Counted from the stretch's first letter, positions 1 through 64,000 are shown. The stretch: DNA of 64,000 bases from Spirochaetia bacterium (GCA_965203055.1 OZ241863.1:2432001-2496000); one strand, 5' to 3'. Notes: a model not told the origin generated them from the sequence alone. Program-made: numbers and translations.

Positions 1-266
1 GCAGCCGGCCGCCAGCGGATGGCTGCGCCACACGGCGCGTCCGGCGCGGTCGGCCACCGTCACCACCTGTCCGGCCGGCGCCGCCGCCCGCAGCCGCAGG
101 GTCGGGTTGCCGTGGGCCGACCCGAAGCCGGCCGCCGGCGGGCCGGGTCCGGCATCACCCGTCATGAGGCACCGCGCCGGCCGCTTGGCGGTGATTGCAC
201 CAATGCCGAGAATGGCGTAGCGTTTTGCAGGCACAGCTCGGTGTTACCCAAGGGGAGGGCGCATTC

Positions 267-503
267 ATGGCTGAGATTTCGGAAAACATCCTCAGTGAGA
301 TAGAAGCGAGCGGCATCGACGCCTCCGATCTGGGGGTGGAGATTCGCCGCGGGAAGGGGCTGTTCAACCGCCGCAAGGTACTCAACGTGTTCGGCGCGGT
401 GCATTCCGAGCCGGATCACCAGTCGGTGTTGCGCGTGGTGCGGCGCCACGCCGGCGACAATTACGACGTGACCGACTCGGTGGCGGTGCATCCGCGCCAC
501 TGA
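267..503 (+). CDS. Small hypothetical protein, possibly BON-like
   Basis: ATG 267 after GGGGAGG RBS; MAEISENILSEIEASGID...VLNVFGAVHSE...VTDSVAV has a BON-like alpha/beta pattern. Confidence 0.55.
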   Translation: MAEISENILSEIEASGIDASDLGVEIRRGKGLFNRRKVLNVFGAVHSEPDHQSVLRVVRRHAGDNYDVTDSVAVHPRH

Positions 504-546
504 GCGGGGGCCGCTCGAACCGCGCCGGCGGCGGTCGGGCGACCGC

Positions 547-1143
547 TCACCGGCCGCCCGCCGCGCCGGCGGCTGACCTCTTGCGGGCCAGGGTGCGGTA
601 CAGCTCGCCGGTAACCGGCTGCATGCCGGCGGTAATCAGACCGCCGTCGCGCATGATCGCGGCCAGCGCCGAATAGGGCACGCCGCTGGCGCCGTGCTTC
701 GGCTGCCACTGCATGATCAGCACGCGCCCGTCGGTCTTCAGCAGCCGGTCGAGATCGCGCGCCACCGCCACCCGTTCCGCCCGCGTCTTCTGGTAGTGCA
801 GGATCTGCACGCAGACGATGAAGTCGGCAACGCCGTCCGGCAGCGCCGCGCGGCGGCCGTCGCCGGCCACCGCGGCAACGTTGGTCAACCCGGCCTGCGC
901 CGCGCGCGCGGCCACCAACTCGATCATGCGCGGTTCCAGATCGACGGCGTACACCTTCCCGGCGGCGCCCACCAACCGCGCCGCGGCCAGCGTGAACAGC
1001 CCCGGCCCGCAGCCGTAGTCCACCACCGTGAGCCCGGCGGTCACGCCGAGCCCGCGCAGCATCTCGCGCGGATCGGCCGGGCCGAACCGCCCGGCGGCGT
1101 CCAACAGGTGCTTCACCCACTCCTCGGTGTAGCGCTCGCTCAT
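547..1143 (-). CDS. Class I SAM-dependent methyltransferase
   Basis: VVDYGCGPG motif I, VYAVD motif II; 4-bp overlap with upstream gene. Confidence 0.9.
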   Translation of the reverse strand: MSERYTEEWVKHLLDAAGRFGPADPREMLRGLGVTAGLTVVDYGCGPGLFTLAAARLVGAAGKVYAVDLEPRMIELVAARAAQAGLTNVAAVAGDGRRAALPDGVADFIVCVQILHYQKTRAERVAVARDLDRLLKTDGRVLIMQWQPKHGASGVPYSALAAIMRDGGLITAGMQPVTGELYRTLARKRSAAGAAGGR

Positions 1144-1985
1144 GCGCGCGGCGCGGCCGGCGGCGCCCGGTAGACCACGGTGTTCAACTCGCTGTCGGCC
1201 AGCTCCCCCGGCGCCCGGCCGCCCAGATAGACGCGCGCGTCGTTGACCCGCGACGGATTGCTCAGGGCATCCACCCGCGTGCCGTCCGGGTAGAAGGTCA
1301 CGATCATCGCCTCGCGCATGGCGGAGGAGCGATTGGCCGGCGCGCCGTGCACGGTCCAGCCGAGGTGGAAGGTGCAGTCGCCGGCGGCCAGCGCCGCGGT
1401 CTGGTAGACGTCGAGGCCCTCGCGGGAAATGAAGTCGTCGAACCGGCGCGCCGACTCCTCGCTGATCTGCTGCCCGCCCAGGTCGCCGTAGCGATGCGAG
1501 CCGCGCACGAAGCGGATGCTACCCATCTCCCGGCTGCAATCCACCAGCGGCATCCACAGCCCCAGCGAGCGGTCGGTGGCGAGCGGCCAATAATACTGAT
1601 CCTGGTGCCAGTGGGAGTCGGCGCCGCCCGGCTGCTTGAACAGCGCCTGCTCGTGGAACAGGCGCACCGCCGGCACCCGCAGCAGGCGGGCCGCAATGGC
1701 GCCGAAGCGCGGCGCCAGGCAGAAGCGGCGCACCCCCTCCGAGTCGAAGCGCAGGCCAAGGGTCTGCAGAAACGCGCCGTGCGCCGCCGCCCGCATCCCG
1801 CGCGCGGCGAAGCGGCGCATGGCGGCGGCGCGGATCACGGCGCCGTAGGCCGCGATCTCCCGCGCGCTCAGCACCGCGCGCAGGACGATGAAGCCGTCGC
1901 GCCAGAACCGATCCACCTGCGCGTCCGAAACCGGGTAATCGGCCTCCAGCGGCGGCAGGTCCGGGTGGTCGTCCGGCGTGCTCAT
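1140..1985 (-). CDS. Phytanoyl-CoA dioxygenase (PhyH) family Fe(II)/2OG dioxygenase
   Basis: FWRDGFIV, WHQD, HGAPANRS...R motifs; start set at MSTPDD (1985), 6 nt after a TACGCT -10 box. Confidence 0.9.
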   Translation of the reverse strand: MSTPDDHPDLPPLEADYPVSDAQVDRFWRDGFIVLRAVLSAREIAAYGAVIRAAAMRRFAARGMRAAAHGAFLQTLGLRFDSEGVRRFCLAPRFGAIAARLLRVPAVRLFHEQALFKQPGGADSHWHQDQYYWPLATDRSLGLWMPLVDCSREMGSIRFVRGSHRYGDLGGQQISEESARRFDDFISREGLDVYQTAALAAGDCTFHLGWTVHGAPANRSSAMREAMIVTFYPDGTRVDALSNPSRVNDARVYLGGRAPGELADSELNTVVYRAPPAAPRA

Positions 1986-2076
1986 GCGCGCAGCGTAACC
2001 CACCACTCGGTACTCCGCCAGCGCACGGACCGACGCCGCGTACTCCTCATCGAGATTTCCGAGATTTTCTCGAACC

Positions 2077-2109
2077 ACGTCGGGAACTGACGTAGGAAGG
2101 CAGTAAGTT
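2077..2109 (+). promoter_or_regulatory. ACGTC-N7-GACGT palindrome plus TAAGTT -10 box; candidate WYL operator on a leaderless promoter
   Basis: ACGTCgggaactGACGT at 2077-2093, TAAGTT at 2104-2109, ATG at 2116. Confidence 0.5.
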
Positions 2110-2115
2110 GATCCC

Positions 2116-4197
2116 ATGGAGTCGATCATCAACGCCTACGAGCGGCGTCTCATCCTGACCTACATGTACCATCTGGTAACGTACGGCGAGCACAACGGCC
2201 TGGGTCACGCTGCTGACGAGGAGTTCCTGCCGGATTGGATCGGCGACCACGCCGACCTGCTGCGCTGCGACCACCTCCCGGCCGGGGCCTGCCACACGCG
2301 GTCACAACTCAAGAAGCTGCTGCGGCGTTTGCGGGAAGACGCCAAGGACGCCCGCAAGGATACCGCGGCGCGCCATCTGCGACGCCTCGGCAAGATGGCG
2401 GAGCTGTCGCGACTCGACCTCGGGATCCTCGAAGTCCTGATCCGCTACAAGACGCAGCCGGTCATCGAGTCGCTGATCGACCACGTGGACCGGCGCCTGC
2501 GGTACTACGTCTTCAACCTGCGCAACCCGATGCTGGGCGGACTGCTCGGCGTCTCGATGACCGCCATCCTGGATCGCGTCCGCGGCGGCGCGCCGCTGAT
2601 CCGCTCCGGGCTGATGTCGGTGGACAGCGACAACGACCTCGTGGTGGTGAAGCGGCTGACGCGGCTGGCGAGCGCGCCGGAACACGCCGGCGGGGACGTG
2701 ACCCGCCTGCTGCTGGGCGAACCTGTCGGCAGCGAACTGGAGTGGCGCGACTTCGCCCATCTCGGCACCGACCGGCGCCACGTCAGGGAGCTCCTGCAAG
2801 GCGCCCTGCAGCGCGGCGCGGCCGGGGTCAACGTGCTGTTGCACGGCCCGGCCGGCAGCGGCAAGACCGAGTTCGCCAAGGCGCTCGCGGCCAAGCTCGG
2901 CGTCAATCTGTTCAGCATCGGCGAGGAGGACGACGACGGCGACGAACCGAGCCGCGTGGAACGGCTGCAGGAACTGAAGATGGCGCAGATGCTGGCCCGC
3001 GACGGCAACTCGATCCTGCTGTTCGACGAGCTGGAGGACCTGCTCGCCTCCGACGCCGAGTGGCTCTGGCGGCTGCCGCTGTTCTCCTCGCCGGCGCGCG
3101 GCAGCGAGGGTTCGAAGGTGTTCCTGAACCGCATGCTTGAGCAGTGTCAGGTGCCGGTCATCTGGACCATGAACGACGCGCGCTCGGTCAGTCCCGTGAT
3201 CCTGCGCCGGATGATGTTCGCGTTGGGGCTGCGCCTGCCGCCCGCCTCGGTGCGGACCTCGATCTGGGAGCGGCAGTTCAACCGCCACGGGGTCACGGTG
3301 CCGCCCGGCACCGCGGCGGTGCTGGCCCGGGAGTACCCGGTCACTCCCGGCGTGGCGGAAGGCGCGATTCGCGGCGCGGGCTACACCAACAGCGGCGCCG
3401 ACGCGGTGCGCCGCGCGGTGAACAACATCGTGCGCGTGCTGCCCGGCGGCCAGGCGCCGCACGAGGCGGAGCCGCCGGAACGCTACGACCCCTCCGTGAT
3501 CCACGCCGACACCGACCTCGTGCGGCTCGCGAAGCAGCTCGTGACGAGTGATTCGCGCCGCTTCTCGCTGTGTCTGGAGGGACCGCCCGGCAGCGGCAAG
3601 AGCGCCTACGTGCGCTACCTGGCCGGCCGCCTCGACCTGCGCGTGCTGCAGAAGCGCGCCTCCGACCTGCTGTCTCCCTATGTCGGCGAAACCGAGCAAC
3701 AGATCTCCGCGGCGTTCAACGAGGCGCGCGCCGAACAGGCGTTCCTGGTGTTCGACGAGGCGGATTCGCTGCTTGCCGACCGCCGGCGCGCGCATCGCAA
3801 CTGGGAAGTGACGCAGGTGAACGAAATGCTGGCCTGGATGGAGAGCCATCCGTTGCCGTTCGCCTGCACCACCAATCTCGGCGCGCTGCTCGATCCGGCG
3901 ACGCTGCGCCGCTTCCTGTTCAAGGTCACCCTGCGCCACCTCACCTCCGCCCAGGCCGAGGCCGCGTTCCGTCTCTACTTCGACCAGCCGGCGCCGCCGG
4001 AGGCCGCGGCGCTCGCCAACCTCACGCCCGCCGACTTCGCCGTGGTGCGCAAGCAGGCCGAGTTCTTCGGCTGCCTGGGGGAGCCGGCCCGCCTGGCCGA
4101 GCTGCTCCGCGCCGAGTGCCAGGCCAAGCCCGGCCTGAACGGGCCGATCGGATTCGATCCGCAGCAGCGCTCATGCCGGCAGCGGCCCGAACGCTGA
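2116..4197 (+). CDS. AAA+ ATPase with two AAA modules
   Basis: Walker A GPAGSGKT and GPPGSGKS, Walker B LLFDE and LVFDE, C-terminal PIGF. Confidence 0.9.
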   Translation: MESIINAYERRLILTYMYHLVTYGEHNGLGHAADEEFLPDWIGDHADLLRCDHLPAGACHTRSQLKKLLRRLREDAKDARKDTAARHLRRLGKMAELSRLDLGILEVLIRYKTQPVIESLIDHVDRRLRYYVFNLRNPMLGGLLGVSMTAILDRVRGGAPLIRSGLMSVDSDNDLVVVKRLTRLASAPEHAGGDVTRLLLGEPVGSELEWRDFAHLGTDRRHVRELLQGALQRGAAGVNVLLHGPAGSGKTEFAKALAAKLGVNLFSIGEEDDDGDEPSRVERLQELKMAQMLARDGNSILLFDELEDLLASDAEWLWRLPLFSSPARGSEGSKVFLNRMLEQCQVPVIWTMNDARSVSPVILRRMMFALGLRLPPASVRTSIWERQFNRHGVTVPPGTAAVLAREYPVTPGVAEGAIRGAGYTNSGADAVRRAVNNIVRVLPGGQAPHEAEPPERYDPSVIHADTDLVRLAKQLVTSDSRRFSLCLEGPPGSGKSAYVRYLAGRLDLRVLQKRASDLLSPYVGETEQQISAAFNEARAEQAFLVFDEADSLLADRRRAHRNWEVTQVNEMLAWMESHPLPFACTTNLGALLDPATLRRFLFKVTLRHLTSAQAEAAFRLYFDQPAPPEAAALANLTPADFAVVRKQAEFFGCLGEPARLAELLRAECQAKPGLNGPIGFDPQQRSCRQRPER

Positions 4198-4294
4198 CTT
4201 CGCGGCCGCAGCGGGCCGCTGCAGCCGCCGCGGCGCGGCGGCCGCCTGCGGTGTACTATCGGACCACCACTTACGGAGAGGCGGCGGGCGGCGT

Positions 4295-5281
4295 ATGGCA
4301 TACGAGCGGGCGGTGGACATCATCAAACTGGCGCTGCGGCTGCAGGCAACGTGGCGCGGGCTCACGCTGGACGACGTCGAACGGGAGTTCGAGGTCTCGC
4401 GGCGCACCGCCGAGCGGCTGCGGGACGCGGTCCGAGACCTCTTTGGCGAGCTTGAGACGGTGAATACCGGCGAGCGCAAGCAGCACCTGCGACTGCGGTC
4501 GCGCGCGCTGCGCAGCCTGGTAACCGTGTCCGCAGACGAATTGGCGGAACTGACCGCGGCCGCGGCGGCGCTGGAACGCAACGGGCTGGAAGAACGCGCC
4601 GCCAAGCTGCGCCAGCTCGCCGACAAGCTGCGCGCGCTGCTGGAGACCGAAGCGCGGACCAGCCTCGAATCCGATCTGCAGGCGCTGATGGTGGCGGAGG
4701 GCGTGGCGATGCGGCCGGGCCCGCGGCCGCGTCTCGACGAAGGTCTGCTCAGCCTGCTGCGCGCCGCCATCAAGCGCCGGCGGGCGGTGGCGTTCGACTA
4801 CCTGGCGCAGGCCACCGGGCGGCGCGACCGGCGCCGCGTGCAGCCCTACGGCATCATCTACGGCAACCGCGCCTTCCTGGTCGGCCATACCGAACGGGGC
4901 CGCGGCATGCGCCTGTGGCGGCTGGCGAACATCAGCGGCGCCCGCCTCACCGAGGAACAGTTCGCGCGCGATCCGGCGTTCGACCTGCGGCAGTTCGCCA
5001 AACGGTCGTTCGGGACCTATCAGGAGGATCCCGTGCCCGTGACGCTGCGCTTCGCGGCGCAGGTGGCGCAGGACGTGAACCACTTCGTGTTCCACCCGGA
5101 CCAGACCGTAACGGAACAGGAGGACGGTTCGCTGACGGTACGCTTCACCGCCGGCGGCCTCGACGAGATCTGCTGGCACCTGTTCACCTGGAGCACCCGC
5201 GCAACCATCGAGCAGCCGGCTCACCTCCGGCAGCGGATGCAGGCCATGTGCGCCGCCCTCGCCGCCCACCACCGCGCCTGA
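4295..5281 (+). CDS. HTH-WYL-WCX transcriptional regulator, DriD-like
   Basis: N-terminal wHTH GLTLDDVEREFEVSRRTAERLRDAV; WYL core RRVQPYGIIYGNRAFLVG...LWRLANI; WCX FHPDQ. Confidence 0.9.
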   Translation: MAYERAVDIIKLALRLQATWRGLTLDDVEREFEVSRRTAERLRDAVRDLFGELETVNTGERKQHLRLRSRALRSLVTVSADELAELTAAAAALERNGLEERAAKLRQLADKLRALLETEARTSLESDLQALMVAEGVAMRPGPRPRLDEGLLSLLRAAIKRRRAVAFDYLAQATGRRDRRRVQPYGIIYGNRAFLVGHTERGRGMRLWRLANISGARLTEEQFARDPAFDLRQFAKRSFGTYQEDPVPVTLRFAAQVAQDVNHFVFHPDQTVTEQEDGSLTVRFTAGGLDEICWHLFTWSTRATIEQPAHLRQRMQAMCAALAAHHRA

Positions 5282-5983
5282 CTACCCCAGCAGCAGGTCG
5301 GCCAGCTCGTCGAAGTCCGCTACGGTCGCGTCGGGGAGGAACTGCGGTTCGGTCTCTTCATAGGGCAGGCGGTAGCGGTCGACGTAGACGCCGCGCAGGC
5401 CGCAGGTGCGCGCGCCGAGCACGTCGAAGCTGTTGGCCGAGACCATGATCAACTCCCCCACTTCGCGGCGTAGCGTGCGGGCGGCGCCGCGGTACACGGC
5501 CGGATGCGGCTTGAAGGCGCCGGCCGCGTCAACCGAGATCACCCGATCGAACTCGAACCGGATGCGGTGGGCGGTCAGGTGCCGCAACAACGGGGCGTCG
5601 CCGTTGGACAGGGCCGCCAGCTCGAAGCGCGCGCGCAACCGCTCCAGGTTGGCGCGGCACTCGGCAAAGGGGCTGAGCTCGCGCCAGGCGGCGAGGTAGG
5701 CATCGGTCTCGGCCGCGGTGGGCGGCAACTGATGGGCGCGGGCGACGTAGCTGAAGGCGCGGCGCACCGTCTCCAGGTAGCCGCCGTGGCCCAGCAGCAT
5801 CAAGCTGTCCTGATACTGCTCGATCCGTTGCCGGTAGCGGAGCTGGTGCCAGAACGCCGCCGCGTCCACCCCGCCGCGCCCGCGCAGGAAGGCCTCCAGC
5901 GCCGGCCGCAGACTGCCTTCCAGGTCGAGCACGGTACCGAACAGATCGAAGGCAAGGGCGCGGCAGCCCTGCAGCGAGCCCAT
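5282..5983 (-). CDS. HAD-superfamily haloacid dehalogenase type II-like hydrolase
   Basis: AFDLFGT, ALSNG, FKPHPAVY, SANSFDVLGA motifs. Confidence 0.9.
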   Translation of the reverse strand: MGSLQGCRALAFDLFGTVLDLEGSLRPALEAFLRGRGGVDAAAFWHQLRYRQRIEQYQDSLMLLGHGGYLETVRRAFSYVARAHQLPPTAAETDAYLAAWRELSPFAECRANLERLRARFELAALSNGDAPLLRHLTAHRIRFEFDRVISVDAAGAFKPHPAVYRGAARTLRREVGELIMVSANSFDVLGARTCGLRGVYVDRYRLPYEETEPQFLPDATVADFDELADLLLG

Positions 5984-6008
5984 ATGGCCATCATAGATCA
6001 CTTGCCGG

Positions 6009-7337
6009 TCATTCGCCGGGAGGCGCCAGCAGCCATTCACCGGCGGGCTGCGCCACGACGCCGGCCGGGAGGTCGCCGGGGATGCCGTCGCGAACGAGCG
6101 TCAGCAGCCGCTTGCCGGCGCCGGGGAACATCGCTCCGGCGGCGGCGAGCGCGCGCAGCTCGCGGTTGGCGGTCGCCGCGTCGGAGAGATCCGCGCACAC
6201 CTGGATCAGTTCCGCTTCGCCGCCGGCGCGCCGGGCCAGAAAGTCGACCTCGTACCCTTCCCGGCTGCGCACGTAGGTAACGTCATAGCGGCGCCGTTCC
6301 AGCTCTATCAGGACGGCGGTCTCCAGCGCGTGGCCGACGTTCGCCCGGCCGGTGCGATCGAACAACGGGATCAGTCCCGGATCGACCGGATACGCCTTGC
6401 GGGGGTTCACCATGCGCTGGCGCTCCGACCCCGATTCCATCCACACCAGCCGCACCAGGAAGCAGTCTTCCAGATGGTCCAGGAGCCGATGCAGCGTGTC
6501 CCTGCCGATCGCAATGCCCTGCGACCTGAGCACGGCGTGAAACTTCTCCACGCTGAACATCGAGCCGGCGTTACCCAGCAGGCGACGGACCAGGGCGCGC
6601 AACCCGGCCACGTTGCGCACCTCGTGGCGCTCGATGACGTCGCGCAGCACCGCCACGTCGACGTAGTCGTGGAGCAGCCGGTGCCGCGACGCCGGGTCCA
6701 GACCCTGCGCTTCCGGGAATCCGCCCGCCTGCAGCCAGTCGAGCAACGCGCGCTCCACCTGGGACCGTTCTCTGGGGGCGAGAAAGCCCGGTTCCGCCGG
6801 GACGGGCTGCCGCCGGTGACGCAGGGCCTCCTCGAACGAGAACGGATGCATCACCACCTGCCACGCGCGGCCGCGGAGCGCGGTGGCGATCTCCCGCGAC
6901 AACAACGCGGCCGACGAACCGGTGACGAACACCCGCACCCGCTCGGTGTCGAGCAGGCGGCGCACGAACCGCTCCCACCCGGCGACCATCTGCACTTCGT
7001 CGAAGCACCACGTCACCTCGACGCCGCGCAGGTCGGGAAACCGGCGGTAGTACTCTTCCACCGCCAGCCCCAGGCCGCGGGCGTCGAGACCGACCAGCCG
7101 TTCGTCCTCGAACGACAGGTACGGCAGGCGCTCCCGCGGCACGCCGCGCTCGACGAGGCCGCGGCGCATCCGGTGGAGGAAGGCGGTCTTGCCCGCGCGG
7201 CGGATGCCGGTGACCGCGGTCGCCTTGCCGGGGAACCAAAGCCGGCCGAAGATGCGGCGGGCCGTGTACTCCGGCAGCGGCCGCCGCAGAGAATCGGCGA
7301 GCTGCTCGGACAGGGCCCGGCGCTGCAGTGCATCCAT
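6009..7337 (-). CDS. AAA_14 / DUF4143 ATP-binding protein
   Basis: GIRRAGKT, FDEVQ, VTGSS, GGFPE, KAYPVDPG, EVDF. Confidence 0.9.
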   Translation of the reverse strand: MDALQRRALSEQLADSLRRPLPEYTARRIFGRLWFPGKATAVTGIRRAGKTAFLHRMRRGLVERGVPRERLPYLSFEDERLVGLDARGLGLAVEEYYRRFPDLRGVEVTWCFDEVQMVAGWERFVRRLLDTERVRVFVTGSSAALLSREIATALRGRAWQVVMHPFSFEEALRHRRQPVPAEPGFLAPRERSQVERALLDWLQAGGFPEAQGLDPASRHRLLHDYVDVAVLRDVIERHEVRNVAGLRALVRRLLGNAGSMFSVEKFHAVLRSQGIAIGRDTLHRLLDHLEDCFLVRLVWMESGSERQRMVNPRKAYPVDPGLIPLFDRTGRANVGHALETAVLIELERRRYDVTYVRSREGYEVDFLARRAGGEAELIQVCADLSDAATANRELRALAAAGAMFPGAGKRLLTLVRDGIPGDLPAGVVAQPAGEWLLAPPGE

Positions 7338-7436
7338 GACGCCAAACTTCTCCTTGCGAAAAGGAGAAAATACCCGATTCTTATCCTTCCCGGAAGGAGA
7401 AATCAGGCCGCCAGCCCTCCCGGATCGGGCGCAGGA

Positions 7437-10571
<3,135 letters not shown>

Positions 10572-10602
10572 CGCCCGTCCTCCCCTGTGACGATGACGAA
10601 TC

Positions 10603-11721
10603 TCACCGCGCCGGCCCGCCGCTGATCACGTTCGCCTTCCAAAGTTGGCCCAGAGAGTACTCCTTCAGCCAGTCCTGCAGGCGATCCGGGTCCAGCCGCT
10701 CGAACACCGACTCGCCATCCCGCCGATTGACCACCACGACGTCTTCCGGCCGAAACTCGCTGACCAGGTCGGCGGATTGCGTGGAGACGATCACCTGCCG
10801 CGCTTCACTCGCCGACTGCAGCATCTCCGCCAGCAGCGTAAGCGCGAACGGATGCAGCCCCAGTTCCGGCTCATCGATCAGGATCAGCCGCGGCTGCATC
10901 GCGGTCGGCTGCAGAAGCAGGGTGGCAAGGCACAGGAAGCGGAGCGTGCCGTCCGAAAGCTGAAGCGGCCCCAGCGGCGTATCGGCATCGTCGACGTGAT
11001 GCCATTCGAGTTCCATGCGCTCATCGACATCCTTGCGATAGACGAAGCCGCCGAAGAACGGAGCGGCCAACCGCACGGCGTCGACGATCTCGCGGTGCTC
11101 GTGCGGATGGCGTTCATGGAGCAAGCGCAGGAACGGCCCCAGGTTGGCCCCGTCCGGCTTCAAGCGCAGGTTGTCGCGCACCGCCTGCGGGCAGCGCACT
11201 CCCGCCACTTCGCTCGTATCGTGAAAGTGAAACACCCGCCAGTCCCGCATCACCGGCAGCACGTAAGCCGCAAAATCACCACGCCCGAGAGTCGCCGCAT
11301 GCGCCTCCTGGTGACCTCCGGACCAAGTCGCCCCCCCTTCGATCGTGGGAATCGTGTCGGGATATACCAATTCATACTCCTGGGGCACTCCAGGCAAGAC
11401 GTGCTCTCGCGTAAACGCCAATCCGTCCGCCACCGGCTCAAGCGAAAAGCCGTACCGGTGGCTGTCGCCGTTGAAGGACAACTCCACGTCCAGGACCGAG
11501 GTTCGCCGGCGACCGCCGAACAGCAGAGCGTCCGTTCTACCCTCCCGCTTGACGAACAATTGAAGCCTCTTCGCGGCAAGTTCGGACACCATCCGAAACA
11601 GACTCATCAAGTTGCTCTTGCCCGCCCCGTTCGCACCAACAAGGACATTCAGTCCGCGCAACTCGAAGTCCTCCAGCACCCGAATCGACTTGAAACCCCG
11701 GACAGCCAGTCGGTCTATCAT
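10603..11721 (-). CDS. ABC-type (AAA_21-like) ATPase, cargo of the R-M locus
   Basis: [32 protein letters not shown]. Confidence 0.88.
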
Positions 11722-12560
11722 TGATCAAGTTGTGGTTCTCGACCACGAAACGAGCGCGCCGCTTCCCGTAGACCTGCGGCATCTTCCTTGGCGAATCCAA
11801 TGATCTTCTCAGCCGGCTTCATCGGCCGCGTCCGCGCCCAGGTCACGCCGACGTCAAGCGTCGGAAAGGGGCTGATCATCCTGTCAAGCGCTTCGCACAA
11901 GTTGGCGCTGACCCCCTTGTCTACGACTCTCGAAAAGGCTTCGCCGTCGCCTGCATGCGTGCGCGCCGCGGCGCTCCGGGCAGCATCGAGAGATTCGATC
12001 AGGCGTCTTGTCATCCGTCGCTCGATAGGGAAATCGTAGTCCTTGGACGGTATCGAGATCACCAGCGTGACGATGGAACTTCCCTGTTCGGTCTGTCCCA
12101 GGTGAACTCGGCTCAGAAGGTCGGCCGCCTCCCTGTTGGCGCCCGCGCGGTACACTGCCTGCGGCGCACGCAACGAGCAGGCCGCCGCCAAGAGCATGTC
12201 ACGCGCGCCGACGACGAGGGCGACGCCGTCGTTCACGGTCAAGCCGCCGTCATCGCGTCCGCCGGCTCGTACCCGCACGACATCACGGTTGGCGTTCACC
12301 AGATCGAAATAGATAGCGAGCTCGTCCCGTCCGGCTACTTTCGAAAATATCTCGATCAGGCTGGCTACGACACTTGCGTAGTCACCCAGACTTTGTGTGC
12401 CCGGCAGGATGATCTCTGGCAGCCCCTCCGCTGCATACACGTCGGAATAGGTGCGGTATTTCTCACCCGTCTTGGACCAACCCGCGACCCGCGCGTACGC
12501 CGAAAGAGCATCCGGCGAAATCGCCCGCAATGCGTCTCGATCTTGGATACGCACTTTCAT
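11718..12560 (-). CDS. Conserved hypothetical protein, possibly C-terminally truncated
   Basis: Translationally coupled on both sides; LSAYARVAGW and LGQTEQGS motifs recall a defence-island hypothetical family. Confidence 0.65.
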   Translation of the reverse strand: MKVRIQDRDALRAISPDALSAYARVAGWSKTGEKYRTYSDVYAAEGLPEIILPGTQSLGDYASVVASLIEIFSKVAGRDELAIYFDLVNANRDVVRVRAGGRDDGGLTVNDGVALVVGARDMLLAAACSLRAPQAVYRAGANREAADLLSRVHLGQTEQGSSIVTLVISIPSKDYDFPIERRMTRRLIESLDAARSAAARTHAGDGEAFSRVVDKGVSANLCEALDRMISPFPTLDVGVTWARTRPMKPAEKIIGFAKEDAAGLREAARSFRGREPQLDQ

Positions 12561-12973
12561 CGGCTCGTCCCCTCGGTAGAGGACGTCAAATAGAACAGGT
12601 CGTTGACCGCGAGCATCGCCTGCACAAGATTGTGTTTCTGCAGTGCAAAGTTGCGCGCCGACGCCCGCACTTCAAGTTCCTTCGTCGCATCGCTGACCTG
12701 CACTCCGAATCCTCTGACGATCGTCCTGAGCAAGTCGTTCCGCATCGGGTTATCGATCGTGCACCCCGACTGCTCCAGATCGGCAACGGTACAACCGTCA
12801 TCCGTCAATATGAACCCATTGTCATGCCGCTTGGCGTAGATTTGAAGAAAGTCGTTATGGCGGTCCAGATAGGGAGTGGTGATTTCGACGCAATCGTGTA
12901 ATTCTCGCAGACTCGTCTGGTCTCTCAACCACCGCCAATACCCATCCAGCAGCGACTGCACTTCGTCGATCAC
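12557..12973 (-). CDS. DUF1828-like protein (no DUF1829 half)
   Basis: EITTPYLDRHNDFLQIY, LTDDG, KHNLVQAMLAVNDLFY. Confidence 0.8.
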   Translation of the reverse strand: MIDEVQSLLDGYWRWLRDQTSLRELHDCVEITTPYLDRHNDFLQIYAKRHDNGFILTDDGCTVADLEQSGCTIDNPMRNDLLRTIVRGFGVQVSDATKELEVRASARNFALQKHNLVQAMLAVNDLFYLTSSTEGTSR

Positions 12974-14634
12974 GTGAACAAACCCCCTACGGGCCGCCGT
13001 CCTGAGATCAGCTCCGGCAACAGAGCGTCCCGGAGGTCTGCAAGACGGCGCGACTCACGCGCAGCCGCGCTGGCACGCGCGATGAGCGGACCAGCCATCT
13101 GCCCGAAGGTGCGCGCAATCTGCTCCCCAGGAGCAGGAATCGGGTATTGAGAGAGTACCTGTGGAGACACGCGCTGGCGTCCGCTCGTACCCGACATGTT
13201 CCTGATCAAGAATGCACGGAAACGAGGACTGCGCGCAAGACAGTAGGCGAACACGTTCGGGAGCGGCGGTCTGGGGCTCATGACGATGAACTCCGTCGAT
13301 CCCCAGCCGGTGGCGTTCGGTTCCAGAAAGTCCACGTAGGCAGTCTTGCCGTTCTCAAGGCAAGGCGTTATCCGCGCGACGAGCGTATCGCCGTTGACGA
13401 ACCTCGTCCCTGAACCGTACGGCCGTTCTCTCACCATATGTGGAGTATGCCCCGACATGGGCATATTCGCCATGTCAACGTACGGTGCGATCTCCCTCTT
13501 GCGCAAGCGCCGCGTCGGATTGACTTCGATCAACTCGGCAACCGGAACCACCTTCCAGCCTTCGGGAACGTCACCGATCTCCGATTTCACCAAGCTGTCG
13601 GGAAACTGATCGGCGCCATATTCCGGCCGGCCGGTGTCGTAGCGGCCCTCCATCTTGACACGGACGGGATCGAAGTCGATGAACCACGACTTGAACAGCG
13701 TTTGCACCAGGGCATCCAGCGTCTCGTTCATGCGGCGGTTCAACTCGATCTTGTCGTCGAGGGTGCCAAGGATATGAGCGATTTCGCGTTGGTCAGTAGG
13801 CGATGGTACCGCTACGTCCATGCTGGCGAGGTCTCGCTTCGTGACATGGCCCAGACCGGTCGTCTGTTTGTTCCTCGCGATCTCTACGAAGTTAGGACGG
13901 AGGTAACGCAACAAGTAGTAGAAGAACGTAGTGTCAATGCTCTTTCTCGGTGTTACTCGAAAGACGTGCTGATTCAGCCATCCGTCTGGTCCTCGCCATC
14001 GGAAGGCATCAATAGAAGAATCCGGCTGGCCGGACCAAGAAAATAGTAAGTCACCATTCCTGACTCGAACCGATTCGTCGAATGTCTGCTCTGTAAATTT
14101 GGTCTGCTGTGTTATTCCTCCTTTGATTTCCGCTATCTTGATAACCGGCTTTCCGCCATGGCTAAATTGTATTCTTCGGAACGCCAAGCCATTTACCCAT
14201 TGAGCCAATGAAAACAAGGGACGTCTCTTCCAATGTTTGGAGAATTTTGGATGGTAGAACCATCCTGATGTGGAGCTCTCTCCGTTATCATCACCCGTCA
14301 CCGACGTGATTATCACATGATTACGCTGTATTTCACGGTGGAAGCTCTCCGGCAAGCGCGCCCAGTCGTGCGCTTCGACCAGGAACGGAACCGTGGAGTC
14401 GCGCAGTGCTTCCTCGAAGTCGACCAGCCGCGTAATGTCGATCTTGGCGAGGCCGGGGCCGCGCAGCACGAGGTCGAGGTCGCTGCCGTCGTGGCTCTCG
14501 CCGTTCACGCGGCTGCCGTAGGCCCACACTTCCGCCTCGGGCAGGTGCTCCTGCAGCAGCGCTTCGAGCATGGCGCGATGGCGCGCCGACAGGTGCAGCG
14601 TGCCGGCGGGCCGCTCGCCCGGTGAGTCAGGCAT
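12970..14634 (-). CDS. hsdS: Type I R-M specificity subunit with N-terminal minimal nucleotidyltransferase (MNT) domain
   Basis: N-terminal GSRVNGESHDGSDLD (GSX10DXD); two TRDs, EIAHILGTLDDKIELNRRMN helix, LRDALLPELISG end. Confidence 0.93.
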   Translation of the reverse strand: MPDSPGERPAGTLHLSARHRAMLEALLQEHLPEAEVWAYGSRVNGESHDGSDLDLVLRGPGLAKIDITRLVDFEEALRDSTVPFLVEAHDWARLPESFHREIQRNHVIITSVTGDDNGESSTSGWFYHPKFSKHWKRRPLFSLAQWVNGLAFRRIQFSHGGKPVIKIAEIKGGITQQTKFTEQTFDESVRVRNGDLLFSWSGQPDSSIDAFRWRGPDGWLNQHVFRVTPRKSIDTTFFYYLLRYLRPNFVEIARNKQTTGLGHVTKRDLASMDVAVPSPTDQREIAHILGTLDDKIELNRRMNETLDALVQTLFKSWFIDFDPVRVKMEGRYDTGRPEYGADQFPDSLVKSEIGDVPEGWKVVPVAELIEVNPTRRLRKREIAPYVDMANMPMSGHTPHMVRERPYGSGTRFVNGDTLVARITPCLENGKTAYVDFLEPNATGWGSTEFIVMSPRPPLPNVFAYCLARSPRFRAFLIRNMSGTSGRQRVSPQVLSQYPIPAPGEQIARTFGQMAGPLIARASAAARESRRLADLRDALLPELISGRRPVGGLFT

Positions 14635-15061
14635 CGCCCGTCCCGTCGATGACGGCAGCCAACATCTTGGCATCGGCGATGAAGGCCGGGAGCAGCTTCA
14701 GGGTCGCCTCGGCAAAGCCTTCACCGTAGTCGTGGGCAGTGTCGTTGCGATTGTCGCGGTATTCCAGCCAGCGCTCGCAGGCGTCCGCCGGCAGCAGGCA
14801 GTGCTTGGCGGCGTGCCGGAACACGTCCTTGAACACGAGACGGTCGGCCTGCCGGTTGCTGGCGAACCAGGGGCGCAGGCGCTTCTTCAGCAGCTTGCCG
14901 CTCTGCTCCAGCACCAACTCGAACTCCTTGACGCAGGCGGCGCGGTAGATGTCGTGGAGTACGTCGTCGCCGGCGTCCTGGTCGCGGAGTCTGTCGAGCG
15001 CCTGCTCCAGGGTCCTGATGCAGCGCTTCAGATAAGTGGTGTCTATCGCCCTCTGTTCCAT
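14627..15061 (-). CDS. HEPN-domain protein (HI0074/NTase substrate-binding family), putative RNase toxin
   Basis: YRAACVKEFE and RNDTAHDY (RX4HXY); overlaps the MNT-hsdS start. Confidence 0.9.
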   Translation of the reverse strand: MEQRAIDTTYLKRCIRTLEQALDRLRDQDAGDDVLHDIYRAACVKEFELVLEQSGKLLKKRLRPWFASNRQADRLVFKDVFRHAAKHCLLPADACERWLEYRDNRNDTAHDYGEGFAEATLKLLPAFIADAKMLAAVIDGTGDA

Positions 15062-15215
15062 AGGTCCTGCTCAATCAACCGTGCGCCGGCCACCGCGCCG
15101 ATGAGTCCTGCACGACCGGGCGCTGCAACATACCACGGCAGACGCCCCCGATTCGCGGCCGGCGGCGCCGTTGCGCTTGACGTACCGATCTCTGCACGTA
15201 CAGTACCACGTACTC

Positions 15216-15497
15216 ATGTCGAGTGAACGGATCACGAACTACGCCGAGGCCCGTCATAATCTCAAGTCGTTGATGGACAGCGTCATCGAGGACCGCGCGC
15301 CGGTGATCATCACGCGGGCGACGGGCGACCCGGTGGTCATGTTGGCCAAATCGGAGTACGACGCCACGATGGAGACCCTTCACCTGCTGCGCTCGGCGCG
15401 AAACGCGGAACGCCTGCGCGGCGCGATAGCCGGCGTCGAAGCGGGCGACGTCGTCCACGCCGACCTCGTCGACGAGGAGATCACCGAACGGCCGTGA
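15216..15497 (+). CDS. yefM: Phd/YefM family antitoxin
   Basis: NYAEARHNLKSLMDSVIED.APVIITR...EYDATMETLHLLRS; GTAC repeats upstream. Confidence 0.88.
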   Translation: MSSERITNYAEARHNLKSLMDSVIEDRAPVIITRATGDPVVMLAKSEYDATMETLHLLRSARNAERLRGAIAGVEAGDVVHADLVDEEITERP

Positions 15498-15594
15498 GCA
15501 AGGAGCGTCGCCGGGCCGTCATCGCGTTCTCTTGGTTGGCATTGAGACGATCATTCCCAGTCGAAAGATGACGAGCCTGTACGTTAGGAGGATA
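15494..15594 (+). pseudogene. Fused relics of two toxins (YoeB-like 5' end, BrnT-like 3' end)
   Basis: GTGA-coupled VSKERRRAVIAFS joined to ETIIPSRKMTSLYVRR. Confidence 0.5.
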
Positions 15595-15600
15595 ACCGGA

Positions 15601-15818
15601 GTGAATCTGACCGAAGATGGCAGAGCGTTCCTGACGTTGAGAGGGAAGCCGAACGCTACCGCGCGGCCGCTCGCGCCACCTTGCAGAAAGACAAGCGCGT
15701 CACCATCAGGATGTCCGAACATGACCTGAACCGCTTTCGGAAAGCTGCCCTGCGCGATGGCCTGCCGTATCAGACACTCATTGCCAGTACCCTGCACAAG
15801 TATATCCTGCGGCAGTAG
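15601..15818 (+). pseudogene. CopG/BrnA-like antitoxin with a 5' frameshifting deletion
   Basis: AGGAGG-GTG VNLTED, frame break, then WQSVPD...KDKRVTIRMSEHDL...DGLPYQTLIASTLHKY*. Confidence 0.7.
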
Positions 15819-15885
15819 CGGAGGTAGCCGGTTCAGTGCGATGGCAGGTCCCCTGCTTCGACCACGCCGGCGCCGGGGCGGGGCG

Positions 15886-17427
15886 TCAGGCGCGGGCTAC
15901 CTCGAAGGCGGCGATGGTGCGCGCCTCGCGGCTGAACTCCACGCCGATCAGGTGGATCGGCTCCCCGGAAGCTCGGTACTTGTCGGCGTAGCCGCGCGCC
16001 CGCAACTGCGCCAGCGCCGCGCCTTCGGGCTCCAGCTCCACCACCTTGAATTCGAACAGATAGACGGTGCCCCGGTACCGGACCGCCAAGTCGACGCGCC
16101 CGCGGCTGCTCGACTCTTCGGCCGCCGGCTCCAGTCCCGCCGCCGCGAACCAGGCGTAGAACACGGTCGCGTAGTAGCCCTCGTAGCGCGCGATGTCGTT
16201 GCGCGTGTGCCACTCATACGGGATGCCGGCGAAGAACGCCCGGAACAGCGCCTCCAACCCCGCGAAGTCGCGCGCCGCCAGCAGCCGGCGCAGGCGGCCG
16301 CGGTCCGCGGCCTGACCCGCCACGCCGAGCGCGCGCAGCAGGTGACGGTTCAGGCTCTGCCGCACCTCGCGGTTGGGATAGCCGAGCCGGTAGAGCGGCT
16401 CGCCGTCGTCATCTTCGACGTCCCGGATCGTCAGGTAGCCGGTCTGGAACAGCAGCGCCGCCGGCTCCATCTCTTCCACGTCGAACGCGGACAGCAGATC
16501 GCCGCCGGCCAGCATCCCGTCCAGCGCCGGGGCCGCGACCCCACGCTCGATCAGCGTGTCGATCAGAAACGCCGGCGTGCCGGTCTCGAACCAATGGGCG
16601 GCGAACTCCCGGCGGTCGAACAGCAGCAGAATGTCGAACGGGTTGTAGACCCGATCGTCACCGCGCCAGTTGTAGCCGTTGTACCAATCGCGGATCTCCT
16701 CCCGGTCCAGCCCCGGCAGCTCCGCCGCGAACACCGTGTCCAGGTCGGCCTCGGTGTAGCCGCAGATCGCCGCATAGCGCGGATCCAGCGTGATGTCGAT
16801 CAGATTGTTGAGGCCGGAGAAGACGCTGACCTTGGAGAATTTGCTCACCCCGGTCAGCAGCGTGAACTCGACGTGCGCGTCGCAGGTCTTGATGGTCGCG
16901 TACAGCCCGCGCAGGTAGCCGCGGTTGGCGCGCGCCGTCTCCTTGTGCTCCAGCACGTCCAGGATCGGCTTGTCGTACTCGTCGACCAGCACCGCCGCCC
17001 GCTGCCCGGATCGCGCGTGCAGCGCTTCCAGCAGGTACGCCAGCCGACCCGGGGCCGTGCGGTACTCGGGGGTGATACCGGCGCGCCGCTCGATGGCGGC
17101 GAGCTGCTCCATGACGCTGGCTTCCAGCAGGGCCGGCTCGCGGTAGTCGCCGGCGCCGAAGTCGAGGCGCACCACCGGGCGGCGCTTGGACCACTCCCAG
17201 TGGTCGTGGACGTACAGGCCGCGGAACAGTGCCTCGCTGCCCTCGAACAGTTCCTTGATGGTGTCGAGCAGCAGGCTCTTGCCGAAGCGCCGCGGGCGGG
17301 ACAGGAAGTAGTGCTTTCCCTTCTCCGTCAGGCGGAGGATGAAGGCGGTCTTGTCGACGTAGTAGCAGTCGTCCGTGCGTATCTCGCGGAAGGTCTGGAT
17401 GCCGGTCGGCAGCTTCCGGCGCGTCAT
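15886..17427 (-). CDS. AAA-ATPase-like plus PD-(D/E)XK nuclease protein
   Basis: LPTGIQTF, YVDKT, SRPRRFGKSL, VDEYDKP, EGYYAT, GRVDL...FEFK. Confidence 0.92.
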   Translation of the reverse strand: MTRRKLPTGIQTFREIRTDDCYYVDKTAFILRLTEKGKHYFLSRPRRFGKSLLLDTIKELFEGSEALFRGLYVHDHWEWSKRRPVVRLDFGAGDYREPALLEASVMEQLAAIERRAGITPEYRTAPGRLAYLLEALHARSGQRAAVLVDEYDKPILDVLEHKETARANRGYLRGLYATIKTCDAHVEFTLLTGVSKFSKVSVFSGLNNLIDITLDPRYAAICGYTEADLDTVFAAELPGLDREEIRDWYNGYNWRGDDRVYNPFDILLLFDRREFAAHWFETGTPAFLIDTLIERGVAAPALDGMLAGGDLLSAFDVEEMEPAALLFQTGYLTIRDVEDDDGEPLYRLGYPNREVRQSLNRHLLRALGVAGQAADRGRLRRLLAARDFAGLEALFRAFFAGIPYEWHTRNDIARYEGYYATVFYAWFAAAGLEPAAEESSSRGRVDLAVRYRGTVYLFEFKVVELEPEGAALAQLRARGYADKYRASGEPIHLIGVEFSREARTIAAFEVARA

Positions 17428-17834
17428 GGGCGTGTCTCGGTGCGGCGCGGTCACGGTCCGGCCATGATAGCCGAACGGCGCGCCGCTATCATCCGCTCAT
17501 CCGCCGGCCTTACTCCTTACGGCCCCTGCGCCGCGTGCGCACCAAGGACCAGCCGTCGGTGGCTGCGGCCGCCGCCAAGGCGGGGTCAGCACCGCCACCG
17601 GCTACCGCTCGCGTGCGTTCGATGACCTGGACGCCTACCGCCGGTTGATCGCCGAATTGGTCGATGACGGCCGCGACCGGCAGCGCCAGACAGGCGACCG
17701 GCAGCGCCCCGAAGCGCGTGACGGGGTGTTGCCACGACGCTGATCAAGGGGAGAAATGTCTGAGGATACGTACCGCTGGCTCAAAGTTCCTCCATGAGAG
17801 CGCAGCCACTGGGGAACATCGTTTGGGTCAACTG

Positions 17835-18731
17835 TTAGCCATGCCGTGTCGCTGCCAGCCGAGCTGTGGGCTGATCTTCGTCGGGTAGAACGAGGCTTTC
17901 GCAGCCGCTGAATTCGACGCCGTACGATGCCAGGCGCTTGCTCATGACCCGTATCGCATCCGGATTGTCGTCGATCAAAATGAAGTCGCGGCCGAGCCGC
18001 GCAGCGGCCTCGCCCAGCGTTCCGCTGCCCGCGAAGAAGTCGATCACCAATTCGCCGGGATGGGTGTGCACGCGGACGATTCGCTCAATGATGCCGACCG
18101 GCTTCTGCGTCGCGTAGCCAGTCTTTTCCTTGCCGTTGGGACTGACGATCGTATGCCACCAGACGTCGGTCGGCGTCTTGCCGCGGGCTGCCTTTTCGGC
18201 ACCGACCAGGCCGGGAGCCAAGTACGGAATCCGGTCGATCTCGTCGTAGCGGAAGGTGTAGTTCGCCGGGTCCTTGGCGTACCAAAGGATATTGTCGTGC
18301 TTGGCCGGCCATCGGGACTTGGAGCGGCCGCCGTAGTCGTAGGCCCAAATGATCTCGTTGATGAACGACGCGCGACCGAAGAGTTCGTCCAACAGCACCT
18401 TGCAATAGTGGACTTCCCGATAGTCCACGTGCAGGAAGAACGAGCCGTTCGGTTTGAGCACGCGCCGCGCCTCGCGCAACCGGGGCTCCAGGAAGCCGAG
18501 GTAATCGTCGAACGCGTCGGCATAGCCACTGGTGCCGATCTCGATAGTCCGATAGCGCTTGCCCTGGAAGCCGGTGCGGTCGCCGGATGCCTCATCCCGC
18601 ACCGTGCTGATGGTCGTCCTGGATTGCGTCCGCCCGGTATTGAACGGCGGATCGATATAGACGAGCGCCGCCGACTCGTCCGGCACCGACGCTAGCGCTT
18701 CGAGATTGTCGGAAAAGATCACCTTACGCAT
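17835..18731 (-). CDS. Site-specific N6A/N4C DNA methyltransferase (beta class)
   Basis: YIDPPF before DFFAGSGT; TQKP motif. Confidence 0.93.
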   Translation of the reverse strand: MRKVIFSDNLEALASVPDESAALVYIDPPFNTGRTQSRTTISTVRDEASGDRTGFQGKRYRTIEIGTSGYADAFDDYLGFLEPRLREARRVLKPNGSFFLHVDYREVHYCKVLLDELFGRASFINEIIWAYDYGGRSKSRWPAKHDNILWYAKDPANYTFRYDEIDRIPYLAPGLVGAEKAARGKTPTDVWWHTIVSPNGKEKTGYATQKPVGIIERIVRVHTHPGELVIDFFAGSGTLGEAAARLGRDFILIDDNPDAIRVMSKRLASYGVEFSGCESLVLPDEDQPTARLAATRHG

Positions 18732-18802
18732 ATCAGTATGCGCTGCATAAAGCTCGGATACCGTTAGCAGTGTTTTGTTGTCCGGTCAGTATGGGCAGAT
18801 TA

Positions 18803-19180
18803 TCATGCAGAACTGACTTCTAACTCTTCCGGTGCCTTGCTGACCCACTCCGGTGCGTACAACAGTACGGGAGCGACGTTGTCGTCGGCCCATAAGGCTG
18901 AATCTTGGCCCCAGTAAAAAAAGTGAGCCGTGCGATTATCCTTCAGCGCTTTCTGTTTGGCGCTACCTTTTTTACTGTAGACTACCACGATGTCGCCTCG
19001 GTTTACCGGCTTGTAGGGAAACCAGAACGTATTTTCGACCTTGGTAGTTACCTGGTCGTCTTCAAACCCCGTGCAAATGAGCATGAAATCGCCGATGTCG
19101 GCATCGCGCAGGACTCGAAGCGCAAGCCGTTCGTACTCCAGGTTTCCCTTGTCTAGAACGAATTCGATCTCTACTCTCAC
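18803..19180 (-). CDS. Hypothetical beta-rich protein, lamin-tail-like
   Basis: GTG 19180 after GGAGAAG, overlapping the upstream stop; DKG.LE.ER, FWFP...GDIVVVYSKKG, HFFYWG. Confidence 0.65.
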   Translation of the reverse strand: MRVEIEFVLDKGNLEYERLALRVLRDADIGDFMLICTGFEDDQVTTKVENTFWFPYKPVNRGDIVVVYSKKGSAKQKALKDNRTAHFFYWGQDSALWADDNVAPVLLYAPEWVSKAPEELEVSSA

Positions 19181-19650
19181 TTCTTCTCCTCCGATGAACC
19201 AGCTGGCCGTTTCAAGGCCAGCCGTGCCACCACTGGTCCCACAACAAACAATCCGCCGACGACGAATGCGATCCATCTGTGGGATGACGGCAGTGACGAC
19301 AGATAACCAAGGATCAAAGCGCCGCCTATCAAAGCTGCATCAAGGAGGATGTCTTGCACAGTCGACTTCTTGAGCCGTTCCCGCAGTACCGCGACCTCCT
19401 TATCACGTCCATGGAATCTCTCCCTGATCTCCTTCAGTTCTTCGTTCTCGTCCTGCAACCGGTCATGCAGGTCAAGGATCATCTTCTGGGTGCCGGTCTG
19501 CCGAAGGTCCTCCAGGGACAATTGCCGCGACAGACCGTGGAAGGGTTGCCGGCCCTTCCCGAGTGATGCTTCCTCGCCGCCACCCCCAGGCTCAGCGTAT
19601 TCGTCCAGTTGGCGGTTCGGAGGTTCGGCGCCGGTGTCACCGGCCGGCAA
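19177..19650 (-). CDS. Hypothetical coiled-coil protein with two C-terminal TM helices
   Basis: LHDRLQDENEELKEIRERF coil; ILLDAALIGGALILGYL and WIAFVVGGLFVVGPVV hydrophobic segments. Confidence 0.65.
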   Translation of the reverse strand: MPAGDTGAEPPNRQLDEYAEPGGGGEEASLGKGRQPFHGLSRQLSLEDLRQTGTQKMILDLHDRLQDENEELKEIRERFHGRDKEVAVLRERLKKSTVQDILLDAALIGGALILGYLSSLPSSHRWIAFVVGGLFVVGPVVARLALKRPAGSSEEKK

Positions 19651-19736
19651 GTGAATCAGTCTCCCTCATCCGTTACCGATTGTATCGGATGCCGGGGAGG
19701 CGTCAAGCGCGGGCGCGGTTGCGGCATGTTTGCCGA

Positions 19737-21401
19737 TCATCCGCCGAAGCCGAGCCGCTTCAGGTTGTCGGCGATGGCGGCGTCGAGTGAGCGCGCCTCT
19801 GCCTGCTGCTCGCGCCATAGGGCGGTGAGGCGCTTCATCTTCTCCGCGAACGGCTCGCCGTCGTCCGCCGGCGCTGCGGCGCCGACGTACCGGCCCGGCG
19901 TGAGCACGTAGCCGTGCCGGCGCACCTCCTCCCGCGCGGCGCTCTTGCAGAAGCCGGGCACGTCGGCGTATTCGCCCGCGCCCTCCTCTCCGCGCCACGC
20001 GTGATAGGTGTCGGCGATGCGGGCGATCTCCTCCGCGGTCAGTTCGCGGTGGGTGCGGTCGACCATGCGGCCGAGCTTGCGCGCGTCGATGAACAGCAGC
20101 TCCCCGCGCCGGTCGCGCAGCGCGCCGTTGCCGCGGGCGCGGGCCAGGAACCACAGGCAGGCCGGTATCTGCGTCGAGTAGAACAGTTGCCCCGGCAGCG
20201 CCACCATGCAGTCGATCAGGTCCGCCTCGAGCAGGCTCCGGCGAATGGCGCCTTCGCCGGCCTGGTTCGACGACATCGAGCCGTTGGCCAGCACGAACCC
20301 GGCCACGCCGGCCGGCGCCAGATGATGCACGATGTGCTGCGCCCACGCGAAGTTGGCGTTGCCCTTGGGCGGCGCGCCGTAGCGCCAGCGGCGGTCCTCG
20401 GCCAGCCGTTCGCCGCCCCAGTCGGAGACGTTGAACGGCGGATTGGCCAGGATGAAGTCCGCCTTCAGATCGGGGTGGCGGTCGTCGTGGAAGCTGTCGC
20501 CGTGCTCGATCCGCCCGTCGATGCCGCGGATCGCCAGGTTCATCTTGGCCAGCCGCCACGTCGTGTAATTCGACTCCTGGCCGTAGATCGAGATGTCGGT
20601 CGCGGCGCCGCGCGGCGCCTTGCCGCCGTTGCCATTGCCGGTGGCGTGCGCGTCGATGAACGCGACCGACTGCACGAACATGCCGGACGAGCCGCAGCAC
20701 GGGTCGTACACCCGCCCCCGGTAGGGCTCCAGCATCTCCACCAGCAGCTTGACGATGCAGCGCGGGGTGTAGAACTCCCCGCCCTTCTTGCCCTCGGCGC
20801 TCGCGAACTGCGACAGGAAATACTCGTAGACCCGGCCGAGCACGTCCTTGGAGCGGGCGTCTTCGTCGCCCACCTTGATGTTGCCGATCAGGTCGATGAG
20901 CTGGCCGAGGCGCTGCTGGTCGAAGCCGGGGCGGGCGTAATCCTTGGGCAGCACGTCCTTGAGCGCCGCGTTGTCACGCTCGATGCCGGCCATCGCGTCG
21001 TCGACCGCGCGCCCGATGGCAGGCTGCCGCGCCTGCGCCCGGAGGCGCTCCCAGCGCGCTTCGCGCGGCACCCAGAAGATGTTTTCGGCGCGGTACTCGT
21101 CGGGGTCCTCGGGGTCGGCCCCCTCGCCCCGCTCCGCTTCCAGGACGGCATGTCGCTCCTCGAAGGCGTCGGAGATGTACTTGAGGAAGATCAGCCCCAG
21201 CACGACGTGCTTGTACTCGGCGGCGTCCAGCGAGCCGCGCAGGGTGTCGGCCATGCGCCACAGCTCGGCCTCATGGCCGGTGGTGGCGCCGCTGGCGTCG
21301 GCGGTAGCGGCTGCCTTCCGCGCGGCGCCGGCGTTGCGCCTGTCCGGCCGCCCGCGCGCCCGTCCCTCCGAATCGCCGTCCCTGATGATGAGTCGTGGCA
21401 T
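19737..21401 (-). CDS. hsdM: Type I R-M methyltransferase subunit M
   Basis: [39 protein letters not shown]; exact start uncertain. Confidence 0.96.
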
Positions 21402-21501
21402 CCTCGCATCAACCTCGTCTCGGGTAGTATACGCGCTATCGGGCAGTATCGGGCGGTATTCGGCGGCCTTTGCGCCGGTACCCCGCAGGAGCAGGACGCA
21501 C

Positions 21502-22464
21502 GTGACGCTGGCACCTCGCAGAATACGCACCTCGATCGTCGGTTTGGTCGCCGCGGTACTCGCGCTACTGCTGTGGGCCGGTTCGAGTTCGCCGGCGCGG
21601 GCGCATGAACGTCAGGACGGCGTGCCGCGCACCGCCGTGGTATCCGCCTTCGCGCCGGAGCTGTCGATCCTCAAGGCGGAGCTGGACGGCGCCGTCACCC
21701 ATTCGCTGAAGGGCGTGGAGTTCTCCACCGGGACCCTGCAGGGGCGCCCGGTCGTATTGTTCCTGAGCGGCATCAGCGTCGTCAACGCGGCGATGACGAC
21801 CCAGCTCGCCCTGGACCACTTCACCATCGAGCGGATCGTGTTCTCCGGCATCGCCGGCGGCGTCGATCCCGCGCTCCACGTCGGCGACCTCGTGATCGCC
21901 GACCGATGGGGCCAGTATCTCGAACTGGTCTTTGCCCGCGAGGAGGAAGAGGGATGGCGCCCACCGCCGTTCTTCGACTACCCGTACCCCAACTACGGCA
22001 TGATGTTTCCGCGCTCCGTCACCGTGCAGGGCGTGGGCGCCGGTGCAGGCGCGGACGCGCCGGAGACCCGCTTCTGGTTCCCGGTCGACGCGGCGCTGCT
22101 GGCCGCCGCCGGGGAAGCCGCCGCGGCGGTGACGCTCGCTCGCTGTACGGCGGACGGCGCCTGCCTGCGGCGCGCGCCCAGGATCGTGGTCGGCGGCGCC
22201 GGCGTCTCCGGGAGCGCCTTCATCGACAACGCGGCGTTCCGGGAATACACGTTCGAGACCTTCGGCGCGCGCGTGCTGGACATGGAAAGCGCCGCGGTGG
22301 CGCACGTGGCCTACGCGAACGGCGTCCCATTCATCGCCATCCGCAGCCTGTCCGACCTGGCGGGCGGCGGCGAAGGCGAGAATCAGTTGGAGGTCTTTCT
22401 CGATCTCGCGGCCGGCAACGCGGCTGCGGTCGTCAAGGCGCTCCTGCGCGCGCTGCCCGCATAG
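21502..22464 (+). CDS. Secreted MTA/SAH nucleosidase (PNP_UDP_1) family protein
   Basis: AGGAG-GTG; signal peptide ending [37 protein letters not shown]. Confidence 0.88.
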
Positions 22465-22490
22465 ACCGGCCTTGAACCTTGAACGGACCA

Positions 22491-22514
22491 CTTGCCCATA
22501 CGTACCCAACGTGA
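22491..22514 (+). repeat. 24-bp direct repeat, left copy (TA promoter region with TACGTA palindrome)
   Basis: CTTGCCCATACGTACCCAACGTGA, 23/24 identical to 37524-37547. Confidence 0.85.
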
Positions 22515-22536
22515 GATATTGATACGTAGCAGCGTC

Positions 22537-22800
22537 ATGAGCACGAAACTCACCCTGAGCGTCAACGCTACGATCGTCCAACGGGCGAAGGAGTTGGCGA
22601 GACGGCGACGAACGAGCCTCTCTGGACTGGTCGAGGAGTATCTCCGATTTGCCAGCGCCGGCCTTGATGAGCGGCCCGCCGTCAGCAGCCGAGTTCAGGC
22701 GGTTGCCGAATCACTGCCGATGCCGCCGGACGCTACCTACGATCGCTTGCAGGAGCAGTACCTGCGGGAAAAGCTACTCGGTGCGGAAGATTCTACTTGA
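22537..22800 (+). CDS. DUF6364-like RHH antitoxin
   Basis: MSTKLTLSVNATIVQRAKELARRRRTSLSGLVEEYL. Confidence 0.85.
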   Translation: MSTKLTLSVNATIVQRAKELARRRRTSLSGLVEEYLRFASAGLDERPAVSSRVQAVAESLPMPPDATYDRLQEQYLREKLLGAEDST

Positions 22801-23245
22801 TTCCGACGTCATTCTGGATCTGTTCGTCTCGCGCGAACCGCATCACACGGTCGCCTTGCATTTCTTCTCGTGCATCGATCTCGAGCGAGACACCATCAGC
22901 GCAACGGCGTCGCCGGTGGCTATGGCCAACGTCGCCTACGTGTTGGCCAAGTTGAAGAATCAGGCATTTGCGGTGGGTAAACTGCGCGAACTCAGAACCA
23001 TGATCGGGGTGTCTCCCATCAACCAAACGGTCGTGGACCGTGCCCTGGCACGTCCGCATCGTGATTTCGAAGATGCCCTGCAACGAGAATGCGCGCTGGA
23101 GAATGGGATCGAGATTCTCGTGACTCGCAACACCCGCCACTATCCCAAGACCGACGTCGCTATCCTCTCACCGGCTGACTTCTTGCAGCTTCACGGCGCC
23201 GCGCTGGCGCTCATGGGCGGCGGCGGACCGGGCAGACCGTCCTGA
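22781..23245 (+). CDS. PIN-domain (VapC-like) toxin
   Basis: KILLDSDVILD, DFEDALQ, LVTRN. Confidence 0.88.
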   Translation: MRKILLDSDVILDLFVSREPHHTVALHFFSCIDLERDTISATASPVAMANVAYVLAKLKNQAFAVGKLRELRTMIGVSPINQTVVDRALARPHRDFEDALQRECALENGIEILVTRNTRHYPKTDVAILSPADFLQLHGAALALMGGGGPGRPS

Positions 23246-25216
23246 TCCGCCAGCCGAACCAGAAGCTGCTTGCCCTCCAGCGTTTGGCGCGCCCAATACA
23301 GGTTCTGGTATTGATCGTAGCCGCCCTCGCTCTCGCTCCCTGCCAGCCTTGCCGTGCCGGTCGCGGTGGTGCCGCCGGACGGCGCCGCGCCAAAGGTCAC
23401 GGTTGGGGCAGTCGTGTAGCCGCTCCCGCGGTCCGTAATATCCACCGACGCTACGCGCAACGCCGCAGTGCCGGCGGCCGTGGTGCCGGCCCCCGGCGCT
23501 GCCGAAAGGGTCACGGTCGGGGCAGTCGTGTAGCCGCTCCCACGGTTCATGACATTCACCGACGTTACGCGCAGCGCCGCGGTGCCGGCGGCCGTGGTGC
23601 CGCCGCCCGGCGCCGCGCCAAAGGTCACGGTTGGGGCAGTCGTGTAACCGCTCCCGCGGTCCGTGATATCCACCGACGTGACGCGCAGCGCCGCAGTGCC
23701 GGCAGCCGTGGTGCCGCCGCCCGGCGCCGCGCCAAAGGTCACGGTTGGGGCAGTCGTGTAACCGCTCCCACGGTTCGTGATCGTCACCGACGTGACGCCG
23801 GTTTGCAGCACTGCGGTGCCGGTGGCCGTGGCGCCGCCCGGCCCTGCTCCGAACGTCACGGTTGGGGCAGCAGTGTAGCCGCTCCCCGGGTTCGTGATCG
23901 TCACGTCCTCTACTCTGGTGGTCCGTAACGTCGCGGTGGCGCTCGCGCCGGAGCCTCCTCCTCCCGAAAACGACACGGTTGGGGCAGAGGCGTAGCCGCT
24001 TCCCCGGTTCACTACGGCTACGAGCGTCACTTGACTGCTAACTATCAACGCTGTTCCGGTTGCCCGGGTGCCTCCGGCGGCCTGCGGAGCGCTAAACGTT
24101 ACGGTTGGAGCAGACGTGTAGAAGTTCCCCGGGGCCGTGATCGTCACTGAACTTACTTCTGATCGCAGCGTTGCGGTGCCGGTCGCGGTGGTGCCGCCGG
24201 ACGGCGCTGCTCCGAACGTCACGGTGGGAGCGGACGTATAGCCGGCCCCCCGGTTCGTGATCGTCACTGACGTGACGAGGCCGGGCCCCACCGCGGTGCC
24301 GGTCGCCGCGGTGCCGCCGGACGGCGGCGCGCTGAACGTCACGCTGGGAACCGACGCGTAGCCGCTTCCCGCAGTCCCGACCGTCACCGCATCGACGGCG
24401 CCCGCCGCGGCCCCGATCGCCGTAGTCCCGCCGGACGGCGGCGCGCTAAACGTCACGGTAGGGACGGAAGTGTAGCCGCTTCCTGCGGTCCCGACCGTCA
24501 CCGCATCGACGGCGCCCGCCGCGGCGCCGGTCGCCGTAGTCCCGCCGGACGGCGGCGCGCTGAACGTCACGCTGGGAACCGACGCGTAGCCGCTTCCTGC
24601 GGTCCCGACCGTCACCGCGTCGACGGAGGCTACCGCGGTGCCGGTTGCCGTGGTGCCGCCGGACGGCGCCGCCTCGAACGTCACGCCGGGAACGGACGCG
24701 TAGCCGCTCCCCGGGTTCGCTATCGTGACCGCCTGAACCGTGCCGACGGCGCCCGGCTCGATCGTGTCGGAGCCCGACTGATCCGGGGCGGTGAGCACCA
24801 GTACCACTGCGCCCGCCCGGACGTCCGGGGTTACCGTCCACTCCGCGCCGGTGAGGTCGGACGCGAAGACCGGCTTGGCGCTCGTGCTCGTGAACGGCAA
24901 CGGGTGCCCGCCGATCGACACCTGCACCTTCTCGCCCTCGCCGCCGGTGATCCGCTCCCAGGCATACGGCGCGGAACGGTTGGACGTCGCGCTCAGCAGG
25001 TCCGCGCCGTCACCAAAGTGAGCCGCGCTGATCGTCCAGCTCTTCTCGGCCGGCTGGGCCGGCTGCGGGGTTGGCGGCGGCTCGCTCGGCGGCTTACCCC
25101 CCCCCCCCTTGGGCCGGGTCGGCGGGCGCGGCGGGCGGGCCCGCCGCCTGCGCGCACGCCATCAGCATGGCGATACCGGCGGCCAGCAACAGCGATACCA
25201 GCGACGCTCTGCCCAA
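23191..25216 (-). pseudogene. Repeat lipoprotein A with 12 GSGY repeats, frameshifted at a poly-G tract (phase-OFF or homopolymer error)
   Basis: AGGAGG-TTG MGRASLVSLLLAAGIAMLMAC; CAA-G12-TAA; downstream frame KPPSEPPP... is continuous with ORF 23191..24927. Confidence 0.85.
25097..25108 (-). repeat. Poly-G tract G12 in lipoprotein A
   Basis: 12 C on the + strand. Confidence 0.9.
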
Positions 25217-25331
25217 GATTATCCTCCTGCCGGGCGGTTGGTCCCAGGCGGCGGCACGGTAGCACGCGCTCCCCAAGCTGTCCATCCCCACGTCGCTCGC
25301 TTTCGCTCGCTCGCTCACTGCGCGCCGTCTC

Positions 25332-25360
25332 TTGACGTGGCAGACGTTTGTCTGTATGAT
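25332..25360 (+). promoter_or_regulatory. sigma70 promoter of lexA with CAGAC-N4-GTCTG operator
   Basis: TTGACG-17bp-TATGAT; palindrome at 25341-25354; ATG 6 nt after the -10. Confidence 0.85.
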
Positions 25361-25366
25361 GCTCCC

Positions 25367-26008
25367 ATGGCTCACGCTCCCCGGCCACGCTCCGGCGACC
25401 GCAAGCGGCGCATCTTCCTGTTCGTGCGCGACCGGATTCTCTCCGGGGCGCCGCCCACCGTGCGCGAGGTGCAGGCGCACTGCGGCTTCCGCGCCGTGCA
25501 GTCGGCCCGCGACTACCTGGAGGCGCTGGTGCGCGACGGGCTGCTGGACAAGGAACCGGGCAAGGCGCGCGGCTACCGGCTGCCGGCGCACTCCCCCTTC
25601 CCTACCGTCCTGGTCCCGCTCCTGGGACGGGTGCAGGCCGGCGCCCTCACCACCGCCAGCGAACACCCCGACGGCTATCTGGCGGTGCAGTCCGCCAGGG
25701 AACGCGACGAGCTGTTCGCCCTGCGGGTGCACGGCGAGAGCATGCGCGACGCCGCCATTCTGCCGGGCGACGTGGTGATCGTGCACCGGCAGGAAGACGC
25801 CCGCTCCGGGGATATCGTCGTCGCTCTGGTGGAGGAAGAGGCCACGGTGAAGCGGCTCAAGGTGCAGGCGGGGCGCGTCGAGCTGCATCCCGCCAACCCG
25901 GCGTTCGCTCCTATCGTCCCGGATCCCGCCCGGGTGCGCATCCTCGGCAAGGTGATCGAGGTGCGCCGCTACCTGGAAGGCGGCGCGCTGCTCGCACCCG
26001 AGCCATGA
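25367..26008 (+). CDS. lexA: LexA repressor of the mutagenesis cassette
   Basis: PPTVREV HTH, VPLLGRVQAG cleavage site, GESM serine, EATVK lysine. Confidence 0.93.
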   Translation: MAHAPRPRSGDRKRRIFLFVRDRILSGAPPTVREVQAHCGFRAVQSARDYLEALVRDGLLDKEPGKARGYRLPAHSPFPTVLVPLLGRVQAGALTTASEHPDGYLAVQSARERDELFALRVHGESMRDAAILPGDVVIVHRQEDARSGDIVVALVEEEATVKRLKVQAGRVELHPANPAFAPIVPDPARVRILGKVIEVRRYLEGGALLAPEP

Positions 26009-26655
26009 CCGGCGCGCCGCTGCGCCGCGGCCGGCACCTGGTAGTGCGCGCCGCCGCGCTGGCGCGCGAGCGCGGCCCGCAGCAAGAGGATCGCGACGCT
26101 GCCCGGTGGCGCCCCGCGGAGCTCGCCGGACGCCTGTGCGAGCTGGCCGCCGATGCCCATGGCGCGCTGCTGACCCTTGCCTGCGCCATGATCCGCGACT
26201 ATCAACGCGCCGCCGAACCGGTGGCCTGGATCACCACCACCCGCGACACCTTCTTTCCGCCGGACGCCGCCCGCGGCGGGATCGATCTGGCGGCGCTGCC
26301 GGTGGTTACCGTTCCCGATCGGCACGCCGCGGCGCGCGCCGCCGAGCGGCTGACCCGGAGCGGGGCCTTCGGACTGCTGGTGCTGGAGCTCGGCGCCCGC
26401 CTGGCCATCCCGGCGCCGTTCCTGGGCCGGCTGGCGCGCCTGGCGCGGCGCCACGATACCGCCCTCCTGTGCCTTACCACACCCGCCCCCGGCGCTACCC
26501 TCGGGTCGCTGATCGCGCTGCGCGGGCGCGCGTTTCGCGCCGCCGCGCCGCAGGCGGGCCGCCTGCGCTGCGGCATCCGCGTATCCAAGGACCGCCGGCG
26601 CGGCCCCGGCCGGACGCTGGCCGCCAGCTACCATGCCCCCCACGGCCTGTGTTGA
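26005..26655 (+). CDS. imuA: ImuA-like RecA homologue
   Basis: LAGRLCEL, FFPPDAARGGIDL, RSGAFGLLVLEL; lies between lexA and imuB. Confidence 0.8.
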   Translation: MTGAPLRRGRHLVVRAAALARERGPQQEDRDAARWRPAELAGRLCELAADAHGALLTLACAMIRDYQRAAEPVAWITTTRDTFFPPDAARGGIDLAALPVVTVPDRHAAARAAERLTRSGAFGLLVLELGARLAIPAPFLGRLARLARRHDTALLCLTTPAPGATLGSLIALRGRAFRAAAPQAGRLRCGIRVSKDRRRGPGRTLAASYHAPHGLC

Positions 26656-28153
26656 CGTCGCGGCGCTGGCGCTGCAGTTGCTGCTCCGGCGGCGCCCCGA
26701 CTGGCAACGCCGCCCCGCCGCGGTAGTCAGCGAAGACACCCCCCGCGGCGCCGTGGTGACCGTCAATCGGCCGGCGCGCGCCGCCGGGGTGCGCGCCGGG
26801 ATGCGGTACGCCGCGGCGCTCTCCCTGGCCCCCCGGCTGCAGGCGGCCATCGTCTCCGCCGAGGAAACCGCGGCGGGGGCGCGGCTCATCCGGGAGCGGC
26901 TGCTGTCGATCAGCCCGCGCGTCGAATGGGGCGGCGCCGGCTGGGCCGGGCAGGGGGTGTTCTGGATGGAGGCGGGAGGATTGCGCCGCCACTATCCTTC
27001 GCCTGAGGCGCTGGCGCGCGCCATTCAGCGCTGTCTGCGCGCGGCCCGGTTCTTCGCCGCGGTGGTTCTGGGACATACCCGGCTCGGCACCTCCCTCCTC
27101 GCCCGGGAGCTGGCGACTCCGCAAGCGGGCGCGCCGCGCCGGCCGCGGTACTGGCTGGTAATGCCCTCCGCGGCTGACGAACTGGCTGCTGCGCGGCAGG
27201 TTCCGCTGGCGCGGCTGCCCCTGGAACCGGAGGCGCTCGACCTGCTGGAAAAGCTGGCCCTGAGCACGGTAGACGACTTGCTCCGCATCTCCTGCGCCGA
27301 GCTGCTGCACCGCTTCGGCCCCCACGTGGCGGAGTTGCGGCGCGCCGCCGGCGCCGCGCCGGAGCTTCCGGTGCAGGGCTCGGCCCCGGCGGTCCCGCTC
27401 CTGCAGCGCAAGCGGCTGGCATACCCGGAAACCGATGCGGCGCGTCTGCAGCGCTCTGTGGAGGTACTGCTCGAGGCGTTGCTCCGCCGGCTGCGGCAGG
27501 AGGAACGCGCCGTAGCCGGGCTGGAGCTGCAACTCCGGTTGGAAGACGGCTCGTATCGGCGGGAACTGATCCGCCCCGCGGTCCCCACCCGCGAACGGCG
27601 CCGGCTGGCGGAGTTGCTGGCGCTGCGCCTGCCCACGCTGGAGCTGAGCGCCGGCGTCGAAGAGCTGGCCATGGAGGCGCGGGCCGCCCCGCTGCCGGCA
27701 GGTCAGAGCGAGCTGTTCCGCAGCAACCCGCGGCGCGATCTGGCGGCCGGGTCCGCGGCGCTGGCCGGCATCCGGGCCGAGTTCGGCAACGGGGCGGTGG
27801 CGCGCGCCGAGTTGGCCGCGGAGCATCTGCCGGAGGCGCAGTTCCGCTGGCAGCCGGTCGCCGAGTTGACGGCGCCCCGCCCCCGCTCCAGGCGGCAGGA
27901 GGCGGCGCCGCTGGTGCGGCGGATGCTGGCGCGACCGGTGGAGATCCCGGCGCCGCGCGTCGGCTCCGGGCCGCGGCCCGCGCACTACGGACCGTTCCTC
28001 ATCTCCGGCGGCTGGTGGCGCGCCGCGGAGGCCCGGGAAGGCGGCTGCGCCGACCGCGCCTACTACTTCCTGCGCTCCTCCGGCAACACCCTGGAGTGGG
28101 TCTACCACGACCGCCTGACCCGGCGCTGGTACCGCCAGGGATGGATCGAGTGA
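26633..28153 (+). CDS. imuB: ImuB, inactive Y-family polymerase
   Basis: ACVDV, ARAAGVRAGM, SPRVE, C-terminal GPFLISGGWW...RAYY...W. Confidence 0.88.
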   Translation: MPPTACVDVAALALQLLLRRRPDWQRRPAAVVSEDTPRGAVVTVNRPARAAGVRAGMRYAAALSLAPRLQAAIVSAEETAAGARLIRERLLSISPRVEWGGAGWAGQGVFWMEAGGLRRHYPSPEALARAIQRCLRAARFFAAVVLGHTRLGTSLLARELATPQAGAPRRPRYWLVMPSAADELAAARQVPLARLPLEPEALDLLEKLALSTVDDLLRISCAELLHRFGPHVAELRRAAGAAPELPVQGSAPAVPLLQRKRLAYPETDAARLQRSVEVLLEALLRRLRQEERAVAGLELQLRLEDGSYRRELIRPAVPTRERRRLAELLALRLPTLELSAGVEELAMEARAAPLPAGQSELFRSNPRRDLAAGSAALAGIRAEFGNGAVARAELAAEHLPEAQFRWQPVAELTAPRPRSRRQEAAPLVRRMLARPVEIPAPRVGSGPRPAHYGPFLISGGWWRAAEAREGGCADRAYYFLRSSGNTLEWVYHDRLTRRWYRQGWIE

Positions 28154-28200
28154 GCAAGCGCGCGGTTGCGCGACCGGCGCGGCCCGCGTACCGTAGCGCC

Positions 28201-29198
28201 ATGGCAACCACCAAGACTTCCAAGACCGCCACCGGGCCGCCCCGCCCGGACACGGCTGCCGCGCCGCCGGAGCCGGAGTTCCCCGGCTGCACGCCGGTCC
28301 ATCTGCCGGCGGACGAGCTCGAACGCAGCGACCAGCGGTTGGAGTATTGGGACGGCGCGACCCAAACCGCCTGGATCTGCGAACCGACCAGTCCCTACCA
28401 CGAGCGGCCCTCCGGCCGCCTGACCCGGCTCACCGAGCGGATCGCGCAGCTGCGCGGCGCGCCCATCGAAAGCTACGGCTCGATGGACCTGCGGCAGCAC
28501 GACGGGCCGCGCAGCATCATGCAGGCCGACGAGTCGGTGTACCTGCATCCGGGCAGCGCCCGCCTGCCGGGGCCGTCGGCGATGGTGATCGGCGTCGACG
28601 ACTATCCCGACGTAGTGCTGGAGGTGGACCACACCACCGACGGCGCGGCAAGCTGGGGTTGTACGAGTCGTGGGGGTTCCCGGAGGTATGGGTGGAGGTG
28701 CCGGACGAGACCGCGCCGAGCCGCCCGCGGGGCCGGCGGCCGGGGCTGACGATCCACCTGCTGGAGGCGGGCGCGTACCGGGCGGCGCCGGAGAGCCGGG
28801 CGTTTCCGGGGTGGACGGCGGAGGAGATTCACGCGGCGCTGAACGAACCGGCGCTGTCGGCGCAGACCAGCGCGGTGCTGGAACGGGTGGGGAGGACGCT
28901 CGGCGAGCGGGAGGGCACCGGGCCGGATCACGATCCGCTGCTGCGGTCGCAACGGCGCCGCGGGTACGAGCACGGCCACGAGCGCGGCCTGGAGCACGGG
29001 CGGGCGGAGGAACGCGCGCTGCTGTGCCGGCAGGCGGCGCGGAAGTTCGACGACGACACCGCGCAACGGCTCGCAGTGCTGCTGGAGCGGACCGCCGATC
29101 CTGACCGCCTGGCGCAGGCCGGCGACTGGATCATCGAGTGCGAGACCGGAGCCGAGCTCCTCGACCGGGTAGCAGGCAACACCGCGCGCCGGACCTGA
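28201..29198 (+). pseudogene. Uma2-family endonuclease, frameshifted near 28640
   Basis: MQADES...PDVVLEVDHTTD then RRGKLGLYESWGFPEVW in another frame. Confidence 0.8.
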
Positions 29199-29242
29199 CC
29201 TGACCCGCGGGGGGTCGGCGTTGGGATCGCGTGCCAACCGTC

Positions 29243-29272
29243 TTGCGTTATACAGACATTTGTCTGTATGCT
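29243..29272 (+). promoter_or_regulatory. dnaE2 promoter with perfect palindromic operator
   Basis: TTGCGT-18bp-TATGCT; ATACAGACA-TT-TGTCTGTAT at 29250-29269. Confidence 0.85.
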
Positions 29273-29279
29273 GGCTTGC

Positions 29280-32200
29280 ATGGGCGCAGACGGCAGGGCA
29301 GCGGCGGCCGGCGAGGCGGAGCGGGCGGGCGGGTACGTGCCGCTGTGGTGCAAGAGCAACTTCTCGTTTCTGGAGGGCGCCAGCCACCCGGAGGAACTGG
29401 TAGGGCGCTGCCGGGAGCTCGGCATCCCTGCCCTGGCGCTGGCGGACCGGGACGGCATCTACGGGATGGCGCGCGCCCACGTGGCGGCCGGCGGCGGCGG
29501 CCCGCGCCTGATCATCGGCGCCCAGCTTACGGTGGTCGATTCCCCGGAGGAGGACGCTACCGGGGCTGGCGGCGGGGAGACCGAGACGGTCGTGCTGCTG
29601 GTGCAGTGCCGAGAGGGCTACGGCAACCTCTGCCGGCTCATCTCGCGCGGGCGGCTGCGCAGTCCCAAGGGTCAGTGCCGGGTAGGCTGGGAGGAGGCGT
29701 GCTCCCACGCCGGCGGCCTGATCGCCCTCCGGCAGGGCCGCCGGCTGCTGGCCGGGAGCGCCGCGGCCGGCTGGCGGCGGCGCGCCGTCCAACTCCGGGA
29801 GGCGTTCTCCGACCGCCTCTACGGGCTGGTCACGCGCCACCGGCTGCCTGACGACGCCGCGGTCGAACGGCGCCTGACGGCGTTGAGCCGCCGCCTCGCC
29901 ATTCCTCTGGCCGCCGCCACCGAGGTGCTCTACCACCACCGCGACCGGCGCCGGCTGCAGGACGTGGTCACCTGCATCCGCGGCCGCACCACGCTGCACG
30001 CCGCCGGCACGCTGCTGCGCCCCAACGCCGAGCACGCCCTCAAGTCGCCGGCGGCGTTCGCCCGCCTGTTCGCGGACCGCCCCGAGCTGATCGCCGCCAC
30101 CCGCGAGATCGCCGCCCGCTGCGCCTTCTCGCTCGCCGAACTGCGCTACCGCTACCCTTCCGAACGGCTGCCCGCGGGCCGCACCTCAGCCCAATGGCTG
30201 CGCCACCTTGCCTTCGCCGGGGCGCGCCGGCGCTACCGCGGCGCCGTTCCCGCGGCCGTCGCCCGGCAACTGCGCGCCGAGCTGGCGGTGATCGAGGATC
30301 TCGACTATTGCGGCTACTTCCTGACCATGTACGAGGTCGTCCGCTTCTGCCGAACGCAGCGGATCCCGTGTCAGGGCCGCGGCTCGGCGGCCAACTCCGC
30401 GGTGTGCTACTGCCTGGGCATCACCGCCATCGACCCGGTGCGCATGGACCTGCTGTTCGAGCGCTTCCTGTCCCGCGAGCGCGCCGAACCGCCTGACATC
30501 GACCTGGACATCGGCCACCGCCGGCGGGAGGAGGCGATTCAGTTCATGTACCGGAAGTATGGCCGCGAGCACGCCGCCATGGTCGCCAACGTGGTGCGCT
30601 ACCGCCCCCGATCCGCCCTCCGCGAGGTCGGCAAGACCCTCGCCATGCAGGCGACCGCGCTGGACCGGGCGGCGCGGCTCGTCTCCTACCACCACAGCGA
30701 CTTCCCGGTGGCGGTAGAGGACGCCTTGGAGCAGGCCGGCCTCGACCCCGCCAGCCCGCGGCACCGCGCCCTCGCCGAGTTGACGGGCCAGCTCGTCGAC
30801 TTCCCGCGCCACCTGTCGATCCACCCCGGCGGCTTTCTGCTCGGCAGCGAGCCGGTCACCACCCTGGTCCCGATCGAGAACGCCGCCATGGAGGGGCGCA
30901 CCGTCATCCAGTGGGACAAGTATGACGTCGAGGCCCTGGGCCTGTTCAAGGTGGACCTGCTCGGACTCGGCGCCCTCACCCACCTGGATAACGGCTTCGA
31001 CCTGATCCGGCGCCACTACCGGCGCAGCTACACCATGGCCACGGTGCCGGCCGACGACCCGGCGGTGTACGAGATGATCAGCGCCGGCGACACCGTGGGC
31101 GTGTTCCAGATCGAGAGCCGGGCGCAGATGTCGATGCTGCCGCGCCTGCGCCCGCGCCGCTTCTACGACTTGGTGATTCAGGTCGCGATCGTGCGCCCCG
31201 GACCGATCACCGGCGGCATGGTCCACCCCTTCCTGCGGCGCCGCAACGGCGACGAGCCGGTGGAGTATCCCCACCCCGCGCTGCGCCCGGTGCTGGCCAA
31301 GACGCTGGGGGTGCCGCTGTTCCAGGAACAGGTGATGAAGCTGGCGGTGGTGGCCGCCGACTACACCCCCGGCGAGGCGGATCAACTGCGCCGCGACATG
31401 GCCGCGTGGCGCCGTTCCGGCGCCATCGAGAAGCATGCCGGGCGGCTGATCTCGCGCATGCGGGCCAAGGGCATCCCCGGCGAGTTCGCCGCGCGCGTGT
31501 TCGACCAGATCCGCGGCTTCGGGGAATACGGCTTCCCGGAGTCGCACGCCGCCAGCTTCGCCCTGCTGGCGTACCTCACGGCCTGGCTCAAGCGCCACTA
31601 CCACGACGCGTTCAGCGCGGCGCTGCTCAACGCCTGGCCGATGGGATTCTACGCGCCGGCCACCATCGTCGACGACGCCCGCCGCCACGGCGTGACGGTG
31701 CTGCCGGTGGACGTGACCCGCAGCGCCTGGGAGTGCACCCTGGAGCCGGCGCCGCCGGGCGCGGCCGGGCGGCGCCGGCGCTGGCGCTGCGCGATACGCA
31801 TGGGGCTGCGCTACGTGCAGGGGCTGTCGGAAGGGCGCGGCGCGGCGATCGCCGCAGCGCGCGCCAAGCGGCCCTTCGCCTCGGTGGCGGACCTGGTGGA
31901 ACGCCTGCCCGAGCTGCCGCGGGACGTTCTGCTCCGGCTGGCCGAGAGCGGCGCGCTCAACGCCCTGGAGCTGGAGCGGCCCGGCGGCCCGGCGCGGCCC
32001 GGCGACCGCCGCCGCGCCAGCCTGTGGCAGGTACTGGGCGCGGCGCGCCGCCGCGGGCGCGCCGCGCCGCTGGCCCCGGATCTCCCGCAGCCGGAGACCT
32101 CCTTCGCCCCCCTCAACCGCGCTGCCGCCATCGCCTGGGACTACACCGCCACCGGCCACAGCGCGCGCGGCCATCCGCTGGCGCCGTTGCGCCGCCGCCT

Positions 32201-32576
32201 CGCCGCCCGCGAGCTGCCCACCGCCCGGCAGGTCGCCGCCATGGAACATGGCCGGCAGGTCTCCTGCGCCGGCCTGGTAATCTGCCGCCAGCGGCCCGGC
32301 ACCGCCTCCGGCGTGGTGTTCATGACCCTCGAAGACGAGACCGGCTTCATCAACCTGGTGGTCTGGCCCAAGGTGTTCCAACGCTTCCGCAGCACCATCC
32401 TCACGGCCGCGTTCCTCGAGGTAAGCGGCGCGGTCCAGGCGCAGCACGGCGTGGCGCACGTGATCGCCGGACGGTTCCGGGCCCTGGAATGGGCCACCGG
32501 GCGGCCCCTGGAGCCCGGCGCCGGCCAGCCCGCCGCGCGCAACGCCCTGCCGTTGCGGAGCCACGACTTCCACTGA
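29280..32576 (+). CDS. dnaE2: Error-prone DNA polymerase DnaE2 (ImuC)
   Basis: [43 protein letters not shown]-terminal SHDFH. Confidence 0.97.
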
Positions 32577-32710
32577 CCAAGCCGGCCCGCGGCGCCGCGC
32601 AGCGGCCTGTTCCGTACCACCTCGCCGCGCACCGGAGGGAGGCCGTGCGCTTCCCGCCGGCGGCCAGCGCTACGCCCAGGCCGCGTCTGCGCTCCGGCAG
32701 GGGGCGGCCC

Positions 32711-33877
32711 TCAGCGCGGCAGTTCCCGACCCGGGGTGAGCTCGGTCAGGAACCGGTCCACCGGCAGGCAGCGGATGCCGTCCCGTTCCAGCGCCTCGTC
32801 TCCCCGGTACAGCAGGAGCGGCGCCGCCTCCGGGTAGTCGGCATGGAACGTCCTGATCCCCCGCAGATCGTGCGGCCGCAGCGAACGGCTGTTCTTCACC
32901 TCGATGGCATGGAACCCGGCCTCGCCGTAGAGCACGAAGTCGACCTCCGAGCCGCCCCGCGTGCGCCAGTAGTAGATGCCGCAATCGGCGTTGCCGTAGC
33001 CAACCCAGGCCTGCAGGTGCTGCAGGACCAGTCCTTCGAGCGCCGGCCCGGCCATCTCGGTGCGCGTATCGAGCGGCCCGGCGGGGCGCAACGAGCGGAA
33101 TATGCCGCAGTCGAAGAAGTAGAACTTGGCATGCGCGGCCAGCGAGCGCTTGGCGCGGCGCCGGAACACCGGCAGCCGGACGGCGATGAGCAGGTCCTCC
33201 AGGATGCCGAGATAGGACTCCACCGTATTGCGGCTGGCCACGCACTCGCGCGCCACCGCGGCGACGTTGAGCACCTGCCCGTGCGAGAACGACGCGGTCT
33301 CCAGGAAGCGGCTGAAGTCGTCGAGCCGCCGGACCAGCCCTTCCGCCTTCACCTCCTGTTGCAGGTACAGGTCGATGTACCCGCGCAGGGTGCGCTCCGG
33401 CGAGGCCGCGGTGACCACCAGCGGCACCATGCCGAGCGCCAGGCTCCGGTCCAGGTCGAACCGTGCACCCAATTCGGCGGCCATGAAGGGGTGCATCGTG
33501 CACCGCACCGCCCGGCCCGCCAGCAGATCGACCCCTTCGCGCCGCAGCTTCCGGGCGCTGGAGCCGGTCAGGACGAAGCGGAGCGACCGGTCGAGCTCCA
33601 TCTGCTGGTGCACCACCGGGAGGAGCTGCGGGACGCGCTGGACCTCGTCGATGACGATGGTCCCCCGCCCGGCGTTCGCCCGCACGAACTCCCGCAGGCG
33701 TTCCGGCCGGGCGGAGTAGTTGCGCTCGGCTTCCGCGTCCAGGAGGTCGATCCAGGCCGCATCCGGGTACGCCGCGCGCAGCCACGTCGACTTGCCGGTG
33801 CCGCGCGGGCCGAACAGGAAGTAGCTGCCTGCCGGATGGTCGAAGAATCTCAGTACTTCTGACACAATGGGACGCAA
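32711..33877 (-). CDS. AAA_14 / DUF4143 ATP-binding protein
   Basis: GPRGTGKST, IDEVQR, LTGSSARKL, KFYFFDCG, EVDF; start uncertain. Confidence 0.9.
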   Translation of the reverse strand: MRPIVSEVLRFFDHPAGSYFLFGPRGTGKSTWLRAAYPDAAWIDLLDAEAERNYSARPERLREFVRANAGRGTIVIDEVQRVPQLLPVVHQQMELDRSLRFVLTGSSARKLRREGVDLLAGRAVRCTMHPFMAAELGARFDLDRSLALGMVPLVVTAASPERTLRGYIDLYLQQEVKAEGLVRRLDDFSRFLETASFSHGQVLNVAAVARECVASRNTVESYLGILEDLLIAVRLPVFRRRAKRSLAAHAKFYFFDCGIFRSLRPAGPLDTRTEMAGPALEGLVLQHLQAWVGYGNADCGIYYWRTRGGSEVDFVLYGEAGFHAIEVKNSRSLRPHDLRGIRTFHADYPEAAPLLLYRGDEALERDGIRCLPVDRFLTELTPGRELPR

Positions 33878-33927
33878 TATATCAGTTAAACTGACGAAAC
33901 GCGCGTCAACAATACCTGGCCGACCAG

Positions 33928-33970
33928 GCGCATTTCCGAAATGTAGGTAGCGTCAGGCCGCTTGACGGCC
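33928..33970. repeat. Dispersed ~45-bp repeat, copy a (3' of intact HNH gene)
   Basis: GCGCATTTCCGAAATGTAGGTAGCGTCAGGCCGCTTGACGGCC; similar copies at 51222, 61222, 61300. Confidence 0.8.
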
Positions 33971-33981
33971 GAGCCCTATGA

Positions 33982-35337
33982 TCACCGGTCTACGGGCGCC
34001 TCACGATCCTCGCCGGGGCGGCCGAATCCGGCGCCGGCGTGGCGGTAGCGGTGATGGGCAGCGCACAGCAGGCGGAGATTGTTCGGCTCGGCGGCGCCGC
34101 CGCAGGCATACGGCACGACGTGATCGATCTGCAGCAGGTGTTGGGAGCCGCAGCGGCGCCCGCTGGTACGGTCCACGTAGCGGCAGCGGCCCCGGTCGCG
34201 CCGCCAGACCTCGCGCTTGACCGCTGCCGGGATGGCGCGGCCGGTCACGCCGCCCGCCTTCGCCGCCGAAGTTTCGGTCCGCGGCGGCGCAGCCGGCTTC
34301 GCGCAGGCCGTCGCAGCCTGCCGGCCGAGGCGCCGCGTCTTCGGCGCCGAAGTGGCGTCGGTCGCCGGCTTCGCTGCCGAAGTGTCCGGGCGGTCAGCGG
34401 CTTCCTCTCCCGGCTCCGCCGGCGCCTGAGCCGATACCTTCGCCGCCGAAGGAGCGGCGCGGTCCGCGCCGGCCTCCTGCTTCGCTGCCGGGGCAGCGCC
34501 GCGAGCCGAGGTCGCCTGCGTCTTCGCCGCCGAAGTTTGCTCGGCTCCTTTGGCCGGCGCGGCGCGCCGCCCACGCGGCGGCCGGGCCGGATCGTGGCGG
34601 TCGAGCCCTTCCCGCACCAGCCGCGCCATGAGCTGCCCCAACGTCATATGCGGATCGACGTGGGACAGGAGGCCCTGGAGCCGCTCCAAGCCGCGCCGGC
34701 ACTCATCGTCGATCACCGCCTTGAGTTCCCAGCACCCGCCGCCCAGGGGCCGCACCCGCTCCGCCGGCGCCGCCAGCTCCGGGTCCACCTCGGCCAGCAA
34801 CTGCATCACCTCCCGGCTGCTCTTGCCGGAGGCCTGCTCCACCAGCTCCCGCCGCGCCTCCGAGTCCAGCACCGGCGCCGGCTTCCGCTCCGCCGGCCGC
34901 GGCGGCGCCGCCCCGTCCTGCGACTGAGCGGCTGCCCCGCACCCGGCCCCGTCCGGCGCGCTACGCGCCGCCCGTTCCTTCTTGCGCTCCTGCCGGTCGA
35001 AGGCGTTCTGCAACTGCGCGGCCGCGTTCAGCGTCATCGTGCCATCCTGCAGGCGCTCGCGCACGCCCTCGACGTCCGCGCAGAGCCGCATCGCCTTGAT
35101 GCGCCGCCACGCCGCGGCGTCACTGTAACCCAGCTCGCGCACCGCGTAGTCGAACAGGCTCGAGAACCCGCGCCGCAGATACAGGCGACGCTTCTGAATC
35201 TCGCGCAGGTGGTCGATCACGACCACTTCGAGATGGTGTTCGATGCGGGAAAGTTCCTTGGTCCGCTCCAGCAGGCGGTCGTCTGAGAGGGCGGATACAG
35301 TAGTGGTGACGGCCTCGTCGGAAGCATGTCTGTTCAT
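33982..35337 (-). CDS. HNH endonuclease with N-terminal helical (DUF222-like) domain and TSAAK-repeat linker
   Basis: RGFSSLFDYAVRELGYSDAAAWRRI; RDRGRC...C...QIDHVVP...GG...NNLRLLCAAHH. Confidence 0.9.
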   Translation of the reverse strand: MNRHASDEAVTTTVSALSDDRLLERTKELSRIEHHLEVVVIDHLREIQKRRLYLRRGFSSLFDYAVRELGYSDAAAWRRIKAMRLCADVEGVRERLQDGTMTLNAAAQLQNAFDRQERKKERAARSAPDGAGCGAAAQSQDGAAPPRPAERKPAPVLDSEARRELVEQASGKSSREVMQLLAEVDPELAAPAERVRPLGGGCWELKAVIDDECRRGLERLQGLLSHVDPHMTLGQLMARLVREGLDRHDPARPPRGRRAAPAKGAEQTSAAKTQATSARGAAPAAKQEAGADRAAPSAAKVSAQAPAEPGEEAADRPDTSAAKPATDATSAPKTRRLGRQAATACAKPAAPPRTETSAAKAGGVTGRAIPAAVKREVWRRDRGRCRYVDRTSGRRCGSQHLLQIDHVVPYACGGAAEPNNLRLLCAAHHRYRHAGAGFGRPGEDREAPVDR

Positions 35338-35343
35338 AATATA

Positions 35344-35372
35344 AGTATAATCATGGAAACTACTTGAGTCAA
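35344..35372 (-). promoter_or_regulatory. Near-consensus leaderless promoter of the HNH gene
   Basis: TTGACT-17bp-TATACT-6nt-ATG. Confidence 0.85.
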
Positions 35373-35543
35373 GTTATTCGGCCCGGAGGATGGCACCTGC
35401 GGGCGTGACTCGGCGGCGCATTCCCAAGCGGCTGGACGCAGCAATACGCAGGTGGTCAGCGTGGGGAGCGCGTGCTATCATGGCGCGGTCCGGCTCGCGG
35501 CCAATCGCCAACGACGGCCGGGGGGTGATCGCTGGTATCGCTG

Positions 35544-37520
35544 TTGCTGGCCGCCGGAGTCGCCGCGCTAATGGCGTGCGCGCCCGCGGCGCGCCCCTCC
35601 GCGGCGCCCGCCGACCCGGCCCAAGGGGGGGGGGGGGGTAAGCCACCGAGCGAGCCGCCGCCGACTTCGCCGCCGCCGACTTCGCAGCCGCCCACCTCGC
35701 AGCCGGCCGAGCAGCGCTGGACGATCAGCGCGGCCGACTTTGGTGACAGCTACCGCGCGCACCTGTTGACCAACCGCTCCGCGCCCTATGCCTGGGAGCG
35801 GATCACCGCCGGCGGCGTGCGCGTTTCGATCGGCGGGCGCGAGCTGCCGTTCACGAGCACGCGAGCCAACCCGGTCTTCACCCCCGATCTCTCCGGCGCG
35901 GAGTGGACGGTTGCCGCCGAGGTGCGGGCGGGAGAAGTGGTGCTGGTGCTCACCGCCCCCGATCAGTCGGGCGCCGGCGACACGGTTGAATCGGTCACGA
36001 TCACCAACCCGGGGAGCGGCTACACGACAGACCCGACCGTGACCTTTTCGGCCCCGCCGTCCGGCGGCGCCACCGCAACCGGCGCCGCGGTAAGGTCCGG
36101 CAGCGTCGACTCCGTGACGATTACGACCCCAGGGAGCGGCTACCCCTCGGTTCCCACCGTGACCTTTTCGGCGCCGCCGTCCGGCGCCGCGGCAACCGGC
36201 GCCGCGGTGGGGACCCGGCGCGTCGATTCCGTGACGATTACGACCGCCGGGAGCGGCTACACGGCTGTTCCCGGCGTAACGTTCGGGGCGGCGCCGTCCG
36301 GCGGCGCCACGGCAACCGGCACCGCAGTGGGGACCCGGCGCGTCGATTCCGTGACGGTCGGGACCGCGGGAAGCGGCTACACGGCGGTCCCTGCCGTCAC
36401 GTTTTCGGGCGGAGGCGGCAGCGGCGCGGTCGCTACCGCGGTACGGCAAAGCGGCGTCGCGTCAGTGACGCTCACGAACCGCGGGACATTTTATCTCTCT
36501 GACCCAACCGTCACGTTCGGGGCGGCGCCGTCCGGCGGCGCCACGGCGACCGGCACCGCAACGCGGCGATCTGAAGTATTTACCGTGGCGGTGAACGTCG
36601 GGGGGAGCGGTTACACGTCTGCCCCCACCGTGACGATTGGCGCTCCGCCGCCCGGTGGCACCCAGGCAACCGCTACAGCGGCGATCAGTGGCGGTCAAGT
36701 GAGTTCCGTAACCGTGACGAACGGTGGGCGCGGCTACACGTCTAACCCTTCCGTCACGTTTTCGGGAGGAGGGGGCAGCGGCGCGGCCGGCAACGTGTCG
36801 ATTCGAGCAGACAGGTTGGATGCCGTGACGATCACGAACCCGGGGAGCGGCTACACGTCAGCCCCTTCCGTAACGTTTTCGGCGGCCCAGGGGACTGGTG
36901 TTACGGCAACCGGCACCGCGGTGCTGCAGAGCGGCGTCGCGTCGGTGAGGGTCACCAACGGCGGGAGCGGTTACACCTCCGCCCCTGCCGTGACCTTCGC
37001 GGCCGCGCCTGCCGGCGGCACCACCGCAACCGGCACCGCGGCGCTGCGCTACGGCGTCGCGTCGGTGGACGTCACGGACGGCGGGAGCGGCTACACCTCC
37101 GCCCCTACCGTGACCTTCGCGGCCGCGCCGAGCGGCGGCACCACGGCCGCCGGCACCGCGGTGCTGCGCTACGGCGTGGCGTCGGTGAACGTCACGAACG
37201 GCGGGAGCGGCTACACCTCCGCCCCTGCCGTGACCTTCGCGGCCGCGCCGAGTGGCGGCGCCACCGCCGCCGGCACCGCGGCGCTGCGCCTCAGCGCCGT
37301 CGCGTCGGTGAGGGTCACGAACGGCGGGAGCGGCTACACCTCCGCCCCCACCGTGACCTTTTCGGCCCCGGCCGGCGGTACCCGCGCGACCGGCACGGCC
37401 AACTTGGCAGAGAGCGGCTACGATCAATACCAGAACCTGTATTGGGCGCGCCAAACCCTGGATGGCAAGCAGCTTGTCGTTCAGCTCGCGGATCAGGCGC
37501 CGGCCCGTGATGACAGATAG
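35544..37520 (+). CDS. Repeat lipoprotein B with 12 GSGY repeats; poly-G in frame; start uncertain (TTG 35544 or CTG 35532)
   Basis: LMAC lipobox; CAA-G14-TAAG in frame; paralogue of 23191..25216. Confidence 0.85.
   Translation: MLAAGVAALMACAPAARPSAAPADPAQGGGGGKPPSEPPPTSPPPTSQPPTSQPAEQRWTISAADFGDSYRAHLLTNRSAPYAWERITAGGVRVSIGGRELPFTSTRANPVFTPDLSGAEWTVAAEVRAGEVVLVLTAPDQSGAGDTVESVTITNPGSGYTTDPTVTFSAPPSGGATATGAAVRSGSVDSVTITTPGSGYPSVPTVTFSAPPSGAAATGAAVGTRRVDSVTITTAGSGYTAVPGVTFGAAPSGGATATGTAVGTRRVDSVTVGTAGSGYTAVPAVTFSGGGGSGAVATAVRQSGVASVTLTNRGTFYLSDPTVTFGAAPSGGATATGTATRRSEVFTVAVNVGGSGYTSAPTVTIGAPPPGGTQATATAAISGGQVSSVTVTNGGRGYTSNPSVTFSGGGGSGAAGNVSIRADRLDAVTITNPGSGYTSAPSVTFSAAQGTGVTATGTAVLQSGVASVRVTNGGSGYTSAPAVTFAAAPAGGTTATGTAALRYGVASVDVTDGGSGYTSAPTVTFAAAPSGGTTAAGTAVLRYGVASVNVTNGGSGYTSAPAVTFAAAPSGGATAAGTAALRLSAVASVRVTNGGSGYTSAPTVTFSAPAGGTRATGTANLAESGYDQYQNLYWARQTLDGKQLVVQLADQAPARDDR
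35625..35638 (+). repeat. Poly-G tract G14 in lipoprotein B
   Basis: 14 consecutive G. Confidence 0.9.
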
Positions 37521-37523
37521 ACC

Positions 37524-37547
37524 CTTGCCCATACGTACCAAACGTGA
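37524..37547 (+). repeat. 24-bp direct repeat, right copy
   Basis: CTTGCCCATACGTACCAAACGTGA. Confidence 0.85.
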
Positions 37548-37548
37548 A

Positions 37549-38157
37549 TCAGAAGTCGATGCCGCGCTGGGCCTTGATGCCGGCCTGGAACGGGTGCTTG
37601 ATCTCGACCATCTCGCTCACCAGGTCGGCGTACTCGATCAGTTCCGGCGGAGCGCCGCGCCCGGTCAGGACCACGTGGGTGCGGGCCGCCCGCGCCTCCA
37701 GGCACGCCACCACCGCCGCCGGCGGCAGATAATCGCAGCTCATCACCACGTTGATCTCGTCGAGCACCACGAGCTCGAAGCCGCCGCCGGCGATCAACTC
37801 CCGCGCCATGGCGAGCGCCGACCGCGCCGCGGCGCAGTCCGCCTCCCGGTCCTGCGTGTCCCAGGTGAACCCCTGCCCGGTCGTGCGCCATTCGAGCTGC
37901 TCCGGGAAGCGGCTGAAGAACCGGCGTTCGCCGGTCTTCCAGGCGCCCTTGATGAACTGCACGATCGCCACGCGCTGCCCCCAGCCGAGGGCGCGCGCGG
38001 CGACGCCGAAGGCGGCGCTCGACTTGCCCTTGCCGTTGCCGGTGTGCACCAGCACCAGCCCGCGCCGCGGATTCACGGCCCGCGCAACCTTGGCCCGCTG
38101 CTCCGCCTGCAGCGCGCGCATCCGCTCGGCGTGCTCGGCGTTCGCCTGATTCCCCAC
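37549..38157 (-). CDS. cobO: Cob(I)alamin adenosyltransferase CobO/BtuR
   Basis: VHTGNGKGKSSAAFG, VQFIKG, VVLDEI, LTGRGAP, KHPFQAGIKAQRGIDF. Confidence 0.93.
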   Translation of the reverse strand: MGNQANAEHAERMRALQAEQRAKVARAVNPRRGLVLVHTGNGKGKSSAAFGVAARALGWGQRVAIVQFIKGAWKTGERRFFSRFPEQLEWRTTGQGFTWDTQDREADCAAARSALAMARELIAGGGFELVVLDEINVVMSCDYLPPAAVVACLEARAARTHVVLTGRGAPPELIEYADLVSEMVEIKHPFQAGIKAQRGIDF

Positions 38158-38163
38158 AAACGG

Positions 38164-38182
38164 AGTGTACCCGGGGTACACT
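38164..38182. promoter_or_regulatory. Palindromic back-to-back -10 boxes for divergent cobO and HIT genes
   Basis: AGTGTACCC-G-GGGTACACT gives TACACT on both strands. Confidence 0.6.
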
Positions 38183-38191
38183 GCCGGGGTC

Positions 38192-38599
38192 ATGGCAAGC
38201 GTCTTCACCCGCATCATCGCCGGCGAATTGCCGGGCCACTTCGTATGGCAGGACGAGCAGTGCGTCGCCTTCCTGTCGATCAACCCGTTGCGCCCCGGCC
38301 ACACGCTGGTGGTGCCGCGCGCCGAGGTGGACCACTGGATCGACCTGGACGACGACGCCGCGGCGGCGCTGATGCGCGTCGCGCGCATCGTAGCCCGCGC
38401 CCAGCAGGCGGTGTATCGGCCCGCCAAGGTCGGGTTGATGATCGCCGGTCTGGAGGTGCCGCACGTCCACCTCCACGTAAGCCCGATCGACCGGATGCGC
38501 GACCTGGACTTCGAGCAGGCCGCCCCGCACCCGGGGGACGCGGCGCTGGCGGCCGAGGCCGCGCGCATCCGCGCCGTGCTGCCGGCGGTTGGAAGATGA
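38192..38599 (+). CDS. HIT family hydrolase
   Basis: SVFTRIIAGELP, GHTLVVP, HVHLH. Confidence 0.93.
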   Translation: MASVFTRIIAGELPGHFVWQDEQCVAFLSINPLRPGHTLVVPRAEVDHWIDLDDDAAAALMRVARIVARAQQAVYRPAKVGLMIAGLEVPHVHLHVSPIDRMRDLDFEQAAPHPGDAALAAEAARIRAVLPAVGR

Positions 38600-38916
38600 T
38601 TCTGACGACGGCGGCCGCCATCGCCGGCCATCGGGTCGTGAAGACGATCGGCCTGGTGCGCGGCAACACGGTCCGTTCACGGCACGTGGGCCGCGATTTG
38701 ATGGCCGGCTTCAAGACGATCGTGGGCGGCGAGATCGCCTCCTACACCACCATGATGGAGGACGCGCGCGCGGAAGCGGTGGCGCGCCTCATCGCCGACG
38801 CCGAGCAGCGCGGCGCCAACGCGGTGACCGACGTCCGCTTCACTACCTCCGCGATCATGAGCGGCGCATCCGAGATCCTGGCGTACGGCACCGCCGCGGT
38901 GGTGGAGCCGGAATAG
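38596..38916 (+). CDS. YbjQ/UPF0145 family protein
   Basis: GLVRGNTVR, IVGGEIASY, GANAV, EILAYGTA. Confidence 0.92.
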   Translation: MILTTAAAIAGHRVVKTIGLVRGNTVRSRHVGRDLMAGFKTIVGGEIASYTTMMEDARAEAVARLIADAEQRGANAVTDVRFTTSAIMSGASEILAYGTAAVVEPE

Positions 38917-39015
38917 GCACCGGGTCCATGCGGCCGCCCTTGCCGGGGCGGCCCTGGGCGCCGCCAGGGCTTGACCGCTTTGACCGCGGGCCGCGCAGCC
39001 CATACAGTTGCCCGC

Positions 39016-40443
39016 ATGGCATCATCCGCGGCGCCGCGCCCGCCGAACGTCCCGCCGAACGTATTGTGGATCTGCACCGATCAACAGCGCGGGGACACCA
39101 TCGCCGCGCTCGGCAACCGCTTCATCAACACGCCCAATCTCGACCGCCTGGCGGCGCAGGGCACCGCGTGCCGCAACGCGTTCTGTCAGGCGCCGATCTG
39201 CACTCCCAGCCGGGCCAGCTTCCTTACCGGCTGCTACGCCAGCACGGTGCGGGCCTGCAGCAACGGCAACCGCCGCTGGGCCGAAGCCGCGCCGCTGGTC
39301 ACCAGGCTGCTCGCCGACGCCGGCTACTGCTGCGGTCTGGCCGGCAAGCTGCATCTGGCCGGCGCGCACGGCCGCATCGAGCCGCGCCCCCGCGACGACG
39401 GCTACAGCGTATTCCATTGGAGCCACGATCCGCGCGACGCCTGGCCCGCCGGCCACGCCTACCGCGAGTGGGTCGCGCAGCGCGGCGCCCACCTGGGCCG
39501 CACCTACGCGGAACTGGGCCATATGCCCGCCGAGCTGCATCAGACCACCTTCTGCGCCGAGCAGGCGATCGACTTCATGGAGACCTCCTGGAGTCAGCCC
39601 TGGCTGATGAGCGTCAACATCTTCGATCCGCACGCGCCGTTCGACCCGCCGGCCGACTATCTGGCGCGCTACCACCCCGACGAGCTGCCCGGTCCGGCCT
39701 TCGAGACCGGCGATCTGGCCGCCCAGCAACTCCTGGAAGGGGTGGATTTTCAGACGCCGGCGCGCGTTCCCGAGAGCTTCGACGCGCGCGGCAAGATCGC
39801 CGCCTACTACGCCATGATCGAGCTGATCGACCACAACGTGGGGAGGATGCTCGACGCGCTGGAGCGCACCGGGCAGGCGGAGAACACCCTGGTGATCTTT
39901 ACCAGCGACCACGGCGAGATGCTCGGCGACCACGGCCTGCTCCTCAAGGGCTGCCGCTTCTACGAGGGGCTGGTGCGCGTACCGCTCATCCTGCGCTGGC
40001 CGGGCCGCATCGCCGCCGGCGCAACCACCGGCGCCCTGGTGGAACTGACCGATCTGGCGCCCACGCTGCTCGACGCCGCGGGCCTGGCCCCGCCGCCGCA
40101 CCTGGCCGGCCGCTCGCTGCTGCCGCTACTGCGCGGGGAAGCCGCCGAGCACCGCGCCGCGGTGCGCTGCGAGTACTACGCCGCGCTGCGCGACCTGCGC
40201 GGCAACCGCCGCGGCTGGAACGACACGCGCGCCACCATGATCCGCGACCGGCGCTACAAGCTGGCGGTCTACCACGGCCATCCGGTCGGGGAACTGTTCG
40301 ACCTGCAGGAGGATCCGCACGAGCACCGCAATCTCTGGAACGAGGCGCGCCACGCCGAGCTGCGCTTCGACCTGCTGCGGCAATGCTTCGACGCCGCCGC
40401 CGGCGCCATCGACACCGGCCCCGAGGTCACGCGGAACTTTTGA
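39016..40443 (+). CDS. Sulfatase family hydrolase
   Basis: PNVLWICTDQQR, CTPSR, GKLH, TSDHGEMLG. Confidence 0.93.
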   Translation: MASSAAPRPPNVPPNVLWICTDQQRGDTIAALGNRFINTPNLDRLAAQGTACRNAFCQAPICTPSRASFLTGCYASTVRACSNGNRRWAEAAPLVTRLLADAGYCCGLAGKLHLAGAHGRIEPRPRDDGYSVFHWSHDPRDAWPAGHAYREWVAQRGAHLGRTYAELGHMPAELHQTTFCAEQAIDFMETSWSQPWLMSVNIFDPHAPFDPPADYLARYHPDELPGPAFETGDLAAQQLLEGVDFQTPARVPESFDARGKIAAYYAMIELIDHNVGRMLDALERTGQAENTLVIFTSDHGEMLGDHGLLLKGCRFYEGLVRVPLILRWPGRIAAGATTGALVELTDLAPTLLDAAGLAPPPHLAGRSLLPLLRGEAAEHRAAVRCEYYAALRDLRGNRRGWNDTRATMIRDRRYKLAVYHGHPVGELFDLQEDPHEHRNLWNEARHAELRFDLLRQCFDAAAGAIDTGPEVTRNF

Positions 40444-41398
40444 GCCGCAGCGCGCGGCGCGCGCCGGCCACGACGTCGGCCGCGGCGCAGCCGTGGCGGT
40501 CGAGCAGGTCGAAGTAGGGGCCTGACTCGGTGAAACGGTCGGCGATGCCGACCCGCACCACCGGCACCGGGCAGCGTTCGGCCAACAGCTCCGCCACCGC
40601 GCCGCCCAGGCCGCCCAGAACGGTGTGCTCCTCCGCGGTGACCACGGCGCCGGTCTCGCGCGCCGCGGCGGCCAGCGCGGCGCCGTCGAGCGGCTTGATG
40701 GTGTGCAGGTCGATCACCCGGCACTCCACGCCCTCCCCCGCCAACTGCTCCGCGGCGGTCACGCTGCGCGCCACCATCACCCCGGCGGCAACGATGGTCA
40801 GGTCGCTGCCGGGGCGCACCACCTGGGCGCGGCCCAGTTGCAGGGCGGCCGCGGGGCCGGCGGTGCCGGCGGTGCCGGCGCCGTACACCGCCGGCACCGC
40901 GTTGCGGTTCATGCGGAAGTAGACCGGTCCGGGGCTGGCCGCCACCTGCGGCAGCAGCGCAGTCAGCGCACCGGGGTCGGCCGGCGCCACCACCCGCATG
41001 CCGGGGAAGGTCCGCAGAATGGCGATGTCCTCGGTGGCGTGGTGGGTCGGCCCCTCGAAGCTGGGCGACAGCCCGCCGTAGGCGGCCATCAGCTTGACGT
41101 TGGCGCGCCCGTAGCAGACGTGGGTGCGGATCATCTCCACCGCGCGGGTGGCCAGGAACACGCCGAAGGTGTTGACGAACGGCAGCTTGCCGGCCAGCGC
41201 CAGACCGACCGCGCAATCCACCAGCGACTGTTCGGCGATGCCGGTGTTGATGAAGCGGTCGGGAAAGGCGTCGGCGAACATGAAGCTGTGGTCGGAGTTG
41301 GAGACGTCGGCGGACAGCACCACCACGTCGGGATTGCTGCGCCCCAGCTCCACCAGCGCCTTGCCGTAGGCGAGGCGGGTGTCGATCAGCTCAGCCAT
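40427..41398 (-). CDS. Transketolase C-terminal subunit
   Basis: GIAEQ, EGPTHHATED, TIKPLD, EEH. Confidence 0.93.
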   Translation of the reverse strand: MAELIDTRLAYGKALVELGRSNPDVVVLSADVSNSDHSFMFADAFPDRFINTGIAEQSLVDCAVGLALAGKLPFVNTFGVFLATRAVEMIRTHVCYGRANVKLMAAYGGLSPSFEGPTHHATEDIAILRTFPGMRVVAPADPGALTALLPQVAASPGPVYFRMNRNAVPAVYGAGTAGTAGPAAALQLGRAQVVRPGSDLTIVAAGVMVARSVTAAEQLAGEGVECRVIDLHTIKPLDGAALAAAARETGAVVTAEEHTVLGGLGGAVAELLAERCPVPVVRVGIADRFTESGPYFDLLDRHGCAAADVVAGARRALRLKSSA

Positions 41399-42282
41399 TG
41401 CCGCAGGCCCGCTTCCAGCTCGGCCTTGGCGGCCGCGTATTGCGCCGCGGTGGGCGGCGTGCCGTGCCAGTTGTGGTCATATTCCATGAACGATACGCCG
41501 CGCCCCTTGGTGGTGCGGGCGATGATCACCGCCGGCCGCGCGTGCACCTGATCGGCGCGGTCGAGCGCGTCCAGCACCTCGCGCACGTTGTGGCCGCCGA
41601 TCTCCTGCACGTGCCAGCCGAACGCCGCCCACTTGGCGGCGATCGGCTCGCTCGGCATCACCTCGGCGGTGGCGCCGGTCTGCTGGATGCCGTTGTAGTC
41701 CAGGATCGCCACCAGGTTGCCCAGGCGATACTTGGCCGCCAACATCGCCCCTTCCCAGATCACCCCGGCGTCGATCTCGCCGTCGCCGAGCACCACGTAC
41801 ACGCTGGCCGGCGAGGCCGCGCCGGAGGGCGCCGAGCGCGCCGCCGGCTTGGCGCCGCGCTCGCGCAGGGCCAGCGCCATGCCGCAGCCGACGGCCACCC
41901 CGTGGCCGAGCGGCCCGGCGGGAATCTCGATGCCGGGGGTCTTGCGGTCCGGGTGTCCCTGCAGCCGGCTCTCGACCTTGCGGAAGCTCAGCAGCTCGGA
42001 CGGGGGAAAGAAGCCGCGGTGGGCGAGCGCCGCGTAGAGGGCGGCGCAGGCGTGCCCCTTGGAGAACAGCAGCCGGTCGCGGTCCGGCCAGTCGGGGCGC
42101 TCGGGATCGATGCGCAGGTGGTGGAAGTAGAGCGCGGCCAGGAGCTCGGCGCAGGAAAACGCGCCGCCGAGGTGGCCGCTGCCGCTGTCGTGGACCATCT
42201 CCAGCACGTCCAGCCGGAACTGCTGAGCGCGGCGGTGCAGCTCGCGCACCAGCCCGCCGGGATGGTCATGGGTATGCCGCAT
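41386..42282 (-). CDS. Transketolase N-terminal subunit
   Basis: SGHLGG, SKGH, LQGHP, GDGE. Confidence 0.93.
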   Translation of the reverse strand: MRHTHDHPGGLVRELHRRAQQFRLDVLEMVHDSGSGHLGGAFSCAELLAALYFHHLRIDPERPDWPDRDRLLFSKGHACAALYAALAHRGFFPPSELLSFRKVESRLQGHPDRKTPGIEIPAGPLGHGVAVGCGMALALRERGAKPAARSAPSGAASPASVYVVLGDGEIDAGVIWEGAMLAAKYRLGNLVAILDYNGIQQTGATAEVMPSEPIAAKWAAFGWHVQEIGGHNVREVLDALDRADQVHARPAVIIARTTKGRGVSFMEYDHNWHGTPPTAAQYAAAKAELEAGLRQWLS

Positions 42283-42374
42283 GGGCCCCGAACCTAAGCC
42301 GGCCCCCGGTCCCGGTCAAGCCGACAACGCCCGCACGCCCGCCGCCCGGCGAGCGCCGGCCGCCGCTCGCCGCT

Positions 42375-43229
42375 TCAGGCCTTGATGCCGGTGAGCGTGA
42401 TGCCCTCGATGAAGTAGCGCTGCGCGAACAGGAAGAGCGCCAGCACCGGCGCTATCACCACTGTCGCGGCCGCCATCAGCAAGTGCCACTGCGAGGTGTA
42501 CAGCCCGGTGAATTCCGCCAATCCCAGGGCCAGGGTGAACTGCCGCGAGTCGTTGAGGTAGATCAGCGGCCCCAGGAAGTCGTTCCATTCGAACAGCGCG
42601 GAGAAGATGCCGACCGTGATCAGCGCCGGGCGGCTCAGGGGCACGACCACGTGGCGCAGCACCTGCAGGGGGTTGGCGCCGTCGATGATCGCCGCCTCGT
42701 CCAGCTCGCGCGGCAGCGTCAGGAAGAACTGCCGCAGCAGGAACACGTAGAAGATGGTGCCGCCGAACCAGTCGGGCAGCACCAGCGGCCAGTAGGTGTT
42801 GATCAGACCGATCCGGGCCCACAGCAGGAAGGTGGGGATCAGGGTTACCGCGTAGGGCAGCATCAGGGCGCTCAGCAACACCCCGAACACCCAGTCGCGG
42901 CCCGGCCACTGCAGCCGGGAGAAGCCGAAGGCAGCCAGCGACGCGGTGATCAGCGTGCCGATTACGGTGGGCGCCAGGATCAGCAGCGTGTTGCCGAAGT
43001 AGCGCGCGAACGGGATCGTCGTGAGCGCCTTGGGGTAGTTGTCCCAGCGCCACGGGTCGGGGAGCCACTCCGGCGGAAAGATGAAGATCTGGCTCAGCCC
43101 CATCACCGAGCTGCGCACCAGCCACGCCAGCGGAATGAGCATCACCACGCTGCCGGCCAGCAGCAGCAGATAGACGCCCAGCGCGACGAGCCGGGCGCGG
43201 GCGGTGCGGCCGAGGGAGGCGGGGCGCAT
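42375..43229 (-). CDS. Carbohydrate ABC transporter permease (MalG-like)
   Basis: LPRELDEAAIIDGA EAA motif. Confidence 0.92.
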   Translation of the reverse strand: MRPASLGRTARARLVALGVYLLLLAGSVVMLIPLAWLVRSSVMGLSQIFIFPPEWLPDPWRWDNYPKALTTIPFARYFGNTLLILAPTVIGTLITASLAAFGFSRLQWPGRDWVFGVLLSALMLPYAVTLIPTFLLWARIGLINTYWPLVLPDWFGGTIFYVFLLRQFFLTLPRELDEAAIIDGANPLQVLRHVVVPLSRPALITVGIFSALFEWNDFLGPLIYLNDSRQFTLALGLAEFTGLYTSQWHLLMAAATVVIAPVLALFLFAQRYFIEGITLTGIKA

Positions 43230-43231
43230 GG

Positions 43232-43882
43232 TCACCTGCCCGCGTAGTACACCCAGCGCGACGAGGTGCGAAACAGCAGCACGCTCAGGCCGGCTATGAT
43301 CAGGAACAGAATCCAGGCCAGCGCCGAGGCGTAGCCCATCTGAGTCTGCTCGAACGCCTTGTTGTACAGGTAGAGCACGTAGAGCAGGCTCGCGTTGTCG
43401 GGTCCTCCTTCGGTCATCACGTAGGCCTGCACGAAGGTCTGCATGGTGCCGATTACGCTCAGGATCAGGTTGAACAGGATGGTGGGCGTGACCATCGGGA
43501 TGGTGACGTGGCGCATCTTGTGCCAGGGATTGCCGCCGTCGATCTCGACCGCCTCGTAGAATTGCCGGGGGACGCCCTGCAGGCCGGCGAGGAAGATGAT
43601 CATCATCGGTCCGACGTCCCACAGACTCATCAGGATCAGCGCGGGAATGACGCTCGCGCTGCCGTAGATCCACTGCGAACGGGGAAACCCGAGCGGCACC
43701 AGGATGGAGTTGAGCAGGCCGAAGTCGGGGTTGAACAGCCAGATCCACAGCACGCTGCTGGCGATCAGCGGCACGATCGAGGGCAGATAGAAGATGGTGC
43801 GGAAGATCGGCAGGCCGCGGATCTTCTGGTTCAGCAGCACCGCCAGGGCGAACGCCGCCAGCAGGCGCAGGGGGACGCTGCC
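43232..43882 (-). pseudogene. Carbohydrate ABC permease (MalF-like), 5'-truncated
   Basis: FYEAVEIDGG motif; homology starts abruptly at SVPLRLLAAFALAVLLNQ with no start codon or N-terminal TM. Confidence 0.75.
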
Positions 43883-43962
43883 GGGTATTTCCGTGGCTGC
43901 GGGGTTCGCCGGCTTGTCCGGGGGTGAAGGAGCTACCTATACTTGGCGTTGGAGGTTCATAT

Positions 43963-45360
43963 ATGCAACTTGGAAAGGTTCTTTGGCTGGCGCTTGCGGC
44001 CACCGTCGCGAGCGCGGCGCTGGTATATGCGGCCGCCGAGGAAGAAGCGGCAGCCGCTCCCGAGATGGCCCAACCGGTCACCATCGAGTATTGGACGACT
44101 CAGGATCAGTCGGAGCGGCAGGCGACGATCCGCTTGATCGCCGACACGTTCATGGCGCTCAACCCGCACGTCACCGTCAACGTGGTGCCGGTCGCCGAAC
44201 CGGAAGTGCCCGCCCAGCTCTCGGCCGCCGCGGCCGCCGGCAGCCTGCCCGACGTCATCGAGTTCGGCTCCGAGAACGCGATCGCGTTCGGCGCGCAGGG
44301 ACTGCTCGACATGGAGACGCACCACGAGATCATCCGCAGCATCGGCCAGGATCGCTTCTACTCCGGCGCGCTGAGCCTGCTGCGCGCGCCGTCCGGACAG
44401 AACGACTACTACGCGCTGCCGTTCCACGGCTGGATCCAGGGCATCTGGTACCGCACCGACTGGTTCGAGGATGCCGGTCTGGAGCCGCCCGATTCGTGGC
44501 GGAACATCCGCGCCGCGGCCGAGCACTTCTACGACCCGGCGGACAACCAGTACGGCATCCTGGTCGGCACCAAGTCGGAGCCGTACGCCGAGCAGGTGTT
44601 CACCCAGTTCGCCATCTCCAACGGCGCGCGACTGTTCGACGCCGGCGGCAACCTGATCTTCAACTCGCCGGAGATGAAGGAAGCGCTCGAGTACTACCTG
44701 GAGGTGTCGCAGTTCAACCCGCCCGGACCGCAGACCTGGCGCGCCCGCGACTACTACCTGCAGGGCAAGATGGCGATGTTCTTCTACTCGACCTACATCA
44801 TGGACGATCTGGCGCTGCAGGAGGTGGCCGCCGGCTCGCTGACCGGCGACAACTTCGCCGATCTGGCCGGCGGAGACTTCGATCCGGAGCTGGCCAACAA
44901 GACCGGATTCGTGCCGATCATCACCGGCACCGAACCGGCCTCCTACGGCGTGGTGGTGGCGCTCGGGGTCTTCGAACAGGATGACGCCGACCGGCTCGCC
45001 GCGTCCCGCGCCTGGGTGGAGTACCTCTACACCGAGGACGCCTACGTCACCTATCTGCACATGGCGCCCGGCGGCATGAATCCGGTCCTCAAGGGGGTCG
45101 CCGCCAGCGCCGCGTTCGTGGACGATCCGAAGGGGGTGCACGCCCGCTACGGCGCGGAAAAGATGGGCGAGATCGTCGAGGGGCTGGAGAACATCCAGCG
45201 CTTCGGGATCGTCGAGGGCAACCTGATCGAGGACTACGGCACCATCTTCGCGCAGCAGATCATCCCGCAGATGATCTTCCGCATCACCCAGGAGGGTGAG
45301 GATATCGATGCCGCGATGGCGTGGGCCGAAGCGGAAATGAGGAAGGTGATCGACCAGTAG
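43963..45360 (+). CDS. Sugar ABC transporter substrate-binding protein (YcjN-like)
   Basis: GGAGG-ATG, signal peptide, LPDVI, WYRTDW, EQVFTQFAISN, YSTYI. Confidence 0.9.
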   Translation: MQLGKVLWLALAATVASAALVYAAAEEEAAAAPEMAQPVTIEYWTTQDQSERQATIRLIADTFMALNPHVTVNVVPVAEPEVPAQLSAAAAAGSLPDVIEFGSENAIAFGAQGLLDMETHHEIIRSIGQDRFYSGALSLLRAPSGQNDYYALPFHGWIQGIWYRTDWFEDAGLEPPDSWRNIRAAAEHFYDPADNQYGILVGTKSEPYAEQVFTQFAISNGARLFDAGGNLIFNSPEMKEALEYYLEVSQFNPPGPQTWRARDYYLQGKMAMFFYSTYIMDDLALQEVAAGSLTGDNFADLAGGDFDPELANKTGFVPIITGTEPASYGVVVALGVFEQDDADRLAASRAWVEYLYTEDAYVTYLHMAPGGMNPVLKGVAASAAFVDDPKGVHARYGAEKMGEIVEGLENIQRFGIVEGNLIEDYGTIFAQQIIPQMIFRITQEGEDIDAAMAWAEAEMRKVIDQ

Positions 45361-45372
45361 GGCAACCCGTCC

Positions 45373-46248
45373 GTGGCCGGTCACGCCCGGAGCATCCGGG
45401 CTCAGGAAGCGCGCTTTGGCTGGCGGCTGATCGCTCCGTCGGCCGCCGTCATCGCGCTGCTCATCCTGTACCCCATCGGCTACAACGTCTTCCTCAGCTT
45501 CTTCGACGTGCGGCTGCAGGGCGCCAACGTCTACGTTGGCGCCCGCAACTATACCGGGGTACTCGCCGATCCCGCCTTCTGGCGGTCGGCGCTCACCACG
45601 GTGATCTACGTGGCCGGCACCACCGCCGGCACCACGCTGGTGGGGCTCGGCGTGGCCCTGGTCATGAACCAACGCTTCCCGCTGCGCGGGCTGGTGCGGT
45701 CGCTGATCCTGCTGCCCTACATTGCCCCGGTCATCGCCGTCGTCTACGGTTGGCAGTTCATCTTCGACCCGGTCAACGGCATCTTCATGCACGTCACCGT
45801 CGAGATGCTGGGCCTGTTCGAGGAGCGCTTCAATCTGATCGGCGCGCCGCGCAACGCCATCGTGGTCGCGATCCTGTTCAACGTCTGGAAGAACTTCCCG
45901 TTCAGCTACCTGATGCTGCTGTCGTCGCTGCAGGGGATCGACGGCAGCCTCTACGAAGCCGCGCAGATCGACGGCGCGTCGGCGTGGCAGCGGTTCCGCT
46001 TCATCACCCTGCCGGAGATCTTCTTCGTGCTGGGCGCGCTGGTGGTGTTGCGGGTGATCTGGAACTTCAACAAGTTCGAGGAGGTGTTCCTGCTCACCGA
46101 CAACGTGCGGGTGCTGTCGGTGTTCACCTACTTCAAGGCGTTCACCGGCGCCCTGGACCAGGGGCAGGGCGCGGCGCTGGCGCTGATCCAGTTCCTGCTG
46201 CTGGTGGGCTTCATCCTGTTCTACGTAAAGCGGGTGCTGAAGTGGTAG
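45373..46248 (+). CDS. Sugar ABC permease (YcjO-like)
   Basis: LYEAAQIDGA motif. Confidence 0.92.
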   Translation: MAGHARSIRAQEARFGWRLIAPSAAVIALLILYPIGYNVFLSFFDVRLQGANVYVGARNYTGVLADPAFWRSALTTVIYVAGTTAGTTLVGLGVALVMNQRFPLRGLVRSLILLPYIAPVIAVVYGWQFIFDPVNGIFMHVTVEMLGLFEERFNLIGAPRNAIVVAILFNVWKNFPFSYLMLLSSLQGIDGSLYEAAQIDGASAWQRFRFITLPEIFFVLGALVVLRVIWNFNKFEEVFLLTDNVRVLSVFTYFKAFTGALDQGQGAALALIQFLLLVGFILFYVKRVLKW

Positions 46249-47201
46249 GTGGCGCCCGCCTGGCGCAGCGCGCCGGCCTGGCGGCGGCGGTGGCGGCGAT
46301 CCTGCTGTTCGCGCTGTTCCCGTTCGTGCAGATGCTGTCGCTGTCGCTCAAGTACCAGCCGGATTGGGGCAACCCGTCGCTGCTGCCGACAAGGGTGAAC
46401 TGGCAGGCGTACGGGGAGCTGCTGGCGATCGGACAGGATCTGCGGGACGTCCCGGAGTCGGCGCGGCGGCTGCTCGACAACCCGAATCTGAGCGCCGAGC
46501 AACGGCAGGCGATCATCGATCGCTTCCGGGACAGCGGCGACGTGTTTCCGTTCCTGCGCTACTTTCGCAACTCGCTGCTGCTGTCGGGCGTTGCCGCGCT
46601 GGCCTCGCTGGCGCTGGCGACGCTGGGCGCCTACTCGTTCAGCCGCGTCCGCTACCGGGGACGGACGGTGATGCAGCGCGGTGTGCTGTTCGTGTACATG
46701 TTCGGCGGCATCCTGCTGGTAATCCCGCTGTTCCAGCTCACCGTGCGCTCGGGCTTGGCGAGCACCGCCGGCGGCACGTTCGCCGCCGTCCTGGTAATCT
46801 ACCTGGCGCAGACCCTGCCGGTGTCGCTGTACATGCTCGGCAACTACTTCCGCACCATTTCGTTCTCGCTCGAGGAGGCGGCCATGATCGACGGCTGCAG
46901 CCGGGCGGCGACGATCGCCCGCATCATCATTCCGCTGGCGCTGCCGGCGCTGGCGGCGGTCTTCATCTACTCCTTCATGATCGCCTGGAACGAATACCTG
47001 TTCGCCTCGGTGTTCCTCAAGTCGTACAGCGATCTGTATACGCTGCCGCTTGGCCTGCGCGCGCTGTTCACCTCCAAGAACGCGATCTGGGACCGGATCA
47101 TGGCCGGATCGATGCTCACCGCGGCGCCGGTGGTGGCGCTGTTCATGGTGGTGCAGAAGTACATGACGCAGGGCCTCTCCGCCGGCGGCGTAAAGGGATA
47201 G
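46242..47201 (+). CDS. Sugar ABC permease (YcjP-like)
   Basis: LEEAAMIDGC, AWNEYLFA, GGVKG end. Confidence 0.92.
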   Translation: MVGGARLAQRAGLAAAVAAILLFALFPFVQMLSLSLKYQPDWGNPSLLPTRVNWQAYGELLAIGQDLRDVPESARRLLDNPNLSAEQRQAIIDRFRDSGDVFPFLRYFRNSLLLSGVAALASLALATLGAYSFSRVRYRGRTVMQRGVLFVYMFGGILLVIPLFQLTVRSGLASTAGGTFAAVLVIYLAQTLPVSLYMLGNYFRTISFSLEEAAMIDGCSRAATIARIIIPLALPALAAVFIYSFMIAWNEYLFASVFLKSYSDLYTLPLGLRALFTSKNAIWDRIMAGSMLTAAPVVALFMVVQKYMTQGLSAGGVKG

Positions 47202-47202
47202 C

Positions 47203-48462
47203 TCACACGCCGCCCAAACCGGCGGCGGCATCGATCGGTTCCTGGTAGCGGCGCACGGCGCCGCTCAGCGCGTCGGCCACCGCTACCGGCTGCCCGCCGG
47301 CGGCGGACTCCAGCATGGCGTAGCACAGCGCGACCGAGCGCATTCCCTGCTCCACGTCCACCTCCACCGGCGCGCCGTCCATTACCGCGCGCGCCAGTTC
47401 CGCGTATTCGACGGCGATCAGCTTGCGGTCGATGGCCGGGAACTCCAGCTCGTAGCTGCCCAGCCGCTCGCCGCCGAACAGGCGCGCCGTGACCGGCTCC
47501 AGTCGGAACTCCGGCACCAGCTCCAGCAGCTCGGCGCCGCGGCGGCGCTCGCCGTCCCGATCCAGCTCGAAGGCGAGGCCGCGGCGGTCGTGCGGCAGCT
47601 CCAGCGCCCCGTTCGCGCCGTACAGGGCGCGCCGCCACCCGCCCAGACCGTGCGCCGCGTGATCCGCCGCGTATTGGCCCGCGGCGCCGTTGGCGAAGCG
47701 CAACGTGGCGTACACCGCGTCCTCCGCGTCGACCGGGAAGCGCTCCGGCATCTGCCGCTGCCAGCGGCCGTAGACGCCGGCGGGATCCACGCTGCCGCCG
47801 CCCACCGGATTGACCCGCACCGGCTCGTGCAGCCGCGCCTGCGCGTACACCTCCTCCACCGGCCCGCACAGATACTCCATCACGTCGGCGTCATGGACGC
47901 CGGCGTCCACCAGCAGGCCGCCCTCCTGCTTGCGATGGCGCCACACCGAGATGAACATGGCGCCGGCGCCGCCAAAGCCGTGCTGCAGGTAGACGCGCGG
48001 AGCGCCGATGGCGCCGGCGTCGAGCAGCGCCCGCGCCAGCCGGTTCAGCGGGTCGCGGCGAAAGTTCTCCGCCACGCTGACCACCAGTGCCGAGGCGCGC
48101 GCCCGCTGCCGGACGTAGCGGCAGGCGGCAACCGACACCCCGAGCGGCTTTTCCACCATCACGTGCCAGCCCCGCTCCAACGCCGCGGCCAGGCTGTGGT
48201 GATGGTGCCGGGTGCTGGTGGTCACGTCCACCGCCTCGACGCCGAGGCGCGCCAACTCATCGAGGTTCGCTACCGCGGCCGGGCGGGTCCCGAAGTGCCG
48301 CTGGGCGGCCGCCGCGAGCGAGGCGGCATTGTCCGCCACCGGGTCGCACGCCCCCACCAGCCGGTACCGGCTCAGACCGGCGCGGTGCAGCTCCGCCAAG
48401 CCTTCCAGATGGCGGTGCCCCATGCCGCCGCAGCCCACGATCGCCAACGCGATTCGTTCCAT
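47203..48462 (-). CDS. Gfo/Idh/MocA oxidoreductase
   Basis: IVGCGGMG, VEKP, DAGVHDAD. Confidence 0.92.
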   Translation of the reverse strand: MERIALAIVGCGGMGHRHLEGLAELHRAGLSRYRLVGACDPVADNAASLAAAAQRHFGTRPAAVANLDELARLGVEAVDVTTSTRHHHHSLAAALERGWHVMVEKPLGVSVAACRYVRQRARASALVVSVAENFRRDPLNRLARALLDAGAIGAPRVYLQHGFGGAGAMFISVWRHRKQEGGLLVDAGVHDADVMEYLCGPVEEVYAQARLHEPVRVNPVGGGSVDPAGVYGRWQRQMPERFPVDAEDAVYATLRFANGAAGQYAADHAAHGLGGWRRALYGANGALELPHDRRGLAFELDRDGERRRGAELLELVPEFRLEPVTARLFGGERLGSYELEFPAIDRKLIAVEYAELARAVMDGAPVEVDVEQGMRSVALCYAMLESAAGGQPVAVADALSGAVRRYQEPIDAAAGLGGV

Positions 48463-48527
48463 CAGCCCCTCCGGGGCCATGTTACACCGGCTGGCGCCGC
48501 CGGCGTCACTGCGCTACGTTTCAGCCC

Positions 48528-49424
48528 ATGGACCAGATTCCCATCGTCGACACCCACCAGCACCTGTGGGACCTCGATCGATTGTCGTTGCCGTGGCTGA
48601 AGGACGCGCCGCAACTCGCCCGGCACCATCGCATCGACGACTACCTGCGCGAGGCCGACGGTCACGGCGTGACCAAGGCGGTCTACATGGAGGTCGACGT
48701 GGATCCCGTCGATCGGCCGCTCGAACGCGACCTGATCAGCGAGTTGTGCCGCCGGCCGGAGGTGCCCACCGCGGCGGCCGTATTCGGCGCCACCCCCGGC
48801 GGCGAGGGGTTCGCGGCAACCGCTCAGGCGCTGGCCGACAATCCGTATGCCAGGGGCGCCCGCGTGGTGCTGCAGGCGGCGGACCGCCCGCGCGGCTTCT
48901 GCCTGCAGGAACAGTTCGTGGCCGACGTGCGCGCCCTCGGCGCCCGCGGCCTGCTGTTCGACGTCTGCATCCGCCCCGCCGAGTTGCGCGACGCCGCGGA
49001 GCTGGCGCGGCGCTGCGCGGAGATGACGTTGATCCTCGACCACTGCGGCAACGCCGACCCCGGCATCGTGGCCGGCGCCGGCGGCAATCCGGACGACCCC
49101 ACCTACGGCCACGGCCGCGGGCAGTGGCTGGACGACGTGCAGGCGCTCGGCGCGCTCTCCAACGTGGTGTGCAAGATCTCGGGCGTGGTGGCGCGCGCCG
49201 CCCCCGGTTGGAGCGCCGCCGACCTGGCGCCGGCGGTCAACCACTGCATCGACTGCTTCGGCGAAGACCGCATCGTATTCGGCAGCGACTGGCCGGTGTG
49301 CACCTTCGCCGCCAGCCTGGGCGAGTGGATCACGGCGCTGCGGGAGATCATCAGCGTCCGCTCGCCGCGCCTGCAGCGCAAGCTGCTGCACGAAAACGCC
49401 GAACGCATCTACCGCCTCACCTAG
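48528..49424 (+). CDS. Amidohydrolase_2 family protein (sugar lactonase-like)
   Basis: DTHQHLWD, ILDHCG, CKISG, FGSDWP. Confidence 0.92.
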   Translation: MDQIPIVDTHQHLWDLDRLSLPWLKDAPQLARHHRIDDYLREADGHGVTKAVYMEVDVDPVDRPLERDLISELCRRPEVPTAAAVFGATPGGEGFAATAQALADNPYARGARVVLQAADRPRGFCLQEQFVADVRALGARGLLFDVCIRPAELRDAAELARRCAEMTLILDHCGNADPGIVAGAGGNPDDPTYGHGRGQWLDDVQALGALSNVVCKISGVVARAAPGWSAADLAPAVNHCIDCFGEDRIVFGSDWPVCTFAASLGEWITALREIISVRSPRLQRKLLHENAERIYRLT

Positions 49425-49458
49425 CCGAGCTGGCCGGTTCGCCCCGAATGAAGCGTTC

Positions 49459-50685
49459 GTGCGCATACCGCGGGTGACCGCGGCGCCCGGCGCGTTCCGG
49501 TTCCCGGCCTTCCGGCGGGTGTGGGGCGCCGGAGTGCTGATCGCGCTGGCCATCTGGACCGAGCGCCTCGCCGTCGGCTGGCTGATTCTGACCGAGACCG
49601 ACTCGGTGTTCCTCACCGCGGCGTCGTTTGCCGCGCGGCAGGCGCCGGGACTGATCGCGGCGCCGCTGGCCGGAGCGATCAGCGACCGGATGCCGCGCCA
49701 TCGGCTGCTCGGAATCGCCGCCGCGTTCCGGGCGCTGCTGCTGGCGCTGCTGGCGATCTTTGCGCTGGCGGGCCTCGAACCCCTCTGGGTCGCGTTCGCG
49801 CTGATCGCGCTGGCCGGCGTCGGCCAGTCGTTCGAGATCCCGGCCACGCAAGCGCTGGTGACCGATGCCGTGCCGCGCCGCGCGGCGATGAACGCGGTCG
49901 CGCTGCAATCGGTCGGCGCCCGGGGCGTGGGAGCCCTGGGAGGGCTGGTCGGCGGCGTGGTGATCGCCCGGTACGGCATCCCCGCCGCCCTGCTTGCCGG
50001 TGCGGTCGTGTCGCTGATCGGCGGTGTGGTGGTGGGCACGATGCGCGCCCCGGCGGCGCGCAGACCGCGCGCCGGAACCCGTGACGGCTCGGTGCTGCGC
50101 GACGTCGTGGACGGGTTGCGGGTGATGTTGGCCCTTCCATTGGTGCGGACGCTGCTGGCGCTGGCGGTAGTGGTGGAGATGTTCGGGTTCGCCTACCAGT
50201 CGGTGCTGCCCGCCGTGGCCCGCAGCGTGCTCCGGGTAGGCGAGGTGGGATTGGGCCTGCTGAGCATGATGGCCGGCTTCGGTTCGTTGGCCGGAGTGAT
50301 CGCGCTGACCGCGGCCGGCAACGTCCGTCGCCGGGGGCCGCTGCTGATCGGCATCACCGCGGGCTACGGCGCGTGCCTGCTGGCATTCGCTTCCTCCGGC
50401 GTGTTCCCGCTATCGCTGGTCCTGATCACCGGCGTGGGGGCGATGGCCGCGGCCTTCGACGCGATGCAATGGGTCCTGCTGCAGCAGCACGTACCCGACG
50501 AGATGCGCGGCCGGGCGATCGGCGGCTGGGTGTTCGCGATCGGCTTCGGGTGGATCGGTCACTTGGCCCTCGGCGCCGCCGCCGAGACCTTCGGCGTGCA
50601 GTGGGCGCTGGCCGCCACCGGCGCGGCAGTAGTGCTCACCGGCCTCGCCGCCGCCGCCCTGGCCCCAAAACTGCGCTCGGCATAG
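49459..50685 (+). CDS. MFS transporter
   Basis: GAISDRMPR motif A, about 12 hydrophobic segments, EMRGR. Confidence 0.9.
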   Translation: MRIPRVTAAPGAFRFPAFRRVWGAGVLIALAIWTERLAVGWLILTETDSVFLTAASFAARQAPGLIAAPLAGAISDRMPRHRLLGIAAAFRALLLALLAIFALAGLEPLWVAFALIALAGVGQSFEIPATQALVTDAVPRRAAMNAVALQSVGARGVGALGGLVGGVVIARYGIPAALLAGAVVSLIGGVVVGTMRAPAARRPRAGTRDGSVLRDVVDGLRVMLALPLVRTLLALAVVVEMFGFAYQSVLPAVARSVLRVGEVGLGLLSMMAGFGSLAGVIALTAAGNVRRRGPLLIGITAGYGACLLAFASSGVFPLSLVLITGVGAMAAAFDAMQWVLLQQHVPDEMRGRAIGGWVFAIGFGWIGHLALGAAAETFGVQWALAATGAAVVLTGLAAAALAPKLRSA

Positions 50686-50778
50686 TGGACCAAGGCTCGC
50701 TCGCTGATCTCCGCTGCAGCCGGCGGACGGGAAACGATCCCCGACCGCATCGGCTGCAGCGGAATCTCCGTCGGTCAG

Positions 50779-51138
50779 TCAGGAGGCGTTATGCCTCGGG
50801 CCGCCGTTGTAGACCGGGCCGCCGACATCGTCCCAGAAGGTGAACGCGTTGTCGGTGGCGGTATAACCGGTACCAGTCCAGCGGTAGACGGTCCCGCCGG
50901 CCGCCGCCTCCATCTCGGCCTCGGCGAGCGCCGCCGACGGCGGCAGCACCACATGGCTGGTGTCCTTGACGTCCTCGTGCACCTCGATGGTGAAGCCGTC
51001 GGGTATCGTCACCCCCAGCTCATCCTTGATCGTGGCCTTCGGGTCGGCGAGCAACTGGAAGCGGAACGCTCCGTCCTCGGTCGCCTTCTTCACCAAGCGT
51101 GCCCGCATCTCGGCGACAGTCAGAACTTCGTCACTCAT
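50779..51138 (-). CDS. NHLP (nitrile hydratase-like leader) RiPP precursor
   Basis: KATEDGAFRFQLLADPK, HVVLPP, EMEAAAGG leader; 37-aa core; GGAGG RBS and TTGACA-18-TATCCT promoter. Confidence 0.85.
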   Translation of the reverse strand: MSDEVLTVAEMRARLVKKATEDGAFRFQLLADPKATIKDELGVTIPDGFTIEVHEDVKDTSHVVLPPSAALAEAEMEAAAGGTVYRWTGTGYTATDNAFTFWDDVGGPVYNGGPRHNAS

Positions 51139-51221
51139 TACAGGACCTCCCATAGTGTCCGATGATGAAGCAAGGATAGGCTACCGCCGGGCGGCGTGTC
51201 AACGCCCGCACGCTCGGCGGC

Positions 51222-52000
51222 CGCATTTCCAAATTGTAGGTAAAGCGACAGGCCGCTTGGCGGCCCAAGCCCAAGTCCAGCGTAAGATGACGTTTCTCGG
51301 CGTTGATTCACCTCTCCGCGTTGATTCACCGGTCTACGCCTTCGGCAGCGGGCGGGGCTGAACGGAACCGTCGCCTGCCGATCCTCGCCGGGGCGGTCGA
51401 ATCCGGCGCCGGCGTGGCGGTAGCGGTGATGGGCGGCGCACAGCAGGCGGAGATTGTTCGGTTCGGCGGCGCCGCCCTGGGCATACGGCACGACGTGATC
51501 GATCTGCAGCAGGTGTTGGGAGCCGCAGCGCCGCCCGCTGGTGCGGTCCACGTAGCTGCAGCGGCCCCGGTCGCGCCGCCCTCCTTCGCTGCCGAAGTTT
51601 CGGTCCGCGCCGGCGGCGCAGCCCGCGCCGCGCCCGCCGTCGCAGCCTGCCGGCCGGGGTGCCGCGTCTTCGGCGCCGAAGTTGTGTCGCCCGCCGGTTT
51701 CACTGCCGGTTTCACCGCCGAAGTGTCCGGGCAGTCCGGGCGGCGGTTCGCCTTCAACGGCGAAGCGGCTTCGTCTCCCGGCTGCGCCGACTGAGCCGAA
51801 ACCTTCGCCGCCGAAGGAGCGGCGCTGTCTGCGCCGCGAGCCGAGGCTGGCTGCGTCTTCGGCGCCGAAGTCTGCTCGGCGCTTTGGCCGGCGCGGCGCG
51901 CCGCCCGCGCGGCGGCCGGGCCGGATCGTGGCGGTCGAGCCCTTCCCGCACCAGCCGCCCCATGAGCTGCCCCAACGTCAGGTGCGGATCGACGTGGGAT
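51222..52000 (-). mobile_element. Degenerate copy 2 of the HNH element (3' part plus repeat copy b)
   Basis: Near-identical blocks to 33982-34670 with small deletions; 5' half missing. Confidence 0.8.
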
Positions 52001-52098
52001 CGCCTTGGCGCTCGCTCGCAGCGCACCTTGACAATTACCAACTACGCCCTTAACCTGTCCCGACGAACCAGGACTGTCCACCGACGTTCCGACGGGAA

Positions 52099-52722
52099 GT
52101 GATGATGCCGCGATTTGCTATTCGCTCCATCAAGGAAAACGGGAGATCACGCATTACTGATCCACTCCTGAAGAGATATGAGAAGTACGTACAAAGCATC
52201 GACGATCGCAACGTCGGTATCCTGAAGTTCAGAGAATCAGAGGATATCTCTCTAGCGCGGAAGGCGCTCCGACTTGCCGGCGACGAAATGGACCTTGATC
52301 TGATTATCTGGCGGCCGCGAGGTATCAATGAATTGCAGTTCCGGCTGCGAGACAAGAAACGCTCAGCCATTGAGATGGATCGCTATTCTAGGCATCAAGG
52401 TGGTCTGATGGCTGCGCGCGAAAAGACGGTCAGGATATGGAGGCTTGATCGATCCGAAACAGATCGTATCTTTGACGGATCAAATTCGGTAGTCCACAAG
52501 TGGCGACAACATGGCTTCCTACGGGATGCGATCGCTGATCTTGATGAGGCTACCGACCTGCTCTGCCTCTATCTGAAGCAAGATCGAATACCAAGTGTTG
52601 TGCGTAGACCAATCCCGGCGCGCGATGAAGTTTCGTTGATCGAGATGTTGGAGCGGGGAGACTCGAAGACGCTACTGGCAACATGCCGTGACATGTTCCG
52701 GTTCGAACAGGTCCACGCCTGA
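52099..52722 (+). CDS. Xre/MbcA-like antitoxin of a RES pair (start uncertain, possibly 52408)
   Basis: C-terminal DLL..YLKQDRIPSVVRRP; directly upstream of the RES gene; low GC. Confidence 0.6.
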   Translation: MMMPRFAIRSIKENGRSRITDPLLKRYEKYVQSIDDRNVGILKFRESEDISLARKALRLAGDEMDLDLIIWRPRGINELQFRLRDKKRSAIEMDRYSRHQGGLMAAREKTVRIWRLDRSETDRIFDGSNSVVHKWRQHGFLRDAIADLDEATDLLCLYLKQDRIPSVVRRPIPARDEVSLIEMLERGDSKTLLATCRDMFRFEQVHA

Positions 52723-52725
52723 AGG

Positions 52726-53253
52726 ATGCGGCGGGAGAGAATTCGCGACCTTCATACGTGGTGGCGTATCGCCGATCCTTCTTGGCTCCAACCACTCGAT
52801 CCGAGGCACGCGCAGCGACACGGAGGACGCTGGAATCCGCCTAACAGCTTCCCGGTGCTGTACCTCAACGAAGACAAGCGTACGGCACGCCATAATCTCG
52901 CTACTTTCGTCGCTAGACAGCCGTACACGATAGACGAACTCCGTGACGAAATGAGACCCGCTTTGGTGGGCTGCCATCTGCCGCGTAACCAGGAAGTATG
53001 CGACGTCCACTCACCCGCGGGTCTGCGCGCCGTCGGACTTCCGGTCACGTACCCGTGGGAGAATGGCCAGTTGATACCTCACGTTCGCTGTCAGCCCATC
53101 GGCAAGCAGGTAAAGGCGGCGTCCTTGCGCGGTGTTCTTGCCCGTTCGGCGCAGTCTCCGAACGGGCTTGGTCGAGAGCTGGCGTGGTTCCCGGCTACCA
53201 TTCGCTCGCGAGCCCGACAAGTACAGGCGCTGGTGTTCGCGGTATGGTACTAG
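52726..53253 (+). CDS. RES-domain toxin
   Basis: WWRI, GGRWNPP..FPVLY, ARSA, ELAWF. Confidence 0.85.
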   Translation: MRRERIRDLHTWWRIADPSWLQPLDPRHAQRHGGRWNPPNSFPVLYLNEDKRTARHNLATFVARQPYTIDELRDEMRPALVGCHLPRNQEVCDVHSPAGLRAVGLPVTYPWENGQLIPHVRCQPIGKQVKAASLRGVLARSAQSPNGLGRELAWFPATIRSRARQVQALVFAVWY

Positions 53254-53274
53254 CCTGCCGCATACCGCGGCGGC

Positions 53275-54753
53275 CTACCGGGGAGCGTGGGCGTAGGGCC
53301 AGCTCGTGCCGCCGCGGCCGGCGGCGTGCTGCGCTTCGCCGGCCACCAGGGCCGCGCTCAGCCGGTGGATCAGGTGATCGCGCCGGGCGGCGTGGCGGGG
53401 AGCGCTCCACAGGTTGGTGGTCTCCTGGGGGTCCTCGTCCATGTCGTACAACTCCCCTTCCGGGCCGCGGCGGGCCGCCGGGTCCTGGTAGAGCGTCAGC
53501 TTGTAGCGCCCGTCGTGGAACATGGAGGCGTAGATGGGCGGCTCCCACTGTTGCTGGCCTGGTCCGATCCCGGAGTTCCGGTACAGGGTGACGGCGTGGT
53601 CGCGCGCCTGCGGACCGCCGCCGCGCGCCAGGGCCGCCAGGTCCTGCGACTGCGGCATCAACGCCGCGACCTCGGCCGCGGGCATCCCGGCGGCGCGCAG
53701 CAGGGTAGCTGCCAGGTCGTGCGGCTGCACCAGGTCGCGCAGCCGGGCGCCGGCCCGCTCCGCCCCCGGCAGGCGCACGATCAGCGGCACCCGGGTACAG
53801 GGATCGTAGAAGAAGGCGCCCTTCGCGATCAGCTCCAGGTCGCCGATCATGTCGCCGTGGTCGGACACGAACAGGATCAGGGTGTCGCGCATCAGGTCCA
53901 GGCGCTCCAGCTCGGCGAAGATGCGCCCCACCTGCCGGTCGAGGAAGGCGATCGACGCCAGGTAGCCGCGGCGAATCGCGGTGATGTCCTGCTGCCCCGG
54001 CTTCCTGCTCCTGCCCTGCCCGGCGTGGAACGCCTCGCGCTCGCGCGCCACGCCGCTCGGGATCGGCCGGTGGGCTGCGGTGAGCGGCCGCACCGGCGCC
54101 ATCCGCGAGTGGTCCACCAGCTCGCCCGCCTCGAGCGGATAGTCGAAGTAGGGGCCGTGCGGGTCGAACAGGCTCACGTTGAGGAAGAACGGCCGCGCGC
54201 GGTCGCGCTCGCTCAGGAAGGCGATGGCGCGCTCCGCCGCCCAGGTGCTGAAGTGCGCCGCCGCCGGGTGGTGATCCTGCCGCCCGGCCTGCAGCCGCCG
54301 CAGAAACTCAGGGTGGCGCTCGCGCAACCACGCCACGTGGGCGTTGAACGGCGAGTCGAGGTGCGCCTGCGGATCGATGCTCCACTCGTAACGCTGGAAG
54401 CCGTCGTGCGGGTGGCGCTCGACGGACTCCACGGCCCGGCCCGACACGTGCAGCTTGCCCACCAGCGCGGTCTCGTAACCCAGGCCGGCAAGGTGTTCCG
54501 GCAGCAGCACCTGGTCCGCCGGCAAGGTGTCGTGGATGCGATACACGCCGTGGCCCGCCGGCAGCCGGCCGGTCAGCATGCAGGCGCGGCTCGGCGTGCA
54601 GATCGGCACGTTCACGTAGCAGCGCTCGAACACCACCCCGTTCGCGGCCAAGCCGTCGAGCGCCGGCGTGGGAATGGCGCTGCAGCCGTAGCAGCCCAGC
54701 GTGTCCCAGCGCTGCTGGTCGCTCATCAGCAGCAGAATGTTGGGTCGATCCAT
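53275..54753 (-). CDS. Sulfatase family hydrolase
   Basis: PNILLLMSDQQR, CTPSR, GKLH, SDHGDMIG. Confidence 0.93.
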   Translation of the reverse strand: MDRPNILLLMSDQQRWDTLGCYGCSAIPTPALDGLAANGVVFERCYVNVPICTPSRACMLTGRLPAGHGVYRIHDTLPADQVLLPEHLAGLGYETALVGKLHVSGRAVESVERHPHDGFQRYEWSIDPQAHLDSPFNAHVAWLRERHPEFLRRLQAGRQDHHPAAAHFSTWAAERAIAFLSERDRARPFFLNVSLFDPHGPYFDYPLEAGELVDHSRMAPVRPLTAAHRPIPSGVAREREAFHAGQGRSRKPGQQDITAIRRGYLASIAFLDRQVGRIFAELERLDLMRDTLILFVSDHGDMIGDLELIAKGAFFYDPCTRVPLIVRLPGAERAGARLRDLVQPHDLAATLLRAAGMPAAEVAALMPQSQDLAALARGGGPQARDHAVTLYRNSGIGPGQQQWEPPIYASMFHDGRYKLTLYQDPAARRGPEGELYDMDEDPQETTNLWSAPRHAARRDHLIHRLSAALVAGEAQHAAGRGGTSWPYAHAPR

Positions 54754-54778
54754 AGTGTGCCGGCCGAGCACGGGTGCG

Positions 54779-55615
54779 TTACCGTCCCGCACCGGAGTCG
54801 GCGCCGGGATCATGCCGCCGCGCCAACAGTGCCCGCAGCTCCGCCACCTGCGCTTCCGCCGCATCGCGCGCGGCTTCCGCCTGCTGCCGATCCCGCTCCG
54901 CCTGCTGTCGCGCCTGTCGCTCCTGCTGCCGTTCCTGTTCCGCCTGCTGCCGCGCCTGTCGCTCCTGCTGCCGTTCCTGTTCCGCCTGCTGCCACGCCAG
55001 TTCCGCCCGCTGCCACGCCTCGTTGCTCTCGGTCAGCGTCCTTATGTTCCGTCCCGTCTCAGGGTCGTGAAAGCGTAACTCCCCTTCCTCGATCCACACT
55101 TCCAGCCCCAGCACCGCGCTGTAGATCGCCAGCGTCCCGTCCCCCAGCCGCGTCTCCGCCAGTTCCTCGTACTCCCCGCCCACCAGACTCAAGCCGCGCA
55201 ACGGCGGCTCCAGGTAATCTCCCGTCGGATCGTACTGCCAGTACTCCTGCACGCCCAGTGACTCGTACAACTCCCGCTTTGGCCCCTGGTCGTTGTGCCG
55301 CGTGTGGCACGAGGTGATCTCCATTACGAAGTCGGGACTCTTGCCCTCCTCCCACGCCTTGTACGTCGGCCGGATGTGGTTCGGCACCCCGAACACCACA
55401 AACACGTCGGGTGCTACCGAGGCATCGAAGTTGCCCTCCTGGTAGTAGATCAGCAGGTTCCCGGAGACGTAGACGTCGGGACGGTGGCGGAAGTAGTCGC
55501 GCAGTCCGGCGACCGCGTACATGAGCGGGATGCCCTGGGCATCGGTTTCGGCCAAGGGGACACCGTCCTCGGTGGGGTACTCAATTGCGGCGGGAGCGAG
55601 CGTAGACCTGATCAT
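54779..55615 (-). CDS. Uma2-family endonuclease with 14-aa coiled-coil repeats
   Basis: VSGNLLIYY, APDVFVVFG, PDFVMEITS, EYWQYDP; QQAEQERQQERQAR twice. Confidence 0.9.
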   Translation of the reverse strand: MIRSTLAPAAIEYPTEDGVPLAETDAQGIPLMYAVAGLRDYFRHRPDVYVSGNLLIYYQEGNFDASVAPDVFVVFGVPNHIRPTYKAWEEGKSPDFVMEITSCHTRHNDQGPKRELYESLGVQEYWQYDPTGDYLEPPLRGLSLVGGEYEELAETRLGDGTLAIYSAVLGLEVWIEEGELRFHDPETGRNIRTLTESNEAWQRAELAWQQAEQERQQERQARQQAEQERQQERQARQQAERDRQQAEAARDAAEAQVAELRALLARRHDPGADSGAGR

Positions 55616-55685
55616 GGCGACAAATCCCTCCCAAGCGGTAAGATGATAGCATGAGCTGGTCCGCCACGCCAGCGGGATGGCGAGC

Positions 55686-56195
55686 GAATCCGGCGCCGGG
55701 GTCCGCGGCGGCGCAGCCTGCCGGCCGAGGCGCAGTGTCTTCGTCTTCGCCGCCGAAGTCTGCTCTACGCCTTTGGCCCGCGCGGTGCGGCGCCCGCGCG
55801 GCGGCCGGGCCGGGTCGTGGCGGTCGAGCCCTCCCTCACCAGCCGCCCCATGATCTGCCCCAACGTCGCGCCCGCCGCCCAGGGTCGCACCCGATCCGCC
55901 GGCGCGGCCAGCTCCGGGTCCACCTCGGCCAGCAACTGCATCACCTGCCGGCTGCTCTTGCCGGACGCCTGCTCCACCAGCTCCCGCCACGCCTCCGGGT
56001 CCAGCACCAGCGCGGGCGCCGGCTGCCACTCCGCCGGCCGCGCCGGCGCCGAGCCATCCTGTGATCGCGCGGCAAACCCGGACCCTATCCCGCCCGGCGT
56101 GCTGCGCACCGCGCATGCCCGCTTGCGATCCTGCCGGTCGAACGCGTTCTGCAACTGCGCGGCCGCGTTTAGCGTCATCGTATTTGAGTCAGGTT
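55686..56195 (-). mobile_element. Internally deleted copy 3 of the HNH element (both ends kept, HNH and N-terminus lost)
   Basis: GAATCCGGCGCCGG matches 34024-34037; TTGAGTCAGGTT matches promoter 35364-35375; middle matches MTLNAAAQLQNAFDRQ region. Confidence 0.8.
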
Positions 56196-56235
56196 TTGTC
56201 GGCGGTAAGATGTCGCAAGCGGTGTGATTCGGGGG

Positions 56236-56263
56236 AGTATTACATTACCAGTATTACATTACC
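56236..56263. repeat. 14-bp tandem duplication
   Basis: AGTATTACATTACC twice. Confidence 0.85.
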
Positions 56264-56330
56264 AGTCCATTTCGCCGCTGCGCAGCGTCCTAAGACTATG
56301 AAAACGGATCGATGTATCGTAGAGTCGTAG

Positions 56331-56510
56331 TCGTAGCAAGCAGAGTGCGGCAGAAGAGGCCGGTTTCGCTATGGTGCGAGCGAGCCCGAAGACCAGTCTG
56401 GCCGGGATGCCGCTGAGTACCGAAGACTGTAGCCCCGCTAGTCGGGAAGCACGCGGACTAGATTTCCGTAACTACGGTATCCATCGCCGCGCTCTAATTT
56501 GGTTGTTGGG
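56331..56510 (+). ncRNA. Candidate IS110 bridge RNA
   Basis: About 180 nt non-coding with hairpins; CGGACTAG at 56454-56461 equals the element right end 57770-57777. Confidence 0.55.
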
Positions 56511-56518
56511 AGGGTACT

Positions 56519-57760
56519 ATGGAACTGATCTTCCAGTGCTGCTGCGGGATCGATATCCACAAGAAGAACGTCGTGGTCAATCTGCTGCGGCGCGGGGTGG
56601 ACGGCGTACCGGACATCGACGAGGTGCGCAGCTTTGGGACCATGACGGGCGATCTGTTGGAACTGTCGGACTGGCTCAAGCAGGCCGGTTGCAGCCATGT
56701 GGCGATGGAAAGCACGGGAGTCTACTGGAAGCCGATCTTCAACGTGTTGGAGGGAGACTTCGAGTTGCTGCTGGTCAACGCCAAGCATATCAAGACGGTG
56801 CCGGGCCGCAAGACCGACGTGCAGGACTGTCAGTGGATTGCGCAGTTGCTGCAGCATGGACTGTTGGAAGCAAGCTTCATTCCACCCCAGCCGATTCGTG
56901 AATTGCGAGACCTGACACGGCAGCGGCGCAAATTGGTGCGGGAGCGCAGTTCGGTGATCAATCGGATCCAGAAAGTTCTGGAGGACGCCAACATCAAGCT
57001 CGGGTCGGTTGCCTCTGATGTGATGGGCAAGTCGGGCTGGGATATGATTCGAGCGATTATCGCCGGTGAACGCGATCCGCAGCAGCTCGCGGCGTTGGCC
57101 CGGGGCCGACTGAAGGCCAAGCGGGCCGCACTGGAGCAGGCGCTGCAGGGGCGGATCACCGACCACCACACGTTCCTGTTGAAGCAACATCGGGTTCACC
57201 TGGAAATGCTGGATCGTCTGATCGAGACCTACGATCAACGTATCGATCGCCAAGTAAGCCCCTTTCGGGATCATGTGCAACGTCTCGACACCATTCCGGG
57301 AGTGAACGAGATCGGGGCCAAAGAGATTATCGCTGAGATCGGCGTCGACATGGAACAGTTTCCCGATCAACACCACTTGGCGTCATGGGCCGGGGTGTGT
57401 CCGGGCAACAACCGTAGCGCTGGCAAGCAGAAGGGCGGCAAGACCACCAAAGGCAGTCGCTGGCTGCGGGCCACGCTGGGTGAGGCAGCCTGGGCTGCGG
57501 CCCGCACCAAGCACACCTACCTGCAGACTCGCTTTCGGCGCTTGGCCAGCCGCCGAGGCAACAAACGGGCGATCGTGGCGGTGGGTCATCAACTACTTAC
57601 TAGTGCATACTTTATCATCAAGGAGCAGACCACCTACGAAGAACTCGGAGAGGACTTCTACGACATCAATCGGCTCCGTCATCTCAAGCGTTACTTCACC
57701 AAGCGTCTCGAACGCCTCGGCTTCAACGTGCAAATCACGCTAGCCGAATCGGTCGCGTGA
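56519..57760 (+). CDS. IS110 family transposase/recombinase
   Basis: DEDD: GIDIHK, MESTG, KTDVQD; C-terminal GVCPGNNRSAG. Confidence 0.96.
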   Translation: MELIFQCCCGIDIHKKNVVVNLLRRGVDGVPDIDEVRSFGTMTGDLLELSDWLKQAGCSHVAMESTGVYWKPIFNVLEGDFELLLVNAKHIKTVPGRKTDVQDCQWIAQLLQHGLLEASFIPPQPIRELRDLTRQRRKLVRERSSVINRIQKVLEDANIKLGSVASDVMGKSGWDMIRAIIAGERDPQQLAALARGRLKAKRAALEQALQGRITDHHTFLLKQHRVHLEMLDRLIETYDQRIDRQVSPFRDHVQRLDTIPGVNEIGAKEIIAEIGVDMEQFPDQHHLASWAGVCPGNNRSAGKQKGGKTTKGSRWLRATLGEAAWAAARTKHTYLQTRFRRLASRRGNKRAIVAVGHQLLTSAYFIIKEQTTYEELGEDFYDINRLRHLKRYFTKRLERLGFNVQITLAESVA

Positions 57761-57791
57761 GGGGGTTTTCGGACTAGCGTCTGACGGTCGA

Positions 57792-60700
57792 TCAGATGCT
57801 ACTGCCGAGAATGTCGCCGGCGTCGACAGGGCGCGATCTGCCGGGTACCGGAGGGCCGGCGGCGGTGCCGGCGCGGGCTTCGGCGGCGGCGCGGTCGGCG
57901 TTGAGGGCGAGCAGGCGGGCGAGCACTTCGTCGCGGACTTCGTCAGGCCAACGCCAGCGGTACGGCTTCTTCTTGCGGCCCCAGGAGGCTTCGTCGATCT
58001 CGTAGTCGAGGAGCAGGTCGCAGGCGGTCGGAATGTCGCTCCAGCCGTAGGCGTCGAGGACCGCGCGGTCCATGGCGGCGTGCAGCTCGCGCAGTTCGGC
58101 GATGCGCGGGTCGGTCTCGTAGAGGTCGTGGAAGCGGTTGTATATCTTGGTCATGCCCTCGTTATTGTCAACCATGAGCGCGGCGCGGTACTCGTAGTAT
58201 GCTTTGCCGGCGGCTTCGAGGGTGGGATGAGTGTCCCAGCCTTCCGGGAACGGGAAAGTCTCGAAGCAGTCAGAGAGAGTGTAGCGCAGATCGTCCTTCA
58301 TCGACGAACCGAAGAAGTGCGCCCAGATTTCGTGGGTGCGGGACTGGAGGGCGCAGAATACGGCGTAAGTCTGATAAGGATATACGTTCAAAGTAATCGC
58401 GCACACGTTGCCGACAGGTAGGAAGGCGAACTGGATGATCGCACTAACCTGAGAGTTGACCAATATCCGTTCCGATCCTGCAATGGCTGCATGCAGGTCC
58501 TTGGCTCGGTGCATAAATTGCCACCACACCGCGGCGCGGCGGCCGCGGCTCGATATGCTTCGCTGTGCCAGTGTCAAGCGAGACGGCTTTACCCTCTCCT
58601 CCAGGATCATTACGGGAAGATAACCTCGCGGTTGCGCGGGTCGGCCTCGATCAGCCGGCGCATCTCGGCGAGCGGTAACGCGACTCCTTTCTTGTCGGTA
58701 TCGTCGAAGGTGAATCCCATGCCGAGAACGTCGTTTCCTCGGAAGCTCTTGCCTGCATTGGCGGCTAGCCGAGCGGGGTCGGAGTTACCGCCCCGATGGT
58801 ACAAGAACGCGGTGATATTATCGACGTTCACGCCGTCAAGCACTAAGTCTCTGAGAATCTGACCCTTGACGATATGGATTACGCTTACTACTACTGCCGC
58901 GTCGCCAGGCCATCTGACCCGCTTGGTGGCGCGGTAGATATGACCGCCATGCTCGCATATCCAGCGCAGCCCGCTGGATCGGGTATCTCCTTGAGCGATG
59001 GTGTTCGTAGCGATCAATCCGAGTGTCCCGCCGTTTCGTAACAAATCGAAGGCGCGCCGGTAGAAGTGCGCAACCACGTCACACTTGCCGGCGCTTCCGG
59101 GATGTTGAGTGCGGAGCCAGTCCGTGTAATGACTCAGGTTGCTTTCGACTACGGTAACCTGACCCGCGAACGGCGGGTTGCCGACGAAGCCGTCGAAGCC
59201 GGGGTTCTCCCGCTCGAACACCTCGGGAAACTCGATCTCCCAGTGAAACGGCGCGAACGGCATCTCGGCGTGGCGCCGCGCCTGCCGCGTCAGAATCGCT
59301 TCCTGATACGCCTCCAGGCGTGCCGCGCGCTCCTTCGGCTTCGAGCCCTCGAAGAACGCCGCCAGCGTCAGATCGCCGAACCGCCGCACCTCGGCCAGCG
59401 CGTCCTGCGCGCAGCGCCACAGCGCCTGCAACTGCCGGTCGGTCACGGTGTCGTCCGCTTCCCGAATCCGGCGCCGCAACTCCGATGCCGCCGCCAGTTT
59501 CTCGCGCACCCCGAAGCCGGCCAGGATCGGCTGCCCGCCCTGCCAGTGTAGCGCTTCGAGCTGCCGCCGCGTCAGCCCGACGAGCGAATCGCCGCGGCGG
59601 AAGGCGTGGTCCACGAAGGTGAACGGATGGTCGCGCGCCAGCGTGCTCAGCCACAGCGACACCTTGGCCAGGTCCACCGCCATCGGGTTGCGGTCGATGC
59701 CGTACAGACACCGCTGCGCCACCAGCCGGCGCGCGAAGGTCACTTGGTCCTCATCCGACGGAACGTCGGGCGTGGCGCCGTGCGCGCCCCATGCCTCGAT
59801 CAGCGCGTCGGCCAACTGGCGGCAGGTCTCCACCAGAAACGCCCCCGATCCCATCGCCGGATCGCAGATCTTGAGATCGAGGACCTGCTCCGGGCGCGGC
59901 GGGCCGCCGTCCTCGCCGCGCAGCCGGTCCAGCAGCGGCGCCAGGGTGTGGCGCACGATCGGCTCGGTCAGCTCGCGCGGCGTGTAGTGCGAGCCGGAAC
60001 GGCGCCGCTCCTCGTTGGGCTGCAGCACCAGCCCGCCGCGCGGCACCAGGTCCGGGTCGAACAGCGCCCCGCGGCGCTCCGGCAGACTTACCGCGCCGCC
60101 GCGGCCCGCCGGTATTCCGTCGTGGAGCAGGCGAAACAGCACCACCAACTGCGCCCAGGCGCCGTAGCGCTGGTCCATCGTGTCCGGGTAGGCCGCAGCG
60201 TCCTTGCGCAGCCGCCGGTAGAGGCCGCCCAGCAAGTAGTGGCGCGCGAAGGTCTCGTCCTTTGGCAGCAGGCCGCGCTCCTCGGCGTACAGCAGGAACA
60301 CCAGCCGCAGGATCACGGTGAGCAGCCCGCGGTAGATGGCGTTGCGGTCCCCGCCGGCGGCCAGCGGCTCGCTCAGCAGCGCGCCGTCGGTGGCGGCATG
60401 GGCGTTCTGGAAGCCGCGCACCAGTTCGTACAGCGCGTGCAGCACCTGCTCGGCGAGGCGCTCGGAGACCTCGTTCTGGTAGATGCGGCTGTCGGCCAGC
60501 ACGGCGGTGAGGCGCTCATGGCGCGGCAGCGCCAGCAGCCGCTGTTCGGACAGAAGCAGGTGCAGGGCGGAGCAGAGCGGGCGCCCGGCGGTGTGAGCAG
60601 GTCGGCGAAGCGGAAATCCATCCAGCCGGAACTCTCCCCGTGCGGGGCGGAGATCAGGCGCAGCGCAACGCCGTTGACCAGCACGCCGGCGCGCACCCCG

Positions 60701-61200
60701 GTGGCGCGCAGCAGGCGTTCGGCGCGCCCCTGGGCGGATGCGTCCAGCCCGCCGCGGCCGGGCGCCGGGCGGTCGAACTCCTGGCCGGCGGCCAGCACCT
60801 GCACCAGCAGTTGCCACGGCGAGTCGCCACTCGCCGGATCGCGTTCGCGCACCGCGAAGTCGGGGCGCAGGGTCTCGCCGTAATCGGGCAGCGGCAGCGT
60901 GAGCTCTTCAGGGATCGGAGTCTCTTCAGTGAAGCCGGCGTAGCCCCGGGGCGAGAATCCCCAGCCGAGCACTGCGGCGGCGAACTCGCGGAAGTCGCGG
61001 ATGCACGGCTGCGGGTTGCCGCCCGGAGCGAGCTCGCGTTCCCCGGTGCAGCCGGCGAGCAGCGCCTGCCGGTGGGTATCCTGGCGGTTGACGAACGCGC
61101 CCGCCTTGAGCAGCGCCGGCGGCGACACCACCAGGCCGTGCGGCTGGATGTAGCCCAGCCATTCCAGATGCGCGCGCGTGTTCGGATCAGATGCAGGCAT
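57792..61200 (-). pseudogene. Type IIG/Eco57I-like N6A methyltransferase (DISARM DrmMI-like), fragmented
   Basis: HLEWLGYIQPHGLVVS start, GSHYTP, DPAMGSGAF, GNPPF, CFETFPFP; spread over three frames with apparent internal deletions. Confidence 0.8.
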
Positions 61201-61221
61201 CGTTCAGCAGCCTTCAAGGGC

Positions 61222-61327
61222 GCGCATTTCCAAACGCAGCAGATAAGCGTCAGGCCGCCTGGCGGCTAGGAGGGTTTCTTGAAGTGCCAGCGCCGGGGCG
61301 CGCGCTTCCAAACGCAGGTAGCGTCAG
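61222..61327. repeat. Dispersed repeat copies c and d in tandem
   Basis: GCGCATTTCCAAACGCAG...AGCGTCAGGCCGCCTGGCGGC and GCGCGCTTCCAAACGCAGGTAGCGTCAG. Confidence 0.7.
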
Positions 61328-62124
61328 TCGGACCTGCGGCGTAGCAATGCCTCGAGTTCGGCCAAACGCGCTTCGGCCGCTTGGCGGGCGGTGGCTTCCT
61401 GTTGGGCGCGGGTTTCTGCGGCCTGGCGGGCGGTGGTTTCCTGTTGGGCGCGGGTTTCTGCGACTTGGCGGGAGGCCGCCTCCTGCTCCGCGCGAGACTC
61501 CGCCTCCCGGCGTTGTTCGTCGGTCTCCGCCAAGTCCGGCAGCTCCCCAGGCTGCGGATCGTAGAACCTCAGCCGCCGGCCTGCCACCCGCAACTCCAGT
61601 CCCAGCACCTCGCTCCGCGCCGCCAACGTCCCGTCCGCCATCTCCCACCCCGGCAGCGGATCGTACTCTCCTTCCACCAACTCCAACCCCTGCAGCGGCG
61701 GCTGCAGGTAGTTCCGCGTCGGATCGTACTGCCAGTACTCCCTCACGCCCAGCCGGCGATACAACTCCCGCTTCCAGGTCTGATCGGCCCGCCACTTCCC
61801 CGGCGACGTGATCTCCAGCACGAAGTCGGGCGCCTTCTCCTCCTCCCACAGCAGGTACCTCGCGCGTTCTTCTTTCCGATTGCGCGCCCCGAACACCACG
61901 AACACGTCCGGCGCCACCCTTGCCAGCGTCCCTTCCTCGTAGTAGATCAGCAGGTTGCCGGAGGCGTGCACCTCGGGGCGGTTGCGGAAGTAGTGCCGGA
62001 GGCAGCTCACGGCGTACATGAGAGGTATCAGCTGCGACTCGCTTTCCGCCATCGGCTTGCCGTCCGAGCTGGGGTAGTCTATCGTCGCCGCCGGCGCCGG
62101 CGGTGCGCTGATTGAACTTGCCAT
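61324..62124 (-). CDS. Uma2-family endonuclease with 14-aa coiled-coil repeats
   Basis: YPSSDGKPMAES, APDVFVVFG, PDFVLEITS, EYWQYDP; AETRAQQE.TARQA repeats. Confidence 0.9.
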   Translation of the reverse strand: MASSISAPPAPAATIDYPSSDGKPMAESESQLIPLMYAVSCLRHYFRNRPEVHASGNLLIYYEEGTLARVAPDVFVVFGARNRKEERARYLLWEEEKAPDFVLEITSPGKWRADQTWKRELYRRLGVREYWQYDPTRNYLQPPLQGLELVEGEYDPLPGWEMADGTLAARSEVLGLELRVAGRRLRFYDPQPGELPDLAETDEQRREAESRAEQEAASRQVAETRAQQETTARQAAETRAQQEATARQAAEARLAELEALLRRRSD

Positions 62125-62209
62125 TCGACCACGCCTCCAGACGCCGGCCAGCTTAGCACGCCGCGCGCCGGGTAGGCACGCGCGCGGGAAAGCGGCAGTA
62201 TCGTGCGGC

Positions 62210-63100
62210 ATGGCGCGCTATCCCGATCACACGCGGCCGCCGGTGCCGATGACCGGCGAACAGAAGTTCTTCTTCGACCTGCGCGGCTGGCTGGTCCTGC
62301 CGGCGGTGCTCTCGCCGGCCGAGCTGGACGCGGCGCGCGCGGAGTGCTACGCCGGCGTCGATCCGCTGGCGGAGCGCCCCGGCGGCGTCAAGGACGGCCA
62401 CTGCGGCGTGCTGCAGACCCTGCTCGATCATCCCGCGCTGGTCGGGGTGCTCTCCGAAATCCTGTCGGAGGAGCCGTTCGACCTGGCGGAGTGCTACGGT
62501 TTCCGCTGCGAGGATTCGCACGTCATCATGCGGCCTCCCGGCTGGCGCAAGAGCAACCGCGGCGACGACGGCATCCCGCACGTGGTGCGCCCGCCGCAGC
62601 TCGCCAACGCCATGCGCTACCAGGTCGCGGGAAACCGGATCTTCTCAGGCCTCACGCGCGTGGTATGGGAGCTGGAAGAAGTGAAGGCGGACCAGGGCGG
62701 CACCTCGTTTCTCAGCGGCTCCCACAAGGCGCACTTCGGCTACGGCGGCCCCGACCGGTTCGCCTCCAGCGCGGCCGGCTCGCCGTGGCTGGAGCGGATC
62801 CGCTCCGCCATGGACACCTACGCCTGCCCGGCCGGCTCGGTGGTGATCTTCACCGAGAGCGTGCTGCACGCCGCCAACGACTGGACCAACCCCGACAACG
62901 GGCGCTGCGCCATCTTCCAGTGCTACAACTCGGTGTGGGCGCAGTGGCACCGCCCCAACATCACCCCGGCGGAGATCGCCGCCATGCCGCCGAAACGGCG
63001 TTCGCTGTTCCGCGGGGTGTGGCAGCTCGGAGGCAACACCGCCTACTCCGCCGCCAACCGGACCTTGCTGCGCGCGTCGCCCCACCGCCGCGCCGGCTGA
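62210..63100 (+). CDS. PhyH-family dioxygenase-like protein
   Basis: FFFDLRGWLV, GGTSFLSGSHK, AGSVVIFTESVLH. Confidence 0.8.
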   Translation: MARYPDHTRPPVPMTGEQKFFFDLRGWLVLPAVLSPAELDAARAECYAGVDPLAERPGGVKDGHCGVLQTLLDHPALVGVLSEILSEEPFDLAECYGFRCEDSHVIMRPPGWRKSNRGDDGIPHVVRPPQLANAMRYQVAGNRIFSGLTRVVWELEEVKADQGGTSFLSGSHKAHFGYGGPDRFASSAAGSPWLERIRSAMDTYACPAGSVVIFTESVLHAANDWTNPDNGRCAIFQCYNSVWAQWHRPNITPAEIAAMPPKRRSLFRGVWQLGGNTAYSAANRTLLRASPHRRAG

Positions 63101-63162
63101 ACCGGCCGCGGCCTCCGGGGACGAGACCGGCGGCCAAACCAGGTTGAACGAGGAGCGCCGCG

Positions 63163-63885
63163 CTGAAGTACGAGCTGGAGACGATTCCGGTGTGGGATGC
63201 CTACCACGCGGGAAGCGAGTGCCCCCTCTGCGCGCTGCAGCGCAAGGCGGAGCAGGAGTTCGTGCGGTTCTACGTCGGACACTCGGTGATGGTGCCGGAG
63301 CTGCGGGTGCAGGTGAATGACTCGGGGTTCTGCCGGACCCACTACCCGATGCTGCTGGAGGGCGGCAATCGCCTGGGGCTGGCGCTCATCACCCACACCC
63401 ACCTCGGCGAGCTGCGCGGCAAGCTGGACCGCCGGCTGGGAAACGCCAAGGCCGGCGCCGCCCTCAGACGGGAGATCGCGGGCTTCACCGCCTTCCTCAC
63501 GCAGCAACTGGACCGCTGCCTGATCTGCGGGCGCCTGGAGGAGCGCTTCCGGCGCTACAGCTACACGATCGTGCACCTGTGGCGCAGCGACCGCGAGTTT
63601 CGGCAGGTCTTCAACGCCTCCCGCGGCGTCTGCCTGGACCACGTCCGCGGCCTGCTGGCGATGGCCGTGAAGACGCTCCGGGCCGCGCCGCTGCGGGCGT
63701 TCGTCGGCGACCTGCTGGAGGCGCAGCGGCGCTCCTGGGAACGGCTGGAACGGGAGTTGCTGGCCTTCACCGGCACCTTCGACTACCGCGCCGCGGGCCC
63801 GCCCGATACCGCGGCCAAGGAGGCGGTCGCCGACGCCATCCGCAAGCTCACCGGGGCCGGCGTCCCGCGCGAGCCGCCTCCCTAG
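63163..63885 (+). CDS. DUF6062-like protein, probable CTG start
   Basis: AGGAG-7nt-CTG KYELETIPVWDAY...CPLC, GFCRTH, CLIC, VCLDH. Confidence 0.8.
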   Translation: MKYELETIPVWDAYHAGSECPLCALQRKAEQEFVRFYVGHSVMVPELRVQVNDSGFCRTHYPMLLEGGNRLGLALITHTHLGELRGKLDRRLGNAKAGAALRREIAGFTAFLTQQLDRCLICGRLEERFRRYSYTIVHLWRSDREFRQVFNASRGVCLDHVRGLLAMAVKTLRAAPLRAFVGDLLEAQRRSWERLERELLAFTGTFDYRAAGPPDTAAKEAVADAIRKLTGAGVPREPPP

Positions 63886-64000
63886 ACCTGCCCGGACGGC
63901 CCGCGCGCGCCGCCGCGGCGCCGGCCCCGTTCCGCCGGCCAGCTCGTGCCGCCGCGGCGGTTGGGTTGACCGCGCACGGCGGGCCGCCTAGGATGGCCAG

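Follow-up and report, generated by a model that had tools for sequence, protein, structure and literature searches.

The window, meaning the whole 64,000-nucleotide stretch of DNA that was analysed, belongs to the genome of a sponge-associated spirochaete (G000) and carries two repeat lipoprotein genes, copies A and B, with the genes lexA, imuA, imuB and dnaE2 between them. The only homopolymers of at least eight bases in the window are a C12 at 25097-25108 and a G14 at 35625-35638. Both genes have the features first ascribed to them, namely an LMAC lipobox, a hinge, 12 repeats each and a common tail. The relatives compared were the genomes G010, G011, G012 and G015; in an RpoB tree G000 and G010 form one genus and G011, G012 and G015 another, and the RpoB proteins of G000 and G011 are 78% identical, which places them in different genera. 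G000, G010, G011 and G012 are each a metagenome-assembled single contig with 2-5% contamination, and that of G011 is 96% complete. Four of 20 metagenome runs (X1, X3, X5 and X12) were compared with the window as assembled contigs, not raw reads.

Copy A (23191..25216, minus strand) begins with an AGGAGG site and a TTG start at 25216, which replaces the start initially placed at 24927, and continues with a 20-residue signal, the lipobox cysteine, the hinge holding the G tract, a base domain, 12 repeats of about 39 amino acids and the conserved tail. Its tract is G12 (25097..25108, minus strand; C12 on the given strand) and is followed directly by an in-frame TAA (25096-25094), so that the gene is out of frame (OFF) in the present assembly, as the first-pass annotation had stated; a frame check bears out its further point that G11 or G14 would restore the frame. 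When OFF, the gene yields a lipopeptide stub of 20 residues. A -10-like element at 25256..25264 (minus strand), common to many family members, is the predicted promoter of copy A. The gene is indeed divergent from lexA across about 150 bp, the distance from TTG (25216) to the lexA ATG (25367) being 151 bp. The nearest paralogue of copy A is 612 kb distant.

Copy B (35529..37520, plus strand) had been taken to be ON by virtue of its G14 tract (35625..35638, plus strand). The tract is in frame, but the family start is absent: 44 bp have been deleted between two ATCG words, leaving a single ATCG as a scar at 35526..35531 (plus strand), and with them went the ribosome site and the GTG start. Immediately upstream there is an in-frame TGA. 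The body of the gene is intact despite the lost start, and we read copy B as probably silent or unexported. In the orthologue in G011 the tract is G13 and out of frame.

The cassette lies between the two copies as originally described, with lexA, imuB and dnaE2 recognized by Pfam/NCBIfam, and its gene order holds apart from one extra gene inserted before dnaE2. The lexA gene (25367..26008, plus strand) is one of two in the genome, a second copy 38% identical to that at genome 113 kb; its product carries the motifs that we take to serve cleavage and catalysis. The imuA gene (26005..26655, plus strand) has no library match and is named by position and conservation, being kept between lexA and imuB in 18 of the relatives' 20 loci. 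ImuB (26633..28153, plus strand) is an IMS-family protein that falls under the DinB cut-offs, and dnaE2/imuC (29268..32576, plus strand) matches PRK05672 above the cut-off. A palindrome, CAGAC-N4-GTCTG, lies at 25341..25354 between the TTGACG (-35) and TATGAT (-10) of lexA, 77 nt upstream of the -10-like element of copy A, and is a candidate operator of the second LexA; another lies at 29253..29266, before dnaE2. Of the 20 loci, 19 have the core AGAC-N4-GTCT ahead of lexA or dnaE2 and the remaining one is cut off by a contig edge; the best genome sites of the box profile exclude recA. The cassette is probably repressed by its own LexA. A literature search, largely of papers outside subscription and without supplements, returned no paper pairing the string AGAC-N4-GTCT with LexA. 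Scanning metagenomes with this LexA gave 80 loci, the best 64% identical, with the box at four of the 12 best; none matched the lipoprotein family, and these loci are too distant to test linkage. Among relatives DnaE2 identity, taken pairwise, tracks RpoB identity. Genomes of one genus share the flanks of the cassette, except that G000, G010 and G012 each have flanks of their own.

Several other genes lie in and beside the interval. DUF6364 antitoxin-like and PIN genes (22537..23245, plus strand) adjoin copy A and are duplicated with it at genome 3.067-3.070 Mb (2.8 kb, 94.5%). The gene inserted between imuB and dnaE2 is a Uma2-like multicopy gene (28195..29198, plus strand), frameshifted and in two frames. 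Downstream of dnaE2 come an AAA_14/DUF4143 ATPase gene (32711..33877, minus strand), whose counterpart in G011 (97.7% identical) is not accompanied by dnaE2, and an HNH-domain gene (33982..35337, minus strand) with 51 loci in the genome. Copy B lies 3 kb from dnaE2 because the interval also holds these Uma2-like, AAA_14/DUF4143 and HNH genes. HNH copies are moderately enriched within 3 kb of family members (8/51 against 6% expected), and those within 600 nt (3/32) are not above rotation controls.

The first-pass annotation presented copies A and B as an inverted pair that possibly exchanges sequence by inversion or gene conversion. They are two of 32 dispersed paralogues in G000 (32 N-domain and 36 tail matches genome-wide), and copy B ranks only eighth of 31 among the paralogues of copy A. 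Conversion between them finds no support in an excess of shared derived sites: positions at which copy A differs from its orthologues match copy B no more than other members (2/6 and 3/8, the 3' end of copy B left out). Nor does the family resemble a conversion scheme of one expression site and silent cassettes, since nine of the 11 G000 members with a hinge tract possess a ribosome site and a start of their own, copy B being an exception. Inversion by a recombinase is likewise not borne out: neither a resolvase nor a nearby invertase was found, none of the 20 ORFs scanned from 17.8 to 38.9 kb is a recombinase, the resolvase profile PF00239 gave no match, and at the segment ends gene homology was seen but no short conserved inverted recombination sites. 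Two tyrosine recombinases lie about 62 kb away and one IS110 gene 19 kb from copy B. A RecA-dependent inversion between the 5' regions of the two copies, which would swap their starts and make the start-less copy B a silent cassette, could draw on their inverted placement, on a 108-nt stretch over signal and hinge that is 90% alike, on the intact body of copy B and on the presence of RecA. Yet overall identity is 81% and the longest perfect match 43 nt, and copy B is neither the closest paralogue nor a preferred partner at derived sites. An opposite-strand joint (24325/37366) occurs in runs X1 and X12, with a short side of only 32-36 letters, and run X5 shows a one-base loss at 25097 whose source, copy A or a paralogue, is not separable; both were set aside because those stretches are common to 30 paralogues. 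No contig of the four runs spans the whole interval. We regard such an inversion as extremely improbable.

The feature that unites the family is its tracts. Twenty-two of the 32 members in G000 have a tract of at least eight bases, and the genome holds 37 G/C runs of at least ten bases, where about 0.1 would be expected by extrapolation from runs of six to eight bases; 20 of the 37 lie no more than 450 nt from the start of a family domain. G011 has 29 members, 18 of them with tracts, of mean length about 19 versus 12.5 in G000. Twenty reciprocal-best pairs link the two genomes, and in the 13 pairs with a tract in both members none of the assembled lengths are equal, 12 differing by at least two bases and eight by at least four, with differences reaching 8-11 bases; the G011 tract is the longer in 10 of the 13, to which sequencing or assembly bias could contribute. 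At hinge tracts run length sets the reading frame by frame check, and four of 11 are in frame in G000 and one of eight in G011. The proposal that poly-G slippage acts as an on/off switch is thereby well supported by comparative evidence, namely tracts concentrated at the family and unequal in all 13 orthologous pairs.

Long G/C runs are frequent sites of error in long-read consensus, and the tract lengths, including the OFF state of copy A, might therefore be assembly artefacts in genes that are fixed ON. The in-frame share of 5/19 is close to the one third that random error would give, as would switching. Errors, however, could not create 37 long runs gathered at one family, nor readily differences of 8-11 bases between orthologues; run X1 is identical to the cassette over 2917 and 3506 bases with zero differences, and the orthologue at the site of copy A in G011 is also G12. 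An origin of these lengths in homopolymer error is thus improbable.

As to the proteins, lipobox and signal indicate that the family products are lipid-anchored, and they may be displayed at the surface. Copies A and B matched no Pfam or NCBIfam family, and their repeats match families of phage tail, baseplate and virion proteins. The predicted structure is almost all beta (mean pLDDT 86.7, pTM 0.42) and has no match in the PDB at E 0.001 or better. The literature search, with the same restriction to largely non-subscription papers and no supplements, yielded nothing on the family. In G012, all five IS110 copies are inserted within poly-C tracts.

The locus had been interpreted as a single contingency locus, the pair and the cassette being selected together and the adjacent ImuABC driving switching of copies A and B. 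Uniform placement makes this proximity improbable, a random point falling within 200 nt of a member in 0.25% of cases and, with a second member within 3 kb as well, in 0.03%; two further traces of LexA cassettes lie near family sequence, one being a degraded lexA-imuB copy in G010 with a member at about 3.2 kb, and the other a third LexA box in G000, 2 kb from a family tail remnant; and the junction of the copy A promoter and lexA recurs in run X12, from another study, over a 41-letter bridge (bridges in X1 and X3 are below 31 letters). In mycobacteria, DnaE2 contributes to UV-induced -1 frameshifts in runs of four bases (PMC9346131). The comparison with relatives covers few cases, two of the 20 cassette loci being from family-bearing genomes. 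Against these points, the expected synteny with imuABC fails in relatives, the intact cassette lying 23 kb (G010) and 84 kb (G012) from the nearest member. G011 keeps the family without the cassette: it has no match to DnaE2, ImuB, the second LexA or PF00817 (Y-family polymerase), and its sites orthologous to copies A and B are about 163 kb apart. Copy B is without its start, and polymerase action is genome-wide, so that the position of the cassette would confer no advantage. Joint selection of pair and cassette is accordingly very unlikely, and the position of the cassette beside the two copies looks accidental. Control of the family by the SOS response was considered and rejected, as a LexA-type box within 450 nt upstream occurs at one of 111 members only, copy A, and there inside the lexA promoter.

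A looser connection, in which ImuABC would act in trans and, under DNA damage, make slippage more frequent at every tract, is compatible with the reading preferred below and is possible, if doubtful. The mycobacterial frameshifts speak for it, as does ImuB being the sole PF00817 match in G000, G010 and G012. On the other side, mean tract lengths of 12.5, 16.3 and 19.2 in genomes with dnaE2 and 19.1 in that without show no trend, MutS is found in all five genomes, and the published runs were of 4-5 bases, with DnaE2 activity not limited to runs (PMC9346131). Such a stress-linked layer could add to a switch that also works without ImuABC.

What is new is that nearly the same gene set occurs, almost letter for letter, in a bacterium of another genus. 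The nearest relative of 21 of the 32 G000 members is in G011 (95-99.5% identical) and of none in G010; conversely, 25 of 29 G011 members have theirs in G000. A second pair repeats the pattern (12 of 22 G010 members are nearest to G012, and 14 of 23 G012 members to G010), and the family tree pairs members across genera. In G011, DNA centred on family genes (313 kb) is at least 90% identical to G000 over 39% of its length, as against 8.5% for 400 kb sampled along the genome, while the rpoB locus is 79% identical. Copy B and cobO (37549..38134, minus strand) are common to G000 and G011 as one 2.6-kb block, 96% identical, in which cobO marks the direction of transfer; the cobO of G011 groups with those of G000 and G010. 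Common blocks include neighbouring glycosyltransferase and restriction/defence genes. Cassette contigs in X1, X3 and X5 co-occur with an AAA allele that shares five of six listed differences with G011, and in X1 the depth of the G011-like AAA allele is 232 versus 69-71. Chimeric assembly could mimic gene transfer, the genomes being metagenome-assembled from organisms that appear to co-occur and many shared blocks having multicopy elements at their edges. However, these blocks are 92-99.5% identical rather than 100%, do not agree in their flanks, in the number of repeats or in tract length, and carry gene-specific lesions, and the pattern is seen in two pairs among four low-contamination single contigs; chimerism is quite unlikely. 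Most likely the bacteria live together in the same sponge host, and the route was probably DNA uptake and recombination. ComEC is present in all five genomes, which by itself is no proof of competence, and VirB4-type transfer machinery was found in none of the five. On cross-genus sharing in sponge spirochaetes the restricted literature search (largely without subscription papers, without supplements) gave nothing.

The explanation that we consider probable is a lipoprotein repertoire spread over the genome, switched by slippage and exchanged among symbionts that live together, with the cassette a neighbour through genome shuffling. Copies A and B would be two of about 32 dispersed, lipid-anchored, all-beta repeat proteins, most with a long 5' G/C run; ordinary replication slippage would alter run length and thereby decide whether signal peptide and mature protein share a reading frame, each gene switching independently. 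Tract enrichment, frame logic and differing lengths between genomes point to the switch; switching within populations and surface display are presumed. The lexA-imuABC genes would be an independent mutagenesis operon, repressed by its own LexA and inherited for the most part vertically; its synteny with the family is lost in relatives, and it may have come to lie beside copy A through extensive rearrangement of the genome and a clustering of multicopy elements near family genes. Copy B has lost its start. The repertoire and its glycosyltransferase and restriction/defence neighbours appear to have undergone recent exchange across two genera, independently in two genome pairs, given near-identity against deep core divergence.

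Contingency loci have been studied mostly in pathogens under immune selection and within single species. We tentatively propose, at somewhat less than even likelihood, that co-resident symbionts of different genera maintain one common, host-specific, phase-variable surface coat by repeatedly handing lipoprotein, glycosylation and defence genes to one another, and that in one lineage an IS110 element directed at poly-C provides a second switch, by insertion, on these genes. If so, the surface repertoire would follow the host community rather than the species tree. A set of 22-32 switchable lipoprotein genes nearly unchanged across genera in two pairs offers a testable case for a common surface, which on unrelated symbionts could be selected by the host or its phages, a proposition also open to test. 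Nearly identical accessory DNA in a sponge metagenome does not have to come from one species, and a mutasome wired to two switches, a tempting wrong lead, is removed.

Parallels exist with several known systems. The Vlp, Vsa and Vaa proteins of Mycoplasma are reportedly repeat proteins with a lipid anchor, whose size varies and whose expression can be turned on or off; the likeness is by analogy only, as copies A and B match no Pfam or NCBIfam family and the genes are dispersed, with no invertase as in Vsa. Gut Bacteroidales are said to transfer DNA within their ecosystem through large conjugative elements when co-resident. Near-identical DNA across species within one host is the common feature, whereas here dozens of dispersed blocks carry a switchable surface family and the VirB4-type count is 0/5. 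In Treponema pallidum, also a spirochaete with a paralogous envelope-protein family, variable poly-G runs set expression, and they lie in the promoters of tpr and other outer-membrane genes and act on transcription (PMC7864442). In one G000 subfamily, by contrast, the run is part of the coding sequence, in the hinge that follows the lipobox; no common sequence family was found, and G000 has no known immune host. Pseudomonas putida has a lexA2-imuA-imuB-imuC operon with a second lexA co-located (PMC5261740), which resembles the arrangement and the presumed regulation here; the G000 operon differs in its predicted operator, AGAC-N4-GTCT, of which a second copy stands before dnaE2, after the gene insertion.

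The genes A (23191..25216, minus strand) and B (35529..37520, plus strand) are members of a genome-wide, putatively slippage-switched lipoprotein family. Their source genome (G000) is a single contig of 4.56 Mb with 69% G+C, and sponge and marine metagenomes are among the public runs that contain the window stretch. The architecture described in the first-pass annotation is present in both genes: an LMAC lipobox, a hinge, 12 repeats (of about 39 residues each) and a common tail. A homopolymer scan likewise bore out a G12 tract in A, followed directly by TAA, and a G14 tract in B; these are the only runs of at least 8 bases in the window. The reported closeness of lexA to A, at about 150 bp, was also correct, with 151 bp between lexA and the start of A, a TTG at 25216 that is preceded by AGGAGG. 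The proposal that B is switched on stands in part: its G14 is in frame, but its ribosome site and GTG start are deleted. Both fall within 44 bp that are missing between two ATCG words relative to the orthologue in G011, a relative with the family, and a TGA lies in frame just upstream of B. An alternative later TTG would yield a signal of 11 residues with no charged start, from which we infer that B is probably silent or unexported. The G011 orthologue has kept its start, but its G13 tract is out of frame.

A and B had been presented as a special pair, a view contradicted by 32 N-domain and 36 tail matches in the G000 genome. They share 81% identity, and the longest stretch without a mismatch is 43 nt; B ranks 8th of 31 among the paralogues of A. 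The closest of these, at 3.069 Mb, is a 2.8-kb duplicate (94.5%) that includes a neighbouring DUF6364/PIN toxin–antitoxin-like pair (window 22537-23245 and genome 3066763-3067463); identity within the pair itself is 99%, and the PIN frame overlaps the 3' end of A by 55 bases. Left of A, an N6/N4 DNA methylase gene and a type I hsdM gene (window 17835-21530) are common with G011 at 94-95%. Inversion or conversion between A and B had also been suggested. No recombinase is encoded in the A–B interval and no resolvase match was obtained in the G000 genome; the genome does encode a single IS110 gene, 19 kb from B, and two tyrosine recombinases at a distance of 62 kb. Where A departs from its orthologues, it agrees with B at 2 of 6 and 3 of 8 sites, no more often than with other members, which speaks against conversion; for B, 1 of 5 such sites matches A. 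The metagenome runs were compared as contigs, with no single piece spanning the A–B stretch.

In G000, the hinge class has 11 members, whose G run lies within the coding hinge and is in frame in 4; the 11 members of the upstream class carry a C run, on the coding strand, further upstream. In several members of the relative G010, the C run comes after a ribosome site and a start codon, so translation may be switched in the C-run class as well. For the repeats, matches were to phage tail, baseplate and virion families, with none in Pfam or NCBIfam, and an AlphaFold2 model, almost all-beta (pLDDT 86.7, pTM 0.42), has no PDB match at E 0.001 or better. Of 92 genomes from the order, five were found to carry the family; G011 has 29 members, 18 of them with tracts that are on average longer than in G000, and G015 has five, none with a tract.

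The abundance of long tracts is no accident, because the G000 genome has 37 G or C runs of at least 10 bases versus about 0.1 extrapolated, 20 of them at the lipoprotein family. Many G runs of at least 10 are followed by TA, outside the family too, and 17 of the 37 long runs lie away from members. Among 20 reciprocal-best G000/G011 pairs, 13 have a tract in both genomes; none of these are equal in length, 12 differ by at least 2 and 8 by at least 4, the flanks differing as well as the length in some upstream-class pairs. The tract is longer in G011 in 10 of the 13, and technical bias may therefore contribute to this excess. Contigs of the metagenome run X1 match the cassette over 2917 and 3506 bases with no difference, so the window assembly is accurate outside homopolymer runs. 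MutS is present in all five family-bearing genomes.

In the relative G012, all five copies of an IS110 element (1.62 kb, 99.9% identical; loci L308-L312, at 709.3, 985-987, 1899.0, 3366.1-3367.8 and 3788.3 kb of contig C1) are inserted inside poly-C runs, with C5-C10 to their left and C10-C33 to their right; four of them lie in member tracts, parting the genes from their upstream start region. Targeting of contingency tracts by IS110 could constitute a second on/off layer. A G010 relative (89%) has C6 at its left end. The sole IS110-type transposase match in G000 (window 56543-56989) is not matched by the G012 element in blastn and has no long tract beside it.

Between A and B lies the lexA-imuA-imuB-dnaE2 cassette. 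Library matches confirmed lexA, imuB and dnaE2; imuA is upheld by position and conservation, but has no library match. The interval also holds an AAA ATPase gene, an HNH-domain gene (33982-35337; 51 loci in G000, many in G011), which adjoins several rearrangement points and is possibly mobile, and a multicopy Uma2-like gene (28195-29198) split over two frames near 28640, where contigs of three runs have 4 extra bases. The palindrome AGAC-N4-GTCT, a candidate LexA operator, precedes lexA or dnaE2 in 19 of 20 cassette loci; in G010 and a further relative, G004, about 2 kb is inserted between imuB and dnaE2, with a box of its own before dnaE2 in each. One G000 box lies between the -35 and -10 of lexA, 77 nt from the -10-like element of A, and a second before dnaE2; only 1 of 111 members has a box upstream. 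Outside the window, a third box (genome 3567165-3567178) stands in a promoter of lexA type (TTGACG-17-TATCAT) and heads an unrelated low-GC two-gene unit that ends at a 97-bp family tail remnant; the first gene of the unit presumably resembles an HD phosphohydrolase.

That A, B and the cassette form one contingency locus, as first proposed, is very improbable. Linkage to imuABC is not supported in relatives. Across 20 of their cassette loci, each 14-20 kb long, neither a member nor a run of at least 9 is present, but the family is carried by only two of these genomes, G010 and G012, whose intact cassettes lie 23 and 84 kb, respectively, from the nearest member. The family-bearing G011 and G015 have no match to DnaE2, ImuB or PF00817, and the G011 sites orthologous to A and B are about 163 kb apart. 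DnaE2 occurs across the taxonomic family with an identity that tracks that of RpoB, which fits vertical descent of the cassette with losses. At 2.037-2.039 Mb, G012 also contains fragments of imuB and dnaE2, and G015 retains lexA only. In a comparison of 19 loci, each genus had cassette flanks in common, but those of G000, G010 and G012 were unique, and the family-bearing genomes have thus been shuffled. A single locus is favoured by proximity: uniform placement gives 0.25% for a neighbour so close and 0.03% with a second member within 3 kb, both chosen post hoc; a decayed second lexA-imuA-imuB copy with internal deletions (G010 C1 3195090-3196353, L114 and L115) is separated from a member by about 3.2 kb, the third G000 box is 2 kb from the tail remnant, and the junction of the A promoter and lexA is bridged in X12, a run of another study. 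Because a member is found within 3 kb of 8 of the 51 HNH copies, where 6% would be expected, we read the closeness of cassette traces to members as shared insertion hot spots, which explain only part of the excess. In mycobacteria, DnaE2 produces damage-induced -1 frameshifts in short runs (PMC9346131), and by analogy an effect of ImuABC in trans on all tracts is plausible, with adjacency unneeded.

The unexpected feature is that the lipoprotein family follows genome pairs across genera. An RpoB tree of 25 genomes assigns the family-bearing genomes to two genera, one with G000 and G010, the other with G011, G012 and G015. Of the 32 G000 members, 21 have their closest relative in G011, 11 have it within G000 and none in G010; across genera, the closest relative is in G000 for 25 of 29 G011 members, in G012 for 12 of 22 G010 members and in G010 for 14 of 23 G012 members (23 of 25 matches compared). 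A tree of 110 members pairs genes across genera and separates a G010 and G012 side from a G000, G011 and G015 side; one G000/G011 pair falls with G010 and G012. Multi-kilobase blocks at 94-99% had raised the idea that G011 is a sister strain of G000, which an RpoB identity of 77.6% ruled out. At 90% identity or more to G000 stands 39% of family-centred G011 DNA (313 kb), compared with 8.5% of its background (400 kb, 20 round positions), and the rpoB locus is at 79%. One 9.7-kb G011 block is 97% identical to G000 and at most 81% to 22 other relatives among the matches listed. Glycosyltransferases, an ABC transporter, restriction-modification and other defence-like genes and transposases are also shared (39 of 49 ORFs scanned), and a region of about 50 kb (G000 genome 2.92-2.98 Mb; G011 L104, L084 and L106; several blocks at 96-98%) carries glycosyltransferase, radical-SAM, ABC-transporter and lipoprotein genes. 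The cobO of G011, which adjoins the G011 B, clusters with the G000 and G010 copies rather than with those of its own genus (one gene, FastTree), which indicates that the cobO/B block moved from the lineage of G000 to G011. An AAA allele with 5 of the 6 listed G011 differences co-occurs with the cassette in 3 of 4 runs compared, and in X1 the G011-like allele is three times deeper than the cassette; co-residence of G000-type and G011-type organisms would fit. ComEC is present in all five genomes and VirB4-type genes in none of the five; transfer would proceed by DNA uptake and recombination at shared repeats. In the literature covered, partial and limited to main texts, nothing was found on the lipoprotein family, the box operator or such cross-genus sharing.

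Transfer among co-resident species is reportedly known in gut Bacteroidales (PMC8102008). In Mycoplasma, surface proteins undergo slippage phase variation, and the A/B family would work in a like manner with proteins that lack homology. The same holds for the slippage phase variation of Treponema pallidum, as described in PMC7864442, where the proteins are again without homology. In kind, the cassette matches the lexA2-imuABC operon of P. putida (PMC5261740).
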